Below, one piece after another: positions 1 to 64,000 of a stretch of 64,000 bases of DNA. Under the pieces are notes generated by a model that was given only the letters and a program-made list of their open reading frames with translations, had not been told where the DNA came from and did not search any database. The translations under genes and the position numbers were made by a program. Origin of the DNA: a virus; the UHGV virus genome UHGV-0084588, one strand, 5' to 3'. The first letter of the stretch is position 1, and each line of letters starts with the position of its first letter.

Positions 1-106
1 GTCATGCGTGGCCTGATTACTGTCCCTGGACCACAACCCAGTCGTGGGACTGTGAAGCGTAAAGCTTCGTACAGTAACCTGCCGAGATGGTGGTCGTAGG
101 TATAAT

Positions 107-135
107 AAAAAGGGGTGCACCACCACCCCTTTTCA
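107..135. terminator. hairpin with flanking A-run and T-run (bidirectional terminator candidate)
   Basis: aaaaaGGGGTGcaccaCCACCCCtttt. Confidence 0.4.
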
Positions 136-433
136 TAGCTTTAACTTTTCCAAAGAGAAGTTAAAGCAGCAGAGACTGGCGGAACAGTCTCTGCTGTACG
201 GTGTCAACACATAAAGTTGTTGACGTTTTTACAACATTACGAAAGGTAATGAAAAATGAACGAATATCAAATACAGATGTTCAATACCGCGATGCGAAAT
301 CGTGAAAAACAAATTCAGTTTAACCAACGCATGGACGAATATGTTCGTCTCGGCCTCGTTGCGGCACCGAAAACGGTTAACAACCACAATGTTCAGCAAC
401 CATCTCTAAGGAGATAAGTTACTAACTAATAAA

Positions 434-454
434 GGGGGTGGTGACAACACCCCC
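434..454 (-). terminator. hairpin followed by a T-run on the minus strand, downstream of 559-2121
   Basis: GGGGGTGgtgacaaCACCCCC with aataaa upstream on plus (T-run on minus). Confidence 0.4.
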
Positions 455-558
455 TACTTAGTTCGGTAGTTGTTTTCCGTTCATAATTAATAGCCTTCTG
501 TTTTTTTTGCTTTTCGAGACGCATAAGGGGTTATAGGGGGAGCCGAAGCTCCCCAGAC

Positions 559-2121
559 TCAAAAGAGTTCGTCACCCATGCCGCCGGTAAATACGTTAAT
601 CGACGAGGCTGTTACAGTTTCTTCTTTATCACAATCCCATGGCAAAATGCCAACATCACGGAAAGGTATTACAGTATAATGATAAGCTTCTTTGGTATCA
701 ATAATGGTACGGTGTTTACCGCGTTGTACTTCTAAATAGCTGTGACCGTTGACGACACGTTTGTTAAAATACATCTCACCGTCAGCTTCGTTGTCTAAGC
801 TAGAGCAGTTGTCGTAAAGACCACGACCAGGTAAGTTCTTACAGAAACTCGCTGGGTCGAGTGCTTTTAATTTTTTGCCTTCTGGTGAGATTTGGTGTGG
901 TGCTAACAGGAAACCACGATTACGTACCACTTGGATGTTTCGTGCGATACGATAAATTTCTTTAATGTCGCTACCCGCAATGCCGTTACCGTGCCCTGCT
1001 TTGCTGATAGTACCGAAATAGTCTCCGCGTATTCCAGCTACATGATAACCTCGACGTTTTAAATCTAAAATCAAATCATTTAAATAGTGAATTTTAAAAT
1101 CGGAGTTTGTGTGTTTTTGGAAAATATACTCCCAACCGTTCGCCCGCATTTTACTACAGAGGTAGTCTGACATTTGTGCATTATGTGACGCTTTTTCTTC
1201 GTCAGTTGCGGTTTCTGGCGCAACCATTACCGGGGCTGTACCTTCAAAGTGTCCGTAAAGTGCCTGATACGCGTAAGCCAAGTTAACATCCAATTCGTTT
1301 TCTAAACTTAAATCTAGAATAACCGGTTGTAGATCACCTTTAACATTCGCCATCACCTTTTCTGGGGTGTTGAAAACAGGAATGCTAATAGAGAGCAATA
1401 AACTGAATAATGACTTACAGTTAAAGGGGAGAGCAGGCATCAGCCAGAGTTCTTCGGTGATCCCTTTGTTACAACCGAGCATCTGGTTAATTGCTTTCCA
1501 ACCTGTACGCAACCCGTTCCCTGCCGCTTTCTTACTGATAGAGTCGAAAACGTGTACGAAAGGTGCTTTATTGTCAGTAATCAATTCCCCTACCAGAGAA
1601 GGAATCTTATTATGAGAGCGTTCACTGAACGTGGATAAGGTATCCTTAAGGTCGTTGAGCGCCGTTTGTAAATCAACGCGCGTTTCGGTACCGTTCAGTG
1701 CGCCTAACGTACGACCCAATTTTTGTTTCAGTTGTACGCCTTGAATAGCTTGACGTAACTGAAAGTAGTATTGTGCTACTTGGCGATTAAGATGCTCGAT
1801 GCGTGCTTCTGGTTCTTCTGGAATATCATCTTCCAGGAATTTGGTAATCGTATCGTATAGAGGACGTATTTGCGTAGTGGCCAGTTTCAAACGTTTCATG
1901 ACGTTTGTGTGGTCGTAAGGCATACCGCCGTCTATGATGGATGTGATGATATCCTTGATTTCGACGAGGGCGGCACGTTCGTCACCTTCCTCTGCGTAAT
2001 CAGGAAGCTTAGCCTCTAACAGCACTTTTCTTATGATGTCGTGGTCCTTTTCAGGATCGGTCAGAAGACTTTCAGCGTATAATGTGGCTAAGGCGGTTAT
2101 CAACATCATTTTGTTATTCAT
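559..2121 (-). CDS. hypothetical protein (520 aa)
   Basis: Long uninterrupted ORF; minus-strand hairpin with T-run lies just downstream (434-454). No motif I can assign. Confidence 0.6.
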   Translation of the reverse strand: MNNKMMLITALATLYAESLLTDPEKDHDIIRKVLLEAKLPDYAEEGDERAALVEIKDIITSIIDGGMPYDHTNVMKRLKLATTQIRPLYDTITKFLEDDIPEEPEARIEHLNRQVAQYYFQLRQAIQGVQLKQKLGRTLGALNGTETRVDLQTALNDLKDTLSTFSERSHNKIPSLVGELITDNKAPFVHVFDSISKKAAGNGLRTGWKAINQMLGCNKGITEELWLMPALPFNCKSLFSLLLSISIPVFNTPEKVMANVKGDLQPVILDLSLENELDVNLAYAYQALYGHFEGTAPVMVAPETATDEEKASHNAQMSDYLCSKMRANGWEYIFQKHTNSDFKIHYLNDLILDLKRRGYHVAGIRGDYFGTISKAGHGNGIAGSDIKEIYRIARNIQVVRNRGFLLAPHQISPEGKKLKALDPASFCKNLPGRGLYDNCSSLDNEADGEMYFNKRVVNGHSYLEVQRGKHRTIIDTKEAYHYTVIPFRDVGILPWDCDKEETVTASSINVFTGGMGDELF

Positions 2122-2134
2122 GGAGCATCCTTAA

Positions 2135-2659
2135 ATGCAAATTCGTTTTAGTCCACCGTGGGAAGTTCAACCTAACATAGATAAAGGCGCTGCCGTTAAA
2201 AGTATAGAATTGCTCCAGGCAGGGTTCTTTAACTGGTTATATGACTGTCCGAATGGTTTCAGTTCTATCATCTTACCTGAAGTAAGTCGTTCTGCTATTT
2301 ATAAAGCACTGATGGCTCCGCCTGTGCTTCCAGGTAAATATTATGATCAGGTGTTACGTCTGGTCGAATCAGGCGAAAAGGTTTCCCTTGACGATTTATA
2401 TGGGGAAACAATTCCTTGTCGCGTACGTTGGGTGTTTACTCAACGTGGTGATACGATTGTGGCGTCATTTGCAGAAGCAAAGTCCGGTTCGGGTTTTTCT
2501 TCGGGTGAAGACCACGCTGCGAAAAAGATGTTCTGCGCAGAACTTTTTAAATATATGCGTACCAAGACTCGCGTCGTGGATGACTGCTTCAGTACCTCAA
2601 CGCAGTTTGCCGCTAACGAAGTGCTGACGCAATTATACGCATGTCATTTATCTCATTAA
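2135..2659 (+). CDS. hypothetical protein (174 aa)
   Basis: ORF whose ATG is 13 nt from the divergent start of 559-2121; sits immediately upstream of the capsid gene. Confidence 0.55.
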   Translation: MQIRFSPPWEVQPNIDKGAAVKSIELLQAGFFNWLYDCPNGFSSIILPEVSRSAIYKALMAPPVLPGKYYDQVLRLVESGEKVSLDDLYGETIPCRVRWVFTQRGDTIVASFAEAKSGSGFSSGEDHAAKKMFCAELFKYMRTKTRVVDDCFSTSTQFAANEVLTQLYACHLSH

Positions 2660-2671
2660 GGTATTAAACAA

Positions 2672-4966
2672 ATGAAAGATACCCGAATCTCTAATCTGGA
2701 GAAACTCGTACAAGCTGGTAACTCGCTGGTACAAAGCGTCATTAGTAACAACAGTGCTGGCGAAATGTGGAACACCATCGTTGCTGGTGAATCTGTACGT
2801 AGCAACACGAAAGTTTTTGGTACCCTGCGTGACGACGCTGCACAGCACTACGCAAACGCGTTTGCTGGCGGTAAGAAAATGTCCCACGCTGCGGAAGTTG
2901 CTTCTGCAATGATTCTGGGTGCTGCTGGTCACGGTATGGACCTGCAAGAAAAAGTAGCGCAAGAATACGCTAAACCAGAATTCCATAGCCGTTTTAACCT
3001 GGACGTTGCGATTCCTGGTTCCCAAGCTGGTAACGGCGACTGGGGCAAAGAGCGTATGGTTGTCGCTCAGGAATACTACACCAACAAAGACTACGACAAA
3101 AACCTGGGTCTGACCTGGACGCTGAACGTACGTGCTCTGGAAACTCAGTCTCGTTTCGCTGAGACTCTGTTCCCGACCATTACCGTTGACACCAACGATG
3201 TTGGTATTACCGTACGTACCAAAGTGACCACCGTTTCTCGCGGTGTAATGAACGCACTGCTGAGCAAAGACGTTGTTGAAGATCATCGTCGTCCGCTGCA
3301 CAACGCACTGACCGACCACACCGTTCTCCAGGACGAAGCGATCAACATCGTTCCTTACGTAATGGAAACCGGTGAAAACGCTGAATACTTCGTAAGCGAA
3401 GATCTGGTGCCGAACGAATCTGTTCGCCTGGGCCGTGTACCTCCGTACCCGACTAACTACCTGAGCTTTGCTAAAGACACTCTGAACCTGTTCCAGCTGT
3501 CTGCGCATCCGGGTATCGTTCAGGAAGGTTACGACGAAACTGATGAAATCGCACCGGGTTGTGCTCTGGGCAGCCTGCTGATTTCTGTACGTAAACCGAC
3601 CGAAGAAGCGAAAGCAGGTAAGTTCATCAAACTGCACGTTCGTGACATGCAGTTCGCAACCTTCCAGCGTCCTGCTGAAGGTGATGGCCGTGAGCTGGTA
3701 CTGCAATTCCGTCGTACTGCGTTCTCTCTGAACGCGAAAACTACCGACTGGACTGGTGCGGCTATTCCGGCACTGCAAGCGCTGGGTCAGAACTCTTACA
3801 CCCTGCGTTATGTGATCACCATCAACATGTCTCTGTTCACTACCGGTCAGTTCGGTGGTAAAGTTGACATCGCTGGTCACAAACTGGAAATCGAAGGTCT
3901 GTACGACGCTACCGGTAACAAAGTTGATACCAAATCTGGTACCGGCAAAGTTATCCTGGACGGTCTGAAACTTGAACTGATGGGCTGGCGCTTCGATGGT
4001 ACTCGTACCAACGAAAACCGTCGTACCCAGGGTCTGCTGCTTGACCCAATCTGGGAACAAGAAAACTACAAACTGCAATACGGTTCTCCGATTCTGACCA
4101 AGTCTCCGGTTGGCGTTGAATACGACGACACCGAACGTCTGGACGACCTGATTTCCGCAGTTAACATCCGTAACGAACAGCTGGCTATCACTCAGACGCT
4201 GTCTTACACCGAAGCGGTACGTAACGCTGCTGCAAGCATGATCACTCCGTGGGACAAACCGGCCATTCGTGGTCTGGGCCGTCACTGGGTTGCTCCGTGG
4301 TTCAAAGAGTCTGACTACAACGTTGATGAAGTTGTACAGTCCCTGGATACCAAAGATGCACTGATCAACGCTCGTCAGGGCCTGGTACAGCGTATCGGTA
4401 ATCAGGTAACTCAGGCTATCCAGGAATCTCGCTTCATTCCTGCGCTGCGTCTGTACACCGCCGATCCGGACATTCTGCCGAAAGTTGTTATTGCAACTGA
4501 CGAACCGACTGCATCTATGCTGCTGCTGGTACAGGGCGACCAACGTCTGCTGGGCGATCGCTACGAATACGAAGTGATCACCACCAACGATGACCGCTGG
4601 CGTATCTACAACGCAGCTGACGGTTCCTGGACTCGTCGTCTGCAATGGTTCCTGAAAGTTCCGACTGCGGACGATGGTTCCTACAACGTGCTGAACTGGG
4701 GTAACCACTTCTGGTCTCCGATCATGGTTACTAACATCAACATTCAGCGTAACGGCTCTACCTCTAAAGAGCTGGCCGTACAGCCGCGCAACGCACACAT
4801 CTGCCACTGCCCGATCACTGGTCTGATCTGGGTTAAAGGCATCACCAAACTGGTTGAAGAAAAACTGGCTTACAATGTTTCTGTTGAACAGAACGGTCAG
4901 AAGCAAACCGACGGTGGTGTAGCAGGTAACGTTGCTGGCGATGGCAAAGCTGCTGCTGGTAAGTAA
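2672..4966 (+). CDS. putative major capsid protein (764 aa, jumbo-phage size class)
   Basis: Strongest codon bias in the window (ctg, cgt, ggt, gaa, aaa dominate), SD taagg upstream, strong terminator directly downstream. Size matches phiKZ-type capsid proteins; homology was not verified. Confidence 0.5.
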   Translation: MKDTRISNLEKLVQAGNSLVQSVISNNSAGEMWNTIVAGESVRSNTKVFGTLRDDAAQHYANAFAGGKKMSHAAEVASAMILGAAGHGMDLQEKVAQEYAKPEFHSRFNLDVAIPGSQAGNGDWGKERMVVAQEYYTNKDYDKNLGLTWTLNVRALETQSRFAETLFPTITVDTNDVGITVRTKVTTVSRGVMNALLSKDVVEDHRRPLHNALTDHTVLQDEAINIVPYVMETGENAEYFVSEDLVPNESVRLGRVPPYPTNYLSFAKDTLNLFQLSAHPGIVQEGYDETDEIAPGCALGSLLISVRKPTEEAKAGKFIKLHVRDMQFATFQRPAEGDGRELVLQFRRTAFSLNAKTTDWTGAAIPALQALGQNSYTLRYVITINMSLFTTGQFGGKVDIAGHKLEIEGLYDATGNKVDTKSGTGKVILDGLKLELMGWRFDGTRTNENRRTQGLLLDPIWEQENYKLQYGSPILTKSPVGVEYDDTERLDDLISAVNIRNEQLAITQTLSYTEAVRNAAASMITPWDKPAIRGLGRHWVAPWFKESDYNVDEVVQSLDTKDALINARQGLVQRIGNQVTQAIQESRFIPALRLYTADPDILPKVVIATDEPTASMLLLVQGDQRLLGDRYEYEVITTNDDRWRIYNAADGSWTRRLQWFLKVPTADDGSYNVLNWGNHFWSPIMVTNINIQRNGSTSKELAVQPRNAHICHCPITGLIWVKGITKLVEEKLAYNVSVEQNGQKQTDGGVAGNVAGDGKAAAGK

Positions 4967-4981
4967 TCTTGCTTAAAAAGA

Positions 4982-5022
4982 GTCTAAGCCCTTCGGGGCT
5001 TAGACCTTTTATTTTTTTTTCT
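4982..5022 (+). terminator. rho-independent terminator after the capsid gene
   Basis: GTCTAAGCCC-ttcg-GGGCTTAGAC followed by ccttttattttttttt. Confidence 0.8.
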
Positions 5023-5149
5023 TTCTATTATTTTTTGGATAGATATTATTAAAGGGAGACAGTCAGTTGGTTTTAAAGGAGTATGTATGGAAAAAATACA
5101 GTTTAAACTAAAGATATGTATCATCATTAAAATTTAGCTTGGGTCACCC

Positions 5150-6160
5150 ATGAAACGTCTTGATATTGATGTGGTGCCCAGTATCTCTGAACGCTCGTTG
5201 TATCAAACGTCAGGATTGAGGAAACTTGTTACGTTTGAAAATAACACTGGCGTACCTATTCACGTCACTGAAACCAGTGGCGGTAGCTTTATTTTAAATG
5301 CTTCGAAAAACCCCGCTGATGAGCATGGGGTTATCGTTTACGTAACGTATCAATCGTACGGAAGATGCGCGAATCTCAATGGGTTTGCTGAGCTGATGCC
5401 GGGAAAACATTTTTCTCGCTTTTGCGACCAATTGAAAGAAAAAGGGGAGGTAACGTTAGAGTATGCAGTAAACGATGTTGGCGCGTTGCTGCGAGGAGAT
5501 TTGGTTGTACTAAAGCAATTAGGGTTTGCTTTCTCAACAACACCTATACGCTTAGATAGTAAACCCCCAACTATGCGCCCTGGAGGTGAGCGCACTGAAT
5601 TTACATTGGGTGTTGTTGTTGTGCAGCGCTACGATGAGCCCGACAATTATCGGTGGCTACGTTTCTACGGTACGAAAATGAAAATCGAACCAATAACGTC
5701 ACGCTATTATGATCCGGGTGTTTACATGATAATAGGAGGTGGTACGAGGGTGGAAGGGAGTCGTATGATTCATTTTGAATTCGACGACATTACTTCACCG
5801 TTTAGATTATTTAAGGATGAGGCATCGGCGGACGCGTTTCGATGGCAAGAAGCAGTTCCCGGTCTTTATGAGATTAAGCAGCGTTTAGAGGAGCAGTACA
5901 AAGAAAAATTAGAAAGCTTGGATTCGGCAAAAGACAAGCTAGAATTGGAACACAAGAAACAACTACAGAGTATGGCTTTAGAAAAGGAGCGATTGACTTT
6001 AGCATTCAAACAACAGGAATTGGAAGCGAAGTCGCGGGCTGAGGCGCGTAAAGAATTCTACGAGACGCGTTCTTACATTCGTAAGGACGGCTCAGACCTA
6101 TTTAAATCTGTCCCTGCGTATTTGGCGGCGGGTGTCGCATTTATAGGGATGCTAACGTAA
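5150..6160 (+). CDS. hypothetical protein with C-terminal coiled-coil (336 aa)
   Basis: ORF after the capsid terminator; C-terminal third is E/K/L-rich heptad-like; ends in a hydrophobic segment. Confidence 0.55.
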   Translation: MKRLDIDVVPSISERSLYQTSGLRKLVTFENNTGVPIHVTETSGGSFILNASKNPADEHGVIVYVTYQSYGRCANLNGFAELMPGKHFSRFCDQLKEKGEVTLEYAVNDVGALLRGDLVVLKQLGFAFSTTPIRLDSKPPTMRPGGERTEFTLGVVVVQRYDEPDNYRWLRFYGTKMKIEPITSRYYDPGVYMIIGGGTRVEGSRMIHFEFDDITSPFRLFKDEASADAFRWQEAVPGLYEIKQRLEEQYKEKLESLDSAKDKLELEHKKQLQSMALEKERLTLAFKQQELEAKSRAEARKEFYETRSYIRKDGSDLFKSVPAYLAAGVAFIGMLT

Positions 6161-6170
6161 GGAGCATGGC

Positions 6171-7946
6171 GTGTTTAAAGATGCAATCAAAAAGCTTAAA
6201 GAGAGTGGTAAAATAGTACCCTTTAACCGTGCGATTGCGGAAGGAGTCGGTTATACGCAAGCCAAAGATGGTATTCATGATCGCGTTCATCGAATCTTGA
6301 AACGTGAGCTAGATTACCATCCTGTAGAGAACCCTCGTGTTCCTGAAGGCTTGGCCGTGTTGGGTGTTCGTTTAATGTCGCCGTTCGAAACTTTTATCTA
6401 TAAGTTGTCTCGCTCAGAGAGCAGCAGAATGGATAAGCGTCGCGGGGTGATGTCTATCGCGAATACCGATGCGTATATGGTCATGTCGTCGTTCCGTATT
6501 CCTGGAGACTCAAGACCAATCTCAAGACCGATTAACTTGCCATTCATTCGTCGTGGTGGGTTGATGAACTATTACGGGACAACGTACCACGTTGCACCTG
6601 TTATTCATCAGCCGGGTATCTGTCGTGAGCATGGCGGGGTGTTTGTTAATTTTGACTTTAAACGTAAAGCGTCATTAAAATTCTGTAAGCATCCAGTACG
6701 TATTTTAGTGAATGGGAAGAAAGAAGAGTTGTTCTTGCCCGGAACAAACAATTTGTTTAAAGCCAAAAACGCCACACATCCTGACACGGACGAAAAACCG
6801 TTAATGTACTGGTTATTCGGACGTTATGGATTTAAGGAAGCCATCAAACGTTATACTGGCGTGGATGTGGAGATATATCCTGCATTCAAAGTACCTGAAA
6901 TCGATCTCGATAAAAAAGTAGTAATCGGTTCAGGTGAGCCTAAACATAATCGGTCGATTATGTACGTAGTGACGGTTCCTGCAGAGGCTTTACCGAATCT
7001 CGATAAAGCAGGATGGGATCAAAACGAGCACTTATTACTCGTGGCGATTTCTGCATTCTTTAAAGCAGCGCACTATTATTGCGGAAAGCAAGCGATTAAA
7101 AACGGCAACGTTGTTCCTTTACCGCCGTTGTTTACCGCTATTAACGAACTTGCAATGGAGGACGATGTTCTAAACCTGAATTCCTCCGCAATTTGGCGGG
7201 AGATTTTGGGGAGAAGTATTGTTGGACTTAAACCGTCTGATATTGAACTGGCACACAGCATGACGAAACACTATACGGAGTGTGAACGCTACGTTAACTC
7301 AACATTCCGTGGCGAGTTAATGATGTCAGATCCCGATATCCCAGACGATATGGATATGTTTGATTTCTTCTGGTACGCGACGAAGTTGATGGTGAGAACG
7401 CGCCTCACGAAACAAGGCGATATTCCGTCAATGTATGGAAAACGTCTGACCGTAACAGATTACCTGTTATTAGGTGAGCGTGGCTTTACACCTACCATTG
7501 CTGCGATTCGTTTTCACTTGGGACAAACGGAGAATAGAACACCGGAGTCTTGTGCGAACATGATACGCAGTGCGTTGAATAAAGACATTGTAACCAGCCT
7601 GGTATTGCGCAACATTACCGGTAACGGCGGTGTAAGTTATTTCAACGCTTCTACAGAGTCTATGGTGCTGGGGGTTTCAACCCATGCTATCAGCCAGACA
7701 GAAACAGAATCAAAACGTAGCAGCAAGGGCGGTAAGACGGTTAACCTTAACGACCGGACAAAACATGCCTCTGCATCTCATCTGGAATGTGGTAACGTGT
7801 ATTACATTCCGAAATCATCACCGTTCAAATCGGGCATTCTCAATCCGTATATGAAGACGAATACCCAACTGGTGATGGTGCGTAATCCAAAACTCAACGA
7901 CTTGATCCAAGCAACTGAAGAAGACATTGCGAAGATTGGCCGTTAA
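6171..7946 (+). CDS. hypothetical protein (591 aa)
   Basis: Long ORF, 10 nt after the previous stop, same strand. Confidence 0.65.
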   Translation: MFKDAIKKLKESGKIVPFNRAIAEGVGYTQAKDGIHDRVHRILKRELDYHPVENPRVPEGLAVLGVRLMSPFETFIYKLSRSESSRMDKRRGVMSIANTDAYMVMSSFRIPGDSRPISRPINLPFIRRGGLMNYYGTTYHVAPVIHQPGICREHGGVFVNFDFKRKASLKFCKHPVRILVNGKKEELFLPGTNNLFKAKNATHPDTDEKPLMYWLFGRYGFKEAIKRYTGVDVEIYPAFKVPEIDLDKKVVIGSGEPKHNRSIMYVVTVPAEALPNLDKAGWDQNEHLLLVAISAFFKAAHYYCGKQAIKNGNVVPLPPLFTAINELAMEDDVLNLNSSAIWREILGRSIVGLKPSDIELAHSMTKHYTECERYVNSTFRGELMMSDPDIPDDMDMFDFFWYATKLMVRTRLTKQGDIPSMYGKRLTVTDYLLLGERGFTPTIAAIRFHLGQTENRTPESCANMIRSALNKDIVTSLVLRNITGNGGVSYFNASTESMVLGVSTHAISQTETESKRSSKGGKTVNLNDRTKHASASHLECGNVYYIPKSSPFKSGILNPYMKTNTQLVMVRNPKLNDLIQATEEDIAKIGR

Positions 7947-7985
7947 CGAATTAAATTATAGAAAAGACGTAACAGGAGTATAATA

Positions 7986-9638
7986 ATGGCAACTGTCAAT
8001 AAAGACGTAATTCGTAATCACATCTATAGCACAATCTCTAGTGGCCGCGACGAACTTTTATCATACCTTTGTAATCAAGCACGTGCTGCCGGATTGAATG
8101 ACGACAAATACATGGATAATGCCGTTACCGTCGCCACGTGGTTTGTATACAACCGTCGTCCAGATAACGAAACTGCATCGGCGATTCTGGCAACATTTAA
8201 ATCGACGCTGTATAGTGACTTACTGGGGCGTGGTATGCAGCCATTGGACCCGCGTATTCACAGCCAGCTGGAACAGGAATTCCGTACGGCGAATCAGTAT
8301 GCGGTACAAGCTAAACAGCTTATGGCGCAATCAAACACATTCGGTGGTCCAGCAATGGGCGGGTCGCCGAGCTTAGCGATGCCCGCGTCTGGCTTTCCAG
8401 GCAACGGCTATGGTAGCCCGCAACCAACGCCTGCGGTACAAGGGGGTTCTATCCCAATGTCAACTTACGATCCGCGCACAGCGGCACAGAAGCAAACAGC
8501 GCAACCGCAAGGTAACTTCGGTCAGCCTGCACAACAGCCTGCACAACAACCCGTGCAACAGGCACAGCCACAACCGACTGTTTCGCAGTCTATGGTGGAA
8601 GCTAACAAGCCGCGTGAGCTCGACGAGAAAACCATCGAAGAACTTGTCGAACGTTACAATAAACCTATCATCGACCATTTCCGGGTAGAAATTGTGGAAG
8701 ACTATTTAGATCACGAACTCAGAGAACAGATTAAGAAAAATATTCTTACGCCAAAAGAACTCAACGAACGCATCAAAAATTCACCGTATTCAAGCCACCA
8801 CAATTGGTCTGAAAAGGTTGACGAAATCATCGATAATGAAGACGTCGATTATTGCGTCTATGATGAAGCGGACGTGATGGTGAAAACCGAAAGTGAGTAT
8901 AAATTGTTCCCGATGGTAAGTACGGACTCGAGCAAAACTTACCTTCAAGAATTTTATACTGCCACCCGCCAGGCAATTGATGGTATTGAAGACATTCGCG
9001 ATATTGACGATCCAGAAGAGATGCTGAAGCGTACGATCGATGAGGTGTTCCGCATCCGTAAAATGTCTGAACGCCTACTGCAATATTTCAATACTCAGGC
9101 AGAAGAGCCGGATACACTGAAACAAAGTTGTGTGGAGTTCTGTCAACAGTTTAACGCAACACTCACTGTTTTGGTTCACAACGCGATTGCTGTTGCGACA
9201 AACTACGGTAAAGGTATTCCAGGTACGAAATTTGTGCAATTCGATTGCAACTTAAGCGATCTCGAATATTTCCGTGACACTCTGTTCCCGCGCACTATCG
9301 GTGAAAATGGCGTAACCACGGCTGCGGATTTCTTCCGCGAACTGTGCTTGCTGGTTGCACGTTCTGTTCGTAAGCTGCATTTCCGTCTGAAATCTAACGA
9401 TCGTGCTATTGAAATTTGCCGCGTAACATACACCATTCAACTGCCTGCGGATTATCCGTCTGCGAAAGGACGCAATATCGTAGAGATTTCCTCATTCGGT
9501 AATGCGTTTGAACCTATCGTCGGTATCTATGAAGCAATTAACCAACGCGCACCTGAAGCTATTGTGAAGCTGGCTACGCCGTCGGCATCGTACACGCTGC
9601 TTAGCAATGGTGAAATTACCGCGCCGGTGCGTTACTAA
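7986..9638 (+). CDS. hypothetical protein with Gln/Pro-rich low-complexity linker (550 aa)
   Basis: Long ORF with SD aggag upstream; internal QPQ/AQQP low-complexity stretch. Confidence 0.65.
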   Translation: MATVNKDVIRNHIYSTISSGRDELLSYLCNQARAAGLNDDKYMDNAVTVATWFVYNRRPDNETASAILATFKSTLYSDLLGRGMQPLDPRIHSQLEQEFRTANQYAVQAKQLMAQSNTFGGPAMGGSPSLAMPASGFPGNGYGSPQPTPAVQGGSIPMSTYDPRTAAQKQTAQPQGNFGQPAQQPAQQPVQQAQPQPTVSQSMVEANKPRELDEKTIEELVERYNKPIIDHFRVEIVEDYLDHELREQIKKNILTPKELNERIKNSPYSSHHNWSEKVDEIIDNEDVDYCVYDEADVMVKTESEYKLFPMVSTDSSKTYLQEFYTATRQAIDGIEDIRDIDDPEEMLKRTIDEVFRIRKMSERLLQYFNTQAEEPDTLKQSCVEFCQQFNATLTVLVHNAIAVATNYGKGIPGTKFVQFDCNLSDLEYFRDTLFPRTIGENGVTTAADFFRELCLLVARSVRKLHFRLKSNDRAIEICRVTYTIQLPADYPSAKGRNIVEISSFGNAFEPIVGIYEAINQRAPEAIVKLATPSASYTLLSNGEITAPVRY

Positions 9639-9653
9639 GGGGCTTCGTGCCCC
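9639..9653 (+). terminator. short GC hairpin after 7986-9638 (weak terminator or RNA-stabilising stem)
   Basis: GGGGC-ttcgt-GCCCC, with only a weak T tract after it. Confidence 0.3.
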
Positions 9654-9682
9654 CTAATCTATAGACACCACAGGACAGTATC

Positions 9683-9931
9683 ATGGCAGCCTATGTTGAT
9701 TATAGTAAAACAAAAATTGAGTTAAAGGAGATTGATACCGCCGCTCGTTTAAAACAACAACTTAATCTGGAGTTATACCAACTCCAAGTTCGGATGCACG
9801 AACGCGAACAGCTCATTGAAAAACGCCCAATTTTCATTGACGAGCGCCAAGTGAAACTGATCACTGCGGAACTGGAGGTAATGGCCGCAGAGAAATTGTT
9901 GTTAGAAGAACGCATTGCCGCTATTGTTTAA
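9683..9931 (+). CDS. small coiled-coil protein (82 aa)
   Basis: ORF flanked by hairpins at 9639-9653 and 9943-9975; heptad-like L/E/K-rich sequence. Confidence 0.45.
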   Translation: MAAYVDYSKTKIELKEIDTAARLKQQLNLELYQLQVRMHEREQLIEKRPIFIDERQVKLITAELEVMAAEKLLLEERIAAIV

Positions 9932-9942
9932 TCGCCCCCACA

Positions 9943-9975
9943 GGAGAGCTTCGGCTCTCCTCCTTTATTTTTATT
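9943..9975 (+). terminator. rho-independent terminator
   Basis: GGAGAGC-ttcg-GCTCTCC followed by tcctttatttttatt. Confidence 0.65.
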
Positions 9976-10019
9976 CCCCAATTTATTATAGCCGCCCACT
10001 ATAGTGAGGGAATGAGGAA

Positions 10020-10319
10020 ATGATTAAATATGTTGTTATTAATGTAAACTACGAACGTAGCCCACGTTTTCGCTTCGAATTACCTGAAACCGAAGCAACC
10101 ATGGAGTTTAATCGCTATTTATTAGAACATTCAAACACCAAAATTAATCACGGTAGATACTGGCTTATCTACTATAATGCCCGTAATGAATTACTGAAAG
10201 CCGTCAAGAAATCAGGTCAGTCGGAGCTGTTAGCGAAACTGATGGCGTACGATAACGATCCCTTAGCAATAGGAGTTATGTTAGACCTTGTTATTAAGAA
10301 AGATGAAATAGCGTGGTGA
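10020..10319 (+). CDS. hypothetical protein (99 aa)
   Basis: ORF with SD gaggaa upstream; ends at a bidirectional terminator. Confidence 0.5.
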   Translation: MIKYVVINVNYERSPRFRFELPETEATMEFNRYLLEHSNTKINHGRYWLIYYNARNELLKAVKKSGQSELLAKLMAYDNDPLAIGVMLDLVIKKDEIAW

Positions 10320-10332
10320 AAAAAGAAAAGCT

Positions 10333-10357
10333 ACTCCGACCCCAGAAGGGTCGGAGT
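10333..10357. terminator. bidirectional terminator between convergent genes
   Basis: ACTCCGACCC-caga-aGGGTCGGAGT flanked by an A-run upstream and ttatttttttttt downstream; lies between 10020-10319 (+) and 10384-13101 (-). Confidence 0.65.
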
Positions 10358-10383
10358 AAGCTCGAATTATTTTTTTTTGCTAT

Positions 10384-13101
10384 TTAGAGGGTTTCATCGG
10401 CGTTGTCGTCTGTACCGGTATCCGTCTCGTCTGTGCCTTCAGCAGAAACGTCTTCTTCCGTTGTCGTATCGGTTTCCGTCGTTTCATCATCAGACATGTC
10501 CAAGTCTTCATCACCGCCCATATCGTCACCTCCTAAGTCCTCATCGCCCCCTAAGCCGCCGTCGTCTTCAGACCCGCCACTGTAGTCACTACCGCCACCG
10601 AAGTTATTGGCGTCCTCAGGATTCAAATCAGCCGCTTTTGCCAAGGTTTCAACTTTACCTGTTGCACGCTTTGCTAACTGAATCAACGTTTTAGATGCTG
10701 ATGCGATTTCATCAGAAATCATCTTGACGTTTTCGCCACGTTTATCTTCGTCGTAGATCAAATCAAACAGATCGGTTTCGATGCCCTGATTGCGTAGCCA
10801 GTTACGCGTATAGAACGATTTAATCATCGTCTTGAGATCATCAGGCTGCATTTCGATACCTTCATTCTGAAGCATATTTGAAATGTCGTCGGTAACAACC
10901 AGATCCGCCAGTTTCTCAATGAACTCATAGCGTTTATCGAACAGATCCGCTTGTGAAGAAGAAGCTGATGTGTCTGGTGGTGGTAAGGTGACTTTCATGC
11001 CATTGATGAACTTCGCCAGATACTCTGACGTTTGCTTGGTCAAGTCTTCACTTGTTACGTTAGGATTTTGATTGCGAATATACTCAACGATAATACGAAT
11101 CAATTCTGCTTGTAACTTAGGAGAGGCTTGCAAACTGTTTGTCACGTAGCGTGTTAACGGCGTAGACAGGATTTCTTGTTTCTTCACGATTTGCTGAGTA
11201 ACCAGCAGTGACTTGGAATAAATCTGCGAAGCAAATTCCAGGTTTTCTGGGGTCAAAACAAGATCCGGGTCTACACACGCGATGTGGCAAGTACGGCGGA
11301 GTAAGTTTTCATCGATTTGCTGATCGGGCACTTTATACTCAGGCGTTGTGTCCGAAACGGACACTTTATGACTGGCGTAGTATTCGTTACCCGTCACGTT
11401 AAATGCAATCCCGGCATTAGCCCCCATTGACCAGGCATCGTTGATATCGCCCCACATCGGTAAACGACGATTATAGGAGTTGAGGATATCCGATTTAACT
11501 TGGTCAACTGTTTTCTGACCGTTCATATCGTCCGGCGATAACTCAATGTCATATTGCATGTGACGCGCTGAGTTCAACACTGAAGAGTTCATTGTTGCGA
11601 ACAACAGCGCCATCCTGACCGTAGAGATGATAAAGGAACGTTCGGTGATAGACACCCCGATACCATCTTCGTTAAAGTCCGTTGCAAAGTAGCATAAGTT
11701 ATTAACCGGGATATAGACAACCTGTGTGTGACGTTTTGCGAGATGACGTGCCAGTAGAATACGACCGAAGGTTTCGGTAATTTTCATGCTGATTTCGGCA
11801 CCACCCAACGCCTGACTTAAAGCGCGGGTAAATTCGTTCTCAGCAATCTCGCTGCAACGTGCGCTTAAACGGTTGGCGATTTCAGGCGTTATACGAGAGG
11901 TATTACCCAAGCCTAAATTAGAGCGGTTGATAATACTGTCTGTCATGCCATCGTTATTAAGGTAGTTCATAAAGTTCGCGTCCCCGTAGAGTGAGGAACG
12001 TGAGTTGATGAAGTTACCCATATCGTCAATAATGGTCAGAAACCCAATAGGGTTACGAACGTCGTCACCAATAACCAACGGGGCGGTAGACTCAGCAGGG
12101 AGTAAGCATTCGAAATAGTCGATCTGGTTGTTTTCATCCATCGAAATAATCGGGATGTTACCATAAAGCTGAGTTTTTGGTGTACTTTTGTACGCTTCGT
12201 TCAGATCACCTAAGTTAATGAAACCTTTTTCAGCCGCATCACGCTGACGATCGTTAAACTGTTGATTAACTTCGTACGGCGCAGCACCTGTCGGTGTGGC
12301 TGGCTTTTCATATGCGGCTTGCTCTAATTGGCCGTAGAGACCAGTACGTGCGTTCTCATGCGCGATTCGACGATAAGCATGGGGCAGTAACGTGATACGT
12401 GGGTTGTCGGTAATCGAGATGTCCATTTCGAACTTATCTGAGAACATCTTATCATGGTTACTGAAATTGATTTTCAGTGATTGTGGTCCTTTAACAGGTC
12501 CACGGACACGGCTCAGAATAGATTCCACACCCACCCGTTGTCCGTCTTCTTGCGCGTTAATTGGGCCGAGAATACCGAGTTGTTCTTCGAAATAGGCGGC
12601 TTGAGAACGACGCATGGATTCGGTAGCGACTTTGGTGTCTAAACCGAATAGCTGGTCAAATCCATTGTCCGAGATTATCATCACTGGACTTGCGCCTTTT
12701 GTTTTTAACGCGTCGTAAATCCACTGATATAATTTCTTAGGTAATTGACGTACGTTATCATGGTAATCGCGCGTTGGCGTCAGTAAGTCATTACGTAAGT
12801 CAATTGGAATGTCTGCGATGTTGTCGTAAATCAACGTGGTGTTGATTAAGTCTTTTGTCGACAGCAAGCTCGAAGTTGCAATGGTAACAATCGTTTCGAG
12901 TTCAGGTAACGCATCAAAGATACGTTCCGCGCTTTTGATAGTACGAATACGCGAACTTACAATTCCTGCAAGTTCTTGACGTGTTGGCGTAGAACCACCC
13001 TCGCTACGCGTACCGCGTTGTTGCTGGGGTGCTGGGCCCGTAGTTTTACGAAGAATTGCAGCTACGGCGGGGTCGCCCGTTAATTTACTAATATCGTCCA
13101 T
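10384..13101 (-). CDS. large hypothetical protein with acidic Gly/Asp/Glu/Thr-rich C-terminal tail (905 aa), possibly virion-associated
   Basis: Long minus-strand ORF; last 90 aa are poly-acidic low complexity. A portal-like role is a guess from size only. Confidence 0.6.
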   Translation of the reverse strand: MDDISKLTGDPAVAAILRKTTGPAPQQQRGTRSEGGSTPTRQELAGIVSSRIRTIKSAERIFDALPELETIVTIATSSLLSTKDLINTTLIYDNIADIPIDLRNDLLTPTRDYHDNVRQLPKKLYQWIYDALKTKGASPVMIISDNGFDQLFGLDTKVATESMRRSQAAYFEEQLGILGPINAQEDGQRVGVESILSRVRGPVKGPQSLKINFSNHDKMFSDKFEMDISITDNPRITLLPHAYRRIAHENARTGLYGQLEQAAYEKPATPTGAAPYEVNQQFNDRQRDAAEKGFINLGDLNEAYKSTPKTQLYGNIPIISMDENNQIDYFECLLPAESTAPLVIGDDVRNPIGFLTIIDDMGNFINSRSSLYGDANFMNYLNNDGMTDSIINRSNLGLGNTSRITPEIANRLSARCSEIAENEFTRALSQALGGAEISMKITETFGRILLARHLAKRHTQVVYIPVNNLCYFATDFNEDGIGVSITERSFIISTVRMALLFATMNSSVLNSARHMQYDIELSPDDMNGQKTVDQVKSDILNSYNRRLPMWGDINDAWSMGANAGIAFNVTGNEYYASHKVSVSDTTPEYKVPDQQIDENLLRRTCHIACVDPDLVLTPENLEFASQIYSKSLLVTQQIVKKQEILSTPLTRYVTNSLQASPKLQAELIRIIVEYIRNQNPNVTSEDLTKQTSEYLAKFINGMKVTLPPPDTSASSSQADLFDKRYEFIEKLADLVVTDDISNMLQNEGIEMQPDDLKTMIKSFYTRNWLRNQGIETDLFDLIYDEDKRGENVKMISDEIASASKTLIQLAKRATGKVETLAKAADLNPEDANNFGGGSDYSGGSEDDGGLGGDEDLGGDDMGGDEDLDMSDDETTETDTTTEEDVSAEGTDETDTGTDDNADETL

Positions 13102-13112
13102 TGGGGTCTCCG

Positions 13113-15296
13113 ATGCAGAGATTTAACATATTTCGTGATCAGAACATCGCGTTGGCGAAATCACTGATTATTAAATCAGAATCAATCGCGCAACAGATGA
13201 ATCTGGCAATAACCGAGAACGGCGGTTTCGTTTCCGATAACCGTAGTACGTGGCGATACTACCTGCATTTAGCAGGACAACGTCACGAAATGGATAAACC
13301 CATTTACATAACGTCGCTCGACACGCAAGAGCAGATAGAATTAACGACAGCCAACCTGTCCCGTCATAAAAAGACCTCTAACGTTTTTCGTTCGAATGCT
13401 GAGTATATTGAGGCATTGATCGCAACTTATCCTGAATACGCGATTTATATTCGCGGCGTCTTTACGCCAATCGATTTAAACTACGCGTTACGTGTAGACG
13501 ACTGTTCTATTTTGTACTACGACAGTTCGTTGGTAGAATCACAAGAGACGTCCTTGATTAGCCGTCTGGAGGCGAGAATTCGTGCAGCCCACGTCCGTTA
13601 CATGGCTGAGGGTTGGAAGGTCCACAACGACGCGTTTGTGTTAGCTTTCTATTGCATGTTGTTTCCGCAGCTACCAGGCATAATTGGCTATATTCGTTCT
13701 TCTTTACAGCATACGACAGAAACACACTCTTTCTTCGTTACCGAATTTTTAGCTTCGCATCAGGAACTGCACGAGTTTATGCCGTACCTGACTCAGAAAC
13801 AAAAATTCATTCTTTATCGAAATATTCGATACTGGGAACGTAACTCAGGGAAAGAAGAGATCTTCGATTGGCAAATCGATGCGCTACTGACAGGTTGGGG
13901 AATGCCTGCGGTCGGGTATAATGTTGCGCAGCAGATTCACGAACCGAAAGATAACGATGATAATTCCTTAACACCGTTGCCTATCGGTTATCAGCAATCT
14001 TTAAACTACACAGAGAAAGACTCTGGACGCGATTTGGATATTGTTACTACTACGGACATAATCCAAAAAGAGGTGGGGTTAGCGTATAATAACCCGGCGT
14101 ACGAACCGGAGTATCAAGAAGACCTAGACACACGGCTGAGTCTGACACAGTATCCCAACTTAACGACGAAGCTCGTAGAAGTAACCGCCGTTGACCCAGA
14201 AGCTATTGAGCGTTTTGAATACACACATAACCTCTTTAATGAATGGGTACATTTGGTAGCGAAGGGAAAATACAGCATCTACCACGAGATTCTTAACCCG
14301 ACAAACGGCGACACGTTAAAACTGAGTTCGAAAGAGCTGTTGGCGCTGTTTTTGTACGCGACGTATAAAGGTTACTCCGATGTTGCACTTGAAGAAATCC
14401 CCGTATTTAACGTTTTTGATGTCTTGATTAAACGTTGGGTTTCGTTCGATGAAATGGAACAACATCTTATCCCGAGTTGGGAACACCGTTTCGACGCACT
14501 GATTAACTATTACACCGACACCCACACCGAAGTGGTCGGAACGATTCTCAGTGCCGATGAACTTTACGACACGGTTAATGAAATTATCTTACAGAAACGC
14601 CGTCGTTGGCGTTATAGTCAAAACCGTCGTAAGATTCCCGACCGTGCTGCGGGTTTAATGTTGTTCGATTACCACTATCGCGATTACCGATGCGATTTAA
14701 AGTTAAAGTATCGTAACTACGACGAGTTCTTTAAGACCTTCGGTTTAGACTACACACTGGTCTCCGCAGAAACGTGGCAAGATATCGCAGTCGATGCATT
14801 GAACACCGCAACAAACCTTGAAACGCGTGCAACTATTTCGCAATCTGAAATACAGCGTGCGATGGTCCGATTAATGACCAAGCTTTCGTCGTATACCGTA
14901 CATTTTGCTGCGCGGATGGGGTCAGATTCTTACGACGTTATGGACCCGCTTTGTCCGATCTTAGGGGATATCCCTATGAGTGGGGAGGGTACAGTTACCA
15001 TCATTGAACCTCTCTTAGGCGTACAGTCAGTTACGCGACACCAATACATGACGACGGACAAAGTGCTCCCCGCAGCGCCGGTGATTAAAGAGCTGTCCAT
15101 GCCGCAACACATCAAACTACGGATGAACATTTACATGGGTATCCGTGTGAGAGTGAATCAGCAAGTCGTGGTGGATATTAATGAACCGACCACCGGGGTT
15201 GTTAAGGTCAAGTCTTCACTTGACGACTGGGCGTTAAACGAACAGGTGAAAATTAACGATCTCGAAGGGTTTACGTTAGACCAGCTACCTAAGTGA
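13113..15296 (+). CDS. hypothetical protein (about 727 aa)
   Basis: Long ORF; I prefer the ATG at 13113 over the TTG at 13101 given by the track. No Walker A motif seen, so I do not call it a terminase. Confidence 0.6.
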   Translation: MQRFNIFRDQNIALAKSLIIKSESIAQQMNLAITENGGFVSDNRSTWRYYLHLAGQRHEMDKPIYITSLDTQEQIELTTANLSRHKKTSNVFRSNAEYIEALIATYPEYAIYIRGVFTPIDLNYALRVDDCSILYYDSSLVESQETSLISRLEARIRAAHVRYMAEGWKVHNDAFVLAFYCMLFPQLPGIIGYIRSSLQHTTETHSFFVTEFLASHQELHEFMPYLTQKQKFILYRNIRYWERNSGKEEIFDWQIDALLTGWGMPAVGYNVAQQIHEPKDNDDNSLTPLPIGYQQSLNYTEKDSGRDLDIVTTTDIIQKEVGLAYNNPAYEPEYQEDLDTRLSLTQYPNLTTKLVEVTAVDPEAIERFEYTHNLFNEWVHLVAKGKYSIYHEILNPTNGDTLKLSSKELLALFLYATYKGYSDVALEEIPVFNVFDVLIKRWVSFDEMEQHLIPSWEHRFDALINYYTDTHTEVVGTILSADELYDTVNEIILQKRRRWRYSQNRRKIPDRAAGLMLFDYHYRDYRCDLKLKYRNYDEFFKTFGLDYTLVSAETWQDIAVDALNTATNLETRATISQSEIQRAMVRLMTKLSSYTVHFAARMGSDSYDVMDPLCPILGDIPMSGEGTVTIIEPLLGVQSVTRHQYMTTDKVLPAAPVIKELSMPQHIKLRMNIYMGIRVRVNQQVVVDINEPTTGVVKVKSSLDDWALNEQVKINDLEGFTLDQLPK

Positions 15297-15303
15297 GAAA
15301 ACC

Positions 15304-15831
15304 ATGGCATATCGTGTCGATTTAACGAAAGCACCTAAACAAATTTTAGTAGACCGGATTAACTACGTATTTAGTCTATCCTATACTGCTGATAACATCG
15401 AGTTTAACGCAAACGGCGTTCAACCACTAACTTTAGCAGAACGTCAACGTTACGGGCTAGAATCAAAGGTTGCTGCCGTCTTCCGTAACGGCGTTGTCGG
15501 AAACCAGGAATTCATTTTAACTCGCGTTGATTTGGCAACGTTCCTGGCCGATGAACCGGTGAGTGTACCGAAAGGCGCAGTAACGTCCAGCGAAGAGTTG
15601 GCCGATTATATCGTTGCGCAAACAGGGATTGACCTGCGTGCCGACGACATTATGATTGAGCCGATTTCAGAGGAGCTGGATTCTTATGATGTTCGTCTCG
15701 TCCCGAATCATTTGTCTTTTAAAGGAACGATTCCGGTCGTATTTACTGATTCCACTCCACGCAAATTGGCGTCTCTTGTGACGAAATTGGCGTTGGATGG
15801 GTTCCGCCCAGGAGAATTAATCAATGTCTAA
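15304..15831 (+). CDS. hypothetical protein (175 aa)
   Basis: ORF 8 nt after the previous stop, same strand. Confidence 0.55.
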   Translation: MAYRVDLTKAPKQILVDRINYVFSLSYTADNIEFNANGVQPLTLAERQRYGLESKVAAVFRNGVVGNQEFILTRVDLATFLADEPVSVPKGAVTSSEELADYIVAQTGIDLRADDIMIEPISEELDSYDVRLVPNHLSFKGTIPVVFTDSTPRKLASLVTKLALDGFRPGELINV

Positions 15832-16711
15832 TGTCAAAGTTTACGACGGTAAACTCTCGACGGTAACGCTTAATGCGATGCGTTTGGCTACCGCATTAAT
15901 TACCGGTGCTGACGTGCAATACCCACAAAAATCCACACTGAATGAGTTCTATAAACTCATGCAAACACCAGTGCCGGACGGTAAAGCGCGTCCTCATTTG
16001 CAGTACATGGCAATTGGTAACCGTGGCCATATGGTCGACACCTCTGATGTGGTGGCTGACGTTGTGCCTGTAGGTAAAGAGCCCATTGCTTCCGGGATGT
16101 TTTCCCGCGTTCCGTTTGTCCTGCGTACAAAAGACAATGATCTGTCTGACGAACAACGTCGAAACTATGCTTTTCGTACTTTGGAAACGTTTAACAAACG
16201 CGAATACTGGGCGTATTACTTAAAACGCATCGATATGCGCGCTGTAAAAACCACCGATTACGATATCAAGCGTGAGAACGGTGTTGAGACTGTCGAAGAC
16301 TTTGTATACACCGACACGGAGTTAAACCCCGTGCCGAAAGTATTGCCTGATTACGATTACGACGACGATGGCACCGTTGCAATTCCAGACGGACGTTATG
16401 TCGAATCGGGTGCTGACCTGGTTATTCCGTGGACAGACTTCGATGTTCAGGAATATATGAACGTAACGAGCATTATGCGTGGCAGCCCGCGTAGTTCAAT
16501 CATCTCTGAACTGGCACTCTGCTCAGGGTTAGACCAGGTAGCGTCCGGGGACTCTGCAACTGGGTCTAAATTCAGTTATAACGAGGCGATTGGGGTCCAG
16601 GCGCTGTACTATATTTCGATGTTTACCAACCTGGCACAGACGAATGACAAACTGTCTTTGACCATTCGCATCGGACAACCTGCGCCGTTCTTCCTGGGGA
16701 CTGCTAACTGA
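15824..16711 (+). CDS. hypothetical protein (295 aa)
   Basis: ORF overlapping the upstream stop by 8 nt (operon-like coupling). Confidence 0.55.
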   Translation: MSNVKVYDGKLSTVTLNAMRLATALITGADVQYPQKSTLNEFYKLMQTPVPDGKARPHLQYMAIGNRGHMVDTSDVVADVVPVGKEPIASGMFSRVPFVLRTKDNDLSDEQRRNYAFRTLETFNKREYWAYYLKRIDMRAVKTTDYDIKRENGVETVEDFVYTDTELNPVPKVLPDYDYDDDGTVAIPDGRYVESGADLVIPWTDFDVQEYMNVTSIMRGSPRSSIISELALCSGLDQVASGDSATGSKFSYNEAIGVQALYYISMFTNLAQTNDKLSLTIRIGQPAPFFLGTAN

Positions 16712-17355
16712 TGTTGATACCCGAGCCGAGACTTCCAGATAAGATGGTAAGAATCGCGGCAATAGACCCCGGTACGAGCCATCTTGGTATGGCAGTATTG
16801 GATTGGGAATACGGCAGCGATCAAGCCGAAGTGGTTTGGGCTGATACCATGCATGTATTAGACCCAACGCATCCAAATGCGTTCGCAGAGTGTGTCGGTA
16901 AACGTGACGATCGTTTAGTTAAGCTCGAAGCTTGTTACCGTGAATTTCTTCGGATTGCCTGCCCAACTTTCGTTGCAACTGAGACACCGTTCATGCGGAG
17001 AGCAAAACTCTCCGCTTATGAATCTGGCGTCGAACTACAATTAATGTTGCGACGTACTTTGTGGGATATTTACCCGGAGAAAATTTTACACGGCTTCAAT
17101 CCTATCATTGTAAAATCATTCGTTGGGGTGGAGGCGAAGGGGACGGATAAAACCGATATGTTTCGGGCCGTGACCAAACTCTACCGTGAACATGCTTTGT
17201 TTGATATTACAACGTTAGATGAGCACAGCATTGATGCTGTGGCGGTGGGAAATATTTTCGTCAGGGTAAATCTGTTAAACTTAAACAGCTTGCTACCGCC
17301 TAAACAAAAGTCGACCAAGACCTCCAGGCGGAGAAGGCGTCGGAGAAAACGTTAA
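16711..17355 (+). CDS. RuvC-like Holliday junction resolvase with poly-Arg C-terminal tail
   Basis: N-terminal IAAIDPGTSHLGMAV resembles the RuvC catalytic Asp motif; later ETPF and HSIDAVAVG acidic motifs fit the RuvC fold; C-terminus KSTKTSRRRRRRRKR. Confidence 0.65.
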   Translation: MLIPEPRLPDKMVRIAAIDPGTSHLGMAVLDWEYGSDQAEVVWADTMHVLDPTHPNAFAECVGKRDDRLVKLEACYREFLRIACPTFVATETPFMRRAKLSAYESGVELQLMLRRTLWDIYPEKILHGFNPIIVKSFVGVEAKGTDKTDMFRAVTKLYREHALFDITTLDEHSIDAVAVGNIFVRVNLLNLNSLLPPKQKSTKTSRRRRRRRKR

Positions 17356-17933
17356 TGGAACCAAGCACACAAGCAATACCCACCGAAATACTTGACTTAC
17401 TGATTCAAGCTGGAAACAGAAAGTTAAGTAAAGAACAGTCTGAACAGTTAACGAAACTCTTGAAAGCGGCGTATGGGGATGAAGTCGATGTTGACGTCAC
17501 CCGTTCGGGAACAAAGATTCTTTCCGATCTACGACCGACGCTAATCGATAATTTAGGCAAAATATCAGAACAATTCCATCAGCAGGCAACCGATGCTGTG
17601 GAATCTCTCGGGGATGAGATTAGCAAAGAAACCATGCTAACCTTGTGGCCGAAATTAGCCGCTCCTCAGAAGTTCATTATTGCCCTCTTGACATTGGCGA
17701 CGGTTATTGTAACCGGATTCTTGGGTTACGACACGCACCAACATTTTCCAGAAGACAGTCTAGACGTTCTGATTGTGACGTTGGTACCGTTCTTTGCATT
17801 GGTTGTTTTTGCGACTTGGCCGATTAAAACGTTGGCTTATAAGTCTCTTGAGATAGCCACAAAAGTTGTTGAGAAGAAGCTTGAGAAATCAGGCCAGCTT
17901 AAGTCGAAGACAGAAAGCCCAGCAACGAAATAA
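17355..17933 (+). CDS. membrane protein (two predicted TM helices)
   Basis: Two hydrophobic segments (FIIALLTLATVIVTGFLGY and VLIVTLVPFFALVVFATWPI); terminator downstream. Confidence 0.55.
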   Translation: MEPSTQAIPTEILDLLIQAGNRKLSKEQSEQLTKLLKAAYGDEVDVDVTRSGTKILSDLRPTLIDNLGKISEQFHQQATDAVESLGDEISKETMLTLWPKLAAPQKFIIALLTLATVIVTGFLGYDTHQHFPEDSLDVLIVTLVPFFALVVFATWPIKTLAYKSLEIATKVVEKKLEKSGQLKSKTESPATK

Positions 17934-17937
17934 TATT

Positions 17938-17977
17938 AACCTCTACCTTCGGGTAGAGGTTACTTCTTTTTATTTTT
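17938..17977 (+). terminator. rho-independent terminator
   Basis: AACCTCTACC-ttcg-GGTAGAGGTT followed by acttctttttattttt. Confidence 0.7.
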
Positions 17978-18023
17978 ACAATTTTTAAACATAGTGTGAG
18001 ACTTAAAAGAAGGAGTGTTAATT

Positions 18024-18677
18024 GTGGAACCGTTACGCTTAATGACCAGAACGTTGCTGATACCTATTCAAGAGCTGAAGGTTGGGCCGTTGGTCGCCTC
18101 TAATGGGGAAATTGTTGATTTCGTTAAAGAAGAAAAAATTGTTACGACCGCTTTCCAAGAGACGGTTCATCGCTATTATCATGCAGTACCCTTATCGGGC
18201 AGTTTAGATTGCCCTGGTGTGGAGGGGAGTACATCTGCGTTAATAGTGGAGCACTTAGAAAAGAAAGGGTTTGGAGTTGGGAAGGGGCAGGTTTTTGTAG
18301 ACATCTCTAAACTGAACGAGTATCAGAAAGACCTAACGTTTCAGATAAGAAGATTACTTACCCGCTACGGTCTTTTCTCGATTAATTGTAAGTTCGACGA
18401 CGTTCGGATGTTAGACCACGGTTTTACTACCGCCCTTAAAATCTATCGCGGTAAAAGATACATTCAGTTTGCTTGGTGGGTGCCGACCCTGCGAGGTGAG
18501 AGAAAAACGGTGGAAGGGTTGTACGGTTGGGCTTTATGGAGCGAAGTTCCAGTAACGAAACTCGATGCAATTATTCCACAACATCGAAACGTTCCACTTA
18601 GCAGTTTATTTACTTCTGGTGGGAACACCACGTGGGATGAATTTGTTAAAAATGTTTTATCGATAGGGGAACAATAA
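18024..18677 (+). CDS. hypothetical protein
   Basis: ORF in track from 18015; GTG at 18024 has better spacing to SD aaggag (18009-18014). Confidence 0.5.
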   Translation: MEPLRLMTRTLLIPIQELKVGPLVASNGEIVDFVKEEKIVTTAFQETVHRYYHAVPLSGSLDCPGVEGSTSALIVEHLEKKGFGVGKGQVFVDISKLNEYQKDLTFQIRRLLTRYGLFSINCKFDDVRMLDHGFTTALKIYRGKRYIQFAWWVPTLRGERKTVEGLYGWALWSEVPVTKLDAIIPQHRNVPLSSLFTSGGNTTWDEFVKNVLSIGEQ

Positions 18678-19153
18678 TGCAACAGCTAGATATCACCGAA
18701 GACAAAATCTCCGCTAAATTTCCTGAATTACGTGAATATGTGAAAGATTTAAATTCGATTCGAGAAACGCCGGTTAGAATCACTTTGGCCGTTGAAGACG
18801 ATATTACACATGGGGTTGCAATCTGGGAACCGGGGAACCTTATTTATCTGGTGGTGGCCGAGGGTTCTCGTCGCAGCGGTGTAGGTTCCTTTTTACTGAA
18901 ATACGTTCAACTCAATTCAGATCGTCAAATGGTGATGTGTCGTGTTCATCCTTCAAACATCGACGGGCTGTGTTTCTTTTCCAAAAAAGGCTTCCAAATA
19001 GACCGATGGTTTATTGCCAGTGACTCCCGTCGGTATTTTCGTATGACGAACAGTAACGTTGATTCGTCATACGCCCCGCCGGAAGAAGGATATTTGGTGG
19101 ATTTTATTGAAAACACCCCCATCTTTCTCTCTGTTGCGGATAAGATTTATTAG
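18677..19153 (+). CDS. GNAT-family N-acetyltransferase (158 aa)
   Basis: Acetyl-CoA binding-like motif RRSGVGSFLLKYV with the expected preceding beta-strand pattern. Confidence 0.5.
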   Translation: MQQLDITEDKISAKFPELREYVKDLNSIRETPVRITLAVEDDITHGVAIWEPGNLIYLVVAEGSRRSGVGSFLLKYVQLNSDRQMVMCRVHPSNIDGLCFFSKKGFQIDRWFIASDSRRYFRMTNSNVDSSYAPPEEGYLVDFIENTPIFLSVADKIY

Positions 19154-19172
19154 AAACAGTTGAGAGCCCAAA

Positions 19173-19649
19173 ATGATTCGTGTCGAATATGAGACGCGGT
19201 GCTTGGAAGGCAATAAAGCAAAAGTGTTACGTTGCGTTGAAGTTATCCCCGCACACGAGGTTGATTTATGTACAGGTCGTGTTCGGGGTGTTCCTGTAAC
19301 GATAATACAGCATAATCCTTGTTCGCAATTTAAAGAGAAGGCAACTCCAGCAGTACGTTCTCGTCGACGAGAGGACTTTTCTGATCTCCGCAAATCTTTT
19401 ACACGGCACTACCGACGCAGTAAATGGAAAGTGCTGGTATTAATTTTAGTGGATGATTTTATTAAAGACCTGGTTTGGGAGGAGGTGCTAAAAGAGCGCG
19501 GTTTTACACCCAAACCTTTCTCGTATCACTGGGAACGTTTCAAAAAGAAATATCGTGAAGCGTTATGGTTTTCGCCTAACACACGGAACATGATTCCGCG
19601 TTTAGAGTCGATGCCATGGCTACGCGATCATCTTGATGAGGTAGACTGA
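19173..19649 (+). CDS. hypothetical basic protein (158 aa)
   Basis: ORF, same strand, Arg/Lys-rich. Confidence 0.5.
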   Translation: MIRVEYETRCLEGNKAKVLRCVEVIPAHEVDLCTGRVRGVPVTIIQHNPCSQFKEKATPAVRSRRREDFSDLRKSFTRHYRRSKWKVLVLILVDDFIKDLVWEEVLKERGFTPKPFSYHWERFKKKYREALWFSPNTRNMIPRLESMPWLRDHLDEVD

Positions 19650-20041
19650 TGAAACGAACTGTCATTACCCTATTTCTAACGTTACTTTCATTTTCCGCGT
19701 TAGCGGAATTTAAACCGCACGATATTAGTCGTTTTGAACCTACGGTGCCAGGCGATAAACCTGTTGTATTTAAACCCACAGACGATCCAGTCGTTGCAGT
19801 TCAAAACGACGAGTTTGCCACGGTAAATTATGGCAAAACCGAACTGTGCCCAGCGGGTGGCTTCTATTTGGTAAATATCAAGCGTCGTACATATCAGTTT
19901 GTTGATCCTGGAAGCTGTTCTGCCAGTGTAAAGGTAACGTTAGAAACTGTACCCTATGCAAATAAAAGTATTAATATTCAACGTTTAACTTTTTATGTTG
20001 GTGATGAGATCACCGCACGCTACCCGTTATACGGGTATTAG
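19649..20041 (+). CDS. secreted protein (signal peptide)
   Basis: N-terminus MKRTVITLFLTLLSFSALA is a typical Sec signal peptide. Confidence 0.55.
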   Translation: MKRTVITLFLTLLSFSALAEFKPHDISRFEPTVPGDKPVVFKPTDDPVVAVQNDEFATVNYGKTELCPAGGFYLVNIKRRTYQFVDPGSCSASVKVTLETVPYANKSINIQRLTFYVGDEITARYPLYGY

Positions 20042-20064
20042 CGATTAACCCCCGCGGAGTTTGT

Positions 20065-20703
20065 ATGTCTTTTGTAATTGATTTTGAAGTTGGCCATAGA
20101 CAGAACTTACTCAACCTCGTCAGTTACTGTAATAGCGGCAGTGTACGTAAAAAGCTTTCGGCTGAGAAAGTGGATGTTTCTTTAATAGGCGCACCCACAC
20201 CGGAAGGTCGGTATCGGGTAAAGTTAACTAACCGCAACGATATTAACGACGCGGTGATGGTATCTTACACGAAGCTTCAATTGAACGACTTTCTTGATAT
20301 TCCCGGTAAGTATCTGGATTGGTTCGATTTCGAAAACGGCCAACCGAAAAATTACGATAAATGGGCAGAGTCCGCGAAAGCGTCAGTAGAGAAGACGTGT
20401 CAGGATCGTGGTATGGTTTTGTCACGTGCATGGGATACTGGCTCGCAGTGCCATGTTGAGTATGATGAAGATCTCGAGCGCTATGCGGTAATTTACGAAT
20501 GTGATTCGTTTATTTATAGCGCACGAAATCGATTTATTCTACCGCTTCATATTGGGCAAATTATTACGAATAAAACCCTTGACGGACTTAACTACAACAA
20601 CGAACTGAATAAACGTCCTTTAGGGAGTGTAGATGGTGAGTTGGATGTCTGGATGGGCAAAGCGTTACTCGAAACTGTTGTTTTAAGTGGTTTAGAAGAG
20701 TGA
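20065..20703 (+). CDS. hypothetical protein (212 aa)
   Basis: ORF followed by a strong terminator. Confidence 0.55.
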   Translation: MSFVIDFEVGHRQNLLNLVSYCNSGSVRKKLSAEKVDVSLIGAPTPEGRYRVKLTNRNDINDAVMVSYTKLQLNDFLDIPGKYLDWFDFENGQPKNYDKWAESAKASVEKTCQDRGMVLSRAWDTGSQCHVEYDEDLERYAVIYECDSFIYSARNRFILPLHIGQIITNKTLDGLNYNNELNKRPLGSVDGELDVWMGKALLETVVLSGLEE

Positions 20704-20716
20704 TGACGTTGGCGAT

Positions 20717-20762
20717 AGGAGAGAACCTTTTCGGGGTTCTCTCCTGCTTTCTTTTTTTTTCG
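20717..20762 (+). terminator. rho-independent terminator
   Basis: AGGAGAGAACC-loop-GGTTCTCTCCT followed by gctttcttttttttt. Confidence 0.65.
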
Positions 20763-20790
20763 CTTCACAACTTCAGTATGGAGGTGACAA

Positions 20791-21339
20791 ATGTATAAAA
20801 TTGCTATTATTGGTTCTCGAGAAACGCCCGAAGACACGATGCAAGAAATGTTGGACGTGTTGCAACGTGGATTCAAAATTCTTCGTAATAAACAGCACAA
20901 TATCGAAACCCGATCGGGGGGTTGTTATAAAGGACCAGACCAATTACAGTTTATGTTAGCACGCACTGAACCAGGTCCACACATTTGCTATTTACCTGAC
21001 GATCGTAAGTTGTGGTTACGTAAGTTACATCCGAACGTGGATTTTCGCGTTATCCCTCAAGACATTCGTTATCGTGGGATTGTGGCATCGCTTCACCCTA
21101 ATCCTGATAAGCTATCGGACATAGCTTGGGCACTGCATGGACGAAACTTAAATATTGTGTCAGGTGATTCTTTGGACGACCATGTAGACGCCGTTTATTA
21201 TTACGCCGAACACGATAAAAAGGGAAATCCAAAGGGTGGGACAGCGATGGGTGTCCGTTATGCGCAGTCGCTGAACATCCCTTGCTACTATCATGTTACC
21301 GACGCATCTAAGTGGTTAGAAGACCTACGCTTATTATGA
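20791..21339 (+). CDS. SLOG-superfamily Rossmann-like protein (DprA/DUF2493-like)
   Basis: IAIIGSRETP followed by a SGG..G.D-like motif and a C-terminal GGTA.G motif resemble the DprA/SLOG nucleotide-binding fold; weak by-eye call. Confidence 0.35.
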   Translation: MYKIAIIGSRETPEDTMQEMLDVLQRGFKILRNKQHNIETRSGGCYKGPDQLQFMLARTEPGPHICYLPDDRKLWLRKLHPNVDFRVIPQDIRYRGIVASLHPNPDKLSDIAWALHGRNLNIVSGDSLDDHVDAVYYYAEHDKKGNPKGGTAMGVRYAQSLNIPCYYHVTDASKWLEDLRLL

Positions 21340-21389
21340 AGTTAGTCAGGGCGGGCTTCTCCCCGCTTTAGCTTAAAATGGGGTAAAGG

Positions 21390-22523
21390 ATGTCAACATT
21401 AGATTCCGATTTAGAAGTCCTTTGCGATGACTACGATCGATTGGTCGCGTTAGAATCGCTTAATGTTAAAGACAATTATCCGACGGTTGTCGCTATCCGA
21501 AAACGGTGGGCTTTAGATGATGTCCACGTTGCGCTGGAGTCTGCAGCGATGATGGAACGCGCGCAATTTGTTGCGGACACCGAGCCTTACGCAGGGGTAG
21601 GTAAAGCGGTCGCACGCGCGACAGGCAGAGCGGTTAAAGGAGTTGGACGCGTTGCTGGAAAAGCAGCGGTGGCAGGAGCCAAAGCGTCTGGAAAAGTCGC
21701 AGGTAAACATTCTAAGCAGCTGGCGTTACGTTTTATCGACTTCGCGGAAGCCGCCGGTAAAGAAGTTATTAATGAACTGAAAGAAGCGACGTCCAAAGCA
21801 TCGTCGTTAGAGCGCAAGCTACAGAAGTTAGAAGCACGTTTAAGTTTACTCGGTATCAAGGACACTTTAAAACCGGTTGACTGTGACACGGGAAGTTGGA
21901 CAACCAAAGTTTGTTTAGAAGACAAACCTAACGTAAAAGCATGTATTGAGTTCAGTAAGAACCTGAGCGCAATGGATGCGATGGTCAACGAGTATACCGT
22001 TAAAACACGTACGTTAATCGGTAAGAGCAAGAAAGTTACCGAAAGCGGTTTGGAGAAAGTGGGTCGGTCAACGAACTGGGCGATTAAACGAAGCGCAGGG
22101 CTGTTCGGTATTATCGATCCGTTTAAAACGGTGAAAGCATATCCGTGGCCAGGTAACGTGGTGGTCGTTGAACACGACAGCGGTAAGATTGAGTGGGCGA
22201 TTGCCCGTGACGGTGATTTTGGTCACACGATCAAATCTCTGAACTTGCACGAAATCGGTTCAGCTCTTGATGCTGTTAGAAACATTATCCGGGCGTTACG
22301 TCAGCGTGGTACGAAACGACGTAGCGTTGGGTATACAGGAATTTATGATGAAATTCAACGTATGCGTAAGGAACTTAAGTCGCTTGAAGGGCGGGAGTTA
22401 CGCGACGCTACCGTACGTTATAAAAACGCACTGCGTTTAGAAGATGCGTTTACTACCTCGTTAGTGCGCGTTGCGGAAGGATTACTGGAATGGTGCAGGT
22501 TGTCGCTGATTGAGGTTAAATAA
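21390..22523 (+). CDS. hypothetical protein with Ala/Gly/Lys-rich repeat region (377 aa)
   Basis: ORF with internal low-complexity segment (GVGKAVARATGRAVKGVGRVAGKAAVAGAKASGKVAGK). Confidence 0.55.
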   Translation: MSTLDSDLEVLCDDYDRLVALESLNVKDNYPTVVAIRKRWALDDVHVALESAAMMERAQFVADTEPYAGVGKAVARATGRAVKGVGRVAGKAAVAGAKASGKVAGKHSKQLALRFIDFAEAAGKEVINELKEATSKASSLERKLQKLEARLSLLGIKDTLKPVDCDTGSWTTKVCLEDKPNVKACIEFSKNLSAMDAMVNEYTVKTRTLIGKSKKVTESGLEKVGRSTNWAIKRSAGLFGIIDPFKTVKAYPWPGNVVVVEHDSGKIEWAIARDGDFGHTIKSLNLHEIGSALDAVRNIIRALRQRGTKRRSVGYTGIYDEIQRMRKELKSLEGRELRDATVRYKNALRLEDAFTTSLVRVAEGLLEWCRLSLIEVK

Positions 22524-22990
22524 TGCGTATCACTATTATTCTCAAACCCGACAGTAAATACGGAAAGTTATATGGCGACCAGGTACTCAAACTGCACAAC
22601 ATGTTGTTCGCAGAAGAGAAGGTTCGTATTAGTCAGTTAACCGGTCGCGACACGTTCAACCCAATTGAGCACCTAGAAGAGATTTGGCCTCAAGATTATC
22701 TCTGTGCGTGTGCGGTGGACGACAACGAACAACTTTTGGGTTTCATGACGTTTTCAATGGGTTCTTGCTCAAAGGACACATTTGTTTATATTGGGAACTA
22801 CTACGTGATTCCCGAAGCGCGTTCTCAAGGAGTAGGACGTGCGCTTATGGACAAAGTCCGTGAATACGGAAAGTCCAAAGGTTGTGGTTGGATGAGTTTG
22901 GATGTGTTAGACAACAACGTTAAAGCTATCTCCTTGTATGAGAAAATGGGATTCCGTACCGAATGCAGGGAAATGATAAAGGAAATCTAA
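22523..22990 (+). CDS. GNAT-family N-acetyltransferase (155 aa)
   Basis: Motif ARSQGVGRALMDKV..G matches the GNAT acetyl-CoA binding loop; start overlaps the upstream stop (TAATG). Confidence 0.65.
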   Translation: MRITIILKPDSKYGKLYGDQVLKLHNMLFAEEKVRISQLTGRDTFNPIEHLEEIWPQDYLCACAVDDNEQLLGFMTFSMGSCSKDTFVYIGNYYVIPEARSQGVGRALMDKVREYGKSKGCGWMSLDVLDNNVKAISLYEKMGFRTECREMIKEI

Positions 22991-22991
22991 A

Positions 22992-23624
22992 ATGGCTGCA
23001 AGATTCGTACCGTTTCACGACGGGTCTAGATATACTTTTGGTGTAGAGCGTTACGCTGTGGGTTTTCGTCCTGGTTGGCGAGTGGTACGAATCGATAAGG
23101 CGTGTTGGTGTTTACCGACGGGCATTTTTGATTACTTTACACCTGAAGCTTTAACGCGGTTTGTTTCTCTGGGTTCGCCCACCCAACGTGCTGCGTGGGA
23201 AAAGAATATTCGTTGTCGTTATTTAGGTAAAACACGAAACGCCACAGCACGGGCTGTTTATCACGTTGGGAGTCGTTGGTTGCATGTCGAACCGACACAC
23301 CCACGATGTGCAGTGACGCCCTTTAATGGGGAGTATAAAGGTCAGGTATACACAGGGTTGCATTTTGCTTTTCCAGACAACCCCGAACTGAATTACTTTT
23401 TAGCCACCCCGAAGGACGTTACGTTAGCTACGTTCTATAAATACCTTTTGTTCTATCCTGCGTATGTCGTTGCAGAATTTGAACACAAAGCATTTCCTCT
23501 GCCATACGGTAGAGACAGGAGATTAGCAGGATGTTCTATCGAGAACTTCAGCAATACACCGACGCTCTCCGAAAAGCGACCATCGATGCAGACAACAACC
23601 TCAGAGATGTCGTTAGCGCTATAG
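22992..23624 (+). CDS. hypothetical protein (210 aa)
   Basis: ORF 2 nt after the previous stop. Confidence 0.5.
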   Translation: MAARFVPFHDGSRYTFGVERYAVGFRPGWRVVRIDKACWCLPTGIFDYFTPEALTRFVSLGSPTQRAAWEKNIRCRYLGKTRNATARAVYHVGSRWLHVEPTHPRCAVTPFNGEYKGQVYTGLHFAFPDNPELNYFLATPKDVTLATFYKYLLFYPAYVVAEFEHKAFPLPYGRDRRLAGCSIENFSNTPTLSEKRPSMQTTTSEMSLAL

Positions 23625-23902
23625 AACAGTGTTCGGATGTATTGTATGCGGAAACGATTGAATCGCCAACTCACGATGGTGTGAAATCGCTCCAGCTACA
23701 CGTTTGTAGTAAGCACGGTAGTCTGTCGTTAAACTTCCGTGTAGGTTTAGATTATTACATGGTTCGTAAGAGCTATTTAAGTTGTGACGGCGACCTCTAT
23801 CCGGTTGTCTGGAACAACGATTATTCTAAGTTTGTTTATCCGCTTGAAGAACACCGACGCACGGTTTACGAATTTGTGAAAGCTGTTCTTGAGGGGTTCT
23901 AA
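23531..23902 (+). CDS. hypothetical protein (123 aa)
   Basis: ORF with SD aggaga before the ATG; overlaps the upstream gene by 94 nt in another frame. Confidence 0.4.
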   Translation: MFYRELQQYTDALRKATIDADNNLRDVVSAIEQCSDVLYAETIESPTHDGVKSLQLHVCSKHGSLSLNFRVGLDYYMVRKSYLSCDGDLYPVVWNNDYSKFVYPLEEHRRTVYEFVKAVLEGF

Positions 23903-23916
23903 GAGAGGGCCTTGTA

Positions 23917-24522
23917 ATGTCAGAGATGATTCTCGATTCATTACTATTGATTACAGTATCGTACATCAACAAAACGGGCAAGTTGCCTAAACGTGGCGTT
24001 ACTATCGAACGTGACGGGTTTAAACACCGCTACCCCTTAACGAAAATTTTGGATTTAGCTGCACGTTTAGCCAAGATGCGTCGACCAAATAGCGAAGCGG
24101 CACCGAAATACGTTTTGCTGGTTTTACAACGTGCGATTTCTGAGGTGCGTCGTAAACGCCGCCGCGCCGCGTTTCGATTTTATCCAAACTCGACGCAACA
24201 AGTGGTGGGGGAATATAACGATATGGTTGTTGATCTTCGTGCAGGTCGGAGTAATGTAACCGGGCTGGCGTATAACCGCCTTAAACGCATTCTGGACGAC
24301 AGTGATGCTTTAACCACACCACAGGAGGGGCAAGCGGCTCTAACGCTTCTACGTGGCGCTGAGCTCGTTATTGTAGACACCGCCGTGCAGGCAGCAAGAA
24401 TGCAACATTATCTTGCTAAACAAGGGCTAGTCTTGCTCTGCGTAACATCCGCACAGGCTGCTAACCTTACCACGCCGGAAACGTCGGAAGTGTGGAGTGA
24501 TCCGATTGTTGATCATCAATAA
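23917..24522 (+). CDS. hypothetical protein (201 aa)
   Basis: ORF followed by a terminator at 24530-24565. Confidence 0.5.
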   Translation: MSEMILDSLLLITVSYINKTGKLPKRGVTIERDGFKHRYPLTKILDLAARLAKMRRPNSEAAPKYVLLVLQRAISEVRRKRRRAAFRFYPNSTQQVVGEYNDMVVDLRAGRSNVTGLAYNRLKRILDDSDALTTPQEGQAALTLLRGAELVIVDTAVQAARMQHYLAKQGLVLLCVTSAQAANLTTPETSEVWSDPIVDHQ

Positions 24523-24529
24523 AACCTTA

Positions 24530-24565
24530 CCCCTACTTAACGGTAGGGGCGGGTTTCTTTTTTAT
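24530..24565 (+). terminator. rho-independent terminator
   Basis: CCCCTAC-ttaacg-GTAGGGG followed by cgggtttcttttttatt. Confidence 0.6.
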
Positions 24566-24614
24566 TGTAAATTATTACAACTGTTACTCTCATTGTGAGA
24601 GGTTTCACTTAACG
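24566..24614 (+). promoter_or_regulatory. promoter-like AT-rich motif plus palindrome (variant copy)
   Basis: aaATTATTACaactgttaCTCTCAttgTGAGAGgtttCACTTAACg upstream of the kinase-like gene at 24637. Confidence 0.35.
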
Positions 24615-24636
24615 TGCGTAAAAAGGTAAAACTATA

Positions 24637-25260
24637 ATGCTTAAGACAGTATCTATTGATGGTCCTGATTTTTCTGGGAAATCAACGTTGTGTAAAATGG
24701 TAAAAGCGATGTTGGAGTCCGCAGGATTAAAAGTGTGTATTCGGAACCATCCGACGTCTGAAACCGAGGCGGGCATTCGTGCACGTAGCTTGGTTGTACA
24801 GTCTGCTTCGAAAACAAAAATTGCTGAAGCAATGTGTGATGATTTCCTTCACACGTTGGACCATGTTGTTGACGAGTACGATGTCGTTATTTTCGATCGC
24901 TTCTGTCCTTCAACGATCGTTTATCAGGGGACAGATGGTAAGGATGTGGTTTTCCAACGTAAACTAACTCGTCATTTCCACACTCCTGACCTTTATGTTT
25001 GGACAGATGTTGATTACCCAACAGCGTTAGCGCGATTTAAGAAACGCGTAGAAGAACAAGGTAAGAATTGGGATGATGAGGTACTTACTGTTAAGTATCT
25101 AAAGGACAACCAATGTTGGGATGGCTTACGCGACCATTATCGTTTCGCACATCACATCTTAACAGAAGGCGGTTGTCTTCACACGTTATTACCGGTAACG
25201 CAGAATGACGATTACCGTTTGAAAGCTGCAGAGATTGTTACGCATATTTTAGCAAACTAA
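24637..25260 (+). CDS. P-loop nucleotide kinase, thymidylate/dNMP kinase-like
   Basis: N-terminal P-loop IDGPDFSGKST and a DRF..ST.VYQG motif reminiscent of the thymidylate kinase DR(Y/F) motif. Confidence 0.5.
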   Translation: MLKTVSIDGPDFSGKSTLCKMVKAMLESAGLKVCIRNHPTSETEAGIRARSLVVQSASKTKIAEAMCDDFLHTLDHVVDEYDVVIFDRFCPSTIVYQGTDGKDVVFQRKLTRHFHTPDLYVWTDVDYPTALARFKKRVEEQGKNWDDEVLTVKYLKDNQCWDGLRDHYRFAHHILTEGGCLHTLLPVTQNDDYRLKAAEIVTHILAN

Positions 25261-25268
25261 CCGCTTAG

Positions 25269-25304
25269 GTACCACCCAACGGTGGTGCCTATATTTTATT
25301 TTTT
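25269..25304 (+). terminator. rho-independent terminator, immediately upstream of a promoter-like element
   Basis: GGTACCACC-caac-GGTGGTGCC followed by tatattttatttttt. Confidence 0.55.
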
Positions 25305-25350
25305 CTCAGATATATATTACTTAAGTGAGAGTTACAATTAACTCTTTACA
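25305..25350 (+). promoter_or_regulatory. conserved promoter-like element with downstream inverted repeat
   Basis: CTCAGATATATATTACttaaGTGAGAGTT...AACTCT, 45-75 nt upstream of the HTH gene. Confidence 0.45.
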
Positions 25351-25379
25351 CTGAGTTGTTAACCTAAAGGAGTATTACC

Positions 25380-25739
25380 ATGGCTTACAATCACAATTCC
25401 ATCGTTCTGACAAAACGTAAATTCGGTCTTCACTTGTCTTACGTAATTCGTCATTTGACCACGAAAGATATTACTCAGCGTGAGCTTGCCCAGCTTGCGA
25501 AAGTTTCACAACCCGTTATCTCATCTATTAAGAACGATCACTCAGAACGTTTAAGCTTACCGATTATGATGAAAGTTGCTGATGCGATTCGTTTGAAGTA
25601 TCAGATTAGTTTTAATTCCGTTAAGGGTCGTTGCTCAGTAACTGTCCACGTAGAGTCCGCATTGGACTACGTTGCAAACACCTCCATTAAACGCACCACG
25701 AAGAATGTGCGTTTTATCACTAACACCGCAGCACACTAA
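25380..25739 (+). CDS. XRE-family helix-turn-helix DNA-binding protein
   Basis: ITQRELAQLAKVSQPVISSIKN matches the Cro/C1-type HTH pattern; a promoter-like element lies directly upstream. Confidence 0.5.
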   Translation: MAYNHNSIVLTKRKFGLHLSYVIRHLTTKDITQRELAQLAKVSQPVISSIKNDHSERLSLPIMMKVADAIRLKYQISFNSVKGRCSVTVHVESALDYVANTSIKRTTKNVRFITNTAAH

Positions 25740-25760
25740 TCAACCTGAAGGAGTATTATC

Positions 25761-26432
25761 ATGCCACCGAAAATTGGTAAAACCGTAATTGAAGAAACTG
25801 TAAAGAACGAGACTAAAGCCAACGAAGTTCAACATGCTGCGAAGGTTGAACTTTTACCCTGCGTTAATGAAATACTCGGGGTGAAATTCTTAACTTTTAG
25901 CCCGTATACTGACCTGGTTTTCGATTTTTATCAAGACCAGCCTTTCAACCTATTCACACTTGTCTGCACTTATAATGGCGATGTTCTGGCAGTTGCTCCT
26001 GGTCTTAATAGAGACAAGTTACTTACAGGTACGGTTATTACTGAAATTCTTCTGCGGTTAATGCATAAGTTTGAAGGACCTGAACTTGACAAAATTGCTG
26101 TTAAGTTAGCTGACTTACTAATCAATGCTGTCACCTGGTTGAGTTTTAACCCTTCTATCTATTTCCATTTCAATACAAATATTCTTCACGCCGTAACAGA
26201 CGATGGTAAAAAGTATCGCATCTTAATTAAGGGTGGGGTGCAACAACCTTTGTTCTCTAGACAAAACTGCCATATTAAGTTTTCGCCTGACTTGGTAGAA
26301 GTTTACGGCCAGCGAGTAGCGGCTGGCCACTACGATACCCATCTCAGATTTTTCAATTACCTGTATGAAAAATTAGGGAAAGCTGGCTTGACACCCAATC
26401 TTGCTTTCACAAGTTCTGCCCCTTTTGCGTGA
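25761..26432 (+). CDS. hypothetical protein (223 aa)
   Basis: ORF with SD gaaggag; terminator downstream. Confidence 0.55.
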   Translation: MPPKIGKTVIEETVKNETKANEVQHAAKVELLPCVNEILGVKFLTFSPYTDLVFDFYQDQPFNLFTLVCTYNGDVLAVAPGLNRDKLLTGTVITEILLRLMHKFEGPELDKIAVKLADLLINAVTWLSFNPSIYFHFNTNILHAVTDDGKKYRILIKGGVQQPLFSRQNCHIKFSPDLVEVYGQRVAAGHYDTHLRFFNYLYEKLGKAGLTPNLAFTSSAPFA

Positions 26433-26444
26433 TGTTTAATAATT

Positions 26445-26478
26445 GGGGAACTTCGGTTCCCCTTTCTTTTTTGTTTTT
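26445..26478 (+). terminator. rho-independent terminator
   Basis: GGGGAAC-ttcg-GTTCCCC followed by tttcttttttgttttt. Confidence 0.65.
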
Positions 26479-26526
26479 ACAGCTTTAGCGTATTGTTTTG
26501 AGACGACCTTTTAAGGAGTAATTAAC

Positions 26527-27525
26527 ATGGCTTTTAGGAAGACTATAGAACGTACCGCCACGGATTTAACAGTAGGTCGGTTGGCACGTAGAGATATTCG
26601 CAACCCTCAACTTCAGGCTTGTTTATCGGGTCCTAACGGTGCGGTGATTCGTGAGGCGTTGTGCAATAGTGAACTGAATACGTTCTCTTTACAAAAAGGA
26701 AAAACAATTCAAGGGTTTATCATCACAAAACACATTTACGGCGACCCAACGTTACACTGCTTGTATATGCATGAGATTGTACCGGGTTGTTTGAACAAAC
26801 TGAACCTACTACTGGTACTCGACTATACCGGTTTTACGTACCTTAACCGAATTGCCAGTGGTGTAGAAGAAATCGCTGAGCTTAATGACCTGGGATTTAG
26901 ACACGCCCACTCTACGTACCGTTTAGGCACACGTAAGTTACTGGATGTCGCACTACCAACGAACGTGAAGAACATCTCTGGCGATTTTTATAAAGAGTTA
27001 ACTGCCACACAACGCGAACAGCTTATGTTGCTTTTGGGTACGAGCGTCGTTGAAAACATCAACGCTGACCCTGTGGGCCGCACACGACAAATCATGCCAC
27101 AAGTCGAAACGTTGGTGGAATTAGTACGTCACGTCAACCACCACACCTACGTTTGGATGGACGGCAACGATGTTGTGGGCGTGGTGCAAGTTAAATTGCG
27201 TAATCTTAACGAGTGTGAATTAAAAGCCATTGCGGTGAGTGAAACACACCGGGGGCGTGGTATCGGACGGACTTTGTTATACCGTGCTCTGCAGATTGCA
27301 TCGACAACAGCGGCACCATTGGAGATAGGGTGTTTCAATAACAACCCTGCATTTAGACACCTGGTCGTCGAATTATTTAAATTTCGGCCCTACGATTACG
27401 AATTTGTTTTAGTGCGCGACGATGACGTCGTCAGTTGGGAGCGTCGGAAAAATCGTGTCGAGTTGGTGTTAGGCGACGAAGTGTCATCGTTACAAGGCGG
27501 ATATAATGCGGAAACCAATTATTAA
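26527..27525 (+). CDS. protein with C-terminal GNAT acetyltransferase domain (332 aa)
   Basis: C-terminal AIAVSETHRGRGIGRTLLYRALQIA matches the GNAT acetyl-CoA binding motif; N-terminal half unassigned. Confidence 0.55.
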   Translation: MAFRKTIERTATDLTVGRLARRDIRNPQLQACLSGPNGAVIREALCNSELNTFSLQKGKTIQGFIITKHIYGDPTLHCLYMHEIVPGCLNKLNLLLVLDYTGFTYLNRIASGVEEIAELNDLGFRHAHSTYRLGTRKLLDVALPTNVKNISGDFYKELTATQREQLMLLLGTSVVENINADPVGRTRQIMPQVETLVELVRHVNHHTYVWMDGNDVVGVVQVKLRNLNECELKAIAVSETHRGRGIGRTLLYRALQIASTTAAPLEIGCFNNNPAFRHLVVELFKFRPYDYEFVLVRDDDVVSWERRKNRVELVLGDEVSSLQGGYNAETNY

Positions 27526-28321
27526 GTGGATGGGTGGGAAAACACGTGTTTTAGGGGAATTACAAAAGGTCTTACCTAAACGTACAACCTTTGTAGAACC
27601 GTTTGTGGGTGCAGGGTCTGTTTTCCTAAATACGAACTACAGCCGGTATATTTTATCGGATTCTAACCCTGATTTGATACGCTTACTTTGCGTTGCGCGT
27701 GAACAGCCTGAAGAACTGATCGCTGCGTCGCAGCCGTTGTTCTTAGACGGTAATACCACTGTAAAGTATATGGAGCGTCGTGAGCTGTTTAATAGCGGTA
27801 AAACAATGTCAGAAGTTGAACGGGCAGCGATGTTTTTATACTTAATGCGTCACGGTTATAACGGGATGTGTCGTTATAACGGTAGCGGTGGGTTCAATGT
27901 TCCGTTTGGACGTTACCCGAATGGGGTTTATTATCCGTTAGAAGAAATTCGGGATTGGGCTAAACGTTGCGCAGAAGTCGACTATCTGGAGATTGTTTGT
28001 GAGGACTTTCGTTCCGTATTAGCACGGACGCCTGAGGATGCTGTGATTTATGCTGATCCTCCGTATATTCCGTTATCGGATACCGCGAAACATGCGCAAT
28101 ACCACCGTAAAGAATTCTCACAAACGGATCATCGAGAATTAGCCAAGTTACTACAGCAGCAGGTGGAACGTGGCAACAGTGTCGTGTTGTCAAATGCAGA
28201 CACCCTGCTCACCCGAGAAATTTATTACGGTTTTGAGTGGCGCAGTATTGAGGTCGGTCGCTATATGGGTGCGTCTGGCGCTGCTCGGAAAACGGTGACT
28301 GAATTACTGGGAGTGCTCTAA
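27506..28321 (+). CDS. dam: DNA adenine methyltransferase (Dam-type, GATC N6-adenine MTase)
   Basis: Near collinear with E. coli Dam as I recall it: KWMGGK, VEPFVGAGSVFLNT..SRYIL, FLYLMRHGYNGMCRYN, catalytic DPPY, TREIY. Confidence 0.95.
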   Translation: MRKPIIKWMGGKTRVLGELQKVLPKRTTFVEPFVGAGSVFLNTNYSRYILSDSNPDLIRLLCVAREQPEELIAASQPLFLDGNTTVKYMERRELFNSGKTMSEVERAAMFLYLMRHGYNGMCRYNGSGGFNVPFGRYPNGVYYPLEEIRDWAKRCAEVDYLEIVCEDFRSVLARTPEDAVIYADPPYIPLSDTAKHAQYHRKEFSQTDHRELAKLLQQQVERGNSVVLSNADTLLTREIYYGFEWRSIEVGRYMGASGAARKTVTELLGVL

Positions 28322-29094
28322 TGCGCATAGTGGATATTCACGATTATCGTAATGACCATTTAGCAATTGGTGTCGACGGGAAAATGGTTTCACTAACCCG
28401 TGTACGGAAAGGGTTACTGGAAAAGGACGTCATTCGCGAGTCTGAAGATCCGACCTTTATCATTCTTTCGAACACGAATCAGCTACAAGGAATCTTCTCC
28501 GGTCGTGTCGATGGTAAGTTTTTCTACATGTCGGCAATCGTTGTGTTTGCGAAGAAGAAAATTAATTTCGCACAACTCAAACGTTTGTTAAAAGTGGAGA
28601 TGTTTGATGTCACATACCCTGCCAACGACCTAAAACGTCGTGACCAGTTAATGGTGTATTTGGGTATGCAGCCGACGTCTATCGACTATGACCTGACGTT
28701 TACTGAAGAACCTGAAGTTCGCACCGATTTACCTGATGTAGATGATATTGAATCTCTAACGTTAGAAGAAACGTTTACGATCCCTAAGGTGGTTAATGTC
28801 AGTTTAGATACATACTGTCTGGGATTGTTAGCTATTGGGGCTGCTGAAGGGCTGTGCTGTCGTAAAGACGGTAAAGTTGAAGGTATCTTAGTCTATTCGA
28901 AAATCAACGAAAAGACGTTTGCAACCGAAGGTTTCTTTTATAACGACTGTACTTACGGGATTGCGCTCTTGACCACATACTACCGTATTGCGTATTTAAA
29001 GGGTGCAACCGTGCGTCTTACTTTTCCATACTCAGCACCTCCAGCAATGTCTGGTGTTGAGGTAGAAGCATTAACTGGCCATTTTATCTTTTAA
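28321..29094 (+). CDS. hypothetical protein (257 aa)
   Basis: ORF start overlaps the Dam stop (TAATG). Confidence 0.55.
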   Translation: MRIVDIHDYRNDHLAIGVDGKMVSLTRVRKGLLEKDVIRESEDPTFIILSNTNQLQGIFSGRVDGKFFYMSAIVVFAKKKINFAQLKRLLKVEMFDVTYPANDLKRRDQLMVYLGMQPTSIDYDLTFTEEPEVRTDLPDVDDIESLTLEETFTIPKVVNVSLDTYCLGLLAIGAAEGLCCRKDGKVEGILVYSKINEKTFATEGFFYNDCTYGIALLTTYYRIAYLKGATVRLTFPYSAPPAMSGVEVEALTGHFIF

Positions 29095-29103
29095 GGACAT
29101 TGA

Positions 29104-29331
29104 ATGGAAATCAAGCGTATTGTAACCAAAGACAAAAAGATTACTTATGTCGCAGGTGATAACGAATTCTCGGCGGTTATTAATGACGAGAACGTGCTGA
29201 TTATCGGTTATCCGGGTAAAGTTATTACCCGCAGTCATCAGCGCGTGATTGACAAGCTTATCGCCAAAGCAAAAGCGCGCGACGGTGTTGGTTCAGTACA
29301 AACCCATACCGGGTTAACGTTGGCTCTCTAG
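29104..29331 (+). CDS. hypothetical small protein (75 aa)
   Basis: Short ORF in operon context. Confidence 0.4.
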   Translation: MEIKRIVTKDKKITYVAGDNEFSAVINDENVLIIGYPGKVITRSHQRVIDKLIAKAKARDGVGSVQTHTGLTLAL

Positions 29332-29369
29332 CCAGCAGGTAATATGACCTCTTAACTGGAGACTTAGAG

Positions 29370-29876
29370 ATGAAAGAGACTCTGGATTTTAATCAGCTGG
29401 AGCAGCACGATTTTGATCTCGGTGTTCGCGACTTAGAAACTGACTACGAAACACGTTGTAAAGAATTCTTTAATCGCTACGGGCAATTGATTACCGGGGC
29501 ATCTGAAGACACCGAATTCTCGTTAGACGATTTCGAAAAGATTCTGTCTTGCTTTATCACCGACAGCTTAGCGAAACAGGCATTGCTGGTAGAACAGAAC
29601 CTGCAAATGGTGGAGCCTACAGATGCTCACGCTGTGCTAAAAGAATCCATTATTCCGAACGACGAAATTATGGATGCGGTAGCAGGTATTCGTGGTACGT
29701 TCGACACAGCCGTAGAAGACTATGCCGAACAGCTTCGTGAGTCTGGGCTAACGTTGTGTGCGCCTGCGGGCGAACAGCTACCTTCTGAAGAAGAAACGGA
29801 AGAAGCACGTAATCGCTTAGCGCGTTATGTGATTACTTCTGTGTTAGTAGACGATCGCGAAGAAAACGTACTGTAA
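29370..29876 (+). CDS. highly acidic protein (168 aa)
   Basis: Asp/Glu-rich throughout; terminator downstream. Confidence 0.5.
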   Translation: MKETLDFNQLEQHDFDLGVRDLETDYETRCKEFFNRYGQLITGASEDTEFSLDDFEKILSCFITDSLAKQALLVEQNLQMVEPTDAHAVLKESIIPNDEIMDAVAGIRGTFDTAVEDYAEQLRESGLTLCAPAGEQLPSEEETEEARNRLARYVITSVLVDDREENVL

Positions 29877-29881
29877 ACCTT

Positions 29882-29918
29882 CCCTCTCTCCGTTTGGAGA
29901 GAGGGAGTATTTATTTTT
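29882..29918 (+). terminator. rho-independent terminator (hairpin copy 1)
   Basis: CCCTCTCTCC-gttt-GGAGAGAGGG followed by agtatttattttt; same hairpin as 30929-30952. Confidence 0.65.
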
Positions 29919-29974
29919 ACGCTTTCGCGTCTAATTATGCACACGTAAACAAAATTAATTGAGGAACAGCTTAA

Positions 29975-30292
29975 ATGTGGTTAAGTGCGATTCACCGTGA
30001 TTTACCAAAACAAGAAATGGTATTTACCGTTGGGGAACCAGCAACTGTAGTAGGTGTTGCTAAGTTCGAAAGGGTGGAAGAAGGTCAATTCGTCGTAGTA
30101 GACGACAACGAGAACGAATTCATGTTGTTCCACCCTGAGGTCGATACCTCTGAAATCTGTGAGGGTTCTCTTCTGTTGTCCTGGCAAAACCCTGAAACCG
30201 GTGCATGGATGTGGTGTGTTGCTAAACCGACAAATGAAGCCGGAACCGCATACGTGTTTGGGGAAACTTATGTCGAGCCAAAACCACACTAA
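29975..30292 (+). CDS. hypothetical protein (105 aa)
   Basis: ORF after a terminator. Confidence 0.45.
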   Translation: MWLSAIHRDLPKQEMVFTVGEPATVVGVAKFERVEEGQFVVVDDNENEFMLFHPEVDTSEICEGSLLLSWQNPETGAWMWCVAKPTNEAGTAYVFGETYVEPKPH

Positions 30293-30578
30293 TACCGACG
30301 AAACGAATTTACAGCGCTTGCAACGGGCACTAACTGCACCGCTAGGTGGCGAGATTCACGAACGTTGGGTAATTGCGAGGGTGGTAGAAATTGACTATTC
30401 TCAGGATCAGTTGCTGTTAAATAACTGCTCGTCGAACGTGCCTTTCACGTTACCGCGTGCTGTATTCCGCCTTACCCCCAACGTTGATGAAATACTGACT
30501 ATTGACAGGAAACTTCTATCGATAGAACTTCAGCATTTCCCGCTACCTGGTAAGTCGGTTAATATTGCGCTGTGTTAA
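30270..30578 (+). CDS. hypothetical protein (about 102 aa)
   Basis: Track ORF 30159-30578 trimmed to the in-frame ATG at 30270, which overlaps the upstream stop by 23 nt. Confidence 0.4.
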   Translation: MSSQNHTNTDETNLQRLQRALTAPLGGEIHERWVIARVVEIDYSQDQLLLNNCSSNVPFTLPRAVFRLTPNVDEILTIDRKLLSIELQHFPLPGKSVNIALC

Positions 30579-30597
30579 TGACAGTCTAAAAAACTTA

Positions 30598-30632
30598 AGA
30601 TATATTTCATCTATGTGAGAATTCTCACTTAA
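30598..30632 (+). promoter_or_regulatory. promoter-like AT-rich motif plus palindrome (variant copy)
   Basis: GATATATTTCATctatGTGAGAattCTCACTTAAC upstream of 30652. Confidence 0.35.
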
Positions 30633-30651
30633 CTAAATGGAGTAATCTAAA

Positions 30652-30921
30652 ATGGCTAAGATTTACATTGTTGAGAAACGTGCGGGTAATGTTCTTTCTT
30701 ATTACGAAGAAGGTAAGCCTGAGAAAATCAAAACACTCAAACTCGACGGGTACGATGTGAAGAGTTTACGTAAGGGTGTGAAGATTACCTTTAAAGGTCT
30801 GGTTCGCGCAGGTAACCTACACATTGTTAAGACTGACGGTACGATGGCTGCGTTAGCACCTGTCAGTGCTGCGAAAACGACAGCAGGTCGTGGCTGCTAC
30901 GGTAGCAGTCGTAAGATTTAA
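30652..30921 (+). CDS. hypothetical basic small protein (89 aa)
   Basis: ORF preceded by a promoter-like element and SD aatggag; terminator downstream. Confidence 0.45.
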   Translation: MAKIYIVEKRAGNVLSYYEEGKPEKIKTLKLDGYDVKSLRKGVKITFKGLVRAGNLHIVKTDGTMAALAPVSAAKTTAGRGCYGSSRKI

Positions 30922-30928
30922 GCAGTGC

Positions 30929-30968
30929 CCCTCTCTCCGTTTGGAGAGAGGGTACTTTTATTTTTCTT
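30929..30968 (+). terminator. rho-independent terminator (hairpin copy 2)
   Basis: CCCTCTCTCC-gttt-GGAGAGAGGG followed by tacttttatttttcttc. Confidence 0.65.
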
Positions 30969-30979
30969 CGAGGTGTGTG

Positions 30980-31468
30980 ATGACAACGGTATTAGTAACA
31001 AAGGATTACATTTTAGCTGACCGACTTGTGGATTATGGTGGCACGGTTAAAGAATTGCCCAAACTGCACAAACACAAAAACAAGTTTGTTTTCTACACGG
31101 GAGAACGTGTACTGGACACCGAATTTTGGAAAATATCGATTACCGCTGCTATAGAAGAATATTTAGACGAGGATAAACGTCAGAAAGTTGAGCCCTTGCT
31201 TGCAGATCTTTTCGAAAAAGAGCGAATATTCGATCAAATCGTCATTTTTACGGCTAGAGAAACACATTGGTTGACATTAGTGGCAGATAAGTTTAAAACG
31301 TTTGTAATAAATAAAAATGCGGTTTGGGCAACGGGTTCTGGTGGAGGATTTGCGCGGGCTGCTTGGGCAACTGGAATATCAGAAAAGAAAATTATGCCAT
31401 TGGTAGGTTCTATTGATCCGTCTAGCTCGACCACTTACGACTTGTTTTACAGGAAGGGTTTACGATGA
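30980..31468 (+). CDS. hypothetical protein (about 162 aa)
   Basis: Track ORF 30866-31468 trimmed to the ATG at 30980, downstream of the 30929-30968 terminator. Confidence 0.5.
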   Translation: MTTVLVTKDYILADRLVDYGGTVKELPKLHKHKNKFVFYTGERVLDTEFWKISITAAIEEYLDEDKRQKVEPLLADLFEKERIFDQIVIFTARETHWLTLVADKFKTFVINKNAVWATGSGGGFARAAWATGISEKKIMPLVGSIDPSSSTTYDLFYRKGLR

Positions 31469-31986
31469 AGATAAATGCGGTTTTAATCGGCGATGAAATA
31501 TTCGTGAATACAAAAACACAATATTTGTATTACGAAGGTATTACTGTAATAGACGATTATTACGGTAAATACGGTTGGTGGATTCCGTCCCCTAACTCTT
31601 TACGATTAGAAGATGCATTAACCGCCGAAAAGAACAAATTGGATACCGATTGGACTTATATCAGTTCCGTAATTGACGCCAGTGGCCGAATTAAAGATGT
31701 CTACTGGACTAAGGAGTCAGGTTGGCGCGTTACGCTTCATCAACCCGCACCGGTAAGAGTGCTGTACGATCACTCGGACAGTTCAGAATTAGCGTTTACC
31801 ATTGAGACGCTCTCGCTACGTAAAGATTTAGATAACGTAGGTAAAGGGAAGTGGTCGATTGAGCGTGTAGAGGAGATTCTCAGTCACTTTAAAGCCAACA
31901 ACAAATTTAAACGTTGGTGTACATTACCTGAGCTAGTAGAGGAGTTGAAAAAGCGGGGTTGCAAGCCGCTACCTTTTAATCCGTAG
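31465..31986 (+). CDS. hypothetical protein (173 aa)
   Basis: ORF start overlaps the upstream stop (ATGA). Confidence 0.5.
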   Translation: MKINAVLIGDEIFVNTKTQYLYYEGITVIDDYYGKYGWWIPSPNSLRLEDALTAEKNKLDTDWTYISSVIDASGRIKDVYWTKESGWRVTLHQPAPVRVLYDHSDSSELAFTIETLSLRKDLDNVGKGKWSIERVEEILSHFKANNKFKRWCTLPELVEELKKRGCKPLPFNP

Positions 31987-32032
31987 TCTTTTTTACAACT
32001 GCGGCTATTCTAATGATTAGGAGAATATAGAG

Positions 32033-32428
32033 ATGACCGCAATATTAGGTATAATGTCAAGAAAAGCTGATGCCATTACGACATTTATTGACCAATATAA
32101 CAACTCACCGTATACACGTCTTAGATTGCGTAAACCCCAGAATAGTACAGAATGGGTTCGCTGGTTTAATATTTGGGATAAAACAATAAGTAAAATCAAT
32201 CCGTTATTCAGAATTAGGGTTGAGCCTGCTTATTGGATTGTAATGGAAATATCGCTATTACGTATTATCGAAAAACGTCCTATAGACGTAAAGACGATGT
32301 TTGGGGTAGATACGTATAAAATGTTGAACAATGGTTTTGTGGGTAATGGGGAACACACGTTGTATCAAGCGATGCTGGAAATGTGTTTGTTCGATTTAGT
32401 TACTTACGAATTGGGGATTTCAAAATGA
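32033..32428 (+). CDS. hypothetical protein (131 aa)
   Basis: ORF with SD aggaga upstream. Confidence 0.45.
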   Translation: MTAILGIMSRKADAITTFIDQYNNSPYTRLRLRKPQNSTEWVRWFNIWDKTISKINPLFRIRVEPAYWIVMEISLLRIIEKRPIDVKTMFGVDTYKMLNNGFVGNGEHTLYQAMLEMCLFDLVTYELGISK

Positions 32429-32889
32429 ATTGCTTCGAATCTAAAGAAATTGTTGAGTTGTTTAAGCAGCGTGAGAAAACCGCTTTCCGTGACCTGTACG
32501 ATTCTGATTATCGTCCACTGTTTGCGGTATTAATGCGACTGGATAAAGAACCCGAAGTCGCGTTAGCAGAGGTACAGCACCACCACGTCAGTTTCGTATT
32601 AACCGAAAACATGAGCCGGTGGGTAGATGCTATGCTGATCCGTATTGGGCTCTTGGAAACACCACACCGTTGGGAAGTGGTTATTCAGAAATCATTATTC
32701 CCACGGGAAGACATTTTCAACAACTATCGTCCGAAACAGTATTACAACCACGACGGGTCGCCGAAACGTGCTTTTCTGGCACCGCAACACTTCGTAACCT
32801 ACGTAACGTTGCGTTACAAAGACACCGTGGTGCCGTTTGACACCTACCTGGAAATGCGTGAGATAATTTTAGGGAAGAATCCGTCATGA
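32425..32889 (+). CDS. hypothetical protein (about 154 aa)
   Basis: Track ORF 32383-32889 trimmed to the ATG at 32425, which overlaps the upstream stop. Confidence 0.45.
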   Translation: MNCFESKEIVELFKQREKTAFRDLYDSDYRPLFAVLMRLDKEPEVALAEVQHHHVSFVLTENMSRWVDAMLIRIGLLETPHRWEVVIQKSLFPREDIFNNYRPKQYYNHDGSPKRAFLAPQHFVTYVTLRYKDTVVPFDTYLEMREIILGKNPS

Positions 32890-33368
32890 TTCAATTTTCC
32901 GTTGATGCAGAAAGATTGGCGTCATTTAAAGAGCGTGCTCAGCTTGCAATCAAAAACGGCTATATTGAAAAAGGAGTTCGTGACACCTGTAAGCTAATCA
33001 ACGACCATCCACATTTGGCGACAATGTGGAGTTGTGAAGGCCACGGTATGTATTCTAAGTCACCTGGAAATCTGCATATCGTTTTTGCAACAGACGCTAT
33101 TGGAAGTCAGATTCCAATGCAGATTATGTCTATACTTGCAAAATCGGATTTACCGAATTTCTGGAATCTTAGTTTGTGTCGTCTTTATATACCAGATGCG
33201 TACACGGATTTGGTATATCTTGAACCTGACTACGGATTAAATACCGACGACACTTCTTACTGGTCTTGGAAAATCGGATACATGTGCTTGATTAATCGCC
33301 CTGCGTTAGTTGAGACACGTCAAGCTCTTTATAAAGCATTTCACACAGTATTAGTTGAGAATAAATAA
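32886..33368 (+). CDS. hypothetical protein (160 aa)
   Basis: ORF start overlaps the upstream stop (ATGA). Confidence 0.5.
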   Translation: MIQFSVDAERLASFKERAQLAIKNGYIEKGVRDTCKLINDHPHLATMWSCEGHGMYSKSPGNLHIVFATDAIGSQIPMQIMSILAKSDLPNFWNLSLCRLYIPDAYTDLVYLEPDYGLNTDDTSYWSWKIGYMCLINRPALVETRQALYKAFHTVLVENK

Positions 33369-34060
33369 TGGCTACCAAACAAAAGAAACCTCGTAACAAA
33401 AAGTATAACCCGAAAGCAGCTGCTAACCGTACCGCGCACACCATCGCTGAAAATGCGTTAAACCGCATTACTTTCGTCGGTAGCTCTATTCGTCCTATCG
33501 GTCCGTACGCAGGTCGTGGTTTCCAGTTTACAACGTCACCGCGTATGCGCATGGCAGCGACTGATATGTTAATCGGTGGTCTGTTTGACGAACCGCGTAA
33601 CTGGAAACTTTGGGTTGCGCATCTCTACGAAACAGATAATGGTGTACAGGCAGAAACCATCGTTGCAACGCTTGACGACTACACGTTAAGTGATTTCTGT
33701 CAGCACGGTGACAAAATCATTAAATCGCTACGTGAGACAGAAGAAAACTACTTCGGTTACGCTTTCGTTGCTGCACCTAACGAACGTTATGATTTTGACC
33801 AGGGAGAAGAACGCTTACTGGAAAACTTCATGCATTCTGGACTGTTAGACAAATCCCTACACTTACCTGAAGAAGAACTGATGGTTACGCGTAAGGATAT
33901 GGTAACGTTGCTGTTAGCCGATCGTGGTCGTTTTGATGTTACCGAATCCCATGTACGTAAAGTACAGAAGCTCGTGGATAAGGTCGACGAAACTGACCTG
34001 GACACTAGTGAAGTCGCAACGCGTATCCAATCGGTAGTCAATCAGGAAGAGGATTACTAA
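33368..34060 (+). CDS. hypothetical protein with basic N-terminus (230 aa)
   Basis: ORF; N-terminus KQKKPRNKKYNPK is Lys/Arg-rich. Confidence 0.5.
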   Translation: MATKQKKPRNKKYNPKAAANRTAHTIAENALNRITFVGSSIRPIGPYAGRGFQFTTSPRMRMAATDMLIGGLFDEPRNWKLWVAHLYETDNGVQAETIVATLDDYTLSDFCQHGDKIIKSLRETEENYFGYAFVAAPNERYDFDQGEERLLENFMHSGLLDKSLHLPEEELMVTRKDMVTLLLADRGRFDVTESHVRKVQKLVDKVDETDLDTSEVATRIQSVVNQEEDY

Positions 34061-34062
34061 AC

Positions 34063-34593
34063 GTGATAGCGCGACTTGCGAGTCGGTTTAAGCAACGTCG
34101 GGCAAAGGCGGTCGAATGGCCGCCTATTACGCATGACGAGAAAGTAGTTTCTTTTTTGGAATATAACAAAGACCTGAAAAGATTAGGTGAGTTAATGCAC
34201 TTAACGGAACGTCAGGTTTTTGCTAAGATTTCAAGTAGTGTTTTACGTAAACAGGTAATTCCACACCTATCCTTTTCAGGGCAGGTTTTTGCAATAGCGA
34301 CAGAGGAATTTTTATCGATAGCGGGGAATGAAACCCCACGTATACGGTACTCAGTTACAGGTTCATCAGATGCGGTTGGTACAGTTGATTTCGGACGGTT
34401 GTATCAGAGCATTAAAAGTACGGGCCATATACATGTTAAACGGGTATCAGAAACTTCTGTAGTGATTTATCACCGTACTGAGAATGATTTGTTCGGGCGT
34501 GTTATAAGGCTAACAAACTTACGCAGTTTTTACGTTGATTTGCTTACAGAGTTTTATCCAGAACCATGGTGCTTTATAGATGAAAATAAATGA
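34063..34593 (+). CDS. hypothetical protein (176 aa, GTG start)
   Basis: GTG start with SD aggaagagg upstream. Confidence 0.5.
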   Translation: MIARLASRFKQRRAKAVEWPPITHDEKVVSFLEYNKDLKRLGELMHLTERQVFAKISSSVLRKQVIPHLSFSGQVFAIATEEFLSIAGNETPRIRYSVTGSSDAVGTVDFGRLYQSIKSTGHIHVKRVSETSVVIYHRTENDLFGRVIRLTNLRSFYVDLLTEFYPEPWCFIDENK

Positions 34594-34792
34594 CGGATAT
34601 ATCATCACGGCAATTGTTTCAACTGCGCTGATTGTAACAATGTTGATGTTCTACGTTAAGACTTCCGACGAATCACGTAAAGAATCTCTTTATCGTGAAT
34701 GTATGGCAGGTACTACGGTAGATAATCCACGCTACGCTGAATTGGTAATGGCGTGTACGGATTACGCTAAACGAATGGGAGGTGGAGGATGA
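34580..34792 (+). CDS. small membrane protein (70 aa, one TM, two Cys)
   Basis: N-terminal hydrophobic helix YIITAIVSTALIVTMLMFYV; paralog of the next ORF. Confidence 0.4.
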   Translation: MKINDGYIITAIVSTALIVTMLMFYVKTSDESRKESLYRECMAGTTVDNPRYAELVMACTDYAKRMGGGG

Positions 34793-34986
34793 AAATTTGG
34801 TTACCGATTCTAGTTTTTATCCTTATCGCAGGAGCACTAGCAAGTGCTGAGTACGATAATCGTGTTCTAGAAACAAAGCGCGAACTGTATCAGGACTGTA
34901 TAAAGGATTACACACCGGGTACAGAGCTTCATGCACAGGCTGTAAAAAGTTGTGCACTGATGGCCGAATCGCAGACTCGTTCCTAA
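34789..34986 (+). CDS. small membrane or secreted protein (65 aa), paralog of 34580-34792
   Basis: N-terminal hydrophobic segment WLPILVFILIAGALASA; shares the LY..C...T......A....C pattern with the upstream ORF. Confidence 0.4.
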   Translation: MKIWLPILVFILIAGALASAEYDNRVLETKRELYQDCIKDYTPGTELHAQAVKSCALMAESQTRS

Positions 34987-35360
34987 TGCGAATCTGGACG
35001 CTACAACTCGCTAAGTGGCGATTAGCTAAGCAGAAAGGATTTCGCGCAGTGGATATCACTGTGAAGTCAGGGCGAAAGGAACTCGCCCCAGACTGGGATT
35101 TCCTAATGGCGTATAAAAACTCTGCCCAAGACGCCGCCGCTGAGCGTGAATACACGATAAAGTATTTGTACAAACTCGAACGACTGTTAGATACCGATGC
35201 CGAAACGTTGGTCTCGTTGCTTAGACACGAAGATTTGGTTTTGATGTGCTATTGTCCCGCAGGTAAGTTTTGTCATCGTCACCTACTGGCGAACAAACTT
35301 CAAGAAGTGGGAATGACGTTCGGTATCGATGTTGAGTTATGTGGAGAACTAACGGTCTGA
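34986..35360 (+). CDS. hypothetical protein (about 124 aa)
   Basis: Track ORF 34950-35360 trimmed to the ATG at 34986 (TAATG overlap with upstream stop); terminator downstream. Confidence 0.45.
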   Translation: MRIWTLQLAKWRLAKQKGFRAVDITVKSGRKELAPDWDFLMAYKNSAQDAAAEREYTIKYLYKLERLLDTDAETLVSLLRHEDLVLMCYCPAGKFCHRHLLANKLQEVGMTFGIDVELCGELTV

Positions 35361-35386
35361 TTTGATATTTAGCTGCAAAATGACCG

Positions 35387-35431
35387 CCTACCGCCCGATT
35401 CTATGGGCGGTAGGTGTTTTTATTTTTTTTT
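35387..35431 (+). terminator. rho-independent terminator before the fibre module
   Basis: CCTACCGCCC-gattctat-GGGCGGTAGG followed by tgtttttattttttttt. Confidence 0.65.
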
Positions 35432-35447
35432 GATCTGGGAGGTTTTA

Positions 35448-36008
35448 GTGACTGCTTACGTACCTGATTTAAGTTTGTCCTCAGCCGAACTAGTGGTCGC
35501 TTTAATCAACCACGATAACGGTTCACGGTTGTCTCTAAGCGAAATCCGTATTAGCAACACTACGGCAAACCCATCCCCGACCACTTCGCGTCGTAACACA
35601 CTGACAGAGATTACAAAAATCAGGAAACCTGATGGTGCTTCTGTAGTTGTTTATTACGACCGTTTGGATGCGGACGAAGTGTTAGCGTCTGAACCTATTT
35701 TGATTTCGTTAGATGGTACTGAAGACAACCTTCGTGACATTTTAGGTGTTGTAAATGAATTCTGCGGAACGAACTTACAACCCGAGGATTTACGTGCTTC
35801 AGATATCACCTTAGGTAAAGAACCCATTGCTGTCAACGTTGCTGACGATTCCCCTGCGTGGATGAATGCGTTTATGGTGACGTTATTTGATACAACCGAA
35901 CGGGCATTGGCAAACGAAGAAGATGCAATCTTCTGTATTGATGATGAGGCCGTTCTTACCTTTGAGGTTCCAGATGACGGTACGGCTGAAGAAAATCCGG
36001 CTATATGA
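35448..36008 (+). CDS. fibre-module accessory protein, member of a six-copy paralogous family
   Basis: GTG at 35448 preceded by gggagg; the track start at 35403 falls inside the terminator hairpin. Paralog of 42163-42678. Confidence 0.5.
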   Translation: MTAYVPDLSLSSAELVVALINHDNGSRLSLSEIRISNTTANPSPTTSRRNTLTEITKIRKPDGASVVVYYDRLDADEVLASEPILISLDGTEDNLRDILGVVNEFCGTNLQPEDLRASDITLGKEPIAVNVADDSPAWMNAFMVTLFDTTERALANEEDAIFCIDDEAVLTFEVPDDGTAEENPAI

Positions 36009-36212
36009 GCTTGACGCTTTTACTGGTAATGGAGGCCAAAGTAAACTTTTATCAAGACTTAGTAAACCCAGATCATGAGAACGCGGAATTGGACATCACT
36101 TTCACGTTAGAAGTTGATGGATTAAAACCAGTATAATAATCCGCTTATAAAAATGTTGGGGAGGTGCTTTACCTCCCCAGATCTTTTAGCTCCAGATAGA
36201 GAATTAAATATC

Positions 36213-39200
36213 ATGGCTAAAGCGGTAAAGAAAATACGTTTACACGATTTGCGTCCATACACCGGGGATATCGGTGAAGGCGTTTTACTTTTTTCGAAAG
36301 ACGAAAAAGATTATAAGTTACCCGTCCGCGAAATCGTTGCGGATATTGACACCGTCAGAAACGCGGTTGCTGATGCACAAACAGCTGCAGCCAAATCGCA
36401 GCAGTCTGCAACAGAAGCTACGCAAGCAAAAAATTTAGCGGAAACCGCGAAGCAACAAACTGACACGTTAGCTTCCACAGTCAGTGAGCAAGCGGGAACC
36501 GTTGCCACTAAAACTGCTGAAGTTAACAAAAAACACGCTGAAGTTTTAGCAGCGAAAACTGCCGTAGATACTGTTTCACAATCAGTAAATGAGAAGGCTC
36601 AAGCTGTCGCCACATCCGAACAATCTGTGACGGCTACGGCGGCTGATGTAACTAAGAAAGCAGAAACGGTTACGCAACAGGCCGGACAAGTTCAACAGAC
36701 GGCTACCAGCGTTGAAAATACCGCAGCTTCAGTCGAGGCCAGTAAAGGTGCAGTGGAGAAAATCGCTGCACAGGTCGCGAAAGATAAAGAAAGCTCAGAA
36801 GGGGCAGCTACGCGTTCGGAGTCAGCTGCCCTACGTGCGGAGAAAATCGCTGCCCAAGGATTAGTTGACGCTACTACAACCGGTAAAGGTATTGTTAAAC
36901 TTAACGATACCCTGACAAGCGATTCCGTGACTGAGGCTGCTACACCGTCCACGGTTAAACAGCTGAACGACGATTTACAGTTAAAAGCCAATAAACATTC
37001 GCCGAATTTTACGGGTAACCCGACATCCCCAAAACCGCCGAAGGACTCGAATGACACGAGTATCTCCACAACGTCCTGGGTGCGTGACGCGATTGCGGAA
37101 TTGGTTGGTTCTTCACCCGAGACGCTAAATACCTTAGCGGAATTAGCTGAGGCGTTAGGTAATGACCCTAACTTCGCAACAACGATCACTGAGGAACTTG
37201 CGCAGAAACAACCTCTCAGCCCGTTACTCACCGCTATTGCCGCAGTCACCACAGCGGCAAACAAACTCATGTATTTCACCGGCAGTAATAAAGTCGGATT
37301 AACAGATTTTACAGAAACGGCCAGATCCTTGTTAGCGAAAGGGTCAACTGCGGATATCATTAACTTCCTGGGTTTGAAACCCACCGTTGATAAAGCAAAC
37401 GGCGCATTACAGAAAAACTCTAACGGTGCTGATATCCCAAATAAAGAAACTTTTGCTCGCAACATCGGCCTATCTCCTGATACCTATCTGCGTTTCCGTG
37501 GCGAAATGCCTGTAGATGCTGATATTAACACATTTGCTCCAGATGCTAATTACACAGGAACATGGTCCAAGTCGACATCAACCAATGCGTCGATGGCAAA
37601 ACACTTCCCAGAAGACGGTGCAGTCGGTTATCTGGAAGTGTATAAAGCGGGCAACTACAGTGGAGCGCAACGTTTTACCTGCCGTAATGGTAACGTGTAC
37701 AACCGTATGTTGTCAGGTGCGTGGAACGGAACTAATGGCCCGTGGTCACCGTGGAGAATGGTAACTACCGGTGTACGTCCGTTATCTACATCGATCGATC
37801 TGAACTCCTTAGGCGGCGCTGAGCACATGGGTAACTGGCGTAACTCGTCCAGTTCGTTAGCGGTGTTCGACAGACATTATCCTGAAGAGGGCGGTAATGC
37901 GCAAGGCGTATTAGAAGTCATGGAAGGCGGTCTTTATGGACGGTTGCAACGATACACCACACGACATGGTACGATGTATGTCCGTGGTTTGACTGCGACT
38001 TGGGATTCTTCTAATCCGCAGTGGGAAGATTGGATTCAGGTTGGGTATCAGGTAGACGGTGCCTACTATAAGGGTAGCTTTAACGACTTAACTAAACCGG
38101 GCCGCTTTAGTGTTACCGGTGAGGCTACAGACAGTCCGTTAACAGACTCTGCTGGCGCAACCTTGCTAGGTGTTTGCGAAGTTACCTTACGCTTAGACGG
38201 TTCAGGCGTTGAACAAAATTATACCACATACGGTACAGGCGCAACTTCGAAAGGTCGCAAGTTCCAACGAATTCGTACAGGAAACGCCTGGAGCGAATGG
38301 CGAGAGATTTTCACATCCTATTCACTCCCGTTGACTTTAGGGATCGGTGGGGTTGCTGCTAAGGTCGATCCGTTAGACTGGCAAACATTCGACTTCGTTC
38401 CTGGCCAGATGATAAGTACACCGTTGAATACCATGAAAAATATTCCTGCGGGAATGGATTGGGGTGTTATCGACGGTAACTTGGTCACTATTCTTGTAGG
38501 GGCGTCGGAGGACACCGGTACTGGCCGGAGTATGTTGGTCTGGCGTGGTACAGTGTCTACTGCTAACTATCGCTTCTTTGCTGTTCGCGTCGCTGGTGAA
38601 AAGGGTAAACGTACTATTACTAGCCGCCAGATGCCCGTATTGAATGCAGCGCATACGTGGGCAGAAAAACAGACCTTTGCAAAAGGGTTATCGGGCGAAT
38701 TGACAGGTAATGCGTCAACGGCAACAAAACTGAAAACAGCCCGTTTAATCGGCGGTGTAAGTTTCGACGGTAGCGGCGACATTAGCCTCCCTGGTGTGAA
38801 CCAACAGGGTAATCAAAACACCTCTGGGAACGCGGGAACCGCAACCAAATTACAAACGGCTCGAAACATCAACGGTGTGAAATTTGATGGGTCTAGAGAC
38901 ATCAATATCAACACGTTGGTAGGACGTGGACGTGTTACTGCACTGTCTGGTTCAAACAAAGGTACACCCGGTATTCAGATGTACGAAGTTTACAATAACG
39001 GTTATCCAACCGCTTATGGTAACTTACTGCATTTGGGTGGCGCTACTGCGCTAGGTGAAGGCGAGCTGTTAATCGGATGGCCGGGGACGAGCGGTGCGCA
39101 CGCGCCTGTTTATATTCGTAGTCGACGTGATACGGCTGATGCACCGTGGTCAGATTGGGCACAAGTTTACACTGCCCGTGACAGCATTCCTGGCGTAAAT

Positions 39201-40655
39201 GCCACCGGTAATCAAGATACTACCGGCAACGCCGCTACCGCGACGAAACTGAAAACCGCTCGCAGGATCGGAGGCGTTACCTTTGACGGTACAGGTGATA
39301 TCAATTTACCGGGCGTTAACCAGCAAGGCAACCAGAATACGACAGGTAATGCAGCGACCGCTACTAAGTTACAAACCGCACGTAAGATCGGCGGTGTGCT
39401 TTTCGATGGGACAAAAGACGTTAATCTTCCTGGCGTAAACCAAACCGGTAACCAATCGACTACGGGGAATGCGGCGACAGCGACTAAGCTCCAGACTGCG
39501 CGAAATATAGGTGGTGTAGCTTTTGATGGTACTAAAGACATCAGTTTACCTGGAGTAAACCAAACAGGTAATCAGGCGACTACCGGAAACGCAGCCACGG
39601 CAACAAAGTTGCAAACCGCAAGAACCATTAACGGTATCGCATTTGACGGCACTAGAAATATATCGTTAGGACCTGCCGATATAGGTTGTCCGGCATCGCC
39701 TAGTGGTTGGTTAGAAACTGGCAAAGATGGCGGCGCAATAACTACAGCACAGCTAGTGACGTTATTGAAAAATAACGGCGCATTTACCACAAGATCGTGG
39801 GTTGCTCGCTGTGCATGGGCTTATGCCGCTAGTGCGTCCATACCACACAGCGAGACGGGTTGTGGTGTTATTCCGTTAGCTGGGGCCGTTATAGAAGTGA
39901 TTAGTAACGGTAATAGCACAAACAACTACACGATCCGTATAACGACTGCCACAACGGCGAGCGTCGGTGGCGCACTCACTAATGCGGAGTTTATCTACGT
40001 ATTTAACGGCGATACATACTCACCAGGCTGGCGTCGTGCTTACAATACGAGAAACAAGCCAACTGCTGCAGAAGTGGGTGCACTACCTTCGGGGGGCGGT
40101 ACTATAGGCGGCGATTTAACCGTTAACGGTAAATTGGCCACTAAATACCCTGATTTTCGAATCGCTTACGGTACCTACGGTTTTATTTTACGTAACGACG
40201 GTGCCAATACCTATTTCTTAGTAACCGACGCCGGACAAGCCGCAACGGGTTCCTGGAACGGATTACGCCCGTTGTCTTTTAATAATTCTAACGGCCAAGT
40301 AAACTTTGGACATAACGTTACTGGCAACGGTAACGGTTCGTTTAACGACGTACAGATTCGTTCTGACCGTCGTAACAAACGTAATCTGGTGAAGCTGGAT
40401 AAAGCTTTGGATCGGTTAGAGTTACTAACCGGTTATTTGTACGAAATTCAGCATCCGGATGACGGCTGGCAGACTTCTGTAGGTCTAATTGCTCAGGACG
40501 CATTAGAAGCGTTACCTGAACTTGTGTCTGAGGATGATGATGCCATTTCAGGCGAAAAACGTTTACGTCTAAACTACAATGGCGTTATTGCGCTGTTAGT
40601 AGAGGGTATGAAAGCGTTGCGTCAAGAGGTTAACGAAATTAAAGGAAGATCCTAA
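36213..40655 (+). CDS. tail fibre protein with Ala-rich coiled coil, 40-aa tandem repeats and C-terminal intramolecular chaperone (S74-like) domain
   Basis: 1480-aa ORF; repeats GNAATATKLQTAR.IGGV.FDGT.DI.LPGVNQ.GNQ.TT; C-terminal SDRRNKRN...GLIAQD...YNGVIALLVEGMKALRQE resembles the self-cleaving chaperone domain of tail fibres and tailspikes. Start moved from 36153 to 36213 by paralogy with 42678. Confidence 0.85.
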   Translation: MAKAVKKIRLHDLRPYTGDIGEGVLLFSKDEKDYKLPVREIVADIDTVRNAVADAQTAAAKSQQSATEATQAKNLAETAKQQTDTLASTVSEQAGTVATKTAEVNKKHAEVLAAKTAVDTVSQSVNEKAQAVATSEQSVTATAADVTKKAETVTQQAGQVQQTATSVENTAASVEASKGAVEKIAAQVAKDKESSEGAATRSESAALRAEKIAAQGLVDATTTGKGIVKLNDTLTSDSVTEAATPSTVKQLNDDLQLKANKHSPNFTGNPTSPKPPKDSNDTSISTTSWVRDAIAELVGSSPETLNTLAELAEALGNDPNFATTITEELAQKQPLSPLLTAIAAVTTAANKLMYFTGSNKVGLTDFTETARSLLAKGSTADIINFLGLKPTVDKANGALQKNSNGADIPNKETFARNIGLSPDTYLRFRGEMPVDADINTFAPDANYTGTWSKSTSTNASMAKHFPEDGAVGYLEVYKAGNYSGAQRFTCRNGNVYNRMLSGAWNGTNGPWSPWRMVTTGVRPLSTSIDLNSLGGAEHMGNWRNSSSSLAVFDRHYPEEGGNAQGVLEVMEGGLYGRLQRYTTRHGTMYVRGLTATWDSSNPQWEDWIQVGYQVDGAYYKGSFNDLTKPGRFSVTGEATDSPLTDSAGATLLGVCEVTLRLDGSGVEQNYTTYGTGATSKGRKFQRIRTGNAWSEWREIFTSYSLPLTLGIGGVAAKVDPLDWQTFDFVPGQMISTPLNTMKNIPAGMDWGVIDGNLVTILVGASEDTGTGRSMLVWRGTVSTANYRFFAVRVAGEKGKRTITSRQMPVLNAAHTWAEKQTFAKGLSGELTGNASTATKLKTARLIGGVSFDGSGDISLPGVNQQGNQNTSGNAGTATKLQTARNINGVKFDGSRDININTLVGRGRVTALSGSNKGTPGIQMYEVYNNGYPTAYGNLLHLGGATALGEGELLIGWPGTSGAHAPVYIRSRRDTADAPWSDWAQVYTARDSIPGVNATGNQDTTGNAATATKLKTARRIGGVTFDGTGDINLPGVNQQGNQNTTGNAATATKLQTARKIGGVLFDGTKDVNLPGVNQTGNQSTTGNAATATKLQTARNIGGVAFDGTKDISLPGVNQTGNQATTGNAATATKLQTARTINGIAFDGTRNISLGPADIGCPASPSGWLETGKDGGAITTAQLVTLLKNNGAFTTRSWVARCAWAYAASASIPHSETGCGVIPLAGAVIEVISNGNSTNNYTIRITTATTASVGGALTNAEFIYVFNGDTYSPGWRRAYNTRNKPTAAEVGALPSGGGTIGGDLTVNGKLATKYPDFRIAYGTYGFILRNDGANTYFLVTDAGQAATGSWNGLRPLSFNNSNGQVNFGHNVTGNGNGSFNDVQIRSDRRNKRNLVKLDKALDRLELLTGYLYEIQHPDDGWQTSVGLIAQDALEALPELVSEDDDAISGEKRLRLNYNGVIALLVEGMKALRQEVNEIKGRS
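38706..38912 (+). repeat. two tandem copies of a 120-bp (40-aa) fibre repeat inside the tail fibre gene
   Basis: Encodes GNASTATKLKTARLIGGVSFDGSGDISLPGVNQQGNQNTS followed by a diverged copy. Confidence 0.7.
39225..39680 (+). repeat. four tandem copies of the 120-bp (40-aa) fibre repeat inside the tail fibre gene
   Basis: Copies begin at 39225, 39345, 39465 and 39585; each encodes GNAATATKLQTAR.IGGV.FDGT.DI.LPGVNQ.GNQ.TT with synonymous codon drift. Confidence 0.8.
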
Positions 40656-41437
40656 TGGCAGTTGTCGGCGTAGGTGGTTGGATTGGTTCTTCAGCAAAAG
40701 CTGAAGCTGGTAACGAATGGATGTCTGGCGCGATGCGCACACTTGGTGTGCCGGTTCCAGGCTGGATGTCGCAATTGGCGGGAAAATCAAAAGAGGTCCA
40801 TTATTCTATTGGTGCTAACCATAGCTATAATAAGGATACTCTTATTAACTATTTACGTTCTTTAGGCTCTACTGCTGTCGTTGTGACTATTACGGGGGAT
40901 TTAGTGTCCCATAGTAGCACGGTTCCTTGTTTAGAATTCCCTAGCAATCTTCCAAATTCGTATATTACCCTCATCATCAATCCTGGGGTTACAGTATACG
41001 GCAGAGGAGGCAACGGCGGTTCTAACTCACCAGGCGGTGCAGGTGGAACCGCAATACAGAACGGAATAGGAAACAGACTGCGTATAACCAACCGTGGCGC
41101 TATTGCCGGAGGCGGTGGCGGCGGTGGCGGCGGTAACAGGGGTAGACTAACATTTGGTGGTGGCGGTGGTCGCCCATTCGGTGCTGGTGGGTCTTCCTCT
41201 CATATGAGTTCCGGTGCGGCTGCTGGTACTATTTCCGCTCCTGGTAGAGGATCTGTTGGTGAGGGGTCTCTTAGTGCATATACAGGCGGTTCGGGTGGTA
41301 ATGTCGGTGCTGCTGGAGGAAGATGTAATACTCATGGTAACGGTACAGAATATAACGGCGGAGCAGCTGGTAAAGCTGTTACTGGTAATGCGCCAAGATG
41401 GGACGCAGTAGGTGCAATATATGGTTCACGTGTTTAA
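40655..41437 (+). CDS. glycine-rich protein (260 aa), likely fibre-associated
   Basis: Start overlaps the fibre gene stop (TAATG); contains GGGGGGGGGNRGRLTFGGGGGRPFGAGGSS. Confidence 0.6.
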   Translation: MAVVGVGGWIGSSAKAEAGNEWMSGAMRTLGVPVPGWMSQLAGKSKEVHYSIGANHSYNKDTLINYLRSLGSTAVVVTITGDLVSHSSTVPCLEFPSNLPNSYITLIINPGVTVYGRGGNGGSNSPGGAGGTAIQNGIGNRLRITNRGAIAGGGGGGGGGNRGRLTFGGGGGRPFGAGGSSSHMSSGAAAGTISAPGRGSVGEGSLSAYTGGSGGNVGAAGGRCNTHGNGTEYNGGAAGKAVTGNAPRWDAVGAIYGSRV

Positions 41438-41497
41438 TTTGAAAAAGTATGGGGGTACTCACTCCCCTCCTCGCATCTTTCAAAAGGTGGGGGTAAA

Positions 41498-42010
41498 ATG
41501 GCGGTAGCATCAGGATGGGTCGGATCTTCAGCTAAGAATGAAACTGGCGAACAATGGATGAGCGCTGCGGGTAGTAAATTAGGATTGGGTAGACCATTTA
41601 TGATGAGTCAAATGGTGGGCCGATCTACGGGTTGTAAAATTGCGACCGCTTACTACAAAGGGAATCCTCCTGATAAAGTTGAAAACTGGGGGGCCGTAGG
41701 TTCAGATTGGCCATTGGCTGAAAAGAACAAAGGCACAATTACTGGTGCTTCGAGCTGTGGTTTAGGTCGTTTAGTGGGGATCGTACTTACGCAAGCTCAC
41801 TACATTTCTGGTGTTCCACCCACTGCGGCTTTATACATCGCAGGAGGAAGGGCAAGTAATATTACAGTAACAGTTGGTGGGGTCTCACAAGTTTTCACCT
41901 ATAATAGTGTTATTAACGGTTTTCACTATTACTGGCAAGGAACACCTAGTTCGGCCTTTATAGCAGCAATGAAGAGAACGGGTGTTACACAAGATTTGAA
42001 AATTAGTTAA
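41498..42010 (+). CDS. paralog of the glycine-rich protein (N-terminal domain only, 170 aa)
   Basis: N-terminus MAVASGWVGSSAKNETGEQWMSAA aligns with MAVVGVGGWIGSSAKAEAGNEWMSGA of 40655-41437. Confidence 0.55.
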   Translation: MAVASGWVGSSAKNETGEQWMSAAGSKLGLGRPFMMSQMVGRSTGCKIATAYYKGNPPDKVENWGAVGSDWPLAEKNKGTITGASSCGLGRLVGIVLTQAHYISGVPPTAALYIAGGRASNITVTVGGVSQVFTYNSVINGFHYYWQGTPSSAFIAAMKRTGVTQDLKIS

Positions 42011-42162
42011 CTAATTGGGGTAAAACGACAACTAATGCTAGTAAAATAAGAGTTAGTGAATTCGTAATTCAATAATTTTTTATAGAAAGGCTGATTTATT
42101 AGAATCGGAGGGGGTAAGATGTTGCTAGAAACATTTCACCCCCTACCATAGGGAGTAAGCTT

Positions 42163-42678
42163 ATGGGGCAATTCGTGCCGGATTTGTCGTTAACTTCACT
42201 TAACATGGTTATTTCACTGGTTAACCATGACCTCCAGCTCGACTTGCAAGAGAACGAGGTTGAAGTCAGCGACGTAAAGACCAGTAACGAAATGGATCGT
42301 GACACCACTGCTGTTGTAAAGATAAAACGTCCGGACAACAGAACGTTGCAGATATATTACAACCGTTTAACCGCAGAGCGGTGGTTAAACCAGCAACCTA
42401 TCCTAGTAAAGGTTTCCGGTAATGGCTTTACCGCACACGATCTAATCGACGGAATTAACGCGGCTTGTGGTTGTAATTTACAACCCGACGATCTTACCGA
42501 CGAATCATTTACCGTAGGGAAAGACGCTGTAACGTTACAGGTTTCACCCAACTCGTTAGGTTATAAAGGCCAATTCTCCGTTCTGGTTTTCGGTAACGAT
42601 GAAGAAGCTGCTGTAGTAAAAGACAACGATTTAATCGTTACCGCAGATAACCGTGTCTTAACATTCGGAGGCCGCTAA
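42163..42678 (+). CDS. fibre-module accessory protein, paralog of 35448-36008
   Basis: Shares PDLSL..., IYYNRLTA and CGCNLQPDDL motifs with 35448-36008; SD gggag upstream. Confidence 0.55.
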   Translation: MGQFVPDLSLTSLNMVISLVNHDLQLDLQENEVEVSDVKTSNEMDRDTTAVVKIKRPDNRTLQIYYNRLTAERWLNQQPILVKVSGNGFTAHDLIDGINAACGCNLQPDDLTDESFTVGKDAVTLQVSPNSLGYKGQFSVLVFGNDEEAAVVKDNDLIVTADNRVLTFGGR

Positions 42679-43298
42679 TGGCTGAACTGGTAGGAAAGGT
42701 GCGCATTCATGAACTGGAGACACTTTCAGAAGACATCACGGGTGTAGTAGTCTTAGCGTCTAAGGAACAAACTGAATACCAACTCCCGATTGAGAAATTA
42801 GGGGGTACCGAGGTTACAGTGAGTCCGTCAGCGAATAACATCCTTAAGTCTAACAACGATGGGTTGTTTGTTGACGGCACTCATCCGATTATACCAAAAA
42901 TGGATGCAAAAACCTTATCGGGAAATATGGTGGTAGAAAAAACGTTGACAGGTGGTGCGGTAATCTGCAAAACAACAGTTGACGTTAATAATAGACTGGG
43001 GGTTTCGCAATTATCTGGAGTGTCAATTTATAGCCAGTGTCTGTTGGAAAATAAATTGGTTTATCTGGGAGAAGACGGCAGTATTATTGATGCGTACTTC
43101 TACATTAGTAATACAAAGACCACAGCCAGTACAATAACCCACACCATTCGTGTTGTTTTAGCGAAGATACCCTCTAAAGTTATCGATATCACCGATTTGT
43201 CTGAAACCGAAGTACAATACGAGAATAGTAATTTACCTGTTAAGATCGTTATTAAACATCTTGCAGGGACAACACTTTCCCAGAACGGAATGAAATAA
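42678..43298 (+). CDS. putative second receptor-binding or fibre protein sharing the N-terminal domain of the 1480-aa fibre (206 aa)
   Basis: N-terminus MAELVGKVRIHELETLSEDITGVVVLASKEQTEYQLPIEKL aligns with MAKAVKKIRLHDLRPYTGDIGEGVLLFSKDEKDYKLPVREI of 36213; terminator downstream. Confidence 0.5.
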   Translation: MAELVGKVRIHELETLSEDITGVVVLASKEQTEYQLPIEKLGGTEVTVSPSANNILKSNNDGLFVDGTHPIIPKMDAKTLSGNMVVEKTLTGGAVICKTTVDVNNRLGVSQLSGVSIYSQCLLENKLVYLGEDGSIIDAYFYISNTKTTASTITHTIRVVLAKIPSKVIDITDLSETEVQYENSNLPVKIVIKHLAGTTLSQNGMK

Positions 43299-43304
43299 AT
43301 TTTA

Positions 43305-43352
43305 GGTAGTAGGGGCTTAAGCCCCTACTACCTTTTCTTTTTTTTATTTTTT
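43305..43352 (+). terminator. rho-independent terminator after the fibre module
   Basis: GGTAGTAGGGGC-ttaa-GCCCCTACTACC followed by ttttcttttttttatttttt. Confidence 0.7.
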
Positions 43353-43398
43353 CTCAGATATATATTACCTAGGGGAGAGTGAAATTTACATTCACTCC
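43353..43398 (+). promoter_or_regulatory. conserved promoter-like element with downstream inverted repeat
   Basis: CTCAGATATATATTACCTAGGgGAGAGTGAAatttacaTTCACTCC upstream of 43426. Confidence 0.45.
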
Positions 43399-43425
43399 AT
43401 TAGTTATAGCCGAAAGGAGGATTAG

Positions 43426-44277
43426 ATGTATCACCCGTATTATCTCCCGCGTATTCTAGCAAATAGGGACCCTGGTTATTACTACGAACAAACAAAGGGG
43501 TCTTTTAATCGACTTTACATTCGTGAATTTAATACCGACGAAATGACCGATGACCAGTATCTGGAGTATCTAAAAGACCTTTACAGTTTTTCAAAATCGA
43601 ATAAAGATGGCTTTGGACGTTCCGCAGTCATTAGAGATGGTGAATATCGCCATTTGGCTAAGCCTGTTACGTACCCTATTGTTACGCGAGCTTATACGTC
43701 GGATAGGCAATATATTGCTGAACTAAAATTTCCTTTACGGATAGACGGGCCTCAAATTAGCGCTATAGAAGTAGAAATTCAACCAATTGCTGAAAACTAT
43801 ATTGAGGACTACTTCAAGAAAGCTAAAGACGTACTCGACGAGGGTTTAAGTTACTCTGAAGAAGGCACGATTTGTCTTCTCTCGTTACTCACGAAGACTT
43901 ACGTCACGGCAAATTTCCGTGTCTCTGATTCCAGTAACTACAATACACTTACTCCCTCTAAGACAAAATCGGTTTATTGGGACGATCGGTTAGTCGACAG
44001 ACAACGCTGGCTTACTATCTTAGATAGAGTAAAATTCGAACCCCCTAAACACACCGAAGACAATTTTATTTTATTGCACAACTTCGAACCAATTTATATT
44101 CCAACGCATTTTGATCAAGCCTTACGTCATCGGTTGAAGTATGTGTTGGAATTACGGTACGGAAAGATAAACGGACTAACCTGTTCCGGTGAATTGGGTG
44201 AAGAAGAACGCGAGAAGATAAAAATCGTGTTTGATAAGTTGGTTGAAGATTACATTAAGAAGGAAGGGCAATTATGA
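43426..44277 (+). CDS. hypothetical protein (283 aa)
   Basis: ORF preceded by a promoter-like element and SD aaggagg. Confidence 0.5.
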   Translation: MYHPYYLPRILANRDPGYYYEQTKGSFNRLYIREFNTDEMTDDQYLEYLKDLYSFSKSNKDGFGRSAVIRDGEYRHLAKPVTYPIVTRAYTSDRQYIAELKFPLRIDGPQISAIEVEIQPIAENYIEDYFKKAKDVLDEGLSYSEEGTICLLSLLTKTYVTANFRVSDSSNYNTLTPSKTKSVYWDDRLVDRQRWLTILDRVKFEPPKHTEDNFILLHNFEPIYIPTHFDQALRHRLKYVLELRYGKINGLTCSGELGEEEREKIKIVFDKLVEDYIKKEGQL

Positions 44278-44717
44278 AACCAAATACTACTAACGGCATT
44301 ATGCTACTTTGTGATTCTGAAACGTTAGCAAATCGCATTCGTGGTTTGATGCAAGTACGTTGGCGGCAGAAAGTTCTCGTGGATTACGATGCACCGTTTG
44401 TTCACATTACCTGGCTGCCAGAAGCTAGTGATTTCAAAGAACGTATAACCACGAGAAGAATTAAAGAATGGTTATCGGCAATCATTAATAAACAGATTAC
44501 CGTTATCAATTTCCAACTTTTCGGTACCGCTGAAGAACATGAAATCTTGAAGCAGTGTTTAAGAGACTTGGGTCTTTCCTCTTCTGTTCGTGGTAGCTGC
44601 TACACGGCTTACTTTATCGGTTCACTTGAACTGTTTAAGAATACACTAATGCTTCAACTAAAAGACGACTACAAACTTTTAGATAAAATCGATTTCGAAT
44701 TCCCAGGCATGATTTAA
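44274..44717 (+). CDS. hypothetical protein (147 aa)
   Basis: ORF start overlaps the upstream stop (ATGA). Confidence 0.5.
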   Translation: MKPNTTNGIMLLCDSETLANRIRGLMQVRWRQKVLVDYDAPFVHITWLPEASDFKERITTRRIKEWLSAIINKQITVINFQLFGTAEEHEILKQCLRDLGLSSSVRGSCYTAYFIGSLELFKNTLMLQLKDDYKLLDKIDFEFPGMI

Positions 44718-44763
44718 GGAATCATAGCTTAATCACCCCACCATTTACCTAAAGGAGCATTAA

Positions 44764-45279
44764 ATGTCAGTAAATATTAACATGAATCTTTATACTAAAC
44801 GTGAACGTCAGATTCTGGCGAATCAACCTGGTGTTACGACTATCGACGGTAAACCTATTGACCGTTTAAAAGTTATCGTTGCGCGAAATTGTCATGAACA
44901 CGATTGGGACATTACCTACTTCCGTTGTTGTTCGGTCGCAAATGCGCTTACTCAACTCTCTAACTACCACTCAGGACCGCTATTAAAAGACTGGGTTTGG
45001 TTAGTGCCAAGAACACCCACAGCAATTGAGTATCCCGCTGGACTAGTTTATATTCGACCTGTCGCTTATCCAGAGCGTCTGAAAGAATATCTTGAAGTTA
45101 TCTGGAACCGTCCTCGTAAAGAGCTGGTGACGATTATTAATTTACTGCAGCAGATCGAAATCCCCGGCGTTTCGAATTTGAAACTCACGTCTCGCGATAT
45201 TAACCAGGCTTACTGGGAACTGGAGTGGACAGAACCGAAATTCGAAAACACTAACCGTATTTTCTTGCACCGGGGGTAA
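44764..45279 (+). CDS. hypothetical protein (171 aa)
   Basis: ORF with conserved leader acctaaaggagcatta upstream. Confidence 0.5.
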   Translation: MSVNINMNLYTKRERQILANQPGVTTIDGKPIDRLKVIVARNCHEHDWDITYFRCCSVANALTQLSNYHSGPLLKDWVWLVPRTPTAIEYPAGLVYIRPVAYPERLKEYLEVIWNRPRKELVTIINLLQQIEIPGVSNLKLTSRDINQAYWELEWTEPKFENTNRIFLHRG

Positions 45280-45281
45280 AA

Positions 45282-45563
45282 ATGTTAGATTGGTTGTTGG
45301 GTTTAATTAACACACGTCAACAGGAGCTTTATAAAGAAAACACGCGATTACGGCAGGAGCTTAGTAACAATCGTCAGACCAAACGACAATTAATTCGGAT
45401 GGTAAAACAACAGGCGCGTTGTATACGTGATATCGATTATCAGTATCACCGTCTGAATACCTTAGACCCAACAACAAAAGCCCTCGGTGGGACAATCGGA
45501 CACGCACGTAAAGTCAGTCACGATGCGTTAGTTCGATTAGATACAATAGAAGAGAAACTGTGA
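45282..45563 (+). CDS. small coiled-coil protein (93 aa)
   Basis: ORF with basic heptad-like sequence; hairpin 45578-45604 downstream. Confidence 0.45.
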   Translation: MLDWLLGLINTRQQELYKENTRLRQELSNNRQTKRQLIRMVKQQARCIRDIDYQYHRLNTLDPTTKALGGTIGHARKVSHDALVRLDTIEEKL

Positions 45564-45605
45564 TATAACCCCTCTCAGGAAATCCTGAGAGGGGGGAGTA
45601 ACGAT

Positions 45606-45980
45606 ATGTCATTACTGTTATACAAATTCAGATGTTGGCTAGACACTTCGTTTAAAACCTGGGCTTGCGGCAAGAATGTCACAACGGTAGTTAAATCGGG
45701 TGACTGGTATACGGAAATTATTACATTAGCAAATGGAGGATTGCAAAACGTACAAGTTCGTAACGTAGTTGTTAGAATAGGACGTGAAGGAGGTGCAATC
45801 TTCAACTCTGAATACTATCAAGTTTCTGCCCTGGAGTTAAAAAACGGTCCGATTTTATTTATCGGTACAGCACAACACCTTTACGATACAGTTGTTAAGT
45901 TTGCTGAAAGGGTAAAACGTTTAAATGATTCGCTTAGTAAGTTTATTAAAGAAACTGAACGAACTACGGTGGAGATTTAA
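45606..45980 (+). CDS. hypothetical protein, tandem paralog A (124 aa)
   Basis: Shares W.CGK.V..VVK.GDWYTE..T..NG.L.NV..R.V.V..GR.GG..F.SE with the next ORF. Confidence 0.5.
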   Translation: MSLLLYKFRCWLDTSFKTWACGKNVTTVVKSGDWYTEIITLANGGLQNVQVRNVVVRIGREGGAIFNSEYYQVSALELKNGPILFIGTAQHLYDTVVKFAERVKRLNDSLSKFIKETERTTVEI

Positions 45981-45983
45981 AAG

Positions 45984-46370
45984 ATGCGTTTATTTTACTT
46001 AAAAAGGCGTTTGTCATTAAAAGCCCAACTGTTTGTTAACGAGAAAGTTAAAAACTGGCTGTGCGGTAAAAGGGTACAATATGTCGTTAAAGAAGGAGAC
46101 TGGTATACGGAGGTTGTGACTTCCCCTAACGGTGAACTTATAAACGTTACTATTCGTGACGTTATGGTTAAGGTTGGTAGGGGTGGCGGTCGGTTGTTTG
46201 AATCGGAAACTATAAGAGTCGCTGCTAAACAATTGAAAGATGGTCGAGTTTTATTCAATGTTACCGCCCAGAAATACTACGACAATTTATTCGAGTGTCA
46301 ACGAGCAATGGACAGAATGACCCGTGAGATGCGAAGAATGCACATTACGGAGATCACAATAGGAGTTTAA
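45984..46370 (+). CDS. hypothetical protein, tandem paralog B (128 aa)
   Basis: See 45606-45980. Confidence 0.5.
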   Translation: MRLFYLKRRLSLKAQLFVNEKVKNWLCGKRVQYVVKEGDWYTEVVTSPNGELINVTIRDVMVKVGRGGGRLFESETIRVAAKQLKDGRVLFNVTAQKYYDNLFECQRAMDRMTREMRRMHITEITIGV

Positions 46371-46681
46371 TGATGGAAAATAAAATCGCGAACACATCGG
46401 CACCTGAGAACATTGTCAATTATATTCTCAGAGGCGGGTTATTAGAAGACAACAAAGAAACGTGCGATAAACTCGTTTCTCAACTACTGCCTATTCGTTC
46501 AGAATACTGCGAAATCGTTATCTTAGGTTCCGAGTATTGTGTACGCTCTTACTGCCGACGTTTCGAAGCCCTACGTGTACCTCGTACGTTAGGTGGTGTG
46601 ATCTTACTGATCTCATCTTTTCAAGACGCCCATGTGCGTGTGGCGACCTGGATTGCCAGAGGAGGTAACAGTGGTTTTTAA
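46370..46681 (+). CDS. hypothetical protein (103 aa)
   Basis: ORF start overlaps the upstream stop. Confidence 0.45.
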   Translation: MMENKIANTSAPENIVNYILRGGLLEDNKETCDKLVSQLLPIRSEYCEIVILGSEYCVRSYCRRFEALRVPRTLGGVILLISSFQDAHVRVATWIARGGNSGF

Positions 46682-46979
46682 ATTGCTAGGTTTCGGAAAA
46701 TGCAAAGAGTGCGCAAAGCACGAAGAATTTATCAAGCTATTAGAAGAAACAGTTGAAACACAACAAGAACTCATTTCTGAATACCGTGCGAAAACTGGTT
46801 CAGTAGAATATCTGACCATCCTTGTTTGTGCTATTGCTGAGTTGGGTTGTGAGGGGGAATTGCCTAAAGAGGAGATATTAAAACTATTAAAAGAAAAAAC
46901 GTCGTTTTACCGTAAAGATATTGAAGCGTGTAAACGTGAGGTTAAAAGAGCTAACTGGGAGGTTATCAATGAAGCGTGA
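46671..46979 (+). CDS. hypothetical protein (about 102 aa, GTG start)
   Basis: Track ORF 46632-46979 trimmed to the GTG at 46671, which has SD ggaggt 5 nt upstream. Confidence 0.4.
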   Translation: MVFKLLGFGKCKECAKHEEFIKLLEETVETQQELISEYRAKTGSVEYLTILVCAIAELGCEGELPKEEILKLLKEKTSFYRKDIEACKREVKRANWEVINEA

Positions 46980-47250
46980 AACTATTGTATTTTGTCAAAA
47001 CGGTGATGTAAAACAATACCGGGGCAAGAAGTTAATTCGTACGTTAGATTATCGCGAAGCAAAACGTTTCGTTGAAGAGTGTGCGTGGTTAATGCATTAC
47101 GAAGGGAACTATCGCGCCATCTTAGAAGCACCGCGTTTAGAACGTGCAGTTGCGCAGATGGCAATAGGTAATCCTAAGAACTGTTACCTGGCCCGTAAGC
47201 CCAAATACCTACAGCGTGTCTCGCTAGGCAGTTTTATTGCGGGTTTTTAA
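46969..47250 (+). CDS. hypothetical protein (about 93 aa)
   Basis: Track ORF 46921-47250 trimmed to the ATG at 46969 with SD gggagg upstream. Confidence 0.4.
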   Translation: MKRETIVFCQNGDVKQYRGKKLIRTLDYREAKRFVEECAWLMHYEGNYRAILEAPRLERAVAQMAIGNPKNCYLARKPKYLQRVSLGSFIAGF

Positions 47251-47260
47251 TAAAAATATT

Positions 47261-47307
47261 TTCAGATATATATTACCTAGGTGAGAGTTCAGTTACTCTC
47301 ACTTAAC
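47261..47307 (+). promoter_or_regulatory. conserved promoter-like element with perfect palindrome
   Basis: TTCAGATATATATTACCTAGGTGAGAGTtcagttACTCTCACTTAACG upstream of 47332. Confidence 0.45.
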
Positions 47308-47331
47308 GAAACCATTTTAGGAGAATATACC

Positions 47332-47826
47332 ATGAACTTCACTAGACTTGATTACACTAACGAATTAGTCGACAAAGAAAAATACAAATTCACGATTGAC
47401 TTGGGTTACGGGCTGTGGGACGTAGAAAAAGATATTCTACACAAAGAATTCCGTGAGCAATTCGGTGCATTATTCTGCGCAGGATTCCGTAGAAATTCTA
47501 TTGATATCGGTTATGGTGCAACACCGTATAGCGACGAAGAAATGTTTACGCTGATAACACAGATTATCGGAACTCGTGTGGCTAAACGTTTTAATTATTC
47601 TAACGAACTTGTTTCGAAAGAACATTACAAGTTCACTGTTAGACTACCTGTTCCTCTCTTTAAAGAAGATAAGAATAGACTCTATAAAGCCCTACAAACC
47701 GAATTCGGTAAAACGCTCAAAATAGGGTTCCGCAGTCGTAGTATCGATATCGGAATTAGCGTAGACGTGTGCAGTGACGATGACCTTTACGAATTAGTTT
47801 CGGAAGTTATCGGAAAACACCTCTAA
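47332..47826 (+). CDS. protein built from two tandem copies of an 80-aa domain (about 164 aa)
   Basis: Halves align (Y.NELV.KE.YKFT..L...L......L.K.....FG.....GFR..SIDIG); track start 47281 lies inside the promoter-like palindrome, so the ATG at 47332 with SD aggag is preferred. Confidence 0.5.
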   Translation: MNFTRLDYTNELVDKEKYKFTIDLGYGLWDVEKDILHKEFREQFGALFCAGFRRNSIDIGYGATPYSDEEMFTLITQIIGTRVAKRFNYSNELVSKEHYKFTVRLPVPLFKEDKNRLYKALQTEFGKTLKIGFRSRSIDIGISVDVCSDDDLYELVSEVIGKHL

Positions 47827-47870
47827 GCGTAAATTAACGCTTCAGCTTGTAAAACCAAAAGGAAAATAAA

Positions 47871-48647
47871 ATGAAAACTATCGAGTTTAAGAATAGTAGT
47901 CTTTGGGCATACACGCACATCATTACGAGTTTCCTGAGAAACGTTACTCCACATCTTGCTTATCAGATTTATGGGAATGAGCTCACTATCGGTGGTTTTA
48001 ACGAGGATGAATTAAAACGAGCAAAAGAGTTCATTGACGATGTTCTTCGTGGTGAAGCAACGTGTTTAGTTGCAAGTTACGTTGCTAAAGACAAAGGAAG
48101 ATTAAACGTCATGGCAATTTTCAGATCGTTCTCCGAAAAAGTATACGAAGTTGAGAAGATTAGTCATACCGTTTATATTGTTTACTTTAAACGTTCGGCG
48201 GAGAAAAACGCTGATAAAATTCTGGAGTATTTCGACTGTAACCCGGGGGAAGGTATGGATGTCTATACGCTCGGTTACGATGGGGTACCTCACCGGAATA
48301 ACCTTATTCGCATTGACGAACCTTTTTCAGTCAATGACGATTCCTCGCCTATAGAGATGGTTCTGGTACACAAAGATCGTTTCGCGCATTACGACTCTGA
48401 TACTATTCAACGTGTCCTGAACAACGTTAATATACAGTTTTCACAAACCGAGCACTTAGTACGTGCATGTCTTAGGTCTAATGGCACAACATCATTTTTC
48501 TTCGAACGTCAAACCGTTTGGCAAACTTATCTGGCTCTGATGGAAGAACTTGATAGGATCGAGCCAGTTCAGGTTGGTGCAAATTGCTTATATTGGATAA
48601 AAACAAAAGGGTTCATGAATGAAAACGCTCAATTCAGATTTGCGTGA
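47871..48647 (+). CDS. hypothetical protein (258 aa)
   Basis: ORF with SD aaggaaa upstream. Confidence 0.5.
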   Translation: MKTIEFKNSSLWAYTHIITSFLRNVTPHLAYQIYGNELTIGGFNEDELKRAKEFIDDVLRGEATCLVASYVAKDKGRLNVMAIFRSFSEKVYEVEKISHTVYIVYFKRSAEKNADKILEYFDCNPGEGMDVYTLGYDGVPHRNNLIRIDEPFSVNDDSSPIEMVLVHKDRFAHYDSDTIQRVLNNVNIQFSQTEHLVRACLRSNGTTSFFFERQTVWQTYLALMEELDRIEPVQVGANCLYWIKTKGFMNENAQFRFA

Positions 48648-49047
48648 TTACATCCGTCAGTACCCAGCCAGTATTCCTGTACTGGCTTCACTTACGCTTT
48701 CAGGTACTGACGTTAACATCTTAACGGTGGAACAGTTCCACGAGATAATAAAAACCGCCTATAACTCCATTACCGCAACGTCAGTACGTAAACGTTGCGA
48801 TTATCCCGACGGGGATTTCGGCACCGAGATGTTTACCGATTACGCAGTTGCGTTTCTGTTAGGACGACACTGCCTCGATAAACTTAACACTGCAGTAGAA
48901 GGGGAAACAGTGACGGAAATAGTCAACGCTTGGCAGCAACGTATTCTGAGCGACCCTTACTGCCGCCAGGCGTTAAAACGAATGTCCACAACGGCGATTA
49001 CAAACGACCAGCGTGCTTTAGAGTTCTTTAAGCACAACTACAGCTAA
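48619..49047 (+). CDS. hypothetical protein, paralog of 49908-50339 (142 aa)
   Basis: N-terminal L.D.IR.YIR..P....VLA.....TD....L...E...EI..T.Y..I shared with 49908-50339. Confidence 0.5.
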   Translation: MKTLNSDLRDYIRQYPASIPVLASLTLSGTDVNILTVEQFHEIIKTAYNSITATSVRKRCDYPDGDFGTEMFTDYAVAFLLGRHCLDKLNTAVEGETVTEIVNAWQQRILSDPYCRQALKRMSTTAITNDQRALEFFKHNYS

Positions 49048-49069
49048 TTTACCAAAAGGAAAAAATGAC

Positions 49070-49831
49070 ATGTTTAATATCGAAATTACCCCGCTCGTTA
49101 AAACTGAAATCCGTCCGGTTCCTGAAGCACAGTTACTCGATCAACTTTATCGCATATTCCTGGATAAAGGTGTACATTTCCGTGTAGAGCAGGTCAACGA
49201 TGAAAGCATCGTATTCTACTGGACTCACTGCAACGATTATCTTTGCGACACTATTGCGAAAGAAATCGGTGAGTTACTCAACTCAGCAGAAGGTACCACG
49301 AACACTCGGGTGGAAACGACCGAGACTGAACAACCGAAAGTAGAAGAACAGCAGAAAGACGAACCACACGTCCTCTGGTACGAAGGTAAGAAGATTAAGG
49401 AAATTAAAGAAGCGTTAGAGACCCTCTATCCCGACGATTTAGGTATTTATTCGGATAACGATAAGATCGTCGTTCGATTGAAGAAAGACGATCGTAATCT
49501 CATGGAAGAAATTAGTTCCATCGCTGAGCTGATCGATAACGATGCCGTTCGACTTATTTCGATTCATGGTATCGGAAAAGATACCGCTGATGAACTCATG
49601 CGTGTGGCTGTGCACGAACACAAGGAGAAAATTCATCAATCCGTTTACAAAGGTGAAACACTCACCGTTTTGATCGACAACGATGTTGAGGTTTTCAAAT
49701 CATTAACGAACTTTTTGCGAATTGTTTCAACGGATTCTTATATCGAAAAAGCACGTGCCTTGGTTCTCGAAAAGCTTTTTAATATTTACAACAAAGATTG
49801 CGATTGTCCTAATTGTCAAAAACGTCGTTAA
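49070..49831 (+). CDS. hypothetical protein with C-terminal CDCPNC motif (253 aa)
   Basis: ORF with acidic mid-region and C-terminal Cys cluster. Confidence 0.5.
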   Translation: MFNIEITPLVKTEIRPVPEAQLLDQLYRIFLDKGVHFRVEQVNDESIVFYWTHCNDYLCDTIAKEIGELLNSAEGTTNTRVETTETEQPKVEEQQKDEPHVLWYEGKKIKEIKEALETLYPDDLGIYSDNDKIVVRLKKDDRNLMEEISSIAELIDNDAVRLISIHGIGKDTADELMRVAVHEHKEKIHQSVYKGETLTVLIDNDVEVFKSLTNFLRIVSTDSYIEKARALVLEKLFNIYNKDCDCPNCQKRR

Positions 49832-49907
49832 TTAACGACATTCTAAATTCAACCAAGGGGTGGTTTACCGCCCCTCTATTATTGTATTTACCTAAAGGAG
49901 TATTAAA

Positions 49908-50339
49908 ATGTTTTTCGTATTAAATGATGAAATCCGTAACTACATTCGTAACAATCCGATTGCTCTGGGCGTTTTAGCAGGTTTCTGTCGCCCAAATACT
50001 GACTTCGATTTAGTTAAGTTAGAAGAATATCAGGAAATTGTGAATACTAACTACATGCACATCTGTAGCTGGGGTAAACGTCCTCGTGAAGAGTACCCTG
50101 TAGGTGAGTTAGGTGACACTATGCATCGTGACCAGAATCTGATGCACGAATTCGTTGAATACACACTGGAAAATCTTAACTATCCGCTTCTGGTCGACAC
50201 TGTACCAGAAATGGTTGACGAATGGTTAAGTCGTGTTTACAATGACCCTACTACCAACAAGTTACTGAGTCAGATGTCGCAAACTTCTCGTGATATCGAC
50301 ACTCGCACCCTAATGTACTTAGCACACAACGTTCGCTAA
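49908..50339 (+). CDS. hypothetical protein, paralog of 48619-49047 (143 aa)
   Basis: See 48619-49047; conserved leader acctaaaggagtatta upstream; terminator downstream. Confidence 0.5.
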   Translation: MFFVLNDEIRNYIRNNPIALGVLAGFCRPNTDFDLVKLEEYQEIVNTNYMHICSWGKRPREEYPVGELGDTMHRDQNLMHEFVEYTLENLNYPLLVDTVPEMVDEWLSRVYNDPTTNKLLSQMSQTSRDIDTRTLMYLAHNVR

Positions 50340-50346
50340 CCTCACT

Positions 50347-50400
50347 CCGCTATAGACCGAAGTCTATAGCGGAATTAATTTTCTTTCCCTTTTCTTTTTT
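50347..50400 (+). terminator. rho-independent terminator
   Basis: CCGCTATAGAC-cgaa-GTCTATAGCGG followed by a T-rich tract. Confidence 0.6.
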
Positions 50401-50505
50401 GTTATTTTGACGCTACGTTACTTACCTTCTACTCGGCTATTCCTATGCTGGCTGAGGGATGTAAAACGACCTCTTAAACCTTTTTACTTATTGTGAGTTA
50501 ACGCG

Positions 50506-51354
50506 ATGTCTCTTACGTCAAAACAGAAACTGCTAAAACTCATCAACACTGAAAACAATATTGTTCCGCCATTGACCTTCAGTGATGTTGATATCGGCGA
50601 ACCTACTGGTACTGGGGTTGATACCCAGGTGGTTCTGACTTCTAAACTCAAAGGCGATGAGTCTACTACTTTAACGGTGACTTACCATCGTCGTAATTTG
50701 CCAGAATACCTAACAGGCGAGTTGGTATTCGGTAACGACGGTGTTGTAACTGCTGCAGATTTGCTTAATGCAATCAACGCAAAATACGATTTAAATATTC
50801 TGCCGTCAGATATCGTTGATGCGAAAGTTGAAGGTAAAACCCACCAACTTGCCGCTAACGAGAAATCCTACGAGTGGTGTGGCGAAGTGACACTTACGCT
50901 ACGCGATCCTATTGATCTGGCTAAACTGCTACCTGTTACTCAATTAGAAAACCTGGTAGAGTATCCGTCCACCAAGAAAGGTAACGCTGCGGTTTATTCT
51001 TATCCGATTGACTTCACCGCAGAAAAAGATTACCTTGATCCGATTACCATTAACGACACCGTAGACTTAGTAGAGTTAGCTACTAAACTGACTAACGTTG
51101 TTGACGAGAAATGGGTAAGCGTACCTAAGAACGCTGCTAATAACTTGTTCGGTGCTAAGGTTATCTACGATGGCCCTACCGCAGGTTTCGAAGGCGCAAA
51201 TGCGAAGTACACGCGTGTGCTGGTACTCGCCCTAAGCGGTATGTGTTCTAACCTGACCGGTAAACTGTTAATTCACTTTAACGGAACCGATCGTCCGAAG
51301 TCGAAGATTGAATTAGCCAAGACTAATTCGGTCTTACCGGGATTCTTAGATTAA
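50506..51354 (+). CDS. member of a six-copy paralogous protein family, possibly structural (282 aa)
   Basis: N-terminal pattern L..LIN..N......T..DV..GEP.....G..T.V.LT.........(Y/H).R shared with 51368, 54511, 55107, 35448 and 42163. Confidence 0.55.
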   Translation: MSLTSKQKLLKLINTENNIVPPLTFSDVDIGEPTGTGVDTQVVLTSKLKGDESTTLTVTYHRRNLPEYLTGELVFGNDGVVTAADLLNAINAKYDLNILPSDIVDAKVEGKTHQLAANEKSYEWCGEVTLTLRDPIDLAKLLPVTQLENLVEYPSTKKGNAAVYSYPIDFTAEKDYLDPITINDTVDLVELATKLTNVVDEKWVSVPKNAANNLFGAKVIYDGPTAGFEGANAKYTRVLVLALSGMCSNLTGKLLIHFNGTDRPKSKIELAKTNSVLPGFLD

Positions 51355-51367
51355 GAGGATTACAGTA

Positions 51368-51844
51368 ATGACCAGTCAAGAAACTATCTTCGACCTTATT
51401 AAAAAGGCTAACCCAGACGCCGAGCTCGACACCGCCAAAGTCACATTGGGTGAGCCCGTCGTAAGTACCGGTACGTACAACACCGAAATTACGGTTGCGC
51501 CGGTGAAGAATCTCGGTTATGTTAATAAGCAAACGTTCCAGTATAACCGCATTGATGCAGGTTTGTATTTCCTCAACGTATTGCCGAAACTGTTAGTTGA
51601 AACAGCCACCACGACTGCGGACTTGCTGCCTGTAATTAACGAGCAGTATGGCTTAACCCTTACCGAAGACGATGTGTGGGTAGAGCAGGTTGGTGCGTTA
51701 CCGCTAGACGGCAGTGCAATCGAGCACGGTATTTTCTTCCGCCCAGAGTGTCTAACCTGGGTCGGTGGTTTTACAGTGCGTGTTGCGCGTAAACCGTCTG
51801 TCGAGACACCGCCAGCTAAGCCATCGCGCGCTAAGAAGAAATAA
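51368..51844 (+). CDS. member of the same paralogous family (158 aa)
   Basis: Family pattern as above; terminator downstream. Confidence 0.55.
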   Translation: MTSQETIFDLIKKANPDAELDTAKVTLGEPVVSTGTYNTEITVAPVKNLGYVNKQTFQYNRIDAGLYFLNVLPKLLVETATTTADLLPVINEQYGLTLTEDDVWVEQVGALPLDGSAIEHGIFFRPECLTWVGGFTVRVARKPSVETPPAKPSRAKKK

Positions 51845-51848
51845 CTAC

Positions 51849-51884
51849 AGGGTGGGGTAATCCCACCCTCTTTTCTTTTTTTGT
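51849..51884 (+). terminator. rho-independent terminator before the lysis cassette
   Basis: GGGTGGGG-taat-CCCACCC followed by tcttttctttttttg. Confidence 0.5.
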
Positions 51885-51906
51885 GTAAAAAGAGGAGTTA
51901 AACAAA

Positions 51907-52497
51907 ATGGCCGAACGTTGGACTAAAGAAGGTATTATTGAATCAAAAACAGATTTAGAGGGTGGGTACGTGAACGACCCTGACGATAAAGGTGGGGAAA
52001 CCTGTCACGGGGTAACACTGACAACTGCACGCGAATACGGGTACAAAGGAAGAATGAAAGATCTGACCCGTGCGCAAGCGTTTGATATTTACGATCGTGG
52101 TTGGTGGAAGAAACTTAAACTCGATGAGATTTTCGCTATCTCGCCGATACTCGCAGACCGGATGTTTGATTTTGGTATTAACTCTGGCCGTGTTAACTGT
52201 GTGAAATCATTACAACGTATTCTCAACGTTTTAAATAACGAAGGGAAACTTTACGCAGATATTGACACCGACGGTGGCATGGGCCCTAAAACGCTAGGTG
52301 CCCTGAATGCTTATCTGAATTACCGTAAAGGCGAGGGATTAGGCATCTTAATCTTTGCGTTAATCTCACACCAGGTAACCTACTACACGGAAATCTCCGA
52401 AAAGCGTAAGAAGAATGAAAAATTCGCTTACGGCTGGTACGGACGCGTGTACAGGGAAATGCCGGATTATGTAGTGAAGGCGGGGTTAGTAAAATGA
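51907..52497 (+). CDS. endolysin, glycoside hydrolase family 108 muramidase with peptidoglycan-binding C-terminal domain
   Basis: N-terminal EGGYVNDPDDKGGETCHGVT is the hallmark GH108 motif; the C-terminal half resembles the associated PG-binding domain. Confidence 0.8.
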   Translation: MAERWTKEGIIESKTDLEGGYVNDPDDKGGETCHGVTLTTAREYGYKGRMKDLTRAQAFDIYDRGWWKKLKLDEIFAISPILADRMFDFGINSGRVNCVKSLQRILNVLNNEGKLYADIDTDGGMGPKTLGALNAYLNYRKGEGLGILIFALISHQVTYYTEISEKRKKNEKFAYGWYGRVYREMPDYVVKAGLVK

Positions 52498-52613
52498 ATT
52501 GGTTTGCTAAACTCTTAGCACTATTGTGGAAAGCGTTAACGTCTGGACGGAAACGTAAAGACGAAAAGCGTGGGTACGAATTTTTCTGGTTTCTATAAGG
52601 GAAGGTGTGGGTA

Positions 52614-53279
52614 ATGGAGAAGCTTCAATATAAACGTTTAGACAATAAGTGGTTTGTATTAACGGAGGATTACCATTATCCGTTTACGTTACGCGAGATT
52701 TATCACGACCACGTACACTTAGACCGTGCGGTTTATTTAACGGGTGTATTGCCTGACACGCAACTGTGGTTAACAGCACCGAAAGGGTTCGTTACCGATT
52801 TAGCGTCAATTCCTGATCACCTCCAGGGAATTTTCCATCCTGACGGACCGTGGGCACCTGCGGCCTGTATTCACGACTTACTCTATCAAAAATGCAACAC
52901 AGAGCGTAGCTATCCCATGACACCGGGTGGTAACGTTTCGCGTTTTATCGATAAAGAGTTCTCTGACTTAACTTTCCTGCGTATTATGCAGTCGTTGGAA
53001 ATCTCGCCTTATATCTGCCAAACATTTTATAAGGCTGTTGTTGAATTCGGCTGGGATGCCTACGTAGATCCTAATGCAAAGCCATCCTACAACACTAACG
53101 CGTTTCGTACGTTAGATTACAATCGAAACTATTTATTCGTTCGCGAGTTTAAGGAACCTGCAATCCCTGACCACGAACGTATTGATATCACCACAGATTG
53201 TCCCGTTAATGTCAAATACCTGAACATCAAACGGGCATTTCTGTCTGGGAGGGAAGATGTTTCATCCAAATCCGAGTAA
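52614..53279 (+). CDS. DUF1353-like phage protein
   Basis: GFVTDLASIP...HD.LY resembles the DUF1353 signature as I recall it; ATG at 52614 preferred over the track start 52605. Confidence 0.4.
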   Translation: MEKLQYKRLDNKWFVLTEDYHYPFTLREIYHDHVHLDRAVYLTGVLPDTQLWLTAPKGFVTDLASIPDHLQGIFHPDGPWAPAACIHDLLYQKCNTERSYPMTPGGNVSRFIDKEFSDLTFLRIMQSLEISPYICQTFYKAVVEFGWDAYVDPNAKPSYNTNAFRTLDYNRNYLFVREFKEPAIPDHERIDITTDCPVNVKYLNIKRAFLSGREDVSSKSE

Positions 53280-53772
53280 CTTTAAACTCAGAGAGTTAGT
53301 ACCACAGTCCTATATTGCCAAATACGGTGATTCCGCAATTCGGTTTATGAATCCGTTGTTAATGATTTCCCTACAACAGATTCGTAACCGTTTCGGTAGA
53401 ATGGTGATTAACTCAACTGCCGCACAACAGCGCGGACTAAGAACCTTAGATTTCTTTATTAATCAAGAAAAGCCTAAGGGTGGTAGTTATAAACAACGTG
53501 CGTTGCAGCTTTACGCCGATTCAGGAAGTCAACACAAATTCGGTAACGCTATTGATGCAACGTTGTTGGATAGCACCGTAAAACAGGTTCACGACTATAT
53601 CGCTGCTAACCCTGACGAGTTTCCGTTCATTCACTTTATTGAATGTGATATCAGTTGGTTACACATCGACGTTCGTAACCAACCTAACATTACTTTCTGG
53701 TCACCAAACCGTGGCACTGTGAAGGTTGTTAAGCAAAAGCCAATCGATTGGAGCGCCTTAGTCGAGATTTAA
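53257..53772 (+). CDS. peptidase M15-like cell-wall hydrolase
   Basis: SQHKFGNAIDA fits the S.H..G.A.D zinc-binding motif and WLHID fits the second His motif of M15/VanY-type peptidases. Confidence 0.55.
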   Translation: MFHPNPSNFKLRELVPQSYIAKYGDSAIRFMNPLLMISLQQIRNRFGRMVINSTAAQQRGLRTLDFFINQEKPKGGSYKQRALQLYADSGSQHKFGNAIDATLLDSTVKQVHDYIAANPDEFPFIHFIECDISWLHIDVRNQPNITFWSPNRGTVKVVKQKPIDWSALVEI

Positions 53773-53855
53773 CTATTTCTAAGGTGTTTATACCTTATTT
53801 TGTATAAAGACGCTTAGAATGCGTTTTACGCACGATTTGGCGGTTAAAATGAATA

Positions 53856-53892
53856 TACCCTACTCCCGTTAAGGAGTAGGGTACTTTTTATT
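53856..53892. terminator. bidirectional terminator between convergent genes
   Basis: TACCCTACTCC-cgttaa-GGAGTAGGGTA with a flanking A-run and ctttttattg; lies between 53257-53772 (+) and 53888-54379 (-). Confidence 0.65.
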
Positions 53893-54379
53893 GTTCCGCA
53901 GGATGGAGCATTGTTCCAGTGTCAGGCGCTACACCTTCTATACAGCGGAAGAAAGTAATGCCTTTACCATCGCCCGTTTTATATTCTAAAGTAGAATACG
54001 CAAATGTTGGTGTTTTTGAAAGCAAACCATTTACACGGTAGTAACGTTGTCCCGTGATAGGATCAATATTCCCATTAACTTTACCTAATAAATCTTTATA
54101 AAGTTGGGGCGACTCAATCTTACCATTTGGCCAAGTGGCTACCCAATTAGCACCAGTATCGACTACGGTTACTGAGCCTAACATTAGATTAGTCGAGCTG
54201 ACGACAGGTTTGTAATTTGCAAAATCTTGCTCTACACCCATGCAGGTGTAAATAACCATGTCGTGTGGCTCCACCGGCACAGTCGAGAATTGGCCGTTAC
54301 CATTTGGTTGTAAGGCACATCCTGCTAATGAAAAAACACCAAGCATAACGATAAGAAAACGCTTTATCATACTTTTCAC
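53888..54379 (-). CDS. lipoprotein (163 aa)
   Basis: Signal peptide with lipobox LAGC (MKSMIKRFLIVMLGVFSLAGCALQ); lone minus-strand gene between plus-strand genes; bidirectional terminator downstream. Confidence 0.65.
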   Translation of the reverse strand: MKSMIKRFLIVMLGVFSLAGCALQPNGNGQFSTVPVEPHDMVIYTCMGVEQDFANYKPVVSSTNLMLGSVTVVDTGANWVATWPNGKIESPQLYKDLLGKVNGNIDPITGQRYYRVNGLLSKTPTFAYSTLEYKTGDGKGITFFRCIEGVAPDTGTMLHPAEQ

Positions 54380-54434
54380 CTTTTTTATAAAAAGTTAAAA
54401 AAAATATTTTTACAGACAACCCTTACTGCCGACT

Positions 54435-54463
54435 GTCATAACAATTAACACCACTTCTATAAT
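54435..54463 (+). promoter_or_regulatory. sigma70-like promoter candidate
   Basis: Perfect -10 TATAAT (54458-54463) with a weak -35 gtcata at 17-bp spacing, about 45 nt upstream of 54511. Confidence 0.3.
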
Positions 54464-54510
54464 CCGAACAATACTATGCAATCCACCCTGCCAACCACGA
54501 GGTAAATACG

Positions 54511-55041
54511 ATGGCTAAAACCTTCCAACAGCAACTTATTGACGCTGTTAATACCAAAAACAGTACCCTGGACCCCGCACTCACCGTAGCTGATGTTGAC
54601 TTTGGTGCTGTTGCTGAGTTCACCGGAGAAGCTGGCCGCAACACTAAAATTACCCTGACCGCCAAGGAAGAAAGCCAGCACTTCAAGGGCGAGAAAGAAT
54701 TCCACTATACTCGTCTTTCATGCGACATCGTTGGTGAAGTTGAAGTAACTGCACCTGCTACCGATTTCGATTCAGCAGCGAAAATCCTGGCGAAAGTTAA
54801 CGCAGCCATGGCTGAGAAAGGGTACACCGATGACGAGTTCGGTGAAAACGACCTGCAAAGTATTTCTCGTGAAGAAGAAGGCAAAACCATTTACGTAGTA
54901 ACTGTTGTGGCCGGACACCTGAAGTTCCTGCCAGGCACTGTTGCAACGTATAAAGTTACTCCTCCGGCTCCTGAGAAAGTAGCACTGGACGGTCTGGAAG
55001 GTGAACTGGATAGCTTCACTGCACCGCTTCCTAAAGAGTAA
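54511..55041 (+). CDS. member of the six-copy paralogous family, codon-biased (176 aa)
   Basis: Family pattern; host-like codon bias suggests high expression; a sigma70-like -10 element lies upstream. Confidence 0.6.
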   Translation: MAKTFQQQLIDAVNTKNSTLDPALTVADVDFGAVAEFTGEAGRNTKITLTAKEESQHFKGEKEFHYTRLSCDIVGEVEVTAPATDFDSAAKILAKVNAAMAEKGYTDDEFGENDLQSISREEEGKTIYVVTVVAGHLKFLPGTVATYKVTPPAPEKVALDGLEGELDSFTAPLPKE

Positions 55042-55106
55042 TTGAACCGGGGGGGGGGTAACCTCCCCCGATATTTCTTTAACCCGCATTTTAAGGATTT
55101 AAGATA

Positions 55107-55637
55107 ATGGCCGCTACTAACCAGATGATGTTGGTCGCGCTTTATAATGCTGCTAACACTGAGCTACCACATCAGATTACTGATAAAGAAGTGTCCTTTG
55201 GTCTCCCTACTGCGCTGGAAGGCAAAAGTAAGAATACCAAAGTTACCATGACTGCACTACCGGGTTCTGAGAATTTCAAAGGCGCAATCGAGCTGCATTA
55301 CGATCGTCTGGAGCCGGGTGTTGTAGGACGTATTGAACTAACTGACGATTTGTCTCGTTGGGAAGATCAAAACGAATTGCGCGCATGGTTACAATATTAC
55401 ATCAACAAAGTAAAACCTGACGACGCTATCGCACCTGGTGACGTTGTGTACAGCACCGAAGACCAGAAAGACGAACATGATAACGTCACACTGCGTACGG
55501 TAACGTGCACCGTTACTGAAAAGAACCTCCGTTATAAACCGGGTGTAATGGCAACTTTCGTAATTACGCCGAAAGTTGTTGACAATCGTATTGACCTGGC
55601 CACTACCAACGGCGAGCTGGACGGCTTTACGTCCTAA
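55107..55637 (+). CDS. member of the six-copy paralogous family (176 aa)
   Basis: Family pattern; bidirectional terminator downstream. Confidence 0.6.
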   Translation: MAATNQMMLVALYNAANTELPHQITDKEVSFGLPTALEGKSKNTKVTMTALPGSENFKGAIELHYDRLEPGVVGRIELTDDLSRWEDQNELRAWLQYYINKVKPDDAIAPGDVVYSTEDQKDEHDNVTLRTVTCTVTEKNLRYKPGVMATFVITPKVVDNRIDLATTNGELDGFTS

Positions 55638-55638
55638 G

Positions 55639-55691
55639 AAAAATAAAAAAATACCTACCTCCCGTAATAGGAGGTAGGTATATCTTTTTTT
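55639..55691. terminator. bidirectional terminator between convergent blocks
   Basis: aaaaataaaaaaa-TACCTACCTCC-cgtaata-GGAGGTAGGTA-tatcttttttt; lies between 55107-55637 (+) and 55701-56372 (-). Confidence 0.65.
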
Positions 55692-55700
55692 CACTGTCGA

Positions 55701-56372
55701 TTACAGCCCTTGCTCTAACGCAAACGCTTTTATCGAATCGTAATCACGCGCCTCAGCCCAAGCCCTGACTTCTTTTTTCTGCTCAGACATTGCGTGGTGT
55801 AGTCTTTGATCACGCGCAACGATTGCTGCCATCAGCGCTTTGCACTGCTCTAACGAAAAAGGTTCGATGCGGGTGTTAGCCGTGTCCAACCAATAACTCG
55901 GTGCTGTTTCAGACTGGATATACTGGCCCAACATTTGACGAGACGTTTCGTCCGCTTGGAAGTAGCGACCATCGACTTCAATATATCCGTGGCGCTGATC
56001 TTCATAACGGTGTTCCATCTCCAACATGATTTTCTGGATATCGAGATAGATGTAACGCGCCGTCGAACGCATATTCGTTCGAATCTCTTCCAGGTTAATC
56101 TCCAGAACGTCAGTAATGAATTCTTTTGCTTTGTTCAGTGTAAACTTCGACTCGATAGGAGACATTTCGTAAGTTTTCATCTGGGCTAAAGCTTCTTCAT
56201 CACTCATCCCTTCAATCAACTTGTAGTGCAGTAATGCACAGAACCCCGTACGTCCACGGTCTTCGTTACCTACACGTTCCATGTAGTTACCATGGCGGTC
56301 AATTGGTAGATCGTGCGCGAAATAACGTGCGCGAATCTCTTCTTTCGTTAAGCTTTTGTTAGAAGCAGACAT
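55701..56372 (-). CDS. hypothetical protein, last gene of the radical SAM operon (223 aa)
   Basis: ORF overlapping the upstream gene; HD..H-like motif near the N-terminus is too weak to call. Confidence 0.5.
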   Translation of the reverse strand: MSASNKSLTKEEIRARYFAHDLPIDRHGNYMERVGNEDRGRTGFCALLHYKLIEGMSDEEALAQMKTYEMSPIESKFTLNKAKEFITDVLEINLEEIRTNMRSTARYIYLDIQKIMLEMEHRYEDQRHGYIEVDGRYFQADETSRQMLGQYIQSETAPSYWLDTANTRIEPFSLEQCKALMAAIVARDQRLHHAMSEQKKEVRAWAEARDYDSIKAFALEQGL

Positions 56373-56938
56373 TCTTCTTCTCCAACCATACCTAATTCTT
56401 GCAGCAAGCCAAAATCAATCAACTGGAAGGTTTCAGAGAGATCGTTTGACCACACCACGTTTGCAATGTCGCGTTCTTCATCGGATAATTGCGGTAACAC
56501 ATTTTCGTTGAACGTCTGATGCTCTACGTAATAAGCATCGTAGATAGACGTAGAACGCAAGCAACGGATTGGCAGTCTTGGGAAAGACACCGCTAATGCA
56601 GCAATAGATGCGCTGCTCGGATTCTCCGCAGAATAGCGAAGCAATTCGATTTTGTGGCGCGGATAGTCCAGTACGCGTTGCTCGAAACCCGGATTACGTT
56701 TTTCGATTTCAACAACGGACTCATGACCTGTTTCTGTACAGTAAACGGGAATCATCACGTTTAGCCCGTACTTAATTAACAGAGGTTTAATCTCATCTGT
56801 AAAGTCTTCGCCAGGGATAATGGCGTGAACGTTATAGAGTTTATGTTTGCGCAGAAAACGCTCAACCAGATGGAGTTTACGCTTCGTAAAATTGTGGATC
56901 AGAATTGATTTCATTATTTGCCTCAGTAGGTTGTGCAT
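56348..56938 (-). CDS. hypothetical protein in the radical SAM operon (188-196 aa)
   Basis: ORF overlapping the rSAM gene stop; an alternative ATG at 56914 has SD gagg. Confidence 0.5.
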   Translation of the reverse strand: MHNLLRQIMKSILIHNFTKRKLHLVERFLRKHKLYNVHAIIPGEDFTDEIKPLLIKYGLNVMIPVYCTETGHESVVEIEKRNPGFEQRVLDYPRHKIELLRYSAENPSSASIAALAVSFPRLPIRCLRSTSIYDAYYVEHQTFNENVLPQLSDEERDIANVVWSNDLSETFQLIDFGLLQELGMVGEEECLLLTKA

Positions 56939-58211
56939 TTAAAGCACGTTTAGCTTGCTCACGCTCACGCGTACATTTCGGACAGTAACAAACAGACGAA
57001 TCGTGCAGTGACGATGCGTGGACGGTACCCGTACGTTGACGCCAGTATTCTGCTGCCATCAGTTTTGCGGTCGTCCAGCCACATTGACGACGTTCAGCGT
57101 GGTACGCCTTACGGTCTTCCAGTGTCCCTTCACCGTTTTCGTAGGAAGCAGCTGCACAGCTGCCACAACCGTGTTTCATCGGACAGCCTAAGCACGTTTC
57201 AGGGTAGTTAGTATATTGCGTCTGAATCTCTTCCAGCAGCTTCCCGTCATCTAAACTAACGAACTCGCGACCAACTAATTCAAACACCGCAGAACGTGAC
57301 GTTACCGTTGACATAAAACGGTTACAACCGTATACCTTGCGGTCAAAACCTAAACAGGTCATGAACGTTAACGTACCACAGAACGGACGTAGGCGATCTG
57401 GGTTATAACGATGCGTGTCGTCATACAGCAGCTTATCGCGCCAATCTGGGTCCCAAATCTGACGGAAATCCAGACCTTCGGGAATGATATGTGACAACAC
57501 GTTACGTGGATTGGTGTGCAACCCTTTCTCAATCCAATAATCCATCACGTCGATCATCTGCAACGCAATATCCGTTGCCATGCTCCGTGGAAGAATATCT
57601 TCGTACGTAACGTTACCTGAAATCGTACCGCCACCGGCAACATCGATTAGCGATTTCATACTCGCTGCATAATGCGGTAACGTTTCGGTCGTAAAGGTTG
57701 CCTTGATACCCAGTTCAGCAATACCGACTTCTTTTAAGTAGTTATAGCCACGAACAGCGGCTTCGTAAGAACCTTGACGCGTCGTGGTAAAGATACGATA
57801 GCGGTCATGGACTTCTGGTAAACCGTCGATAGAAACACCGATGGAGAGTTTGTCTTTCCAACGCTCAACAATCTCACGGTTTAACGGGCGATCTAACAAC
57901 GTACCGTTAGTTGAGATACTGAACATATACGGGCGATTGTGCTCCTTACACAACTGTTCTGCGGTTTCGAACGCCGCTAACAGCAGTTTCGGTTGCATAA
58001 AAGGCTCACCGCCGATGATATCAATAATGACGTCGATGTTCGGAATATCTTTATCGCGCTCAAAACACGCGTGTAAGAAATCCACGATATCCGCCGCTTT
58101 GTTATTACGCGGATACTTACGTTCGTAACAATACTCACAGTCTAAGTTACAAGACAGATTCGTTACCACCTGGTAAGTACGTTGAGAACGTGGTGCTTCA
58201 TTATTGCTCAT
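56877..58211 (-). CDS. radical SAM enzyme with C-terminal SPASM-like Cys-rich domain (444 aa), candidate peptide maturase
   Basis: Canonical CNLDCEYC (CxxxCxxC) near the N-terminus; C-terminal clusters FCGTLTFMTCLG...GCNRF and CLGCPMKHGCGSCAAA fit the auxiliary Fe-S pattern of SPASM/twitch domains. Confidence 0.75.
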   Translation of the reverse strand: MSNNEAPRSQRTYQVVTNLSCNLDCEYCYERKYPRNNKAADIVDFLHACFERDKDIPNIDVIIDIIGGEPFMQPKLLLAAFETAEQLCKEHNRPYMFSISTNGTLLDRPLNREIVERWKDKLSIGVSIDGLPEVHDRYRIFTTTRQGSYEAAVRGYNYLKEVGIAELGIKATFTTETLPHYAASMKSLIDVAGGGTISGNVTYEDILPRSMATDIALQMIDVMDYWIEKGLHTNPRNVLSHIIPEGLDFRQIWDPDWRDKLLYDDTHRYNPDRLRPFCGTLTFMTCLGFDRKVYGCNRFMSTVTSRSAVFELVGREFVSLDDGKLLEEIQTQYTNYPETCLGCPMKHGCGSCAAASYENGEGTLEDRKAYHAERRQCGWTTAKLMAAEYWRQRTGTVHASSLHDSSVCYCPKCTREREQAKRALNAQPTEANNEINSDPQFYEA

Positions 58212-59118
58212 CTTTGCTTATCCTTTTACGCTCTGCATAAATCACGCGTTTAATGTACTCGTAAGCACCTACTCCAATAGAGCAAGCGAGCTGATTGCAG
58301 CCACCGTTTAAGATAGCTGGGGCATTCTGAAGCTGATGTTCTGTTCCATCTGCGTTCAAATACAACTCTTCGCTACAAACATTACACTCGTTTTCGAAAA
58401 TCTTGCTGACAGACACGCCGCACGATTCTCCAGTTTGGACGTTCAACCGTTCCATATTCTCCTGAATTTTTAAATAGCCATAAACGAAGTTCATGACGTG
58501 ATCAGGAGACAATGGTTTTGGCATCTGCGCATCAAACATTAGAGAAAACGCACGGGGACGATAGTGGTACATCGCACGATGCAAATCCACAATATCTTCA
58601 TACCAGCGCTTATCCGCTAACTGGTCACGCGTAATCACAGCCCAGGTTTGGAAATTATCGAGTTCGTATAACGCTTCCAATGCTTCGTGGCTATCCTCTT
58701 CAATAAAGCGCATAAAAGGGCGCTCAGAACGCTTGTAGCCATCAATTGATACAAACACATGCTCAAAGTCTTTTAGCAGCGTAAGATGCGATTTACGCAG
58801 TTTTAAGCCGTTGGTATACAAGTGATGCTCAAGGTGCGGATGAGACACTTTCAATTCGTTAACGAAATCCTCAATCTTACGTTGGACGAGTAGCGGCTCG
58901 CCACCGGTCCAATGTATTTCCTTAATAGCCGGATTCTCTTGTAGTAATTCCAGGATACGTTCGCGTTGAAAAGCACGAGACGAATCTTCACGATTCATGT
59001 AGTAGGCTCCACCGCAGAAACTACAATCTAGGTTACACTTAGACGTCGTAACTACGGACAATATAGTGGGTTTATCGTACAACTTCGTCGAGATCCTGGA
59101 TTCCACATTGTCTATCAT
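58201..59118 (-). CDS. radical SAM enzyme (305 aa)
   Basis: CNLDCSFCGG (CxxxCxxC) motif; GGEPLL glycine-rich SAM motif; C-terminal CNVCSE...GGCNQLACS Cys cluster; overlaps the downstream rSAM gene by 11 nt. Confidence 0.7.
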   Translation of the reverse strand: MIDNVESRISTKLYDKPTILSVVTTSKCNLDCSFCGGAYYMNREDSSRAFQRERILELLQENPAIKEIHWTGGEPLLVQRKIEDFVNELKVSHPHLEHHLYTNGLKLRKSHLTLLKDFEHVFVSIDGYKRSERPFMRFIEEDSHEALEALYELDNFQTWAVITRDQLADKRWYEDIVDLHRAMYHYRPRAFSLMFDAQMPKPLSPDHVMNFVYGYLKIQENMERLNVQTGESCGVSVSKIFENECNVCSEELYLNADGTEHQLQNAPAILNGGCNQLACSIGVGAYEYIKRVIYAERKRISKDEQ

Positions 59119-59138
59119 TGCAGGTTGCTCCAGTATTT

Positions 59139-60026
59139 TTAAATATAATCGATGGCGAATAAAGGATCTTCGTCGAAGTTAACACCTGGTTTTAAAATCA
59201 GTGGTGAATTATACGCTTCCAGTAAACGGTTAAGTTCGTTGTAGCGGCTATTCATCCGTTTGAGGTCTTCTAAGGTTACAACACGGTCCAGCATCGGTTT
59301 AACCGCTGCGGCTTCCTCGTCAGTCAATTTAACTTTCGACAACAGGAAACTGACGAGTTTAGAAATGTCCGCTTCGGTGGCTGGACTCTGACCGAAACGT
59401 ACCTGAACCATGTGCTGCATCCACGGTTTACGAATGCGTTTCGTAATCACGTGTTCGTCAGTAATGGCTTTCCAAACCGAACGCTCACGAATCCATTCAA
59501 ACTTATAGCTGTACGCCATTAAGTCAGCCAGATGCGTAATTCCGAGTTCTTGATAACCTTCAATATCGATATACGGTTCCGTATCAAAATACTCTTTGGT
59601 ATCCTTTTCAACCAAAGCGTAGTAGTTAGGGAACGCACCCAGGTAGTCTGGGCTCCACCAACGACGGGCCATCGGTTTAGCATCGAGTTCTTCAAACGGC
59701 GTGAACATAAGTTCTAAGTCAACTGTATTATTTAACACACCGTCGCTAAAGAAATATTTGCCGTCGATAAGTTTACCGCGTTGTGAGTTATCACCGGTAA
59801 AGACAACAATGCTTTCGCCAACCATATCACGAATTTTAAACGTGTTCTCAACCGTAAAGTTGTCACGATTAGCGATATGACGGCCGCGCACTTTCGGCCA
59901 TTCCCCAGGAATCATGGCAATTAAACGTACGTCGTCGGCAAGATGGTGACGTACCGAATCAGGGGAAGAGATGTGAAGTGGATGATTGAACGTTGTCGTA
60001 TATGCAAGATGTAGATCGTTCTTCAT
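59139..60026 (-). CDS. hypothetical protein between the peptide genes and the rSAM genes (295 aa)
   Basis: ORF in operon; function unassigned (could be a leader-recognition or processing protein). Confidence 0.55.
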   Translation of the reverse strand: MKNDLHLAYTTTFNHPLHISSPDSVRHHLADDVRLIAMIPGEWPKVRGRHIANRDNFTVENTFKIRDMVGESIVVFTGDNSQRGKLIDGKYFFSDGVLNNTVDLELMFTPFEELDAKPMARRWWSPDYLGAFPNYYALVEKDTKEYFDTEPYIDIEGYQELGITHLADLMAYSYKFEWIRERSVWKAITDEHVITKRIRKPWMQHMVQVRFGQSPATEADISKLVSFLLSKVKLTDEEAAAVKPMLDRVVTLEDLKRMNSRYNELNRLLEAYNSPLILKPGVNFDEDPLFAIDYI

Positions 60027-60094
60027 TGATTACTCCAATTATTTCACGGTCAAACGGTCATTCAGGCTATAGAGTCTACCACTGGAGGGTTTAC

Positions 60095-60301
60095 TTACCT
60101 TCCCCCCGCACCTTTACTACAGCTACCACTGCACGCCCAGCTACAACTGCCGTTACAGTTATAGTGGGTTAATGGTAATCCTGCCAAGTTATTCGTCGTG
60201 GACACCGTACCTTGGTTAGCGATGTAGTTATTCGCGTCTGAGGTTTTGATGTAGCCTTCAACCTGACCGATTCTGTCTCGAATATTTTTGAGGGAAATCA
60301 C
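60095..60301 (-). CDS. Cys-rich peptide, short paralog (68 aa), candidate RiPP-type precursor
   Basis: GTG start with SD ggaggt; hydrophilic leader then core CNGSCSWACSGSCSKGAGGR. Confidence 0.55.
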   Translation of the reverse strand: MISLKNIRDRIGQVEGYIKTSDANNYIANQGTVSTTNNLAGLPLTHYNCNGSCSWACSGSCSKGAGGR

Positions 60302-60311
60302 TTCTCACCTC

Positions 60312-60707
60312 CTATCGTCCTGTACACGCTGAGCAACCGCCAGTACAGCTACTGGAACACGATGCTGTGCACCCGCCAGAACAAGTGCCTGAGCACAGGT
60401 TAGCACACCCACCTGAACAACTCCCCGAGCACCCTGAACACGAAGTGGAACACCCTGACGTACAGTTTGCAGAACATGAGGAACCACAACCGCCGGACGC
60501 GTTCCCAGTACACCCACCAGAACAACTCGAACAGGTAAACGAACACGTACCCGCACAGTCGTAATGCGCACGATTCTGACCGCCGAACAGGTCTGCGTTA
60601 TTCGTACCTTTATTGCGGATATAGTTCTGTACACCCGTGGTATTTTTCAGTGCGATACTATCGACGTTATTAAGACGTCTTACTAATTCAGATAAACCGA
60701 CTGCCAT
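60312..60707 (-). CDS. Cys-rich CXXX-repeat peptide (131 aa), candidate RiPP-type precursor
   Basis: ATG with SD gggggaag; about 50-aa leader then an 80-aa core with roughly 22 Cys at mostly 4-residue spacing in a Gly/Ser/Thr matrix. Confidence 0.6.
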   Translation of the reverse strand: MAVGLSELVRRLNNVDSIALKNTTGVQNYIRNKGTNNADLFGGQNRAHYDCAGTCSFTCSSCSGGCTGNASGGCGSSCSANCTSGCSTSCSGCSGSCSGGCANLCSGTCSGGCTASCSSSCTGGCSACTGR

Positions 60708-60716
60708 TTCTTCCCC

Positions 60717-61109
60717 CTATCGTCCAGAGCATCCGCCGGAGCAAGCACCCGAACAGTTATGCGAACAACGTCCAGTACAACTTCCGGTACAGGTACTTGT
60801 ACAACTGCTAGAACAACCGCCAGAACAGCCAGAGCATCCTGAACAGTTACCCCCACAGGACGAAGAACAGCTACCCACACAAGCGGCTGAACAGTTACCT
60901 GAACAGCTAGAGCAACCGTGACTACATCCGTTAGAACATGTCCACGAACACGTTCCTCCGCAGTCTAAACGTGAAGGTGTCCAACCAGAAAACGAATCTG
61001 CCGCGTTATGCGCTTTCGATGCGACCTGCGCATCGACACGAGGGCCGGTAGCGACTGTATTTTCTACTACGGTTAACCGATCGCGCATTTGTTTAACACT
61101 AATCGCCAT
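60717..61109 (-). CDS. Cys-rich CXXX-repeat peptide (130 aa), candidate RiPP-type precursor
   Basis: ATG with SD aggaag; leader then core CGGTCSWTCSNGCSHGCSSCSGNCSAAC... with roughly 21 Cys, ending GR. Confidence 0.6.
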   Translation of the reverse strand: MAISVKQMRDRLTVVENTVATGPRVDAQVASKAHNAADSFSGWTPSRLDCGGTCSWTCSNGCSHGCSSCSGNCSAACVGSCSSSCGGNCSGCSGCSGGCSSSCTSTCTGSCTGRCSHNCSGACSGGCSGR

Positions 61110-61174
61110 TACGCTTCCTTAAAATTAAAATAGAGGAGGAACCAGCCATAAGCATAGTTCCTCCTGTAATAAAA

Positions 61175-62374
61175 TTATCTCGTACCTGCTTCTGCCTGAA
61201 CGTCATCACGGGACGTCAAGTTAGCGTTAACGTGCACTGAAGCCTGAACCACACCGCCGTATTTCTTGTGCAGGTAACCTGTGTGTGGGTTATCCGCCGC
61301 AATATGGTTTTGTAGGTTCTGATTCGCCTGACTGATTGCGTTCGTGTTATTCGCAACCTGTTGTTTAAGCGCATCCAAGTTTTGTTGCAGATTATCAATT
61401 TTCTGATCGGTCTCATTACCCCGCTGTTCTAACGCAGCAATGCGCTGAATCGCTTGGTTGAGCTTGGTGTTCAGATCGTTGATATTTTTCTGTAACTGTA
61501 ACACTAACGAGTTTAGGTTCGCCAGTGCCAGTGCCATTTTCTGGTAGTTTTGTGCAACGACGTTAAGTTGGTCGTTCCACGCTTCCAGAGATTTGACAAC
61601 AGCATCAATACGTTTTCCTAACGCTTCGTCCGCTTTCTTCAATGCGTTGATTTCAGTAATCGTTGCATCAATGGCAGACTGCACGTCGCGGATAAGCGCA
61701 CGGATTTCCGTTTCCGTTAACCCGTTAACCTGATGAATATCCAGATGGTGGACATTACCAGTGGAGTTAATGTGCGCGTTCAGCGCGTCCAGGAAATCGT
61801 TTTTCAGGCTATCGAGAATCGCTTTGATGTTCTCAAGCTGTACAGCATCGCCCGCAGTTATCGCATCTTTAATACCGGCGAGCACTGTAATGATGTATTC
61901 GAAGCCGTAGATATCGCCGACGTCTTTATACGTTGGTGCCGAAGGAAACGTGTCCGGCACATTTCGCAAGTCTTTAAAGCCAACAGTTCGATTATCGAGA
62001 TTCAACTCGGCAATCGCTTGCTCAATCGCGGTCACAACTGCAGACTGTGGACCACCAACTACTTGCGCCGATACCGTGATATCGGTCGGAATCGCGGTGT
62101 TCGTTACAACAACCGCCATTACTACTTCCCGGTTCTTCGTCAATTTCTCGTAAGCCGGGTGTGCAAAAATCAGCTCATAGTCCGTTCCACGCTCATACGT
62201 CGCTCCAGGTCGATTGGCAACCCGCAAGCGGAACGTATCGGCATAAAACGGGCCATCAGGGAAAGCAAACGCACGGTTAACTTTACCTGTACCTAACGTA
62301 ATCTGACGCTCCACGGCGTTAGAGGTTAGGGTTCCCGTTAAATCTAAAGGGTATTGGTATACAATGGAGGCCAT
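61175..62374 (-). CDS. fibre-like protein with long coiled-coil segment (about 400 aa)
   Basis: Track ORF 61175-62482 trimmed to the ATG at 62374 (SD aaggagag); central Q/N/L/A-rich heptad region typical of fibrous phage proteins. Confidence 0.55.
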   Translation of the reverse strand: MASIVYQYPLDLTGTLTSNAVERQITLGTGKVNRAFAFPDGPFYADTFRLRVANRPGATYERGTDYELIFAHPAYEKLTKNREVVMAVVVTNTAIPTDITVSAQVVGGPQSAVVTAIEQAIAELNLDNRTVGFKDLRNVPDTFPSAPTYKDVGDIYGFEYIITVLAGIKDAITAGDAVQLENIKAILDSLKNDFLDALNAHINSTGNVHHLDIHQVNGLTETEIRALIRDVQSAIDATITEINALKKADEALGKRIDAVVKSLEAWNDQLNVVAQNYQKMALALANLNSLVLQLQKNINDLNTKLNQAIQRIAALEQRGNETDQKIDNLQQNLDALKQQVANNTNAISQANQNLQNHIAADNPHTGYLHKKYGGVVQASVHVNANLTSRDDVQAEAGTR

Positions 62375-62414
62375 GGCCACTCTCCTTAATCCGAGACGTC
62401 CTTGTCTCGTGGCG

Positions 62415-64000
62415 TTAAGATGTAAACATAAGATTGAACTGGAGCTTATCGATATCGCGAGTTTGTGCTGGGTTAACCGCATCGTACGTGGTTGCCACGT
62501 AGACCGTTAACGTGCCGTCAGAAAACGCGGTTTTCACCGGTGGTGTAGTCCCTGTCTGTCCATCAGTTACAATGACGACAGGTTGAGCCGGGAGTTGACG
62601 AAACTGACTCTTAACCGCTTTATACACCAAACCAGATTGTGCCGCTTGCTCTGTGGCGGTGTACACGATAAACGGTGTGTCGATATCTGTCTGTTTAATG
62701 ACAGTGTTCGTCTCAACGTCAATCAGCTGAACAGCACCAAATTTGGTCCGGTAACTATCGTATTCATTTTTTGGAATGACAAACGTAGCATGAAGGCGGA
62801 CTTCGGCGGCTGGCTTAAATCCCGCGTGTTCTTTTTCCAGGTAACTGTTAGCAGTTAGCGTTACTGTCTGTTCAGTCATCGTACCGCCAGACTGATTTAG
62901 CCCGTAACGAACTTGAGTTATACCTGTCGGGGCCGCAAGCCTGATTTTCAGTCGACGATTAGTAGTACCAGGATCGCCAGGTACTTTAACACGCAGACTC
63001 AATGCCAGATATGCATACTCGCCGGTAGTCGGTTTCGTATACGCACCCAACCACTTCATGTTCGCGGTTGCTGCTTGTTTGTTCTCAGAAGCAGTAGCCG
63101 CTGCAACGTTCGCAGCAACCGCTTTCTGCCAGAACTGGTCAGCGCAGTTCTCATACGCCACCCTGCTGATACTTTTATAACCTGAATAGGTTTCCTGTAC
63201 CGGCAACCTGGGCCGCGTTGCAATCCCGGACAACGTATTCCATTTCTGGCCATCGACATACCCAGCACCCTTGCTCGCAGATGCTGTAATGGCTTTAACG
63301 GGTTTATTAACCACTGTTAATAGTGGACCAGTTTTCCTGTCGAACGCCTGCGCCACATCGTGCTGATCAACAACCGAGGCATGATTTTCCAGCTCTTTTA
63401 CACGACCTAACCGTTTTACTTTATCGATACTGATATCCGTAATACGGTTCGAATCAGTGGTTACTGTCCCAACAAACAGTCTCGACGAGGTATCAGCTAA
63501 CTGCTCTAAACCGATGCGGTATTGGGCAGTAGAACCGACCACTTCAGCATAAACGTAGAATGTCTGGTTAGCGTGATTAGTCGGGAATTCATCGCTTAAA
63601 TCAACGGACCATCTTGGAACGGTATATCTTTTATTTCCAAAACTTAACTCGGTTTCCTCCGTCAGATAGAAATTCCAACCGCTCTGTGTTTGTACGCCGC
63701 CAATAATAATCTTATCGATAACAGTATATTTTTTGTTAAACAAATCAGAGATTCTATACTGTTCGCCACCGAGATACAACTCGTTTAAATCTTCCGAGTT
63801 ACAAGTCAATAGCGCGATGCCCGAGAGATCGGGTATATAGACTTCAGATGTATTATTCAGCGTATACGTATAGCCCCACGCCCGATGAATTTCGCCGGTA
63901 AACCATTCTCCTTTTTTAGTCAAGTTTATCCCAAAAGCAAAAGAAATCTCTGATCCTACAAGATTCCCGCCAACCAGGTTATGTATTGAGAATCTGAACT
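62415..64000 (-). CDS. large structural-type protein, 5' end outside the window (partial)
   Basis: Reading frame stays open from 62415 to the window edge; the TTG at 63923 given by the track is probably not the true start. Confidence 0.5.
   Translation of the reverse strand, partial: FRFSIHNLVGGNLVGSEISFAFGINLTKKGEWFTGEIHRAWGYTYTLNNTSEVYIPDLSGIALLTCNSEDLNELYLGGEQYRISDLFNKKYTVIDKIIIGGVQTQSGWNFYLTEETELSFGNKRYTVPRWSVDLSDEFPTNHANQTFYVYAEVVGSTAQYRIGLEQLADTSSRLFVGTVTTDSNRITDISIDKVKRLGRVKELENHASVVDQHDVAQAFDRKTGPLLTVVNKPVKAITASASKGAGYVDGQKWNTLSGIATRPRLPVQETYSGYKSISRVAYENCADQFWQKAVAANVAAATASENKQAATANMKWLGAYTKPTTGEYAYLALSLRVKVPGDPGTTNRRLKIRLAAPTGITQVRYGLNQSGGTMTEQTVTLTANSYLEKEHAGFKPAAEVRLHATFVIPKNEYDSYRTKFGAVQLIDVETNTVIKQTDIDTPFIVYTATEQAAQSGLVYKAVKSQFRQLPAQPVVIVTDGQTGTTPPVKTAFSDGTLTVYVATTYDAVNPAQTRDIDKLQFNLMFTS

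Follow-up and report, generated by a model that had tools for sequence, protein, structure and literature searches.

Three short open reading frames (ORFs) with a cysteine repeat lie in tandem on the minus strand of the giant phage genome UHGV-0084588, within a stretch of 64,000 nucleotides (hereafter the window). The locus raises two questions, i.e. whether these ORFs are real genes rather than an accident of repetitive DNA, and if so, whether they encode the leader-core precursors of a modified peptide, as was proposed in the initial annotation, or something else. As both the opposite strand and other frames of the same DNA are also open, we first address the reading frame, and then the operon in which the genes lie, their relatives in other phages, and the most likely role of their products.

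Reading frame and paralogy of the three genes

A listing of the ORFs of the window confirmed the positions and strand of the three genes, which we call A, B and C:

60717-61109, minus strand: protein A (130 aa, ATG start), with the N-terminal segment MAISVKQMRDRL...NAADSFSGWTPSRLD, followed by 81 aa of C-[S/T]-G-x repeats with 21 Cys, ending CSGR.
60312-60707, minus strand: protein B (131 aa, ATG start), with an N-terminal segment containing ...KGTNNADLFGGQNRAHYD, followed by 81 aa of Cys repeats with 20 Cys, ending CTGR.
60095-60301, minus strand: protein C (68 aa, GTG start), of the same N-terminal design, ...NNLAGLPLTHYN, but followed only by CNGSCSWACSGSCSKGAGGR (20 aa, 4 Cys).
60637-60921, plus strand: Pro/Glu/Gln-rich mirror ORF (94 aa), not a gene; the same applies to 60367-60564 on the plus strand (65 aa, Pro/Glu/Gln-rich) and to the shifted Val/Arg-rich ORFs 60305-60634 and 60683-60880 on the minus strand.

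Each protein has a non-repetitive N-terminal segment of about 48 aa, a conserved junction (Y-x-C-x-G-x-C-S-W/F-x-C-S) and the repeats. The observation made in the initial annotation, that of three tandem paralogous genes with a shared signature at the start of a repetitive core, is confirmed, and the similarity is far beyond chance: A and B are 37% identical (E 2e-16), C and B are 35% identical (E 2e-8), and all three match a single PHROG, phrog_6085 (E 2.7e-37, 8.6e-43 and 1.2e-25 for A, B and C, respectively). The core-start signature C-x-G-[TS]-C-S-[WF]-x-C-S is present in all three, and is conserved in every orthologue as well as in distant phages. The spacing between cysteines is 4 residues in about 80% of the intervals and otherwise 3.

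Some details of the initial annotation, however, needed to be corrected. All three proteins end in G-R in this window, but the ends vary among the orthologues (SGR, SGP, SGPM, SGPNS, SGPTR and GAGNR). The 9-mer ctatcgtcc, which had been described as near-identical stop and intergenic sequence of the three genes, occurs only after A and B (60717-60725 and 60312-60320), and is the coding end itself (GGA-CGA-TAG, Gly-Arg-stop) rather than intergenic sequence, while C ends in GGA-AGG-TAA. The description of the DNA as extremely low-complexity is overstated, since Tandem Repeats Finder reported only short, weak arrays of period 12/24 (72-86% matches); the periodicity is at the amino-acid level. Furthermore, the duplication is ancient: all three paralogues have 1:1 orthologues in five phage genera, so that copy number and lengths do not vary much between phages, contrary to the variation that had been expected of a substrate family.

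That the minus-strand Cys frame is the coding frame is supported by several lines of evidence. A Shine-Dalgarno-like AAGGAAG lies five bases before the ATG of A, GGGGGAAGAA lies directly upstream of the ATG of B, 9 nt after the stop of A, and GAGGTGAGAA lies upstream of the GTG of C. In an alignment of the orthologues of A from 11 loci, the variability at third codon positions is 0.59, compared with 0.23-0.29 at the other positions (0.59-0.64 versus 0.20-0.29 overall), and the Cys columns are essentially invariant among the orthologues. In the Cys-rich part pN/pS is 0.33 for A and 0.29 for B, which is the lowest of the six frames. The orthologues of C are highly conserved.

An alternative is that the plus-strand Pro/Glu/Gln-rich or the shifted Val/Arg-rich ORFs are the true genes; translation of the plus-strand frames had been named beforehand as a finding that would refute the observation. 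These ORFs are open for 65-109 codons, and are annotated as CDS in pEa_SNUABM_29, Phobos, CR5, Caitlin, Kwan, Asesino and SPN3US. Nevertheless, the mirror ORFs are a predictable by-product of the codon composition: they share third codon positions with the sense frame, and on the opposite strand Cys TGY reads as CAN, Ser TCN as GAN and Gly GGN as CCN. All alternative frames have a higher pN/pS than the Cys frame, and four of the five are above 1. Their coordinates and lengths differ from record to record, with no orthologous start or stop, whereas the Cys frame alone runs through the non-repetitive N-terminal part, has ribosome-binding sites, and has homologues fused to fibre proteins. We therefore regard this alternative as all but excluded, and are nearly certain that A, B and C are real genes in the Cys frame.

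The operon and its radical SAM enzymes

The three genes head an operon, whose other genes and flanking elements are as follows:

61175-62482, minus strand: upstream coiled-coil fibre-like virion protein, the homologue of SPN3US gp167.
61134-61165, minus strand: hairpin (AGGAGGAAC...GUUCCUCCU) with a U-rich tail, between the upstream fibre-like gene and A (dG -20.8 kcal/mol, z -2.7).
59139-60026, minus strand: accessory protein (295 aa), the homologue of SPN3US gp165, with no detectable structural relative; an inferred substrate-binding or chaperone partner of the radical SAM enzymes.
58201-59118, minus strand: small radical SAM enzyme (305 aa), with CNLDCSFC and a C-terminal C-x2-C...G-C motif.
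56877-58211, minus strand: radical SAM/SPASM enzyme (444 aa), the inferred thioether-forming maturase of the Cys repeats.
56348-56938, minus strand: 196-aa protein without assigned function, which overlaps the end of the SPASM gene.
55701-56372, minus strand: DUF4376 protein (223 aa), the last gene of the operon.
55651-55681, minus strand: terminator-like hairpin, a 13-pair stem followed by the T-run TTTTTTATTT, that closes the operon.

The upstream fibre-like protein matches phrog_2163, annotated as virion structural protein (5e-104), with weaker hits to tail and tail-fibre PHROGs. The 196-aa protein matches phrog_7988 (1.2e-77), without any Pfam, NCBIfam or PDB match, and is conserved in the jumbo-phage clade, being syntenic in all the related phages. 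The DUF4376 protein (PF14301, 3.9e-10) matches phrog_8169, with weak hits to tail and tail-fibre PHROGs, and a PDB sequence search with it returned nothing. No RNA family was found in the window with Rfam, and a scan for sigma-70 promoters gave fewer sites than in shuffled sequence, and is thus uninformative; these phages are thought to use their own RNA polymerases. The operon order and synteny hold in Seoulvirus, Erskinevirus, Machinavirus, Derbicusvirus and Wellingtonvirus, i.e. five genera of SPN3US-like jumbo phages.

The small radical SAM enzyme matches Pfam Radical_SAM (8.5e-15), but has only generic NCBIfam hits, all far below cut-off, the third-ranked being HxsC; its orthologues sit next to the SPASM enzyme in unrelated phages. 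The two best family matches of the SPASM enzyme are the CXXX-repeat-target maturase TIGR04115 (124.7 bits, E 6e-36) and the thioether-forming PapB (NF047865, 111.7 bits, E 4e-32), although both scores are well below the curated cut-offs of 350 and 340 bits, respectively. Its prophage homologues score 113-155 bits on TIGR04115 and 128-163 bits on PapB. Across 12 homologues, the radical SAM CX3CX2C motif (C21, C25 and C28) and eight auxiliary Cys of the SPASM type (C278, C286, C296, C340, C343, C349, C352 and C377) are invariant. The closest, and only, solved structure detectable by sequence is that of CteB (PDB 5WGG, E 7.7e-13; see also 5WHY). An automatic annotation of one relative calls the enzyme AlbA-like, which would fit a classical RiPP reading (see below).

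Comparison with the closest known systems shows partial resemblances. The CXXX-repeat radical SAM target system (TIGR04114 repeat peptide with TIGR04115 maturase; Pfam PF27846, tSAM_targ_Cxxx_rpt), in which the chemistry of TIGR04115 is not known to have been characterised, likewise has tandem Cys-x-x-x repeats next to a radical SAM/SPASM enzyme. By direct inspection, 15-17 of the 19-20 Cys intervals are 4 residues long, while A and B score 15.9 and 13.2 bits on TIGR04114, below its cut-off of 20; a small homologue from another locus, L018, scores 26 and passes it, and P0171, a relative from a further contig (see below), carries a weak PF27846 hit. The window locus differs in having a second radical SAM enzyme, a dedicated accessory protein with no detectable structural relative, and a substrate that has a tail-fibre-type N-terminal part or, elsewhere, is fused to a tail fibre, the module being embedded in phage tail modules. 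PapB, which makes the ranthipeptide freyrasin, forms thioethers between Cys sulfur and the Asp beta-carbon in repeated C-x3-D motifs, and one enzyme acts iteratively on many repeats with Cys at i, i+4 spacing. However, Asp and Glu, the acceptors PapB uses, are absent from the cores of A, B and C, which are made of C, S, G and T with a few N, A, H and R; moreover, the substrates are 68-131 aa or a whole fibre protein, and no leader peptidase was recognised. CteB is a SPASM enzyme that makes Cys thioethers in the SCIFF peptide (thermocellin), a peptide of about 45 aa with six Cys, unlike the present proteins with 4-21 Cys. The window enzyme scores only 56 bits on TIGR03974 against a cut-off of 425, and its alignment starts at model position 106, so that it lacks the N-terminal region of about 100 residues. 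Finally, the His-Xaa-Ser system (repeat peptide HxsA, paired radical SAM enzymes HxsB and HxsC, and HxsD) also combines a short-period repeat substrate, a SPASM radical SAM enzyme, a second smaller one and an extra protein, but the hits to HxsB (75 bits) and HxsC (47 bits) are far below the cut-offs (370 and 268), the repeat residue differs, and Hxs has no known phage or tail association.

These enzymes bear on the possibility that the C-x3-C repeats bind Zn, Fe or Cu, or Fe-S clusters, in a metallothionein-like way or along a fibre axis, with the radical SAM enzymes acting on something else. In favour of this view, the repeats contain about 25% Cys at regular spacing, and other fibre tips are stabilised by metal ions at H-x-H motifs, which precede the Cys domain in a Deferribacter prophage fibre (see below). 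However, the Cys domain co-occurs strictly with radical SAM/SPASM enzymes of the peptide-modifying type across unrelated phages, and the nearest families of the enzyme all modify Cys-containing peptides; hence metal binding seems very unlikely.

The cysteine-repeat domain in tail-fibre genes of other phages

The same module (Cys-repeat domain, then accessory, then one to three radical SAM genes) was found beside tail-fibre genes in P2-like, T7-like and siphovirus-type phages, and the link was reached from both the enzyme and the protein side. Homologues of the SPASM enzyme at 25.9-39% identity were found in four kinds of context. In a P2-like Campylobacter prophage the module lies between the fibre gene and the sheath gene, and the fibre (Pfam Phage_tail_fib, 1.8e-40) ends in ...GCNGCSGSCSGSCSSGCTACSGCSGSC. 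In a Deferribacter prophage it lies after a GpJ-like gene, with a 302-aa H-x-H-repeat fibre ending KATNADQLGGQAGSYYRCSDCSWTCSSSC..., to which the junction of B is 42% identical over 48 aa. The remaining homologues lie in metagenomic phage contigs beside T7-tail-fibre-like genes, and in a gut phage contig. Another gut contig, L021, turned out to be an ordinary bacterial SCIFF locus and was rejected as an instance of the module, and tblastn with both the window enzyme and a fused T7-like enzyme found no cultured phage outside the SPN3US-like clade. The homology of the accessory protein to the Campylobacter and T7-like versions is weak, and no homology was detected to the 209-aa protein at that position in the gut-phage contig.

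From the protein side, the relative P0173 lies in a T7-like contig with the order Phage_T7_tail, a collagen-like protein, the Cys-repeat protein, an accessory and a fused double radical SAM enzyme, while P0171 lies in a contig with the same long-long-short trio; an equivalent short third paralogue occurs in the distant locus L023. A profile search matched 576 representative clusters, and in 127 of the 155 sequences examined (145 newly listed hits plus ten from an earlier search, which include the alignment members) the Cys-rich region ends within 15 aa of the C-terminus. Of 33 proteins with the junction motif, 32 hit phrog_6085. Of the 25 PHROGs most often matched by these proteins, 15 are annotated as tail fibre, tail collar fibre, tail protein or collagen-like minor tail, and the other ten carry no annotation. 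The Cys domain with its junction is the C-terminus of proteins whose N-terminal parts hit Pfam Phage_tail_fib, PTR, Phage_T7_tail and Collagen, and many tail fiber protein PHROGs, and the alignment of A, B and C with these proteins extends into the pre-Cys segment. In the jumbo phages, the genes lie directly downstream of homologues of gp167-170, which are SPN3US virion proteins with no head assignment.

These results weigh against the classical leader-core reading, in which the radical SAM enzymes would install sactipeptide- or ranthipeptide-like thioether links, a host or unrecognised protease would remove the ~48-aa leader, and the cores would be released at lysis as diffusible bioactive peptides, for example against competitors or host functions. 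The small size of the proteins, the N-terminal helix shared by the three paralogues, which is also what a RiPP leader looks like, the Cys-rich C-terminal part of variable length, and the adjacent RiPP-type maturases are consistent with such a reading, although the AF2 model of B is uninformative (pLDDT 42), with only an N-terminal helix predicted. On the other hand, the putative leader aligns with the shaft-to-tip junction of real tail-fibre proteins, and the homologous Cys domain is fused in frame to bona fide tail-fibre proteins elsewhere. No peptidase, exporter or immunity gene was recognised among the operon proteins with Pfam, NCBIfam or PHROGs. In every context examined the module lies next to tail or tail-fibre genes, with the exception of L023, where flanking tail genes could not be identified, and it is fixed there across five genera. 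We therefore consider a diffusible peptide unlikely.

SPN3US virions have been analysed by LC-MS/MS (Thomas 2016, Ali 2017), and the published virion list includes gp167-173, which carry no head assignment, but none of gp161-166. This absence might be taken to support a diffusible product, or as evidence against a structural role, but it is nearly uninformative. The SPN3US records annotate no CDS for A or C and give B as gp166 in the wrong frame, so that a search database built from that annotation would not have held the real proteins, with tryptic peptides such as NTTNVQNYIR and ATNNADLFAGQGR for SPN3US B, and VQIVEANMATGPR for SPN3US A.

Another possibility is that the Cys-repeat proteins and domains, with their radical SAM partners, act only as folding or trimerisation chaperones of tail fibres, in the slot of P2 gene G or of the T4 gp38/gp57 class, and are absent from, or cleaved off, the finished virion. 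In the Campylobacter P2-like prophage the module does sit between the fibre and sheath genes, where the fibre assembly gene normally lies in P2; tail assembly chaperone genes are nearby in the jumbo phages; and C-terminal chaperone domains that are removed after assembly are known for other fibres. However, there is no protease or autocleavage motif, purifying selection acts along the whole repeat, and two radical SAM enzymes are an expensive way to make a disposable domain, and thus this possibility also seems unlikely.

A putative cross-linked end-module of tail fibres

Taken together, the interpretation in the initial annotation is only partly supported: the Cys frame is the coding frame, the genes are tandem paralogues, and substrates for one maturase fits the context, but the leader-core peptide and the variation in copy number and length are not supported. 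In our preferred reading, A, B and C are each a free-standing copy of a module that in many other phages forms the C-terminal end of a tail-fibre protein, consisting of a short helical segment, a conserved junction (N-A-x-x-L-x-G-x4-5-Y-x-C-x-G-x-C-S-W-x-C-S) and a run of C-[S/T]-G-x repeats. Our analysis establishes the genes, their frame, their conservation, their operon partners, and the link between this module and tail-fibre genes across unrelated phage types. The modification, its chemistry and the location of the products in the virion, in contrast, are inferred from enzyme families and gene context alone. In this view, the SPASM enzyme would convert the repeat cysteines into thioether cross-links to carbons of neighbouring residues, as its nearest characterised relatives PapB and CteB do, the second radical SAM enzyme would add a further modification, and the accessory protein would present the substrate, because the SPASM enzyme lacks the N-terminal region that the SCIFF-maturase model includes. 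That the three proteins are substrates of the adjacent enzymes is very likely, whereas thioether chemistry, and a virion or fibre component rather than a diffusible product, are each only somewhat more likely than not, as is the reading as a whole.

It is further inferred that the product is not cleaved or exported, but stays as a covalently stapled, redox- and protease-resistant element of the tail-fibre apparatus, plausibly an A/B/C heterotrimer docked through the shared N-terminal helix onto the gp167-170-type fibre proteins encoded just upstream. Thioethers would supply covalent links that, unlike disulfides, can form in the reducing cytoplasm where virions assemble. Phage tail-fibre tips and their maturation factors (T4 gp37 with gp38/gp57A, P2 H with G, and metal-stabilised H-x-H needles), and the isopeptide chainmail of the HK97 capsid as a precedent for covalent cross-links in virions, share with this module a position beside or within fibre genes, a C-terminal location on fibre proteins, dedicated accessory genes directly downstream of the fibre gene, or, if our reading is right, covalent or metal stabilisation of an exposed virion part. 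However, the Cys-repeat domain has no solved structure, and no radical SAM enzyme is known to have been reported in fibre maturation. Our literature searches on SPN3US, phage RiPPs, CXXX-repeat systems and radical SAM or thioether chemistry in tail fibres found no description of this module and no radical SAM enzyme in fibre maturation, the only hint being a remark that radical SAM cassettes vary within the host-recognition cluster of pelagimyophages (PMC7029224).

A broader possibility, which we put forward tentatively, is that many phages (jumbo, P2-like, T7-like, siphovirus-type and gut phages) build part of their tail fibres from a Cys-x-x-x repeat domain cross-linked by thioethers through dedicated phage-encoded radical SAM enzymes, i.e. 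that RiPP-type chemistry is used to mature a virion structural or host-recognition protein, with the domain existing as a free-standing A/B/C heterotrimer in SPN3US-like jumbo phages. We found no description of such a post-translational modification of phage particles.

On the practical side, gene callers systematically mis-annotate these genes, choosing the wrong frame or the antisense strand in most GenBank relatives, and the proteins have therefore been invisible to proteomics. If our reading is right, radical SAM/SPASM peptide-maturase chemistry, so far tied to small natural products and cofactors, is also used by viruses to staple an exposed structural protein covalently. It would explain a conserved, uncharacterised block of six to eight genes in a genetic model phage (SPN3US gp161-166 plus two genes that its records do not annotate), would define a widespread end-module of tail fibres, to whose profile the 576 representative clusters in public data match, and would offer a new kind of hyper-stable fibre or adhesin scaffold for engineering.

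Three paralogous Cys-repeat genes and their reading frame

The window is a jumbo phage of the SPN3US/phiEaH2 kind. A megablast search of the deposited-phage collection found only short or low-identity DNA matches, i.e. 72% over the radical SAM genes to Erwinia phage pEa_SNUABM_29 and otherwise small patches, while a 99%-identical radical SAM protein occurs in a Salmonella enterica assembly. One of these patches, at 40755-42011, is 78-91% identical in DNA to a region of RB49-like coliphages (JSE and relatives) that is annotated there as tail fibre, tail assembly or 'distal long tail fiber assembly catalyst', and to Escherichia phage CMS-2020a; it looks like a horizontally acquired fibre-tip cassette in a jumbo phage that otherwise has no close DNA relative in the collection. 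The observation of three tandem paralogous genes in the initial annotation held, and an ORF search located them on the minus strand as follows.

60717-61109 (-), gene A, 130 aa
60312-60707 (-), gene B, 131 aa
60095-60301 (-), gene C, 68 aa, GTG start

These genes are tightly packed, being separated by 9-10 nt, and the spacers hold the ribosome-binding-like sequences GGGGGAAGAA and GAGGTGAGAA, while AAGGAAG precedes A. Each protein contains a non-repetitive N-terminal segment of about 48 aa, predicted at low confidence to be helical over residues 5-33, a junction ending (H/Y)Y-x-C-x-G-x-C-S-W/F-x-C-S, and C-[S/T]-G-x repeats with 21, 20 and 4 Cys in A, B and C, respectively, in which the Cys spacing is 4 in about 80% of the intervals and 3 otherwise. 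A is 37% identical to B (E 2e-16) and C is 35% identical to B (E 2e-8), and all three fall into phrog_6085, which is annotated as 'unknown function'.

To determine which frame is read, we codon-aligned eleven orthologous loci from five genera. In the Cys frame, third positions vary 0.59-0.64 per pair, against 0.20-0.29 for positions 1 and 2, and pN/pS is 0.29-0.33 in the repeat part and 0.39 in the N-terminal part, the lowest of all six frames. The Pro/Glu/Gln ORFs on the plus strand share third positions with the sense frame, and are a mechanical consequence of the codons used, as Cys TGY reads as CAN (Gln/His), Ser TCN as GAN (Glu/Asp) and Gly GGN as CCN (Pro) on the opposite strand. A stop in that mirror frame would need a sense Tyr, His or Gln codon, and the repeats almost completely lack these, so the mirror frames stay open for free. 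It is therefore extremely unlikely that the mirror ORFs are the real genes. The initial annotation had described the DNA as of extremely low complexity; however, it is not a high-identity repeat, since Tandem Repeats Finder found only weak period-12/24 arrays. Likewise, the shared 'ctatcgtcc' after A and B, which had been taken in part as intergenic sequence, is Gly-Arg-stop (GGA CGA TAG).

The annotation of these genes in public records is chaotic. SPN3US gp166 is a +1-frame call over gene B, while A and C are not annotated in that phage; pEa_SNUABM_29, Phobos, CR5, Caitlin, Kwan and Asesino carry antisense CDS calls, and Kwan gp184 is a wrong-frame call. Most GenBank/RefSeq relatives thus annotate wrong-frame or antisense CDSs across the three Cys-repeat genes or leave them unannotated, and of the records examined only EC001 and Machina have all three right. 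The positions concerned in the relatives' loci (L numbers are our labels for the retrieved loci) are listed below.

L002, 7477-7812 (SPN3US gp166)
L001, 10260-10532 and 10767-10979
L005, 2135-2635 and 2693-2956
L004, 2377-2589
L007, 2224-2553 and 2608-2985
L011, 2291-2509
L009, 2374-2514

The operon and its conservation

Downstream of the three genes on the same strand lie, in order, the following features.

59139-60026 (-), a 295-aa protein, referred to here as the accessory protein
58201-59118 (-), a 305-aa radical SAM enzyme
56877-58211 (-), a 444-aa radical SAM/SPASM enzyme
56348-56938 (-), a 196-aa protein
55701-56372 (-), a DUF4376 protein
55651-55681 (-), a strong terminator-like hairpin

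Upstream, a hairpin with a U-run (61134-61165; dG -20.8, z -2.7) separates A from a coiled-coil fibre-like gene, the homologue of the SPN3US virion protein gp167. The 435-aa ORF at 61175-62482 overlaps the end of the upstream gene (62415-63923) by 68 nt, and its true start is probably Met36 (MASIVYQYPLDL...), giving the ~400-aa size annotated for this gene in SPN3US and its relatives. In addition, several plus-strand ORFs at 50506-55637 (282, 158, 176 and 176 aa) have similar N-termini, and the 176-aa ORFs correspond by position and size to SPN3US gp160, a 'paralog family B' head protein estimated at >300 copies per capsid. The 224-aa ORF at 52605-53279 corresponds by position to genes annotated 'tail assembly chaperone' in related phages.

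The best NCBIfam hits of the SPASM enzyme are TIGR04115, 'radical SAM peptide maturase, CXXX-repeat target family' (6e-36, 125 bits), and the ranthipeptide maturase PapB (4e-32, 112 bits), both of which are far below the curated cut-offs of 350 and 340 bits, respectively. The enzyme keeps CX3CX2C plus eight auxiliary Cys, and its only solved relative by sequence is the thioether-forming CteB. On the other hand, the small radical SAM enzyme gives only generic hits, including HxsC, and has a conserved C-terminal C-x2-C...G-C motif.

The whole block, including all three Cys genes with 1:1 orthology, is syntenic in Seoulvirus, Erskinevirus, Machinavirus, Derbicusvirus and Wellingtonvirus. The duplication is therefore old, and copy number and lengths are stable, which differs from the picture of a substrate family varying in copy number and core length that had been drawn in the initial annotation.

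Cys-repeat modules beside tail genes in other phages

More distant homologues of the SPASM enzyme (25.9-39% identity) all lie in phage tail modules. In a P2-like prophage of Campylobacter pinnipediorum (locus L014), the gene order is baseplate W, J and I, tail fibre, a 250-aa protein, the SPASM radical SAM enzyme, a small radical SAM enzyme, DUF1353 (7068-7433) and sheath, and the fibre (Pfam Phage_tail_fib, 1.8e-40) ends in ...GCNGCSGSCSGSCSSGCTACSGCSGSCSG... In a Deferribacter abyssi prophage, a GpJ-like gene is followed by a 302-aa fibre with HxHDxRYYTE repeats, which ends KATNADQLGGQAGSYYRCSDCSWTCSSSCTGSC... with 28 Cys, and then by a 250-aa protein and two radical SAM genes; this 250-aa protein is homologous to the 295-aa protein of the window (E 4e-12). 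Other metagenomic contigs show a PTR-repeat fibre with the same tail followed by three radical SAM genes (contig L016), uncalled ~79-aa ORFs (MSRFFSRPNQQGAGCSGCSGSC...) after T7-tail-fibre-like genes (contigs L017 and L018), and a gut-phage example (contig L020).

Starting from the proteins instead gives the same picture. The Cys-repeat protein P0173 lies in a T7-like contig with the order Phage_T7_tail, a collagen-like protein, the Cys protein, an accessory, a fused double radical SAM, and then SLT and terminase, while a second such protein, P0171, lies in a contig with the same long-long-short trio as the window. In this distant phage contig (L023, Logan SRR26596529, 5621-7457), in which flanking tail genes were not identified, the trio design comprises proteins of 122 aa, 119 aa and a short 69-aa third paralogue ending ...CGGSCSWTASGR, followed by an accessory protein and two radical SAM genes, with an Acb2/Tad1-hairpin gene nearby; one paralogue is always truncated just after the C-S-W motif.

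Furthermore, a profile search over 1.84 billion representative proteins found 576 clusters, from which we examined 155 sequences, i.e. the 145 newly listed hits plus ten from an earlier search, which include the alignment members. In 127 of the 155 sequences the Cys-rich region ends within 15 aa of the C-terminus. Of 33 proteins with the junction motif, 32 hit phrog_6085. Of the 25 PHROGs most often matched by those proteins, 15 are annotated tail fibre, tail collar fibre, tail protein or collagen-like minor tail, and the other ten carry no annotation, while Pfam adds Collagen, PTR, CBM_5_12 and Phage_T7_tail. The profile also finds (hits P0177-P0185, P0195, P0219; P0212, P0216, P0230, P0234, P0253) giant 1,460-1,800-aa proteins with a different junction (NNGC[RNK]A[TA]CMGLCTSGCYQ), as well as a group with an N-terminal RRxFFKK...LPxLG motif that looks like a Tat or lipoprotein signal; these are probably separate, possibly cellular, branches of the CXXX-repeat family.

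Relation to peptide maturases and tail fibres

The interpretation offered in the initial annotation is therefore partly supported. The idea that these proteins are substrates of a maturase is well supported, whereas their description as leader-core peptides is not, since the 'leader' aligns with fibre shaft and junction sequence, the 'core' is a fibre C-terminal domain elsewhere, and no peptidase or exporter was recognised in the operon. A diffusible RiPP thus seems unlikely.

The repeat and enzyme pairing itself is already known (TIGR04114/04115, now Pfam PF27846), and the proteins of the window already sit in a PHROG of unknown function; however, as the enzyme and the repeats fail the curated thresholds, they appear to represent a sister lineage rather than a member of that family. 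On the other hand, the systematic tie to tail fibres, the second radical SAM enzyme, the accessory protein and the free-standing trio were not described in any of the literature that we could search. Among deposited phage genomes the module is found only in the SPN3US-like clade plus unannotated gut contigs, which makes SPN3US, for which amber mutants and virion proteomes already exist, the natural test system.

While the genes and their genomic associations are read directly from the sequences, both the chemistry and the virion location are inferences, the former from the nearest families (PapB, CteB and TIGR04115) and the latter from genomic and domain context only. As the repeats lack the Asp/Glu acceptors of PapB, the acceptor would have to be Ser, Thr or Gly. 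It seems very unlikely that the repeats serve in metal binding instead. The published SPN3US virion list contains gp167-173 but none of gp161-166; since the SPN3US records hold no correct sequence for A, B or C, SPN3US proteomics could not have detected them, and this absence says nothing. A factor acting in assembly only is likewise considered unlikely. We therefore read A, B and C as free-standing tail-fibre end-modules, the Cys repeats of which would be cross-linked, most likely by thioethers, by the SPASM enzyme, with the second radical SAM enzyme and the accessory protein assisting, and the product of which would stay with the fibre apparatus.

Follow-up and report, generated by a model that had tools for sequence, protein, structure and literature searches.

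Cysteine-repeat proteins of an SPN3US-like jumbo phage as candidate radical-SAM-cross-linked tail-fibre parts

The CXXX-repeat radical-SAM (rSAM) target system comprises the maturase TIGR04115 and targets described by TIGR04114, TIGR04117 and Pfam PF27846. This family is known as a bioinformatic prediction only, and a search of the literature retrieved neither an experimental paper on it nor a link to tail fibres. The closest characterised enzymes to the larger rSAM enzyme studied here (rSAM444) are the ranthipeptide/SCIFF maturases PapB (freyrasin) and CteB (thermocellin); PapB forms CX3D/E thioethers in freyrasin. A precedent for an rSAM enzyme that cross-links a protein and not a natural product is QhpD, a SPASM enzyme that adds Cys-to-Asp/Glu thioethers to QhpC of quinohemoprotein amine dehydrogenase, where the target stays as a structural subunit. 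TIGR03906 is among the matches of bona fide TIGR04115-family members. Virion parts can be reinforced covalently or by metal, as in the isopeptide chainmail of the HK97 capsid and the Fe-His ladder of T4 gp37. The gene-for-gene counterpart of the locus described here is gp161-gp168 of SPN3US, present in Seoulvirus and related Erwinia jumbo phages. Mass spectrometry assigns SPN3US gp167 and gp168 to the tail (for gp167, 880 PSM from virions compared with 5 from tailless heads) and gp163, an rSAM enzyme, to the non-virion proteins.

The window is a 64,000-nt stretch of UHGV virus genome UHGV-0084588. It derives from an SPN3US-like jumbo phage whose best nucleotide identity to named phages is ~74%, which makes it a distinct member; the locus is syntenic with SPN3US throughout, at 66-84% amino-acid identity for all genes except the gp168 C-terminus. 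The minus-strand order is gp168-like, gp167-like, pepA/pepB/pepC, an orphan 295-aa gene, two rSAM genes and two small genes, and the block ends at a bidirectional hairpin (Table 1). All features of the first-pass annotation, which had placed Cys-rich ORFs directly downstream of fibre-like genes, were recovered at their positions and on this strand. That layout does not prove equal co-transcription, since a hairpin with a U-tract (-19.8 kcal/mol, z = -4.9) lies between the fibre gene and pepA; an equivalent hairpin with differing stem sequences is present in five other clade members (-18 to -24 kcal/mol, z = -5.4 to -6.8). A tail-fibre module is the best explanation for the minus-strand block 55701-64000.

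Table 1. Features of the minus-strand block and its boundaries (positions in the window)
Feature	Coordinates	Strand	Remarks
gp168-like baseplate/tail-fibre gene, C-terminal 528 codons	62415..64000	-	runs off window
gp167-like tail gene, 399 aa	61175..62374	-	phrog_2163 'virion structural protein'
Terminator-like hairpin and U-rich tract, conserved	61121..61165	-	between fibre gene and pepA
pepA, CXXX-repeat protein, 130 aa, 21 Cys	60717..61109	-	phrog_6085, E = 2.7e-37
pepB, CXXX-repeat protein, 131 aa, 20 Cys	60312..60707	-	phrog_6085, E = 8.6e-43
pepC, short paralogue, 68 aa, 4 Cys	60095..60301	-	phrog_6085, E = 1.2e-25
gp165-like protein, 295 aa, orphan fold	59139..60026	-	conserved cassette partner
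Small radical-SAM enzyme, gp164-like, 305 aa (rSAM305)	58201..59118	-	PF04055, E = 8.5e-15
Radical-SAM/SPASM enzyme, gp163-like, 444 aa (rSAM444)	56877..58211	-	predicted cross-linking maturase
gp162-like protein, ~188-196 aa	56348..56938	-	phrog_7988; 69% identical to SPN3US gp162
gp161-like protein, 223 aa, DUF4376	55701..56372	-	PF14301, E = 3.9e-10; phrog_8169
Bidirectional terminator-like hairpin, strong	55651..55681	.	12-13 bp stem, T-runs after stem on both strands

The two upstream genes are orthologues of the SPN3US tail proteins verified by mass spectrometry. The gp168-like frame stays open to the window edge with no upstream stop and matches positions 1220-1708 of 1714 in phrog_7449; the full gene of the close relative L008, which is 76% identical, encodes 1728 aa. 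Identity of its C-terminus to SPN3US gp168 is 29% (BLASTP) or 28% (global alignment), compared with 72-84% in the cassette genes that flank it; such fast divergence is typical of a host-range determinant. Along its entire length the gp167-like protein shares 78% identity with SPN3US gp167 ('virion structural protein 20'); it consists of an N-terminal domain of ~200 aa, a coiled coil at residues ~220-370, where Pfam and NCBIfam matches are solely coiled-coil-type, and a short C-terminal segment. No sequence similarity was found between the peptide N-termini and gp167 or gp168.

Each of the three Cys-rich ORFs is preceded by a Shine-Dalgarno sequence and carries Cys at every fourth residue. In comparison with SPN3US, pN (0.15-0.22) is far below pS (0.69-0.71), with dN/dS of ~0.08-0.12 at saturated dS, and pepA, pepB and pepC are therefore real genes under constraint and not chance ORFs. 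The layout is that of a leader followed by a core: pepA has a 49-aa N-terminal helix and junction before its Cys run and is 79% identical to an unannotated SPN3US ORF (dN/dS 0.08), pepB shows the junction 'NNADLFGGQNRAHYDCAGTCSFTCSS', and pepC, conserved in SPN3US and pEa_SNUABM_29, shares the N-terminal domain and junction but holds only 4 Cys. The N-terminal domain, which is present in 56 phage records, and the junction are conserved as strongly as the core. Cys spacing is identical in three phages, including the irregular 3s and a single 8, and the Cys number is 21 for pepA and 20 or 23 for pepB in 14/14 related IMG/VR loci. The window peptides themselves gave no match in the NCBIfam search and lie below its target models, while their relatives carry PF27846 ('tSAM_targ_Cxxx_rpt'); assignment of pepA-C as CXXX-repeat rSAM targets is supported at the family level, as judged from sequence. 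An AF2 monomer model of pepB was uninformative (pLDDT 46).

The best NCBIfam match of rSAM444 is TIGR04115 'CXXX-repeat target family' (E = 6e-36), with 125 bits far below the cutoff of 350, followed by PapB (E = 4e-32), and the closest solved structure is CteB (5wgg, E = 8e-13). By homology it is a diverged relative of this maturase family, and in an alignment with bona fide TIGR04115 members it preserves both the CX3CX2C motif and the SPASM cysteines. The smaller rSAM305 contains CX3CX2C, lacks a full SPASM match and retrieves generic rSAM models only in NCBIfam. For the gp165-like protein, target presentation or scaffolding is the predicted role. The gp162-like protein has no match in Pfam or NCBIfam, and the gp161-like protein weakly matches phrog_2837 'tail protein' and phrog_1807 'tail fiber protein'.

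The locus thus resembles the CXXX-repeat system in its long tandem runs with Cys at every fourth residue, in the SPASM rSAM enzyme adjacent on the same strand and in its PF27846 relatives, and differs in the sub-threshold scores of enzyme and targets. Like PapB and CteB, it would close one small ring after another on a repeated Cys-X3 motif, whereas the acceptors would be Ser, Thr or Gly instead of Asp or Glu. In addition, rSAM444 lacks the N-terminal extension of the RRE type (RiPP recognition element) found in CteB, its rSAM core starting at residue ~20 compared to ~106, and, in contrast to the PapB and CteB systems, the cluster encodes neither a protease nor an exporter, and targets of its type can be hundreds of residues long and are located in tail modules. 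QhpC, by comparison, is an enzyme subunit with 3 links, not a virion protein with ~20, and has no phage context. The parallel to HK97 and T4 gp37 is the idea of a phage structural protein reinforced after translation; those cases are autocatalytic or depend on metal binding, whereas dedicated radical enzymes would be needed here.

A TIGR04115-like rSAM enzyme is encoded in at least 278 IMG/VR stretches, and among the best 80 of these loci 77 have a CXXX ORF immediately upstream in the same orientation; these ORFs span 48-829 aa, with up to 103 consecutive Cys. Linkage to tail genes is recurrent: a comparison with ten reference upstream proteins gave a homologue within 8 kb upstream in 73 of the 80. 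Eight of the references match tail, tail-fibre or baseplate PHROGs, the ninth carries an autocleaving Peptidase_G2 IMC domain that is seen in tail spikes too, and the tenth contains ALK_LTK_GRD domains only. In several unrelated phage lineages the cassette closes the tail module, and in L007, L029, L030 and L033 it is flanked on both sides by genes resembling tail fibres or variable targets of diversity-generating retroelements (DGR). The gut-phage cassettes carry a ~110-aa partner, in place of which the window has the second rSAM enzyme and the gp165-like orphan. This latter, four-gene arrangement recurs in genome loci of Deferribacter (L114) and Desulfoluna (L116) that look like prophages, in the order central tail fibre J, fibre-CXXX protein, gp165-like protein, small rSAM, large rSAM. 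In L120 a tail fibre is followed by a CXXX peptide of 79 aa, by a protein that takes the place of gp165 without significant homology to it (E 0.84), and by two rSAMs. The enzymes of these three loci score 229-275 bits with rSAM444, and rSAM305 homologues are present in L114 and L120.

The connection to tail fibres extends to the proteins themselves. Dozens of proteins combine a tail-fibre-like N-terminal region with a C-terminal CXXX run through the junction motif of the window peptides (N-A/N-x-x-L/F-x-G-x4-5-Y-D/R-C-x-G-x-C-S-W/F-T-C-S), which is located at residue 38-471 in 37 of the best 150 representatives. The pepB junction aligns with those of the fusion proteins, and pepB matches the L114 fibre-CXXX protein at 40 bits (phmmer); the junctions are homologous. 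L116/P0058 joins a C-terminal CXXX run to PF12789 ('phage tail repeat like'), further tail-fibre-like N-termini occur in P0067, P0121, P0154, P0174, P0179 and P0196, and in L100 the repeats are fused to two ALK_LTK_GRD domains.

The reading favoured here, with a probability of roughly 0.6 and still unproven, is that pepA-C are enzyme-cross-linked parts of the tail fibre and not a secreted peptide. They would be minimal stand-alone forms of a fibre module that elsewhere ends longer tail-fibre-like proteins, built from a short N-terminal segment of helical (coiled-coil-like) character, a conserved junction and a rod in which C-[S/T]-G-x units are repeated to a fixed length (21, 20 or 4 Cys). We infer that rSAM444 acts on them after translation and forms a series of cross-links within the chain that start from the Cys sulfurs; these would most likely be thioethers, by analogy with its nearest characterised relatives, which form such bonds. 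rSAM305 and the gp165-like protein would help, the former probably through a second modification and the latter probably through substrate presentation. The stiffened, redox-insensitive filaments would then join the baseplate/tail-fibre apparatus together with the gp167-like and gp168-like proteins, leaving the rSAM enzymes outside the particle. If this is true, a maturation system of the peptide-antibiotic type serves as a virus-building tool. Both main elements of the idea were already raised in the first-pass annotation. Maturation of the Cys-rich proteins by rSAM enzymes gains family-level support from the CXXX repeats of phrog_6085, the PF27846 relatives and the best match of rSAM444, and the virion role gains comparative-genomic support from the tail-module position in unrelated lineages, the CXXX run as C-terminal domain of fibre-like proteins and the lack of an exporter or leader peptidase in the cluster (Pfam, NCBIfam and PHROG searches). 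The terms 'metal-binding' and 'decoration' in the first-pass annotation are guesses.

Published SPN3US virion proteomes list none of gp161-166. The annotated gene set has gp166 in the wrong frame and omits the other two Cys-rich ORFs, and these proteomes therefore neither confirm nor refute pepA-C in virions; the database searched in 2023 comprised 273 sequences. Moreover, tryptic sites are almost absent from the Cys-rich cores. Public records leave the orthologues unannotated, give them in the wrong frame (SPN3US_0166) or replace them by antisense ORFs (pEa_SNUABM_29 00267, 00268).

An unlikely but still live reading treats the ORFs as precursors of a diffusible RiPP of the ranthipeptide or sactipeptide kind, in which the 48-aa N-terminus is a leader and lysis would set the product free to act as bacteriocin, signal or anti-competitor factor. 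The cassette would then be a 'moron'. The end of a tail module is a classic site for such accessory genes, and the neighbourhood of a lysis gene is a common one (the cassette adjoins an endolysin gene in L043 and L100). The leader-then-core layout, the RiPP products of PapB and CteB/SCIFF, and the hairpin that separates the cassette from the fibre gene agree with it, as do clostridial chromosomes (L106-L113) in which related rSAMs adjoin CXXX peptides of 50-77 aa with short leaders that look like ordinary RiPP precursors. However, the cluster also lacks an immunity gene, the putative leader is conserved like the core, and its junction is homologous to one inside tail-fibre-like proteins. For the relatives with up to ~100 Cys in proteins of 165-829 aa, fused to fibre-like or receptor-type domains, a diffusible product is implausible, and a strictly lytic jumbo-phage clade has kept both the trio and its Cys numbers constant throughout.

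Less probable again is that the cross-linked proteins function in the infected cell and are not kept in the particle, either as a transient scaffold or chaperone of fibre assembly or as a redox/metal buffer. Non-structural assembly factors are common in tail-fibre modules (T4 gp38/gp57, Tfa proteins), the absence of gp161-166 from the virion lists fits, and the DUF4376 of the gp161-like protein occurs in tail-associated PHROGs as well. Against this, covalent fusion to full-length fibre-like proteins speaks for a run that remains on the fibre, and the strictly fixed repeat numbers of the three paralogues are more in keeping with a structural element of defined length than with a chaperone. It is very improbable that the rSAMs leave the CXXX runs untouched, with metal-ion ladders or disulfides stabilising the fibre and the enzymes modifying another protein, a nucleotide or a cofactor. 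Trimeric fibres stabilised by metal ions are known (Fe in T4 gp37, Zn in T4 gp12), and the generic matches of rSAM305 would be compatible, but a TIGR04115-type SPASM enzyme adjoins the CXXX ORF in every clade member as well as in the 77 viral loci, and the curators of the families named the pair as enzyme and target. In L013 an additional rSAM305 paralogue is located between pepA and pepB, and matching ORF spacing indicates the same for L014.

Positions 55701-64000 form one block of ten minus-strand genes, the rest of the window being coded mostly on the plus strand. Gene for gene, this block is syntenic with gp161-gp168 of the Salmonella jumbo phage SPN3US and with the Erwinia phage pEa_SNUABM_29, and its orthology to the SPN3US locus is marked by conservation of both gene order and sequence. 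The enzyme genes share ~74% nucleotide identity with those of the two phages, and at the amino acid level identity to SPN3US reaches 78% in the 399-aa gp167 counterpart, 79, 73 and 79% in the Cys-rich proteins pepA, pepB and pepC, 74% in gp165, and 72% and 84% in the pair of radical SAM (rSAM) enzymes. In SPN3US, gp167, gp168, gp169 and gp170 were detected in the virion by mass spectrometry (MS), gp167 and gp168 were assigned to the tail, gp167 giving 880 PSM in virions vs 5 in tailless heads, and gp163, the counterpart of the larger rSAM enzyme, was classed as 'non-virion' (PMC5694885, PMC10052503). The first-pass annotation had placed the Cys-rich genes directly downstream, on the same strand, of a coiled-coil fibre-like gene and of a large structural-type gene running off the window. 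The coordinates agree with that arrangement, the coiled-coil gene is confirmed by its family matches and by the MS assignment of gp167 to the tail, and the large open frame proves to be the gp168 counterpart.

Features of the minus-strand block and of its two terminator-like hairpins
Feature	Position	Strand	Properties
gp168-like ORF (baseplate/tail-fibre)	first at the 5' end of the block, open to the window edge	-	528 codons, no upstream stop
gp167-like gene, 399 aa	62374..61175	-	phrog_2163 'virion structural protein'; ~220-370 match coiled-coil families only
terminator-like hairpin with U-tract	61121-61165	-	between the gp167-like stop codon and pepA
pepA, 130 aa, 21 Cys	61109..60717	-	own Shine-Dalgarno; phrog_6085
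pepB, 131 aa, 20 Cys	60707..60312	-	own Shine-Dalgarno; phrog_6085
pepC, 68 aa, 4 Cys	60301..60095	-	own Shine-Dalgarno; phrog_6085
gp165-like, 295 aa	after pepC, before rSAM305	-	no fold relative
rSAM305	59118..58201	-	CX3CX2C; generic rSAM matches
rSAM444	58211..56877	-	TIGR04115 best match; SPASM
~190-aa ORF, then 223-aa ORF	after rSAM444, to block end	-	
bidirectional terminator-like hairpin, strong	55651-55681	both	perfect 12-13-bp stem; closes the block

The three Cys-rich genes are real, as shown by dN/dS values of ~0.08-0.12 relative to SPN3US (pN 0.15-0.22; pS ~0.7, saturated) together with a Cys spacing that is identical, irregularities included, across the three phages. Among 14 related IMG/VR loci (L008-L021), pepA always carries 21 Cys, pepB 20 or 23 and pepC 4, and the number is constant even where identity of the N-terminal domain drops to 47%. 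L015, L020 and L021 yielded no pepC. Each protein combines a common N-terminal domain of ~48 aa, with a predicted helix at residues 5-34 and 3-4 hydrophobic spacing, with a conserved junction, 'N-N/A-x-x-L/F-x-G-x5-Y-D/N-C-x-G-x-C-S-W/F-x-C-S', followed by tandem units of the form C-[S/T]-G-[S/G/T]. Cys recurs at every fourth residue, as in a CXXX-repeat target: 35 of the 42 Cys-Cys spacings are 4, six are 3 and one is 8. All three peptides fall into phrog_6085, which has no assigned function, and gave no NCBIfam match at E <= 0.01; the model of the target family PF27846 lay outside the Pfam set searched. Distant relatives (P0003, P0006, P0007, P0009, P0121 and P0154) carry precomputed PF27846 'tSAM_targ_Cxxx_rpt' assignments, and P0006, P0007 and P0009 additionally match the target families TIGR04117 and TIGR04114 weakly. 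PDB profile searches with the peptide N-terminal domain (A5) returned nothing significant, and BLAST and phmmer detected no similarity of the peptide N-termini to gp167, gp168, gp165, gp162 or gp161. An AF2 monomer of pepB built on the family alignment (pLDDT 46; helix at 5-34, remainder disordered) was too poor for use.

Public annotation of this region can be corrected: the records of SPN3US-like genomes omit three conserved genes or give them in a wrong frame. In SPN3US itself (L001, JN641803, 11408-12437), SPN3US_0166 reads pepB in the wrong frame and pepA and pepC are unannotated, and in pEa_SNUABM_29 (L002, 11413-12435) genes 00267 and 00268 are 'PEQ-rich' artefacts called antisense to the CXXX genes. 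SPN3US gp164 is annotated at 795 nt, where a conserved 305-aa ORF is found. The Cys-rich cores contain almost no tryptic sites, and since the annotated SPN3US gene set also omits the true ORFs, the published proteomes cannot decide whether pepA-C are present in virions. Predicted tryptic peptides are VQIVEANMATGPR, IDAQVASK and FGGWTK for SPN3US pepA, LNTIDANALK, NTTNVQNYIR and ATNNADLFAGQGR for SPN3US pepB, and LTVVENTVATGPR, AHNAADSFSGWTPSR, LNNVDSIALK, GTNNADLFGGQNR and IGQVEGYIK for the window phage.

The rSAM genes lie ~1 kb downstream of pepC on the same strand, as expected of adjacent maturases. For rSAM444, the 444-aa SPASM enzyme, the best NCBIfam match is TIGR04115, 'radical SAM peptide maturase, CXXX-repeat target family' (124.7 bits, E = 6e-36), which is limited to residues 16-233 and stays far below the cutoff of 350 bits; the corresponding enzymes of the comparison loci L022 and L003 score 463 and 335 bits. 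The CX3CX2C motif (CNLDCEYC) is intact and aligns with both of these, as do the SPASM Cys columns (equivalents of C288, C306, C355, C358, C364 and C367). PapB, the ranthipeptide maturase, ranks next together with further SPASM enzymes that form thioethers or cross-links, and the closest solved structure is CteB, whose core starts at ~106 vs ~20 in rSAM444, the N-terminal RRE-type extension of CteB being absent. By homology to PapB and CteB only, rSAM444 would be a thioether-forming SPASM enzyme. The small rSAM305 retains CX3CX2C and gives generic rSAM matches only, and the gp165-like protein yields a confident model (pLDDT 88) for which no fold relative was found. In one sub-lineage of the jumbo-phage clade, at L013 (9027-9938), a third rSAM gene encoding a 303-aa paralogue of rSAM305 sits between pepA and pepB, which hints that small rSAMs are target-specific, each perhaps serving its own peptide; ORF spacing at L014 resembles that of L013, and an extra rSAM is placed there by spacing alone. 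An rSAM homologue beside a CXXX protein in a DGR-bearing phage (L007, 2578-3609) keeps the SPASM part and lacks CX3CX2C, perhaps as a pseudo-enzyme or through damage to the gene.

Association of such enzymes with tail modules extends well beyond this clade. An IMG/VR scan with an alignment of these enzymes identified at least 278 stretches encoding a TIGR04115-like rSAM, and in 77 of the 80 best loci a CXXX ORF lies immediately upstream of the enzyme on the same strand (48-829 aa, up to 103 consecutive Cys). Ten representative loci have an ORF of ~100-130 aa between the CXXX gene and the enzyme, and just upstream eight of them encode tail, tail-fibre or baseplate-wedge proteins and a ninth a protein with a Peptidase_G2 intramolecular-chaperone domain. 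By blastx, 73 of the 80 best loci encode, within 8 kb, a homologue of one of the ten proteins, the other seven being mostly truncated contigs. The independent short contigs L007 and L022 have the same layout, and the same tail-module setting is found for pepA-C, directly downstream of the gp168-like and gp167-like genes, and in three bacterial genomes (L114, L116 and L120). Downstream neighbours are varied and comprise an endolysin (L043, L100), another tail-fibre protein (L030), a DGR-target-like protein (L033) and replication genes (L026); at L029 a tail-fibre-like protein is encoded between target and enzyme. The ~110-aa partner of the gut phages was considered as a part of gp165 and rejected, hhalign giving no relation.

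In Deferribacter abyssi (L114) and Desulfoluna butyratoxydans (L116), a central tail fibre J gene (phrog_31) is followed by two small genes, a CXXX protein of 302 or 257 aa, a gp165-like protein, a small rSAM and a large rSAM. The L114 copy of the gp165-like protein matches phrog_8030 (E = 2e-11), and the large rSAMs align to rSAM444 with 253-275 bits, far closer than TIGR04115. A Thalassospiraceae MAG (L120) encodes a 607-aa tail-fibre protein followed by a CXXX peptide of 79 aa, a protein that takes the place of gp165 without significant homology to it (E 0.84), and a pair of rSAMs. The possibility that L120 represents a frameshifted fibre-CXXX fusion was rejected, as the CXXX gene starts at an ATG of its own, with its own ribosome-binding site. 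The set of two rSAMs, a gp165-like protein and a target is a distinct sub-type to which the window belongs.

In L114 and L116, the CXXX run forms the C-terminal domain of a tail-fibre-like protein with an N-terminal 'D-x-R-x-x-I-N-x-N-F' motif and H-x-H-D-x-R-Y-Y-T-E repeats, joined via 'NADQLGGQAGSYYRCSDCSWTCSS', the same junction as 'NNADLFGGQNRAHYDCAGTCSFTCSS' of pepB. The L116 protein (P0058) matches Pfam PF12789, which we take to be the 'phage tail repeat like' family, ahead of its C-terminal CXXX run. A profile search of 1.84 billion cluster representatives retrieved 543 relatives at E <= 1e-3, of which 116 reached E <= 1e-10, and 37 of the 150 best (60 to 1803 aa) contain the junction, at positions anywhere between residues 38 and 471. 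It is located behind coiled coils and tail-fibre-like N-termini, for example in P0196 (with 'GIIRLATNAEVAAGTPTNVAVNPSQL' repeats), P0154, P0179, P0209 and P0211, and fusions of the module to a tail fibre comprise P0058/L116 and further L114, P0067, P0121, P0154, P0179 and P0196; PF12789 aside, these N-termini are taken as tail-fibre-like from their motifs, not from family models. Since junction and CXXX run also occur on longer fibre-like proteins, the window peptides can be viewed as the minimal stand-alone form of the module. With BLAST and phmmer, the N-termini of the fibre-CXXX fusions showed no similarity to gp167.

The first-pass annotation had offered, as an alternative reading, that the Cys-rich proteins are virion components matured by the rSAM enzymes rather than a diffusible product. 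The tail-module association of the CXXX/rSAM family and its fusion to tail-fibre-like proteins support this in part and turn it into the favoured hypothesis, held here at a probability of roughly 60%, that pepA-C are rSAM-matured parts of virion fibres. Against it, tail modules often carry accessory genes at their end, and the hairpin that follows the gp167-like gene means that peptides and enzymes may differ from the fibre gene in expression level. In six clade members this hairpin folds at -18 to -24 kcal/mol (z -4.9 to -6.8), and it is kept by structure and not by sequence, with compensatory stem changes and an invariant 'TATGG' core in the loop; RNAalifold on a MAFFT alignment of the region recovered four pairs only because of indels, and the sequences were therefore folded one by one. 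The hairpin could serve as an attenuator or in RNA stability, or it could overlap a phage-RNAP promoter.

That the peptides are instead a diffusible RiPP would find a parallel in RiPP-looking CXXX peptides of 50-77 aa encoded beside related enzymes on clostridial chromosomes, a branch which suggests that the CXXX family may include diffusible peptides and structural proteins both; for the window it is unlikely, given that none of the ten block ORFs has a peptidase, leader peptidase, exporter or transporter domain and rSAM444 has no fused RRE. A role as a non-virion helper is judged less probable still, and a Cys- or metal-based fibre that forms independently of the rSAM enzymes very improbable.

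Under the favoured fibre reading, pepA-C would be translated late and the SPASM enzyme rSAM444 would cross-link the Cys-X3 units serially, the links being, by analogy to PapB, CteB and QhpD, thioethers that join sulfur to a carbon of a Ser, Thr or Gly nearby. A second modification and/or substrate recognition could come from rSAM305 and the gp165-like protein, and the short N-terminal helices might bundle the chains or dock them to the coiled coil of gp167 or to the fibres of gp168-170. Repeat numbers so strictly fixed point to rods of a set length, and the enzymes would stay outside the particle, given the 'non-virion' status of gp163.

The CXXX-repeat pair of TIGR04115 with TIGR04114, TIGR04117 and PF27846 is already curated as a predicted enzyme-target pair, of which the window version is a variant and not a member, because its enzyme falls below the cutoff and its accessory set differs; the window locus is, moreover, the orthologue of an un-annotated SPN3US locus. 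Literature searches on the CXXX-repeat system and TIGR04115, on rSAM enzymes in connection with tail fibres and on radical SAM in SPN3US retrieved no study of the system, and as far as the searchable literature shows, both the systematic tie of the CXXX family to phage tail modules and its fusion to tail-fibre-like proteins appear to be new. More generally, the chances seem evenly balanced that rSAM 'RiPP' enzymes are a widespread tool of phage morphogenesis, stapling CXXX fibre rods with tens of thioethers per chain, and that the family, recorded in at least 278 IMG/VR stretches and in 543 protein clusters and ranging from phages of the gut to jumbo phages, consists mainly of enzymatically cross-linked virion fibres and not of natural-product peptides. 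If true, this would be the first known case of a virus particle with a radical cross-link put in by an enzyme. Should pepA-C be rSAM-cross-linked fibre parts, they would add a new post-translational reinforcement to phage structure, dependent on oxygen-sensitive Fe-S enzymes, such that phage production, stability and host range would be affected by aerobic vs anaerobic growth. A predicted 'RiPP' family would move from natural-product biosynthesis to virion construction, with consequences for genome-mining pipelines, in which such phage loci would now score as bacteriocin clusters. An rSAM-stapled virion fibre would surprise RiPP and phage specialists alike, and SPN3US, with its published amber-mutant collection and virion proteomics, offers a direct test system.

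Several further features were observed in the comparison loci. The chromosomal loci of Clostridia and other Bacillota (L106-L113) pair TIGR04115-like rSAMs with one or two CXXX peptides whose leaders of roughly 15-35 aa (e.g. MKHLFDESLTTTYVAGCSSCGTQC...) make them look like ordinary RiPP precursors. In a phage with recoded TAG stops (L003/L004, 175-179 kb contigs), the cluster at 7366-15567 is expanded: alongside three rSAM genes it has three small ORFs, CXXX proteins of 262 and 200 aa, and another 200-aa protein whose repeats are of the 'NGTCSN' type. The CXXX proteins of gut phages (442-500 aa; L029, 3974-5476; L028, 6248-7576) begin with a conserved domain of ~120 aa, 'ITAxxLxxLKxKVKxEMxRR', that has no PDB relative, after which come 86-103 consecutive Cys spaced 3-4 residues apart. 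No significant match came from a PDB profile search with the N-terminal domain of gut-phage 'type 2' (A9). At L100, an 816-aa phage protein (4754-7204) combines ~230 aa of N-terminal CXXX repeats with two ALK_LTK_GRD glycine-rich domains (PF12810), and a neighbouring 888-aa protein (1781-4447) has three.

Within the window, Rfam and tRNA scans were empty, and a sigma-70 promoter scan stayed at or below chance, which tells nothing about a phage that has RNA polymerases of its own. The C-terminus of the gp168-like protein is only 28-29% identical to SPN3US, vs 72-84% for the neighbouring genes; in the uncultured closer relative L008, where the full gene encodes 1728 aa, this C-terminus is 76% and the pepB N-terminus 95% identical. 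The much faster evolution is the divergence expected of a receptor-binding protein, and the C-terminus is probably a host-range determinant. The hairpin closing the block sits between converging plus-strand head genes and the minus-strand fibre/rSAM genes. Two tandem 176-aa paralogues (54511-55041 and 55107-55637, plus strand) are 31% identical to each other. The first shares 45% identity with gp160 of SPN3US, which belongs to paralogue family B and is abundant in the head. SPN3US has a single copy in this place, and pEa_SNUABM_29 has three ORFs of about the same length.
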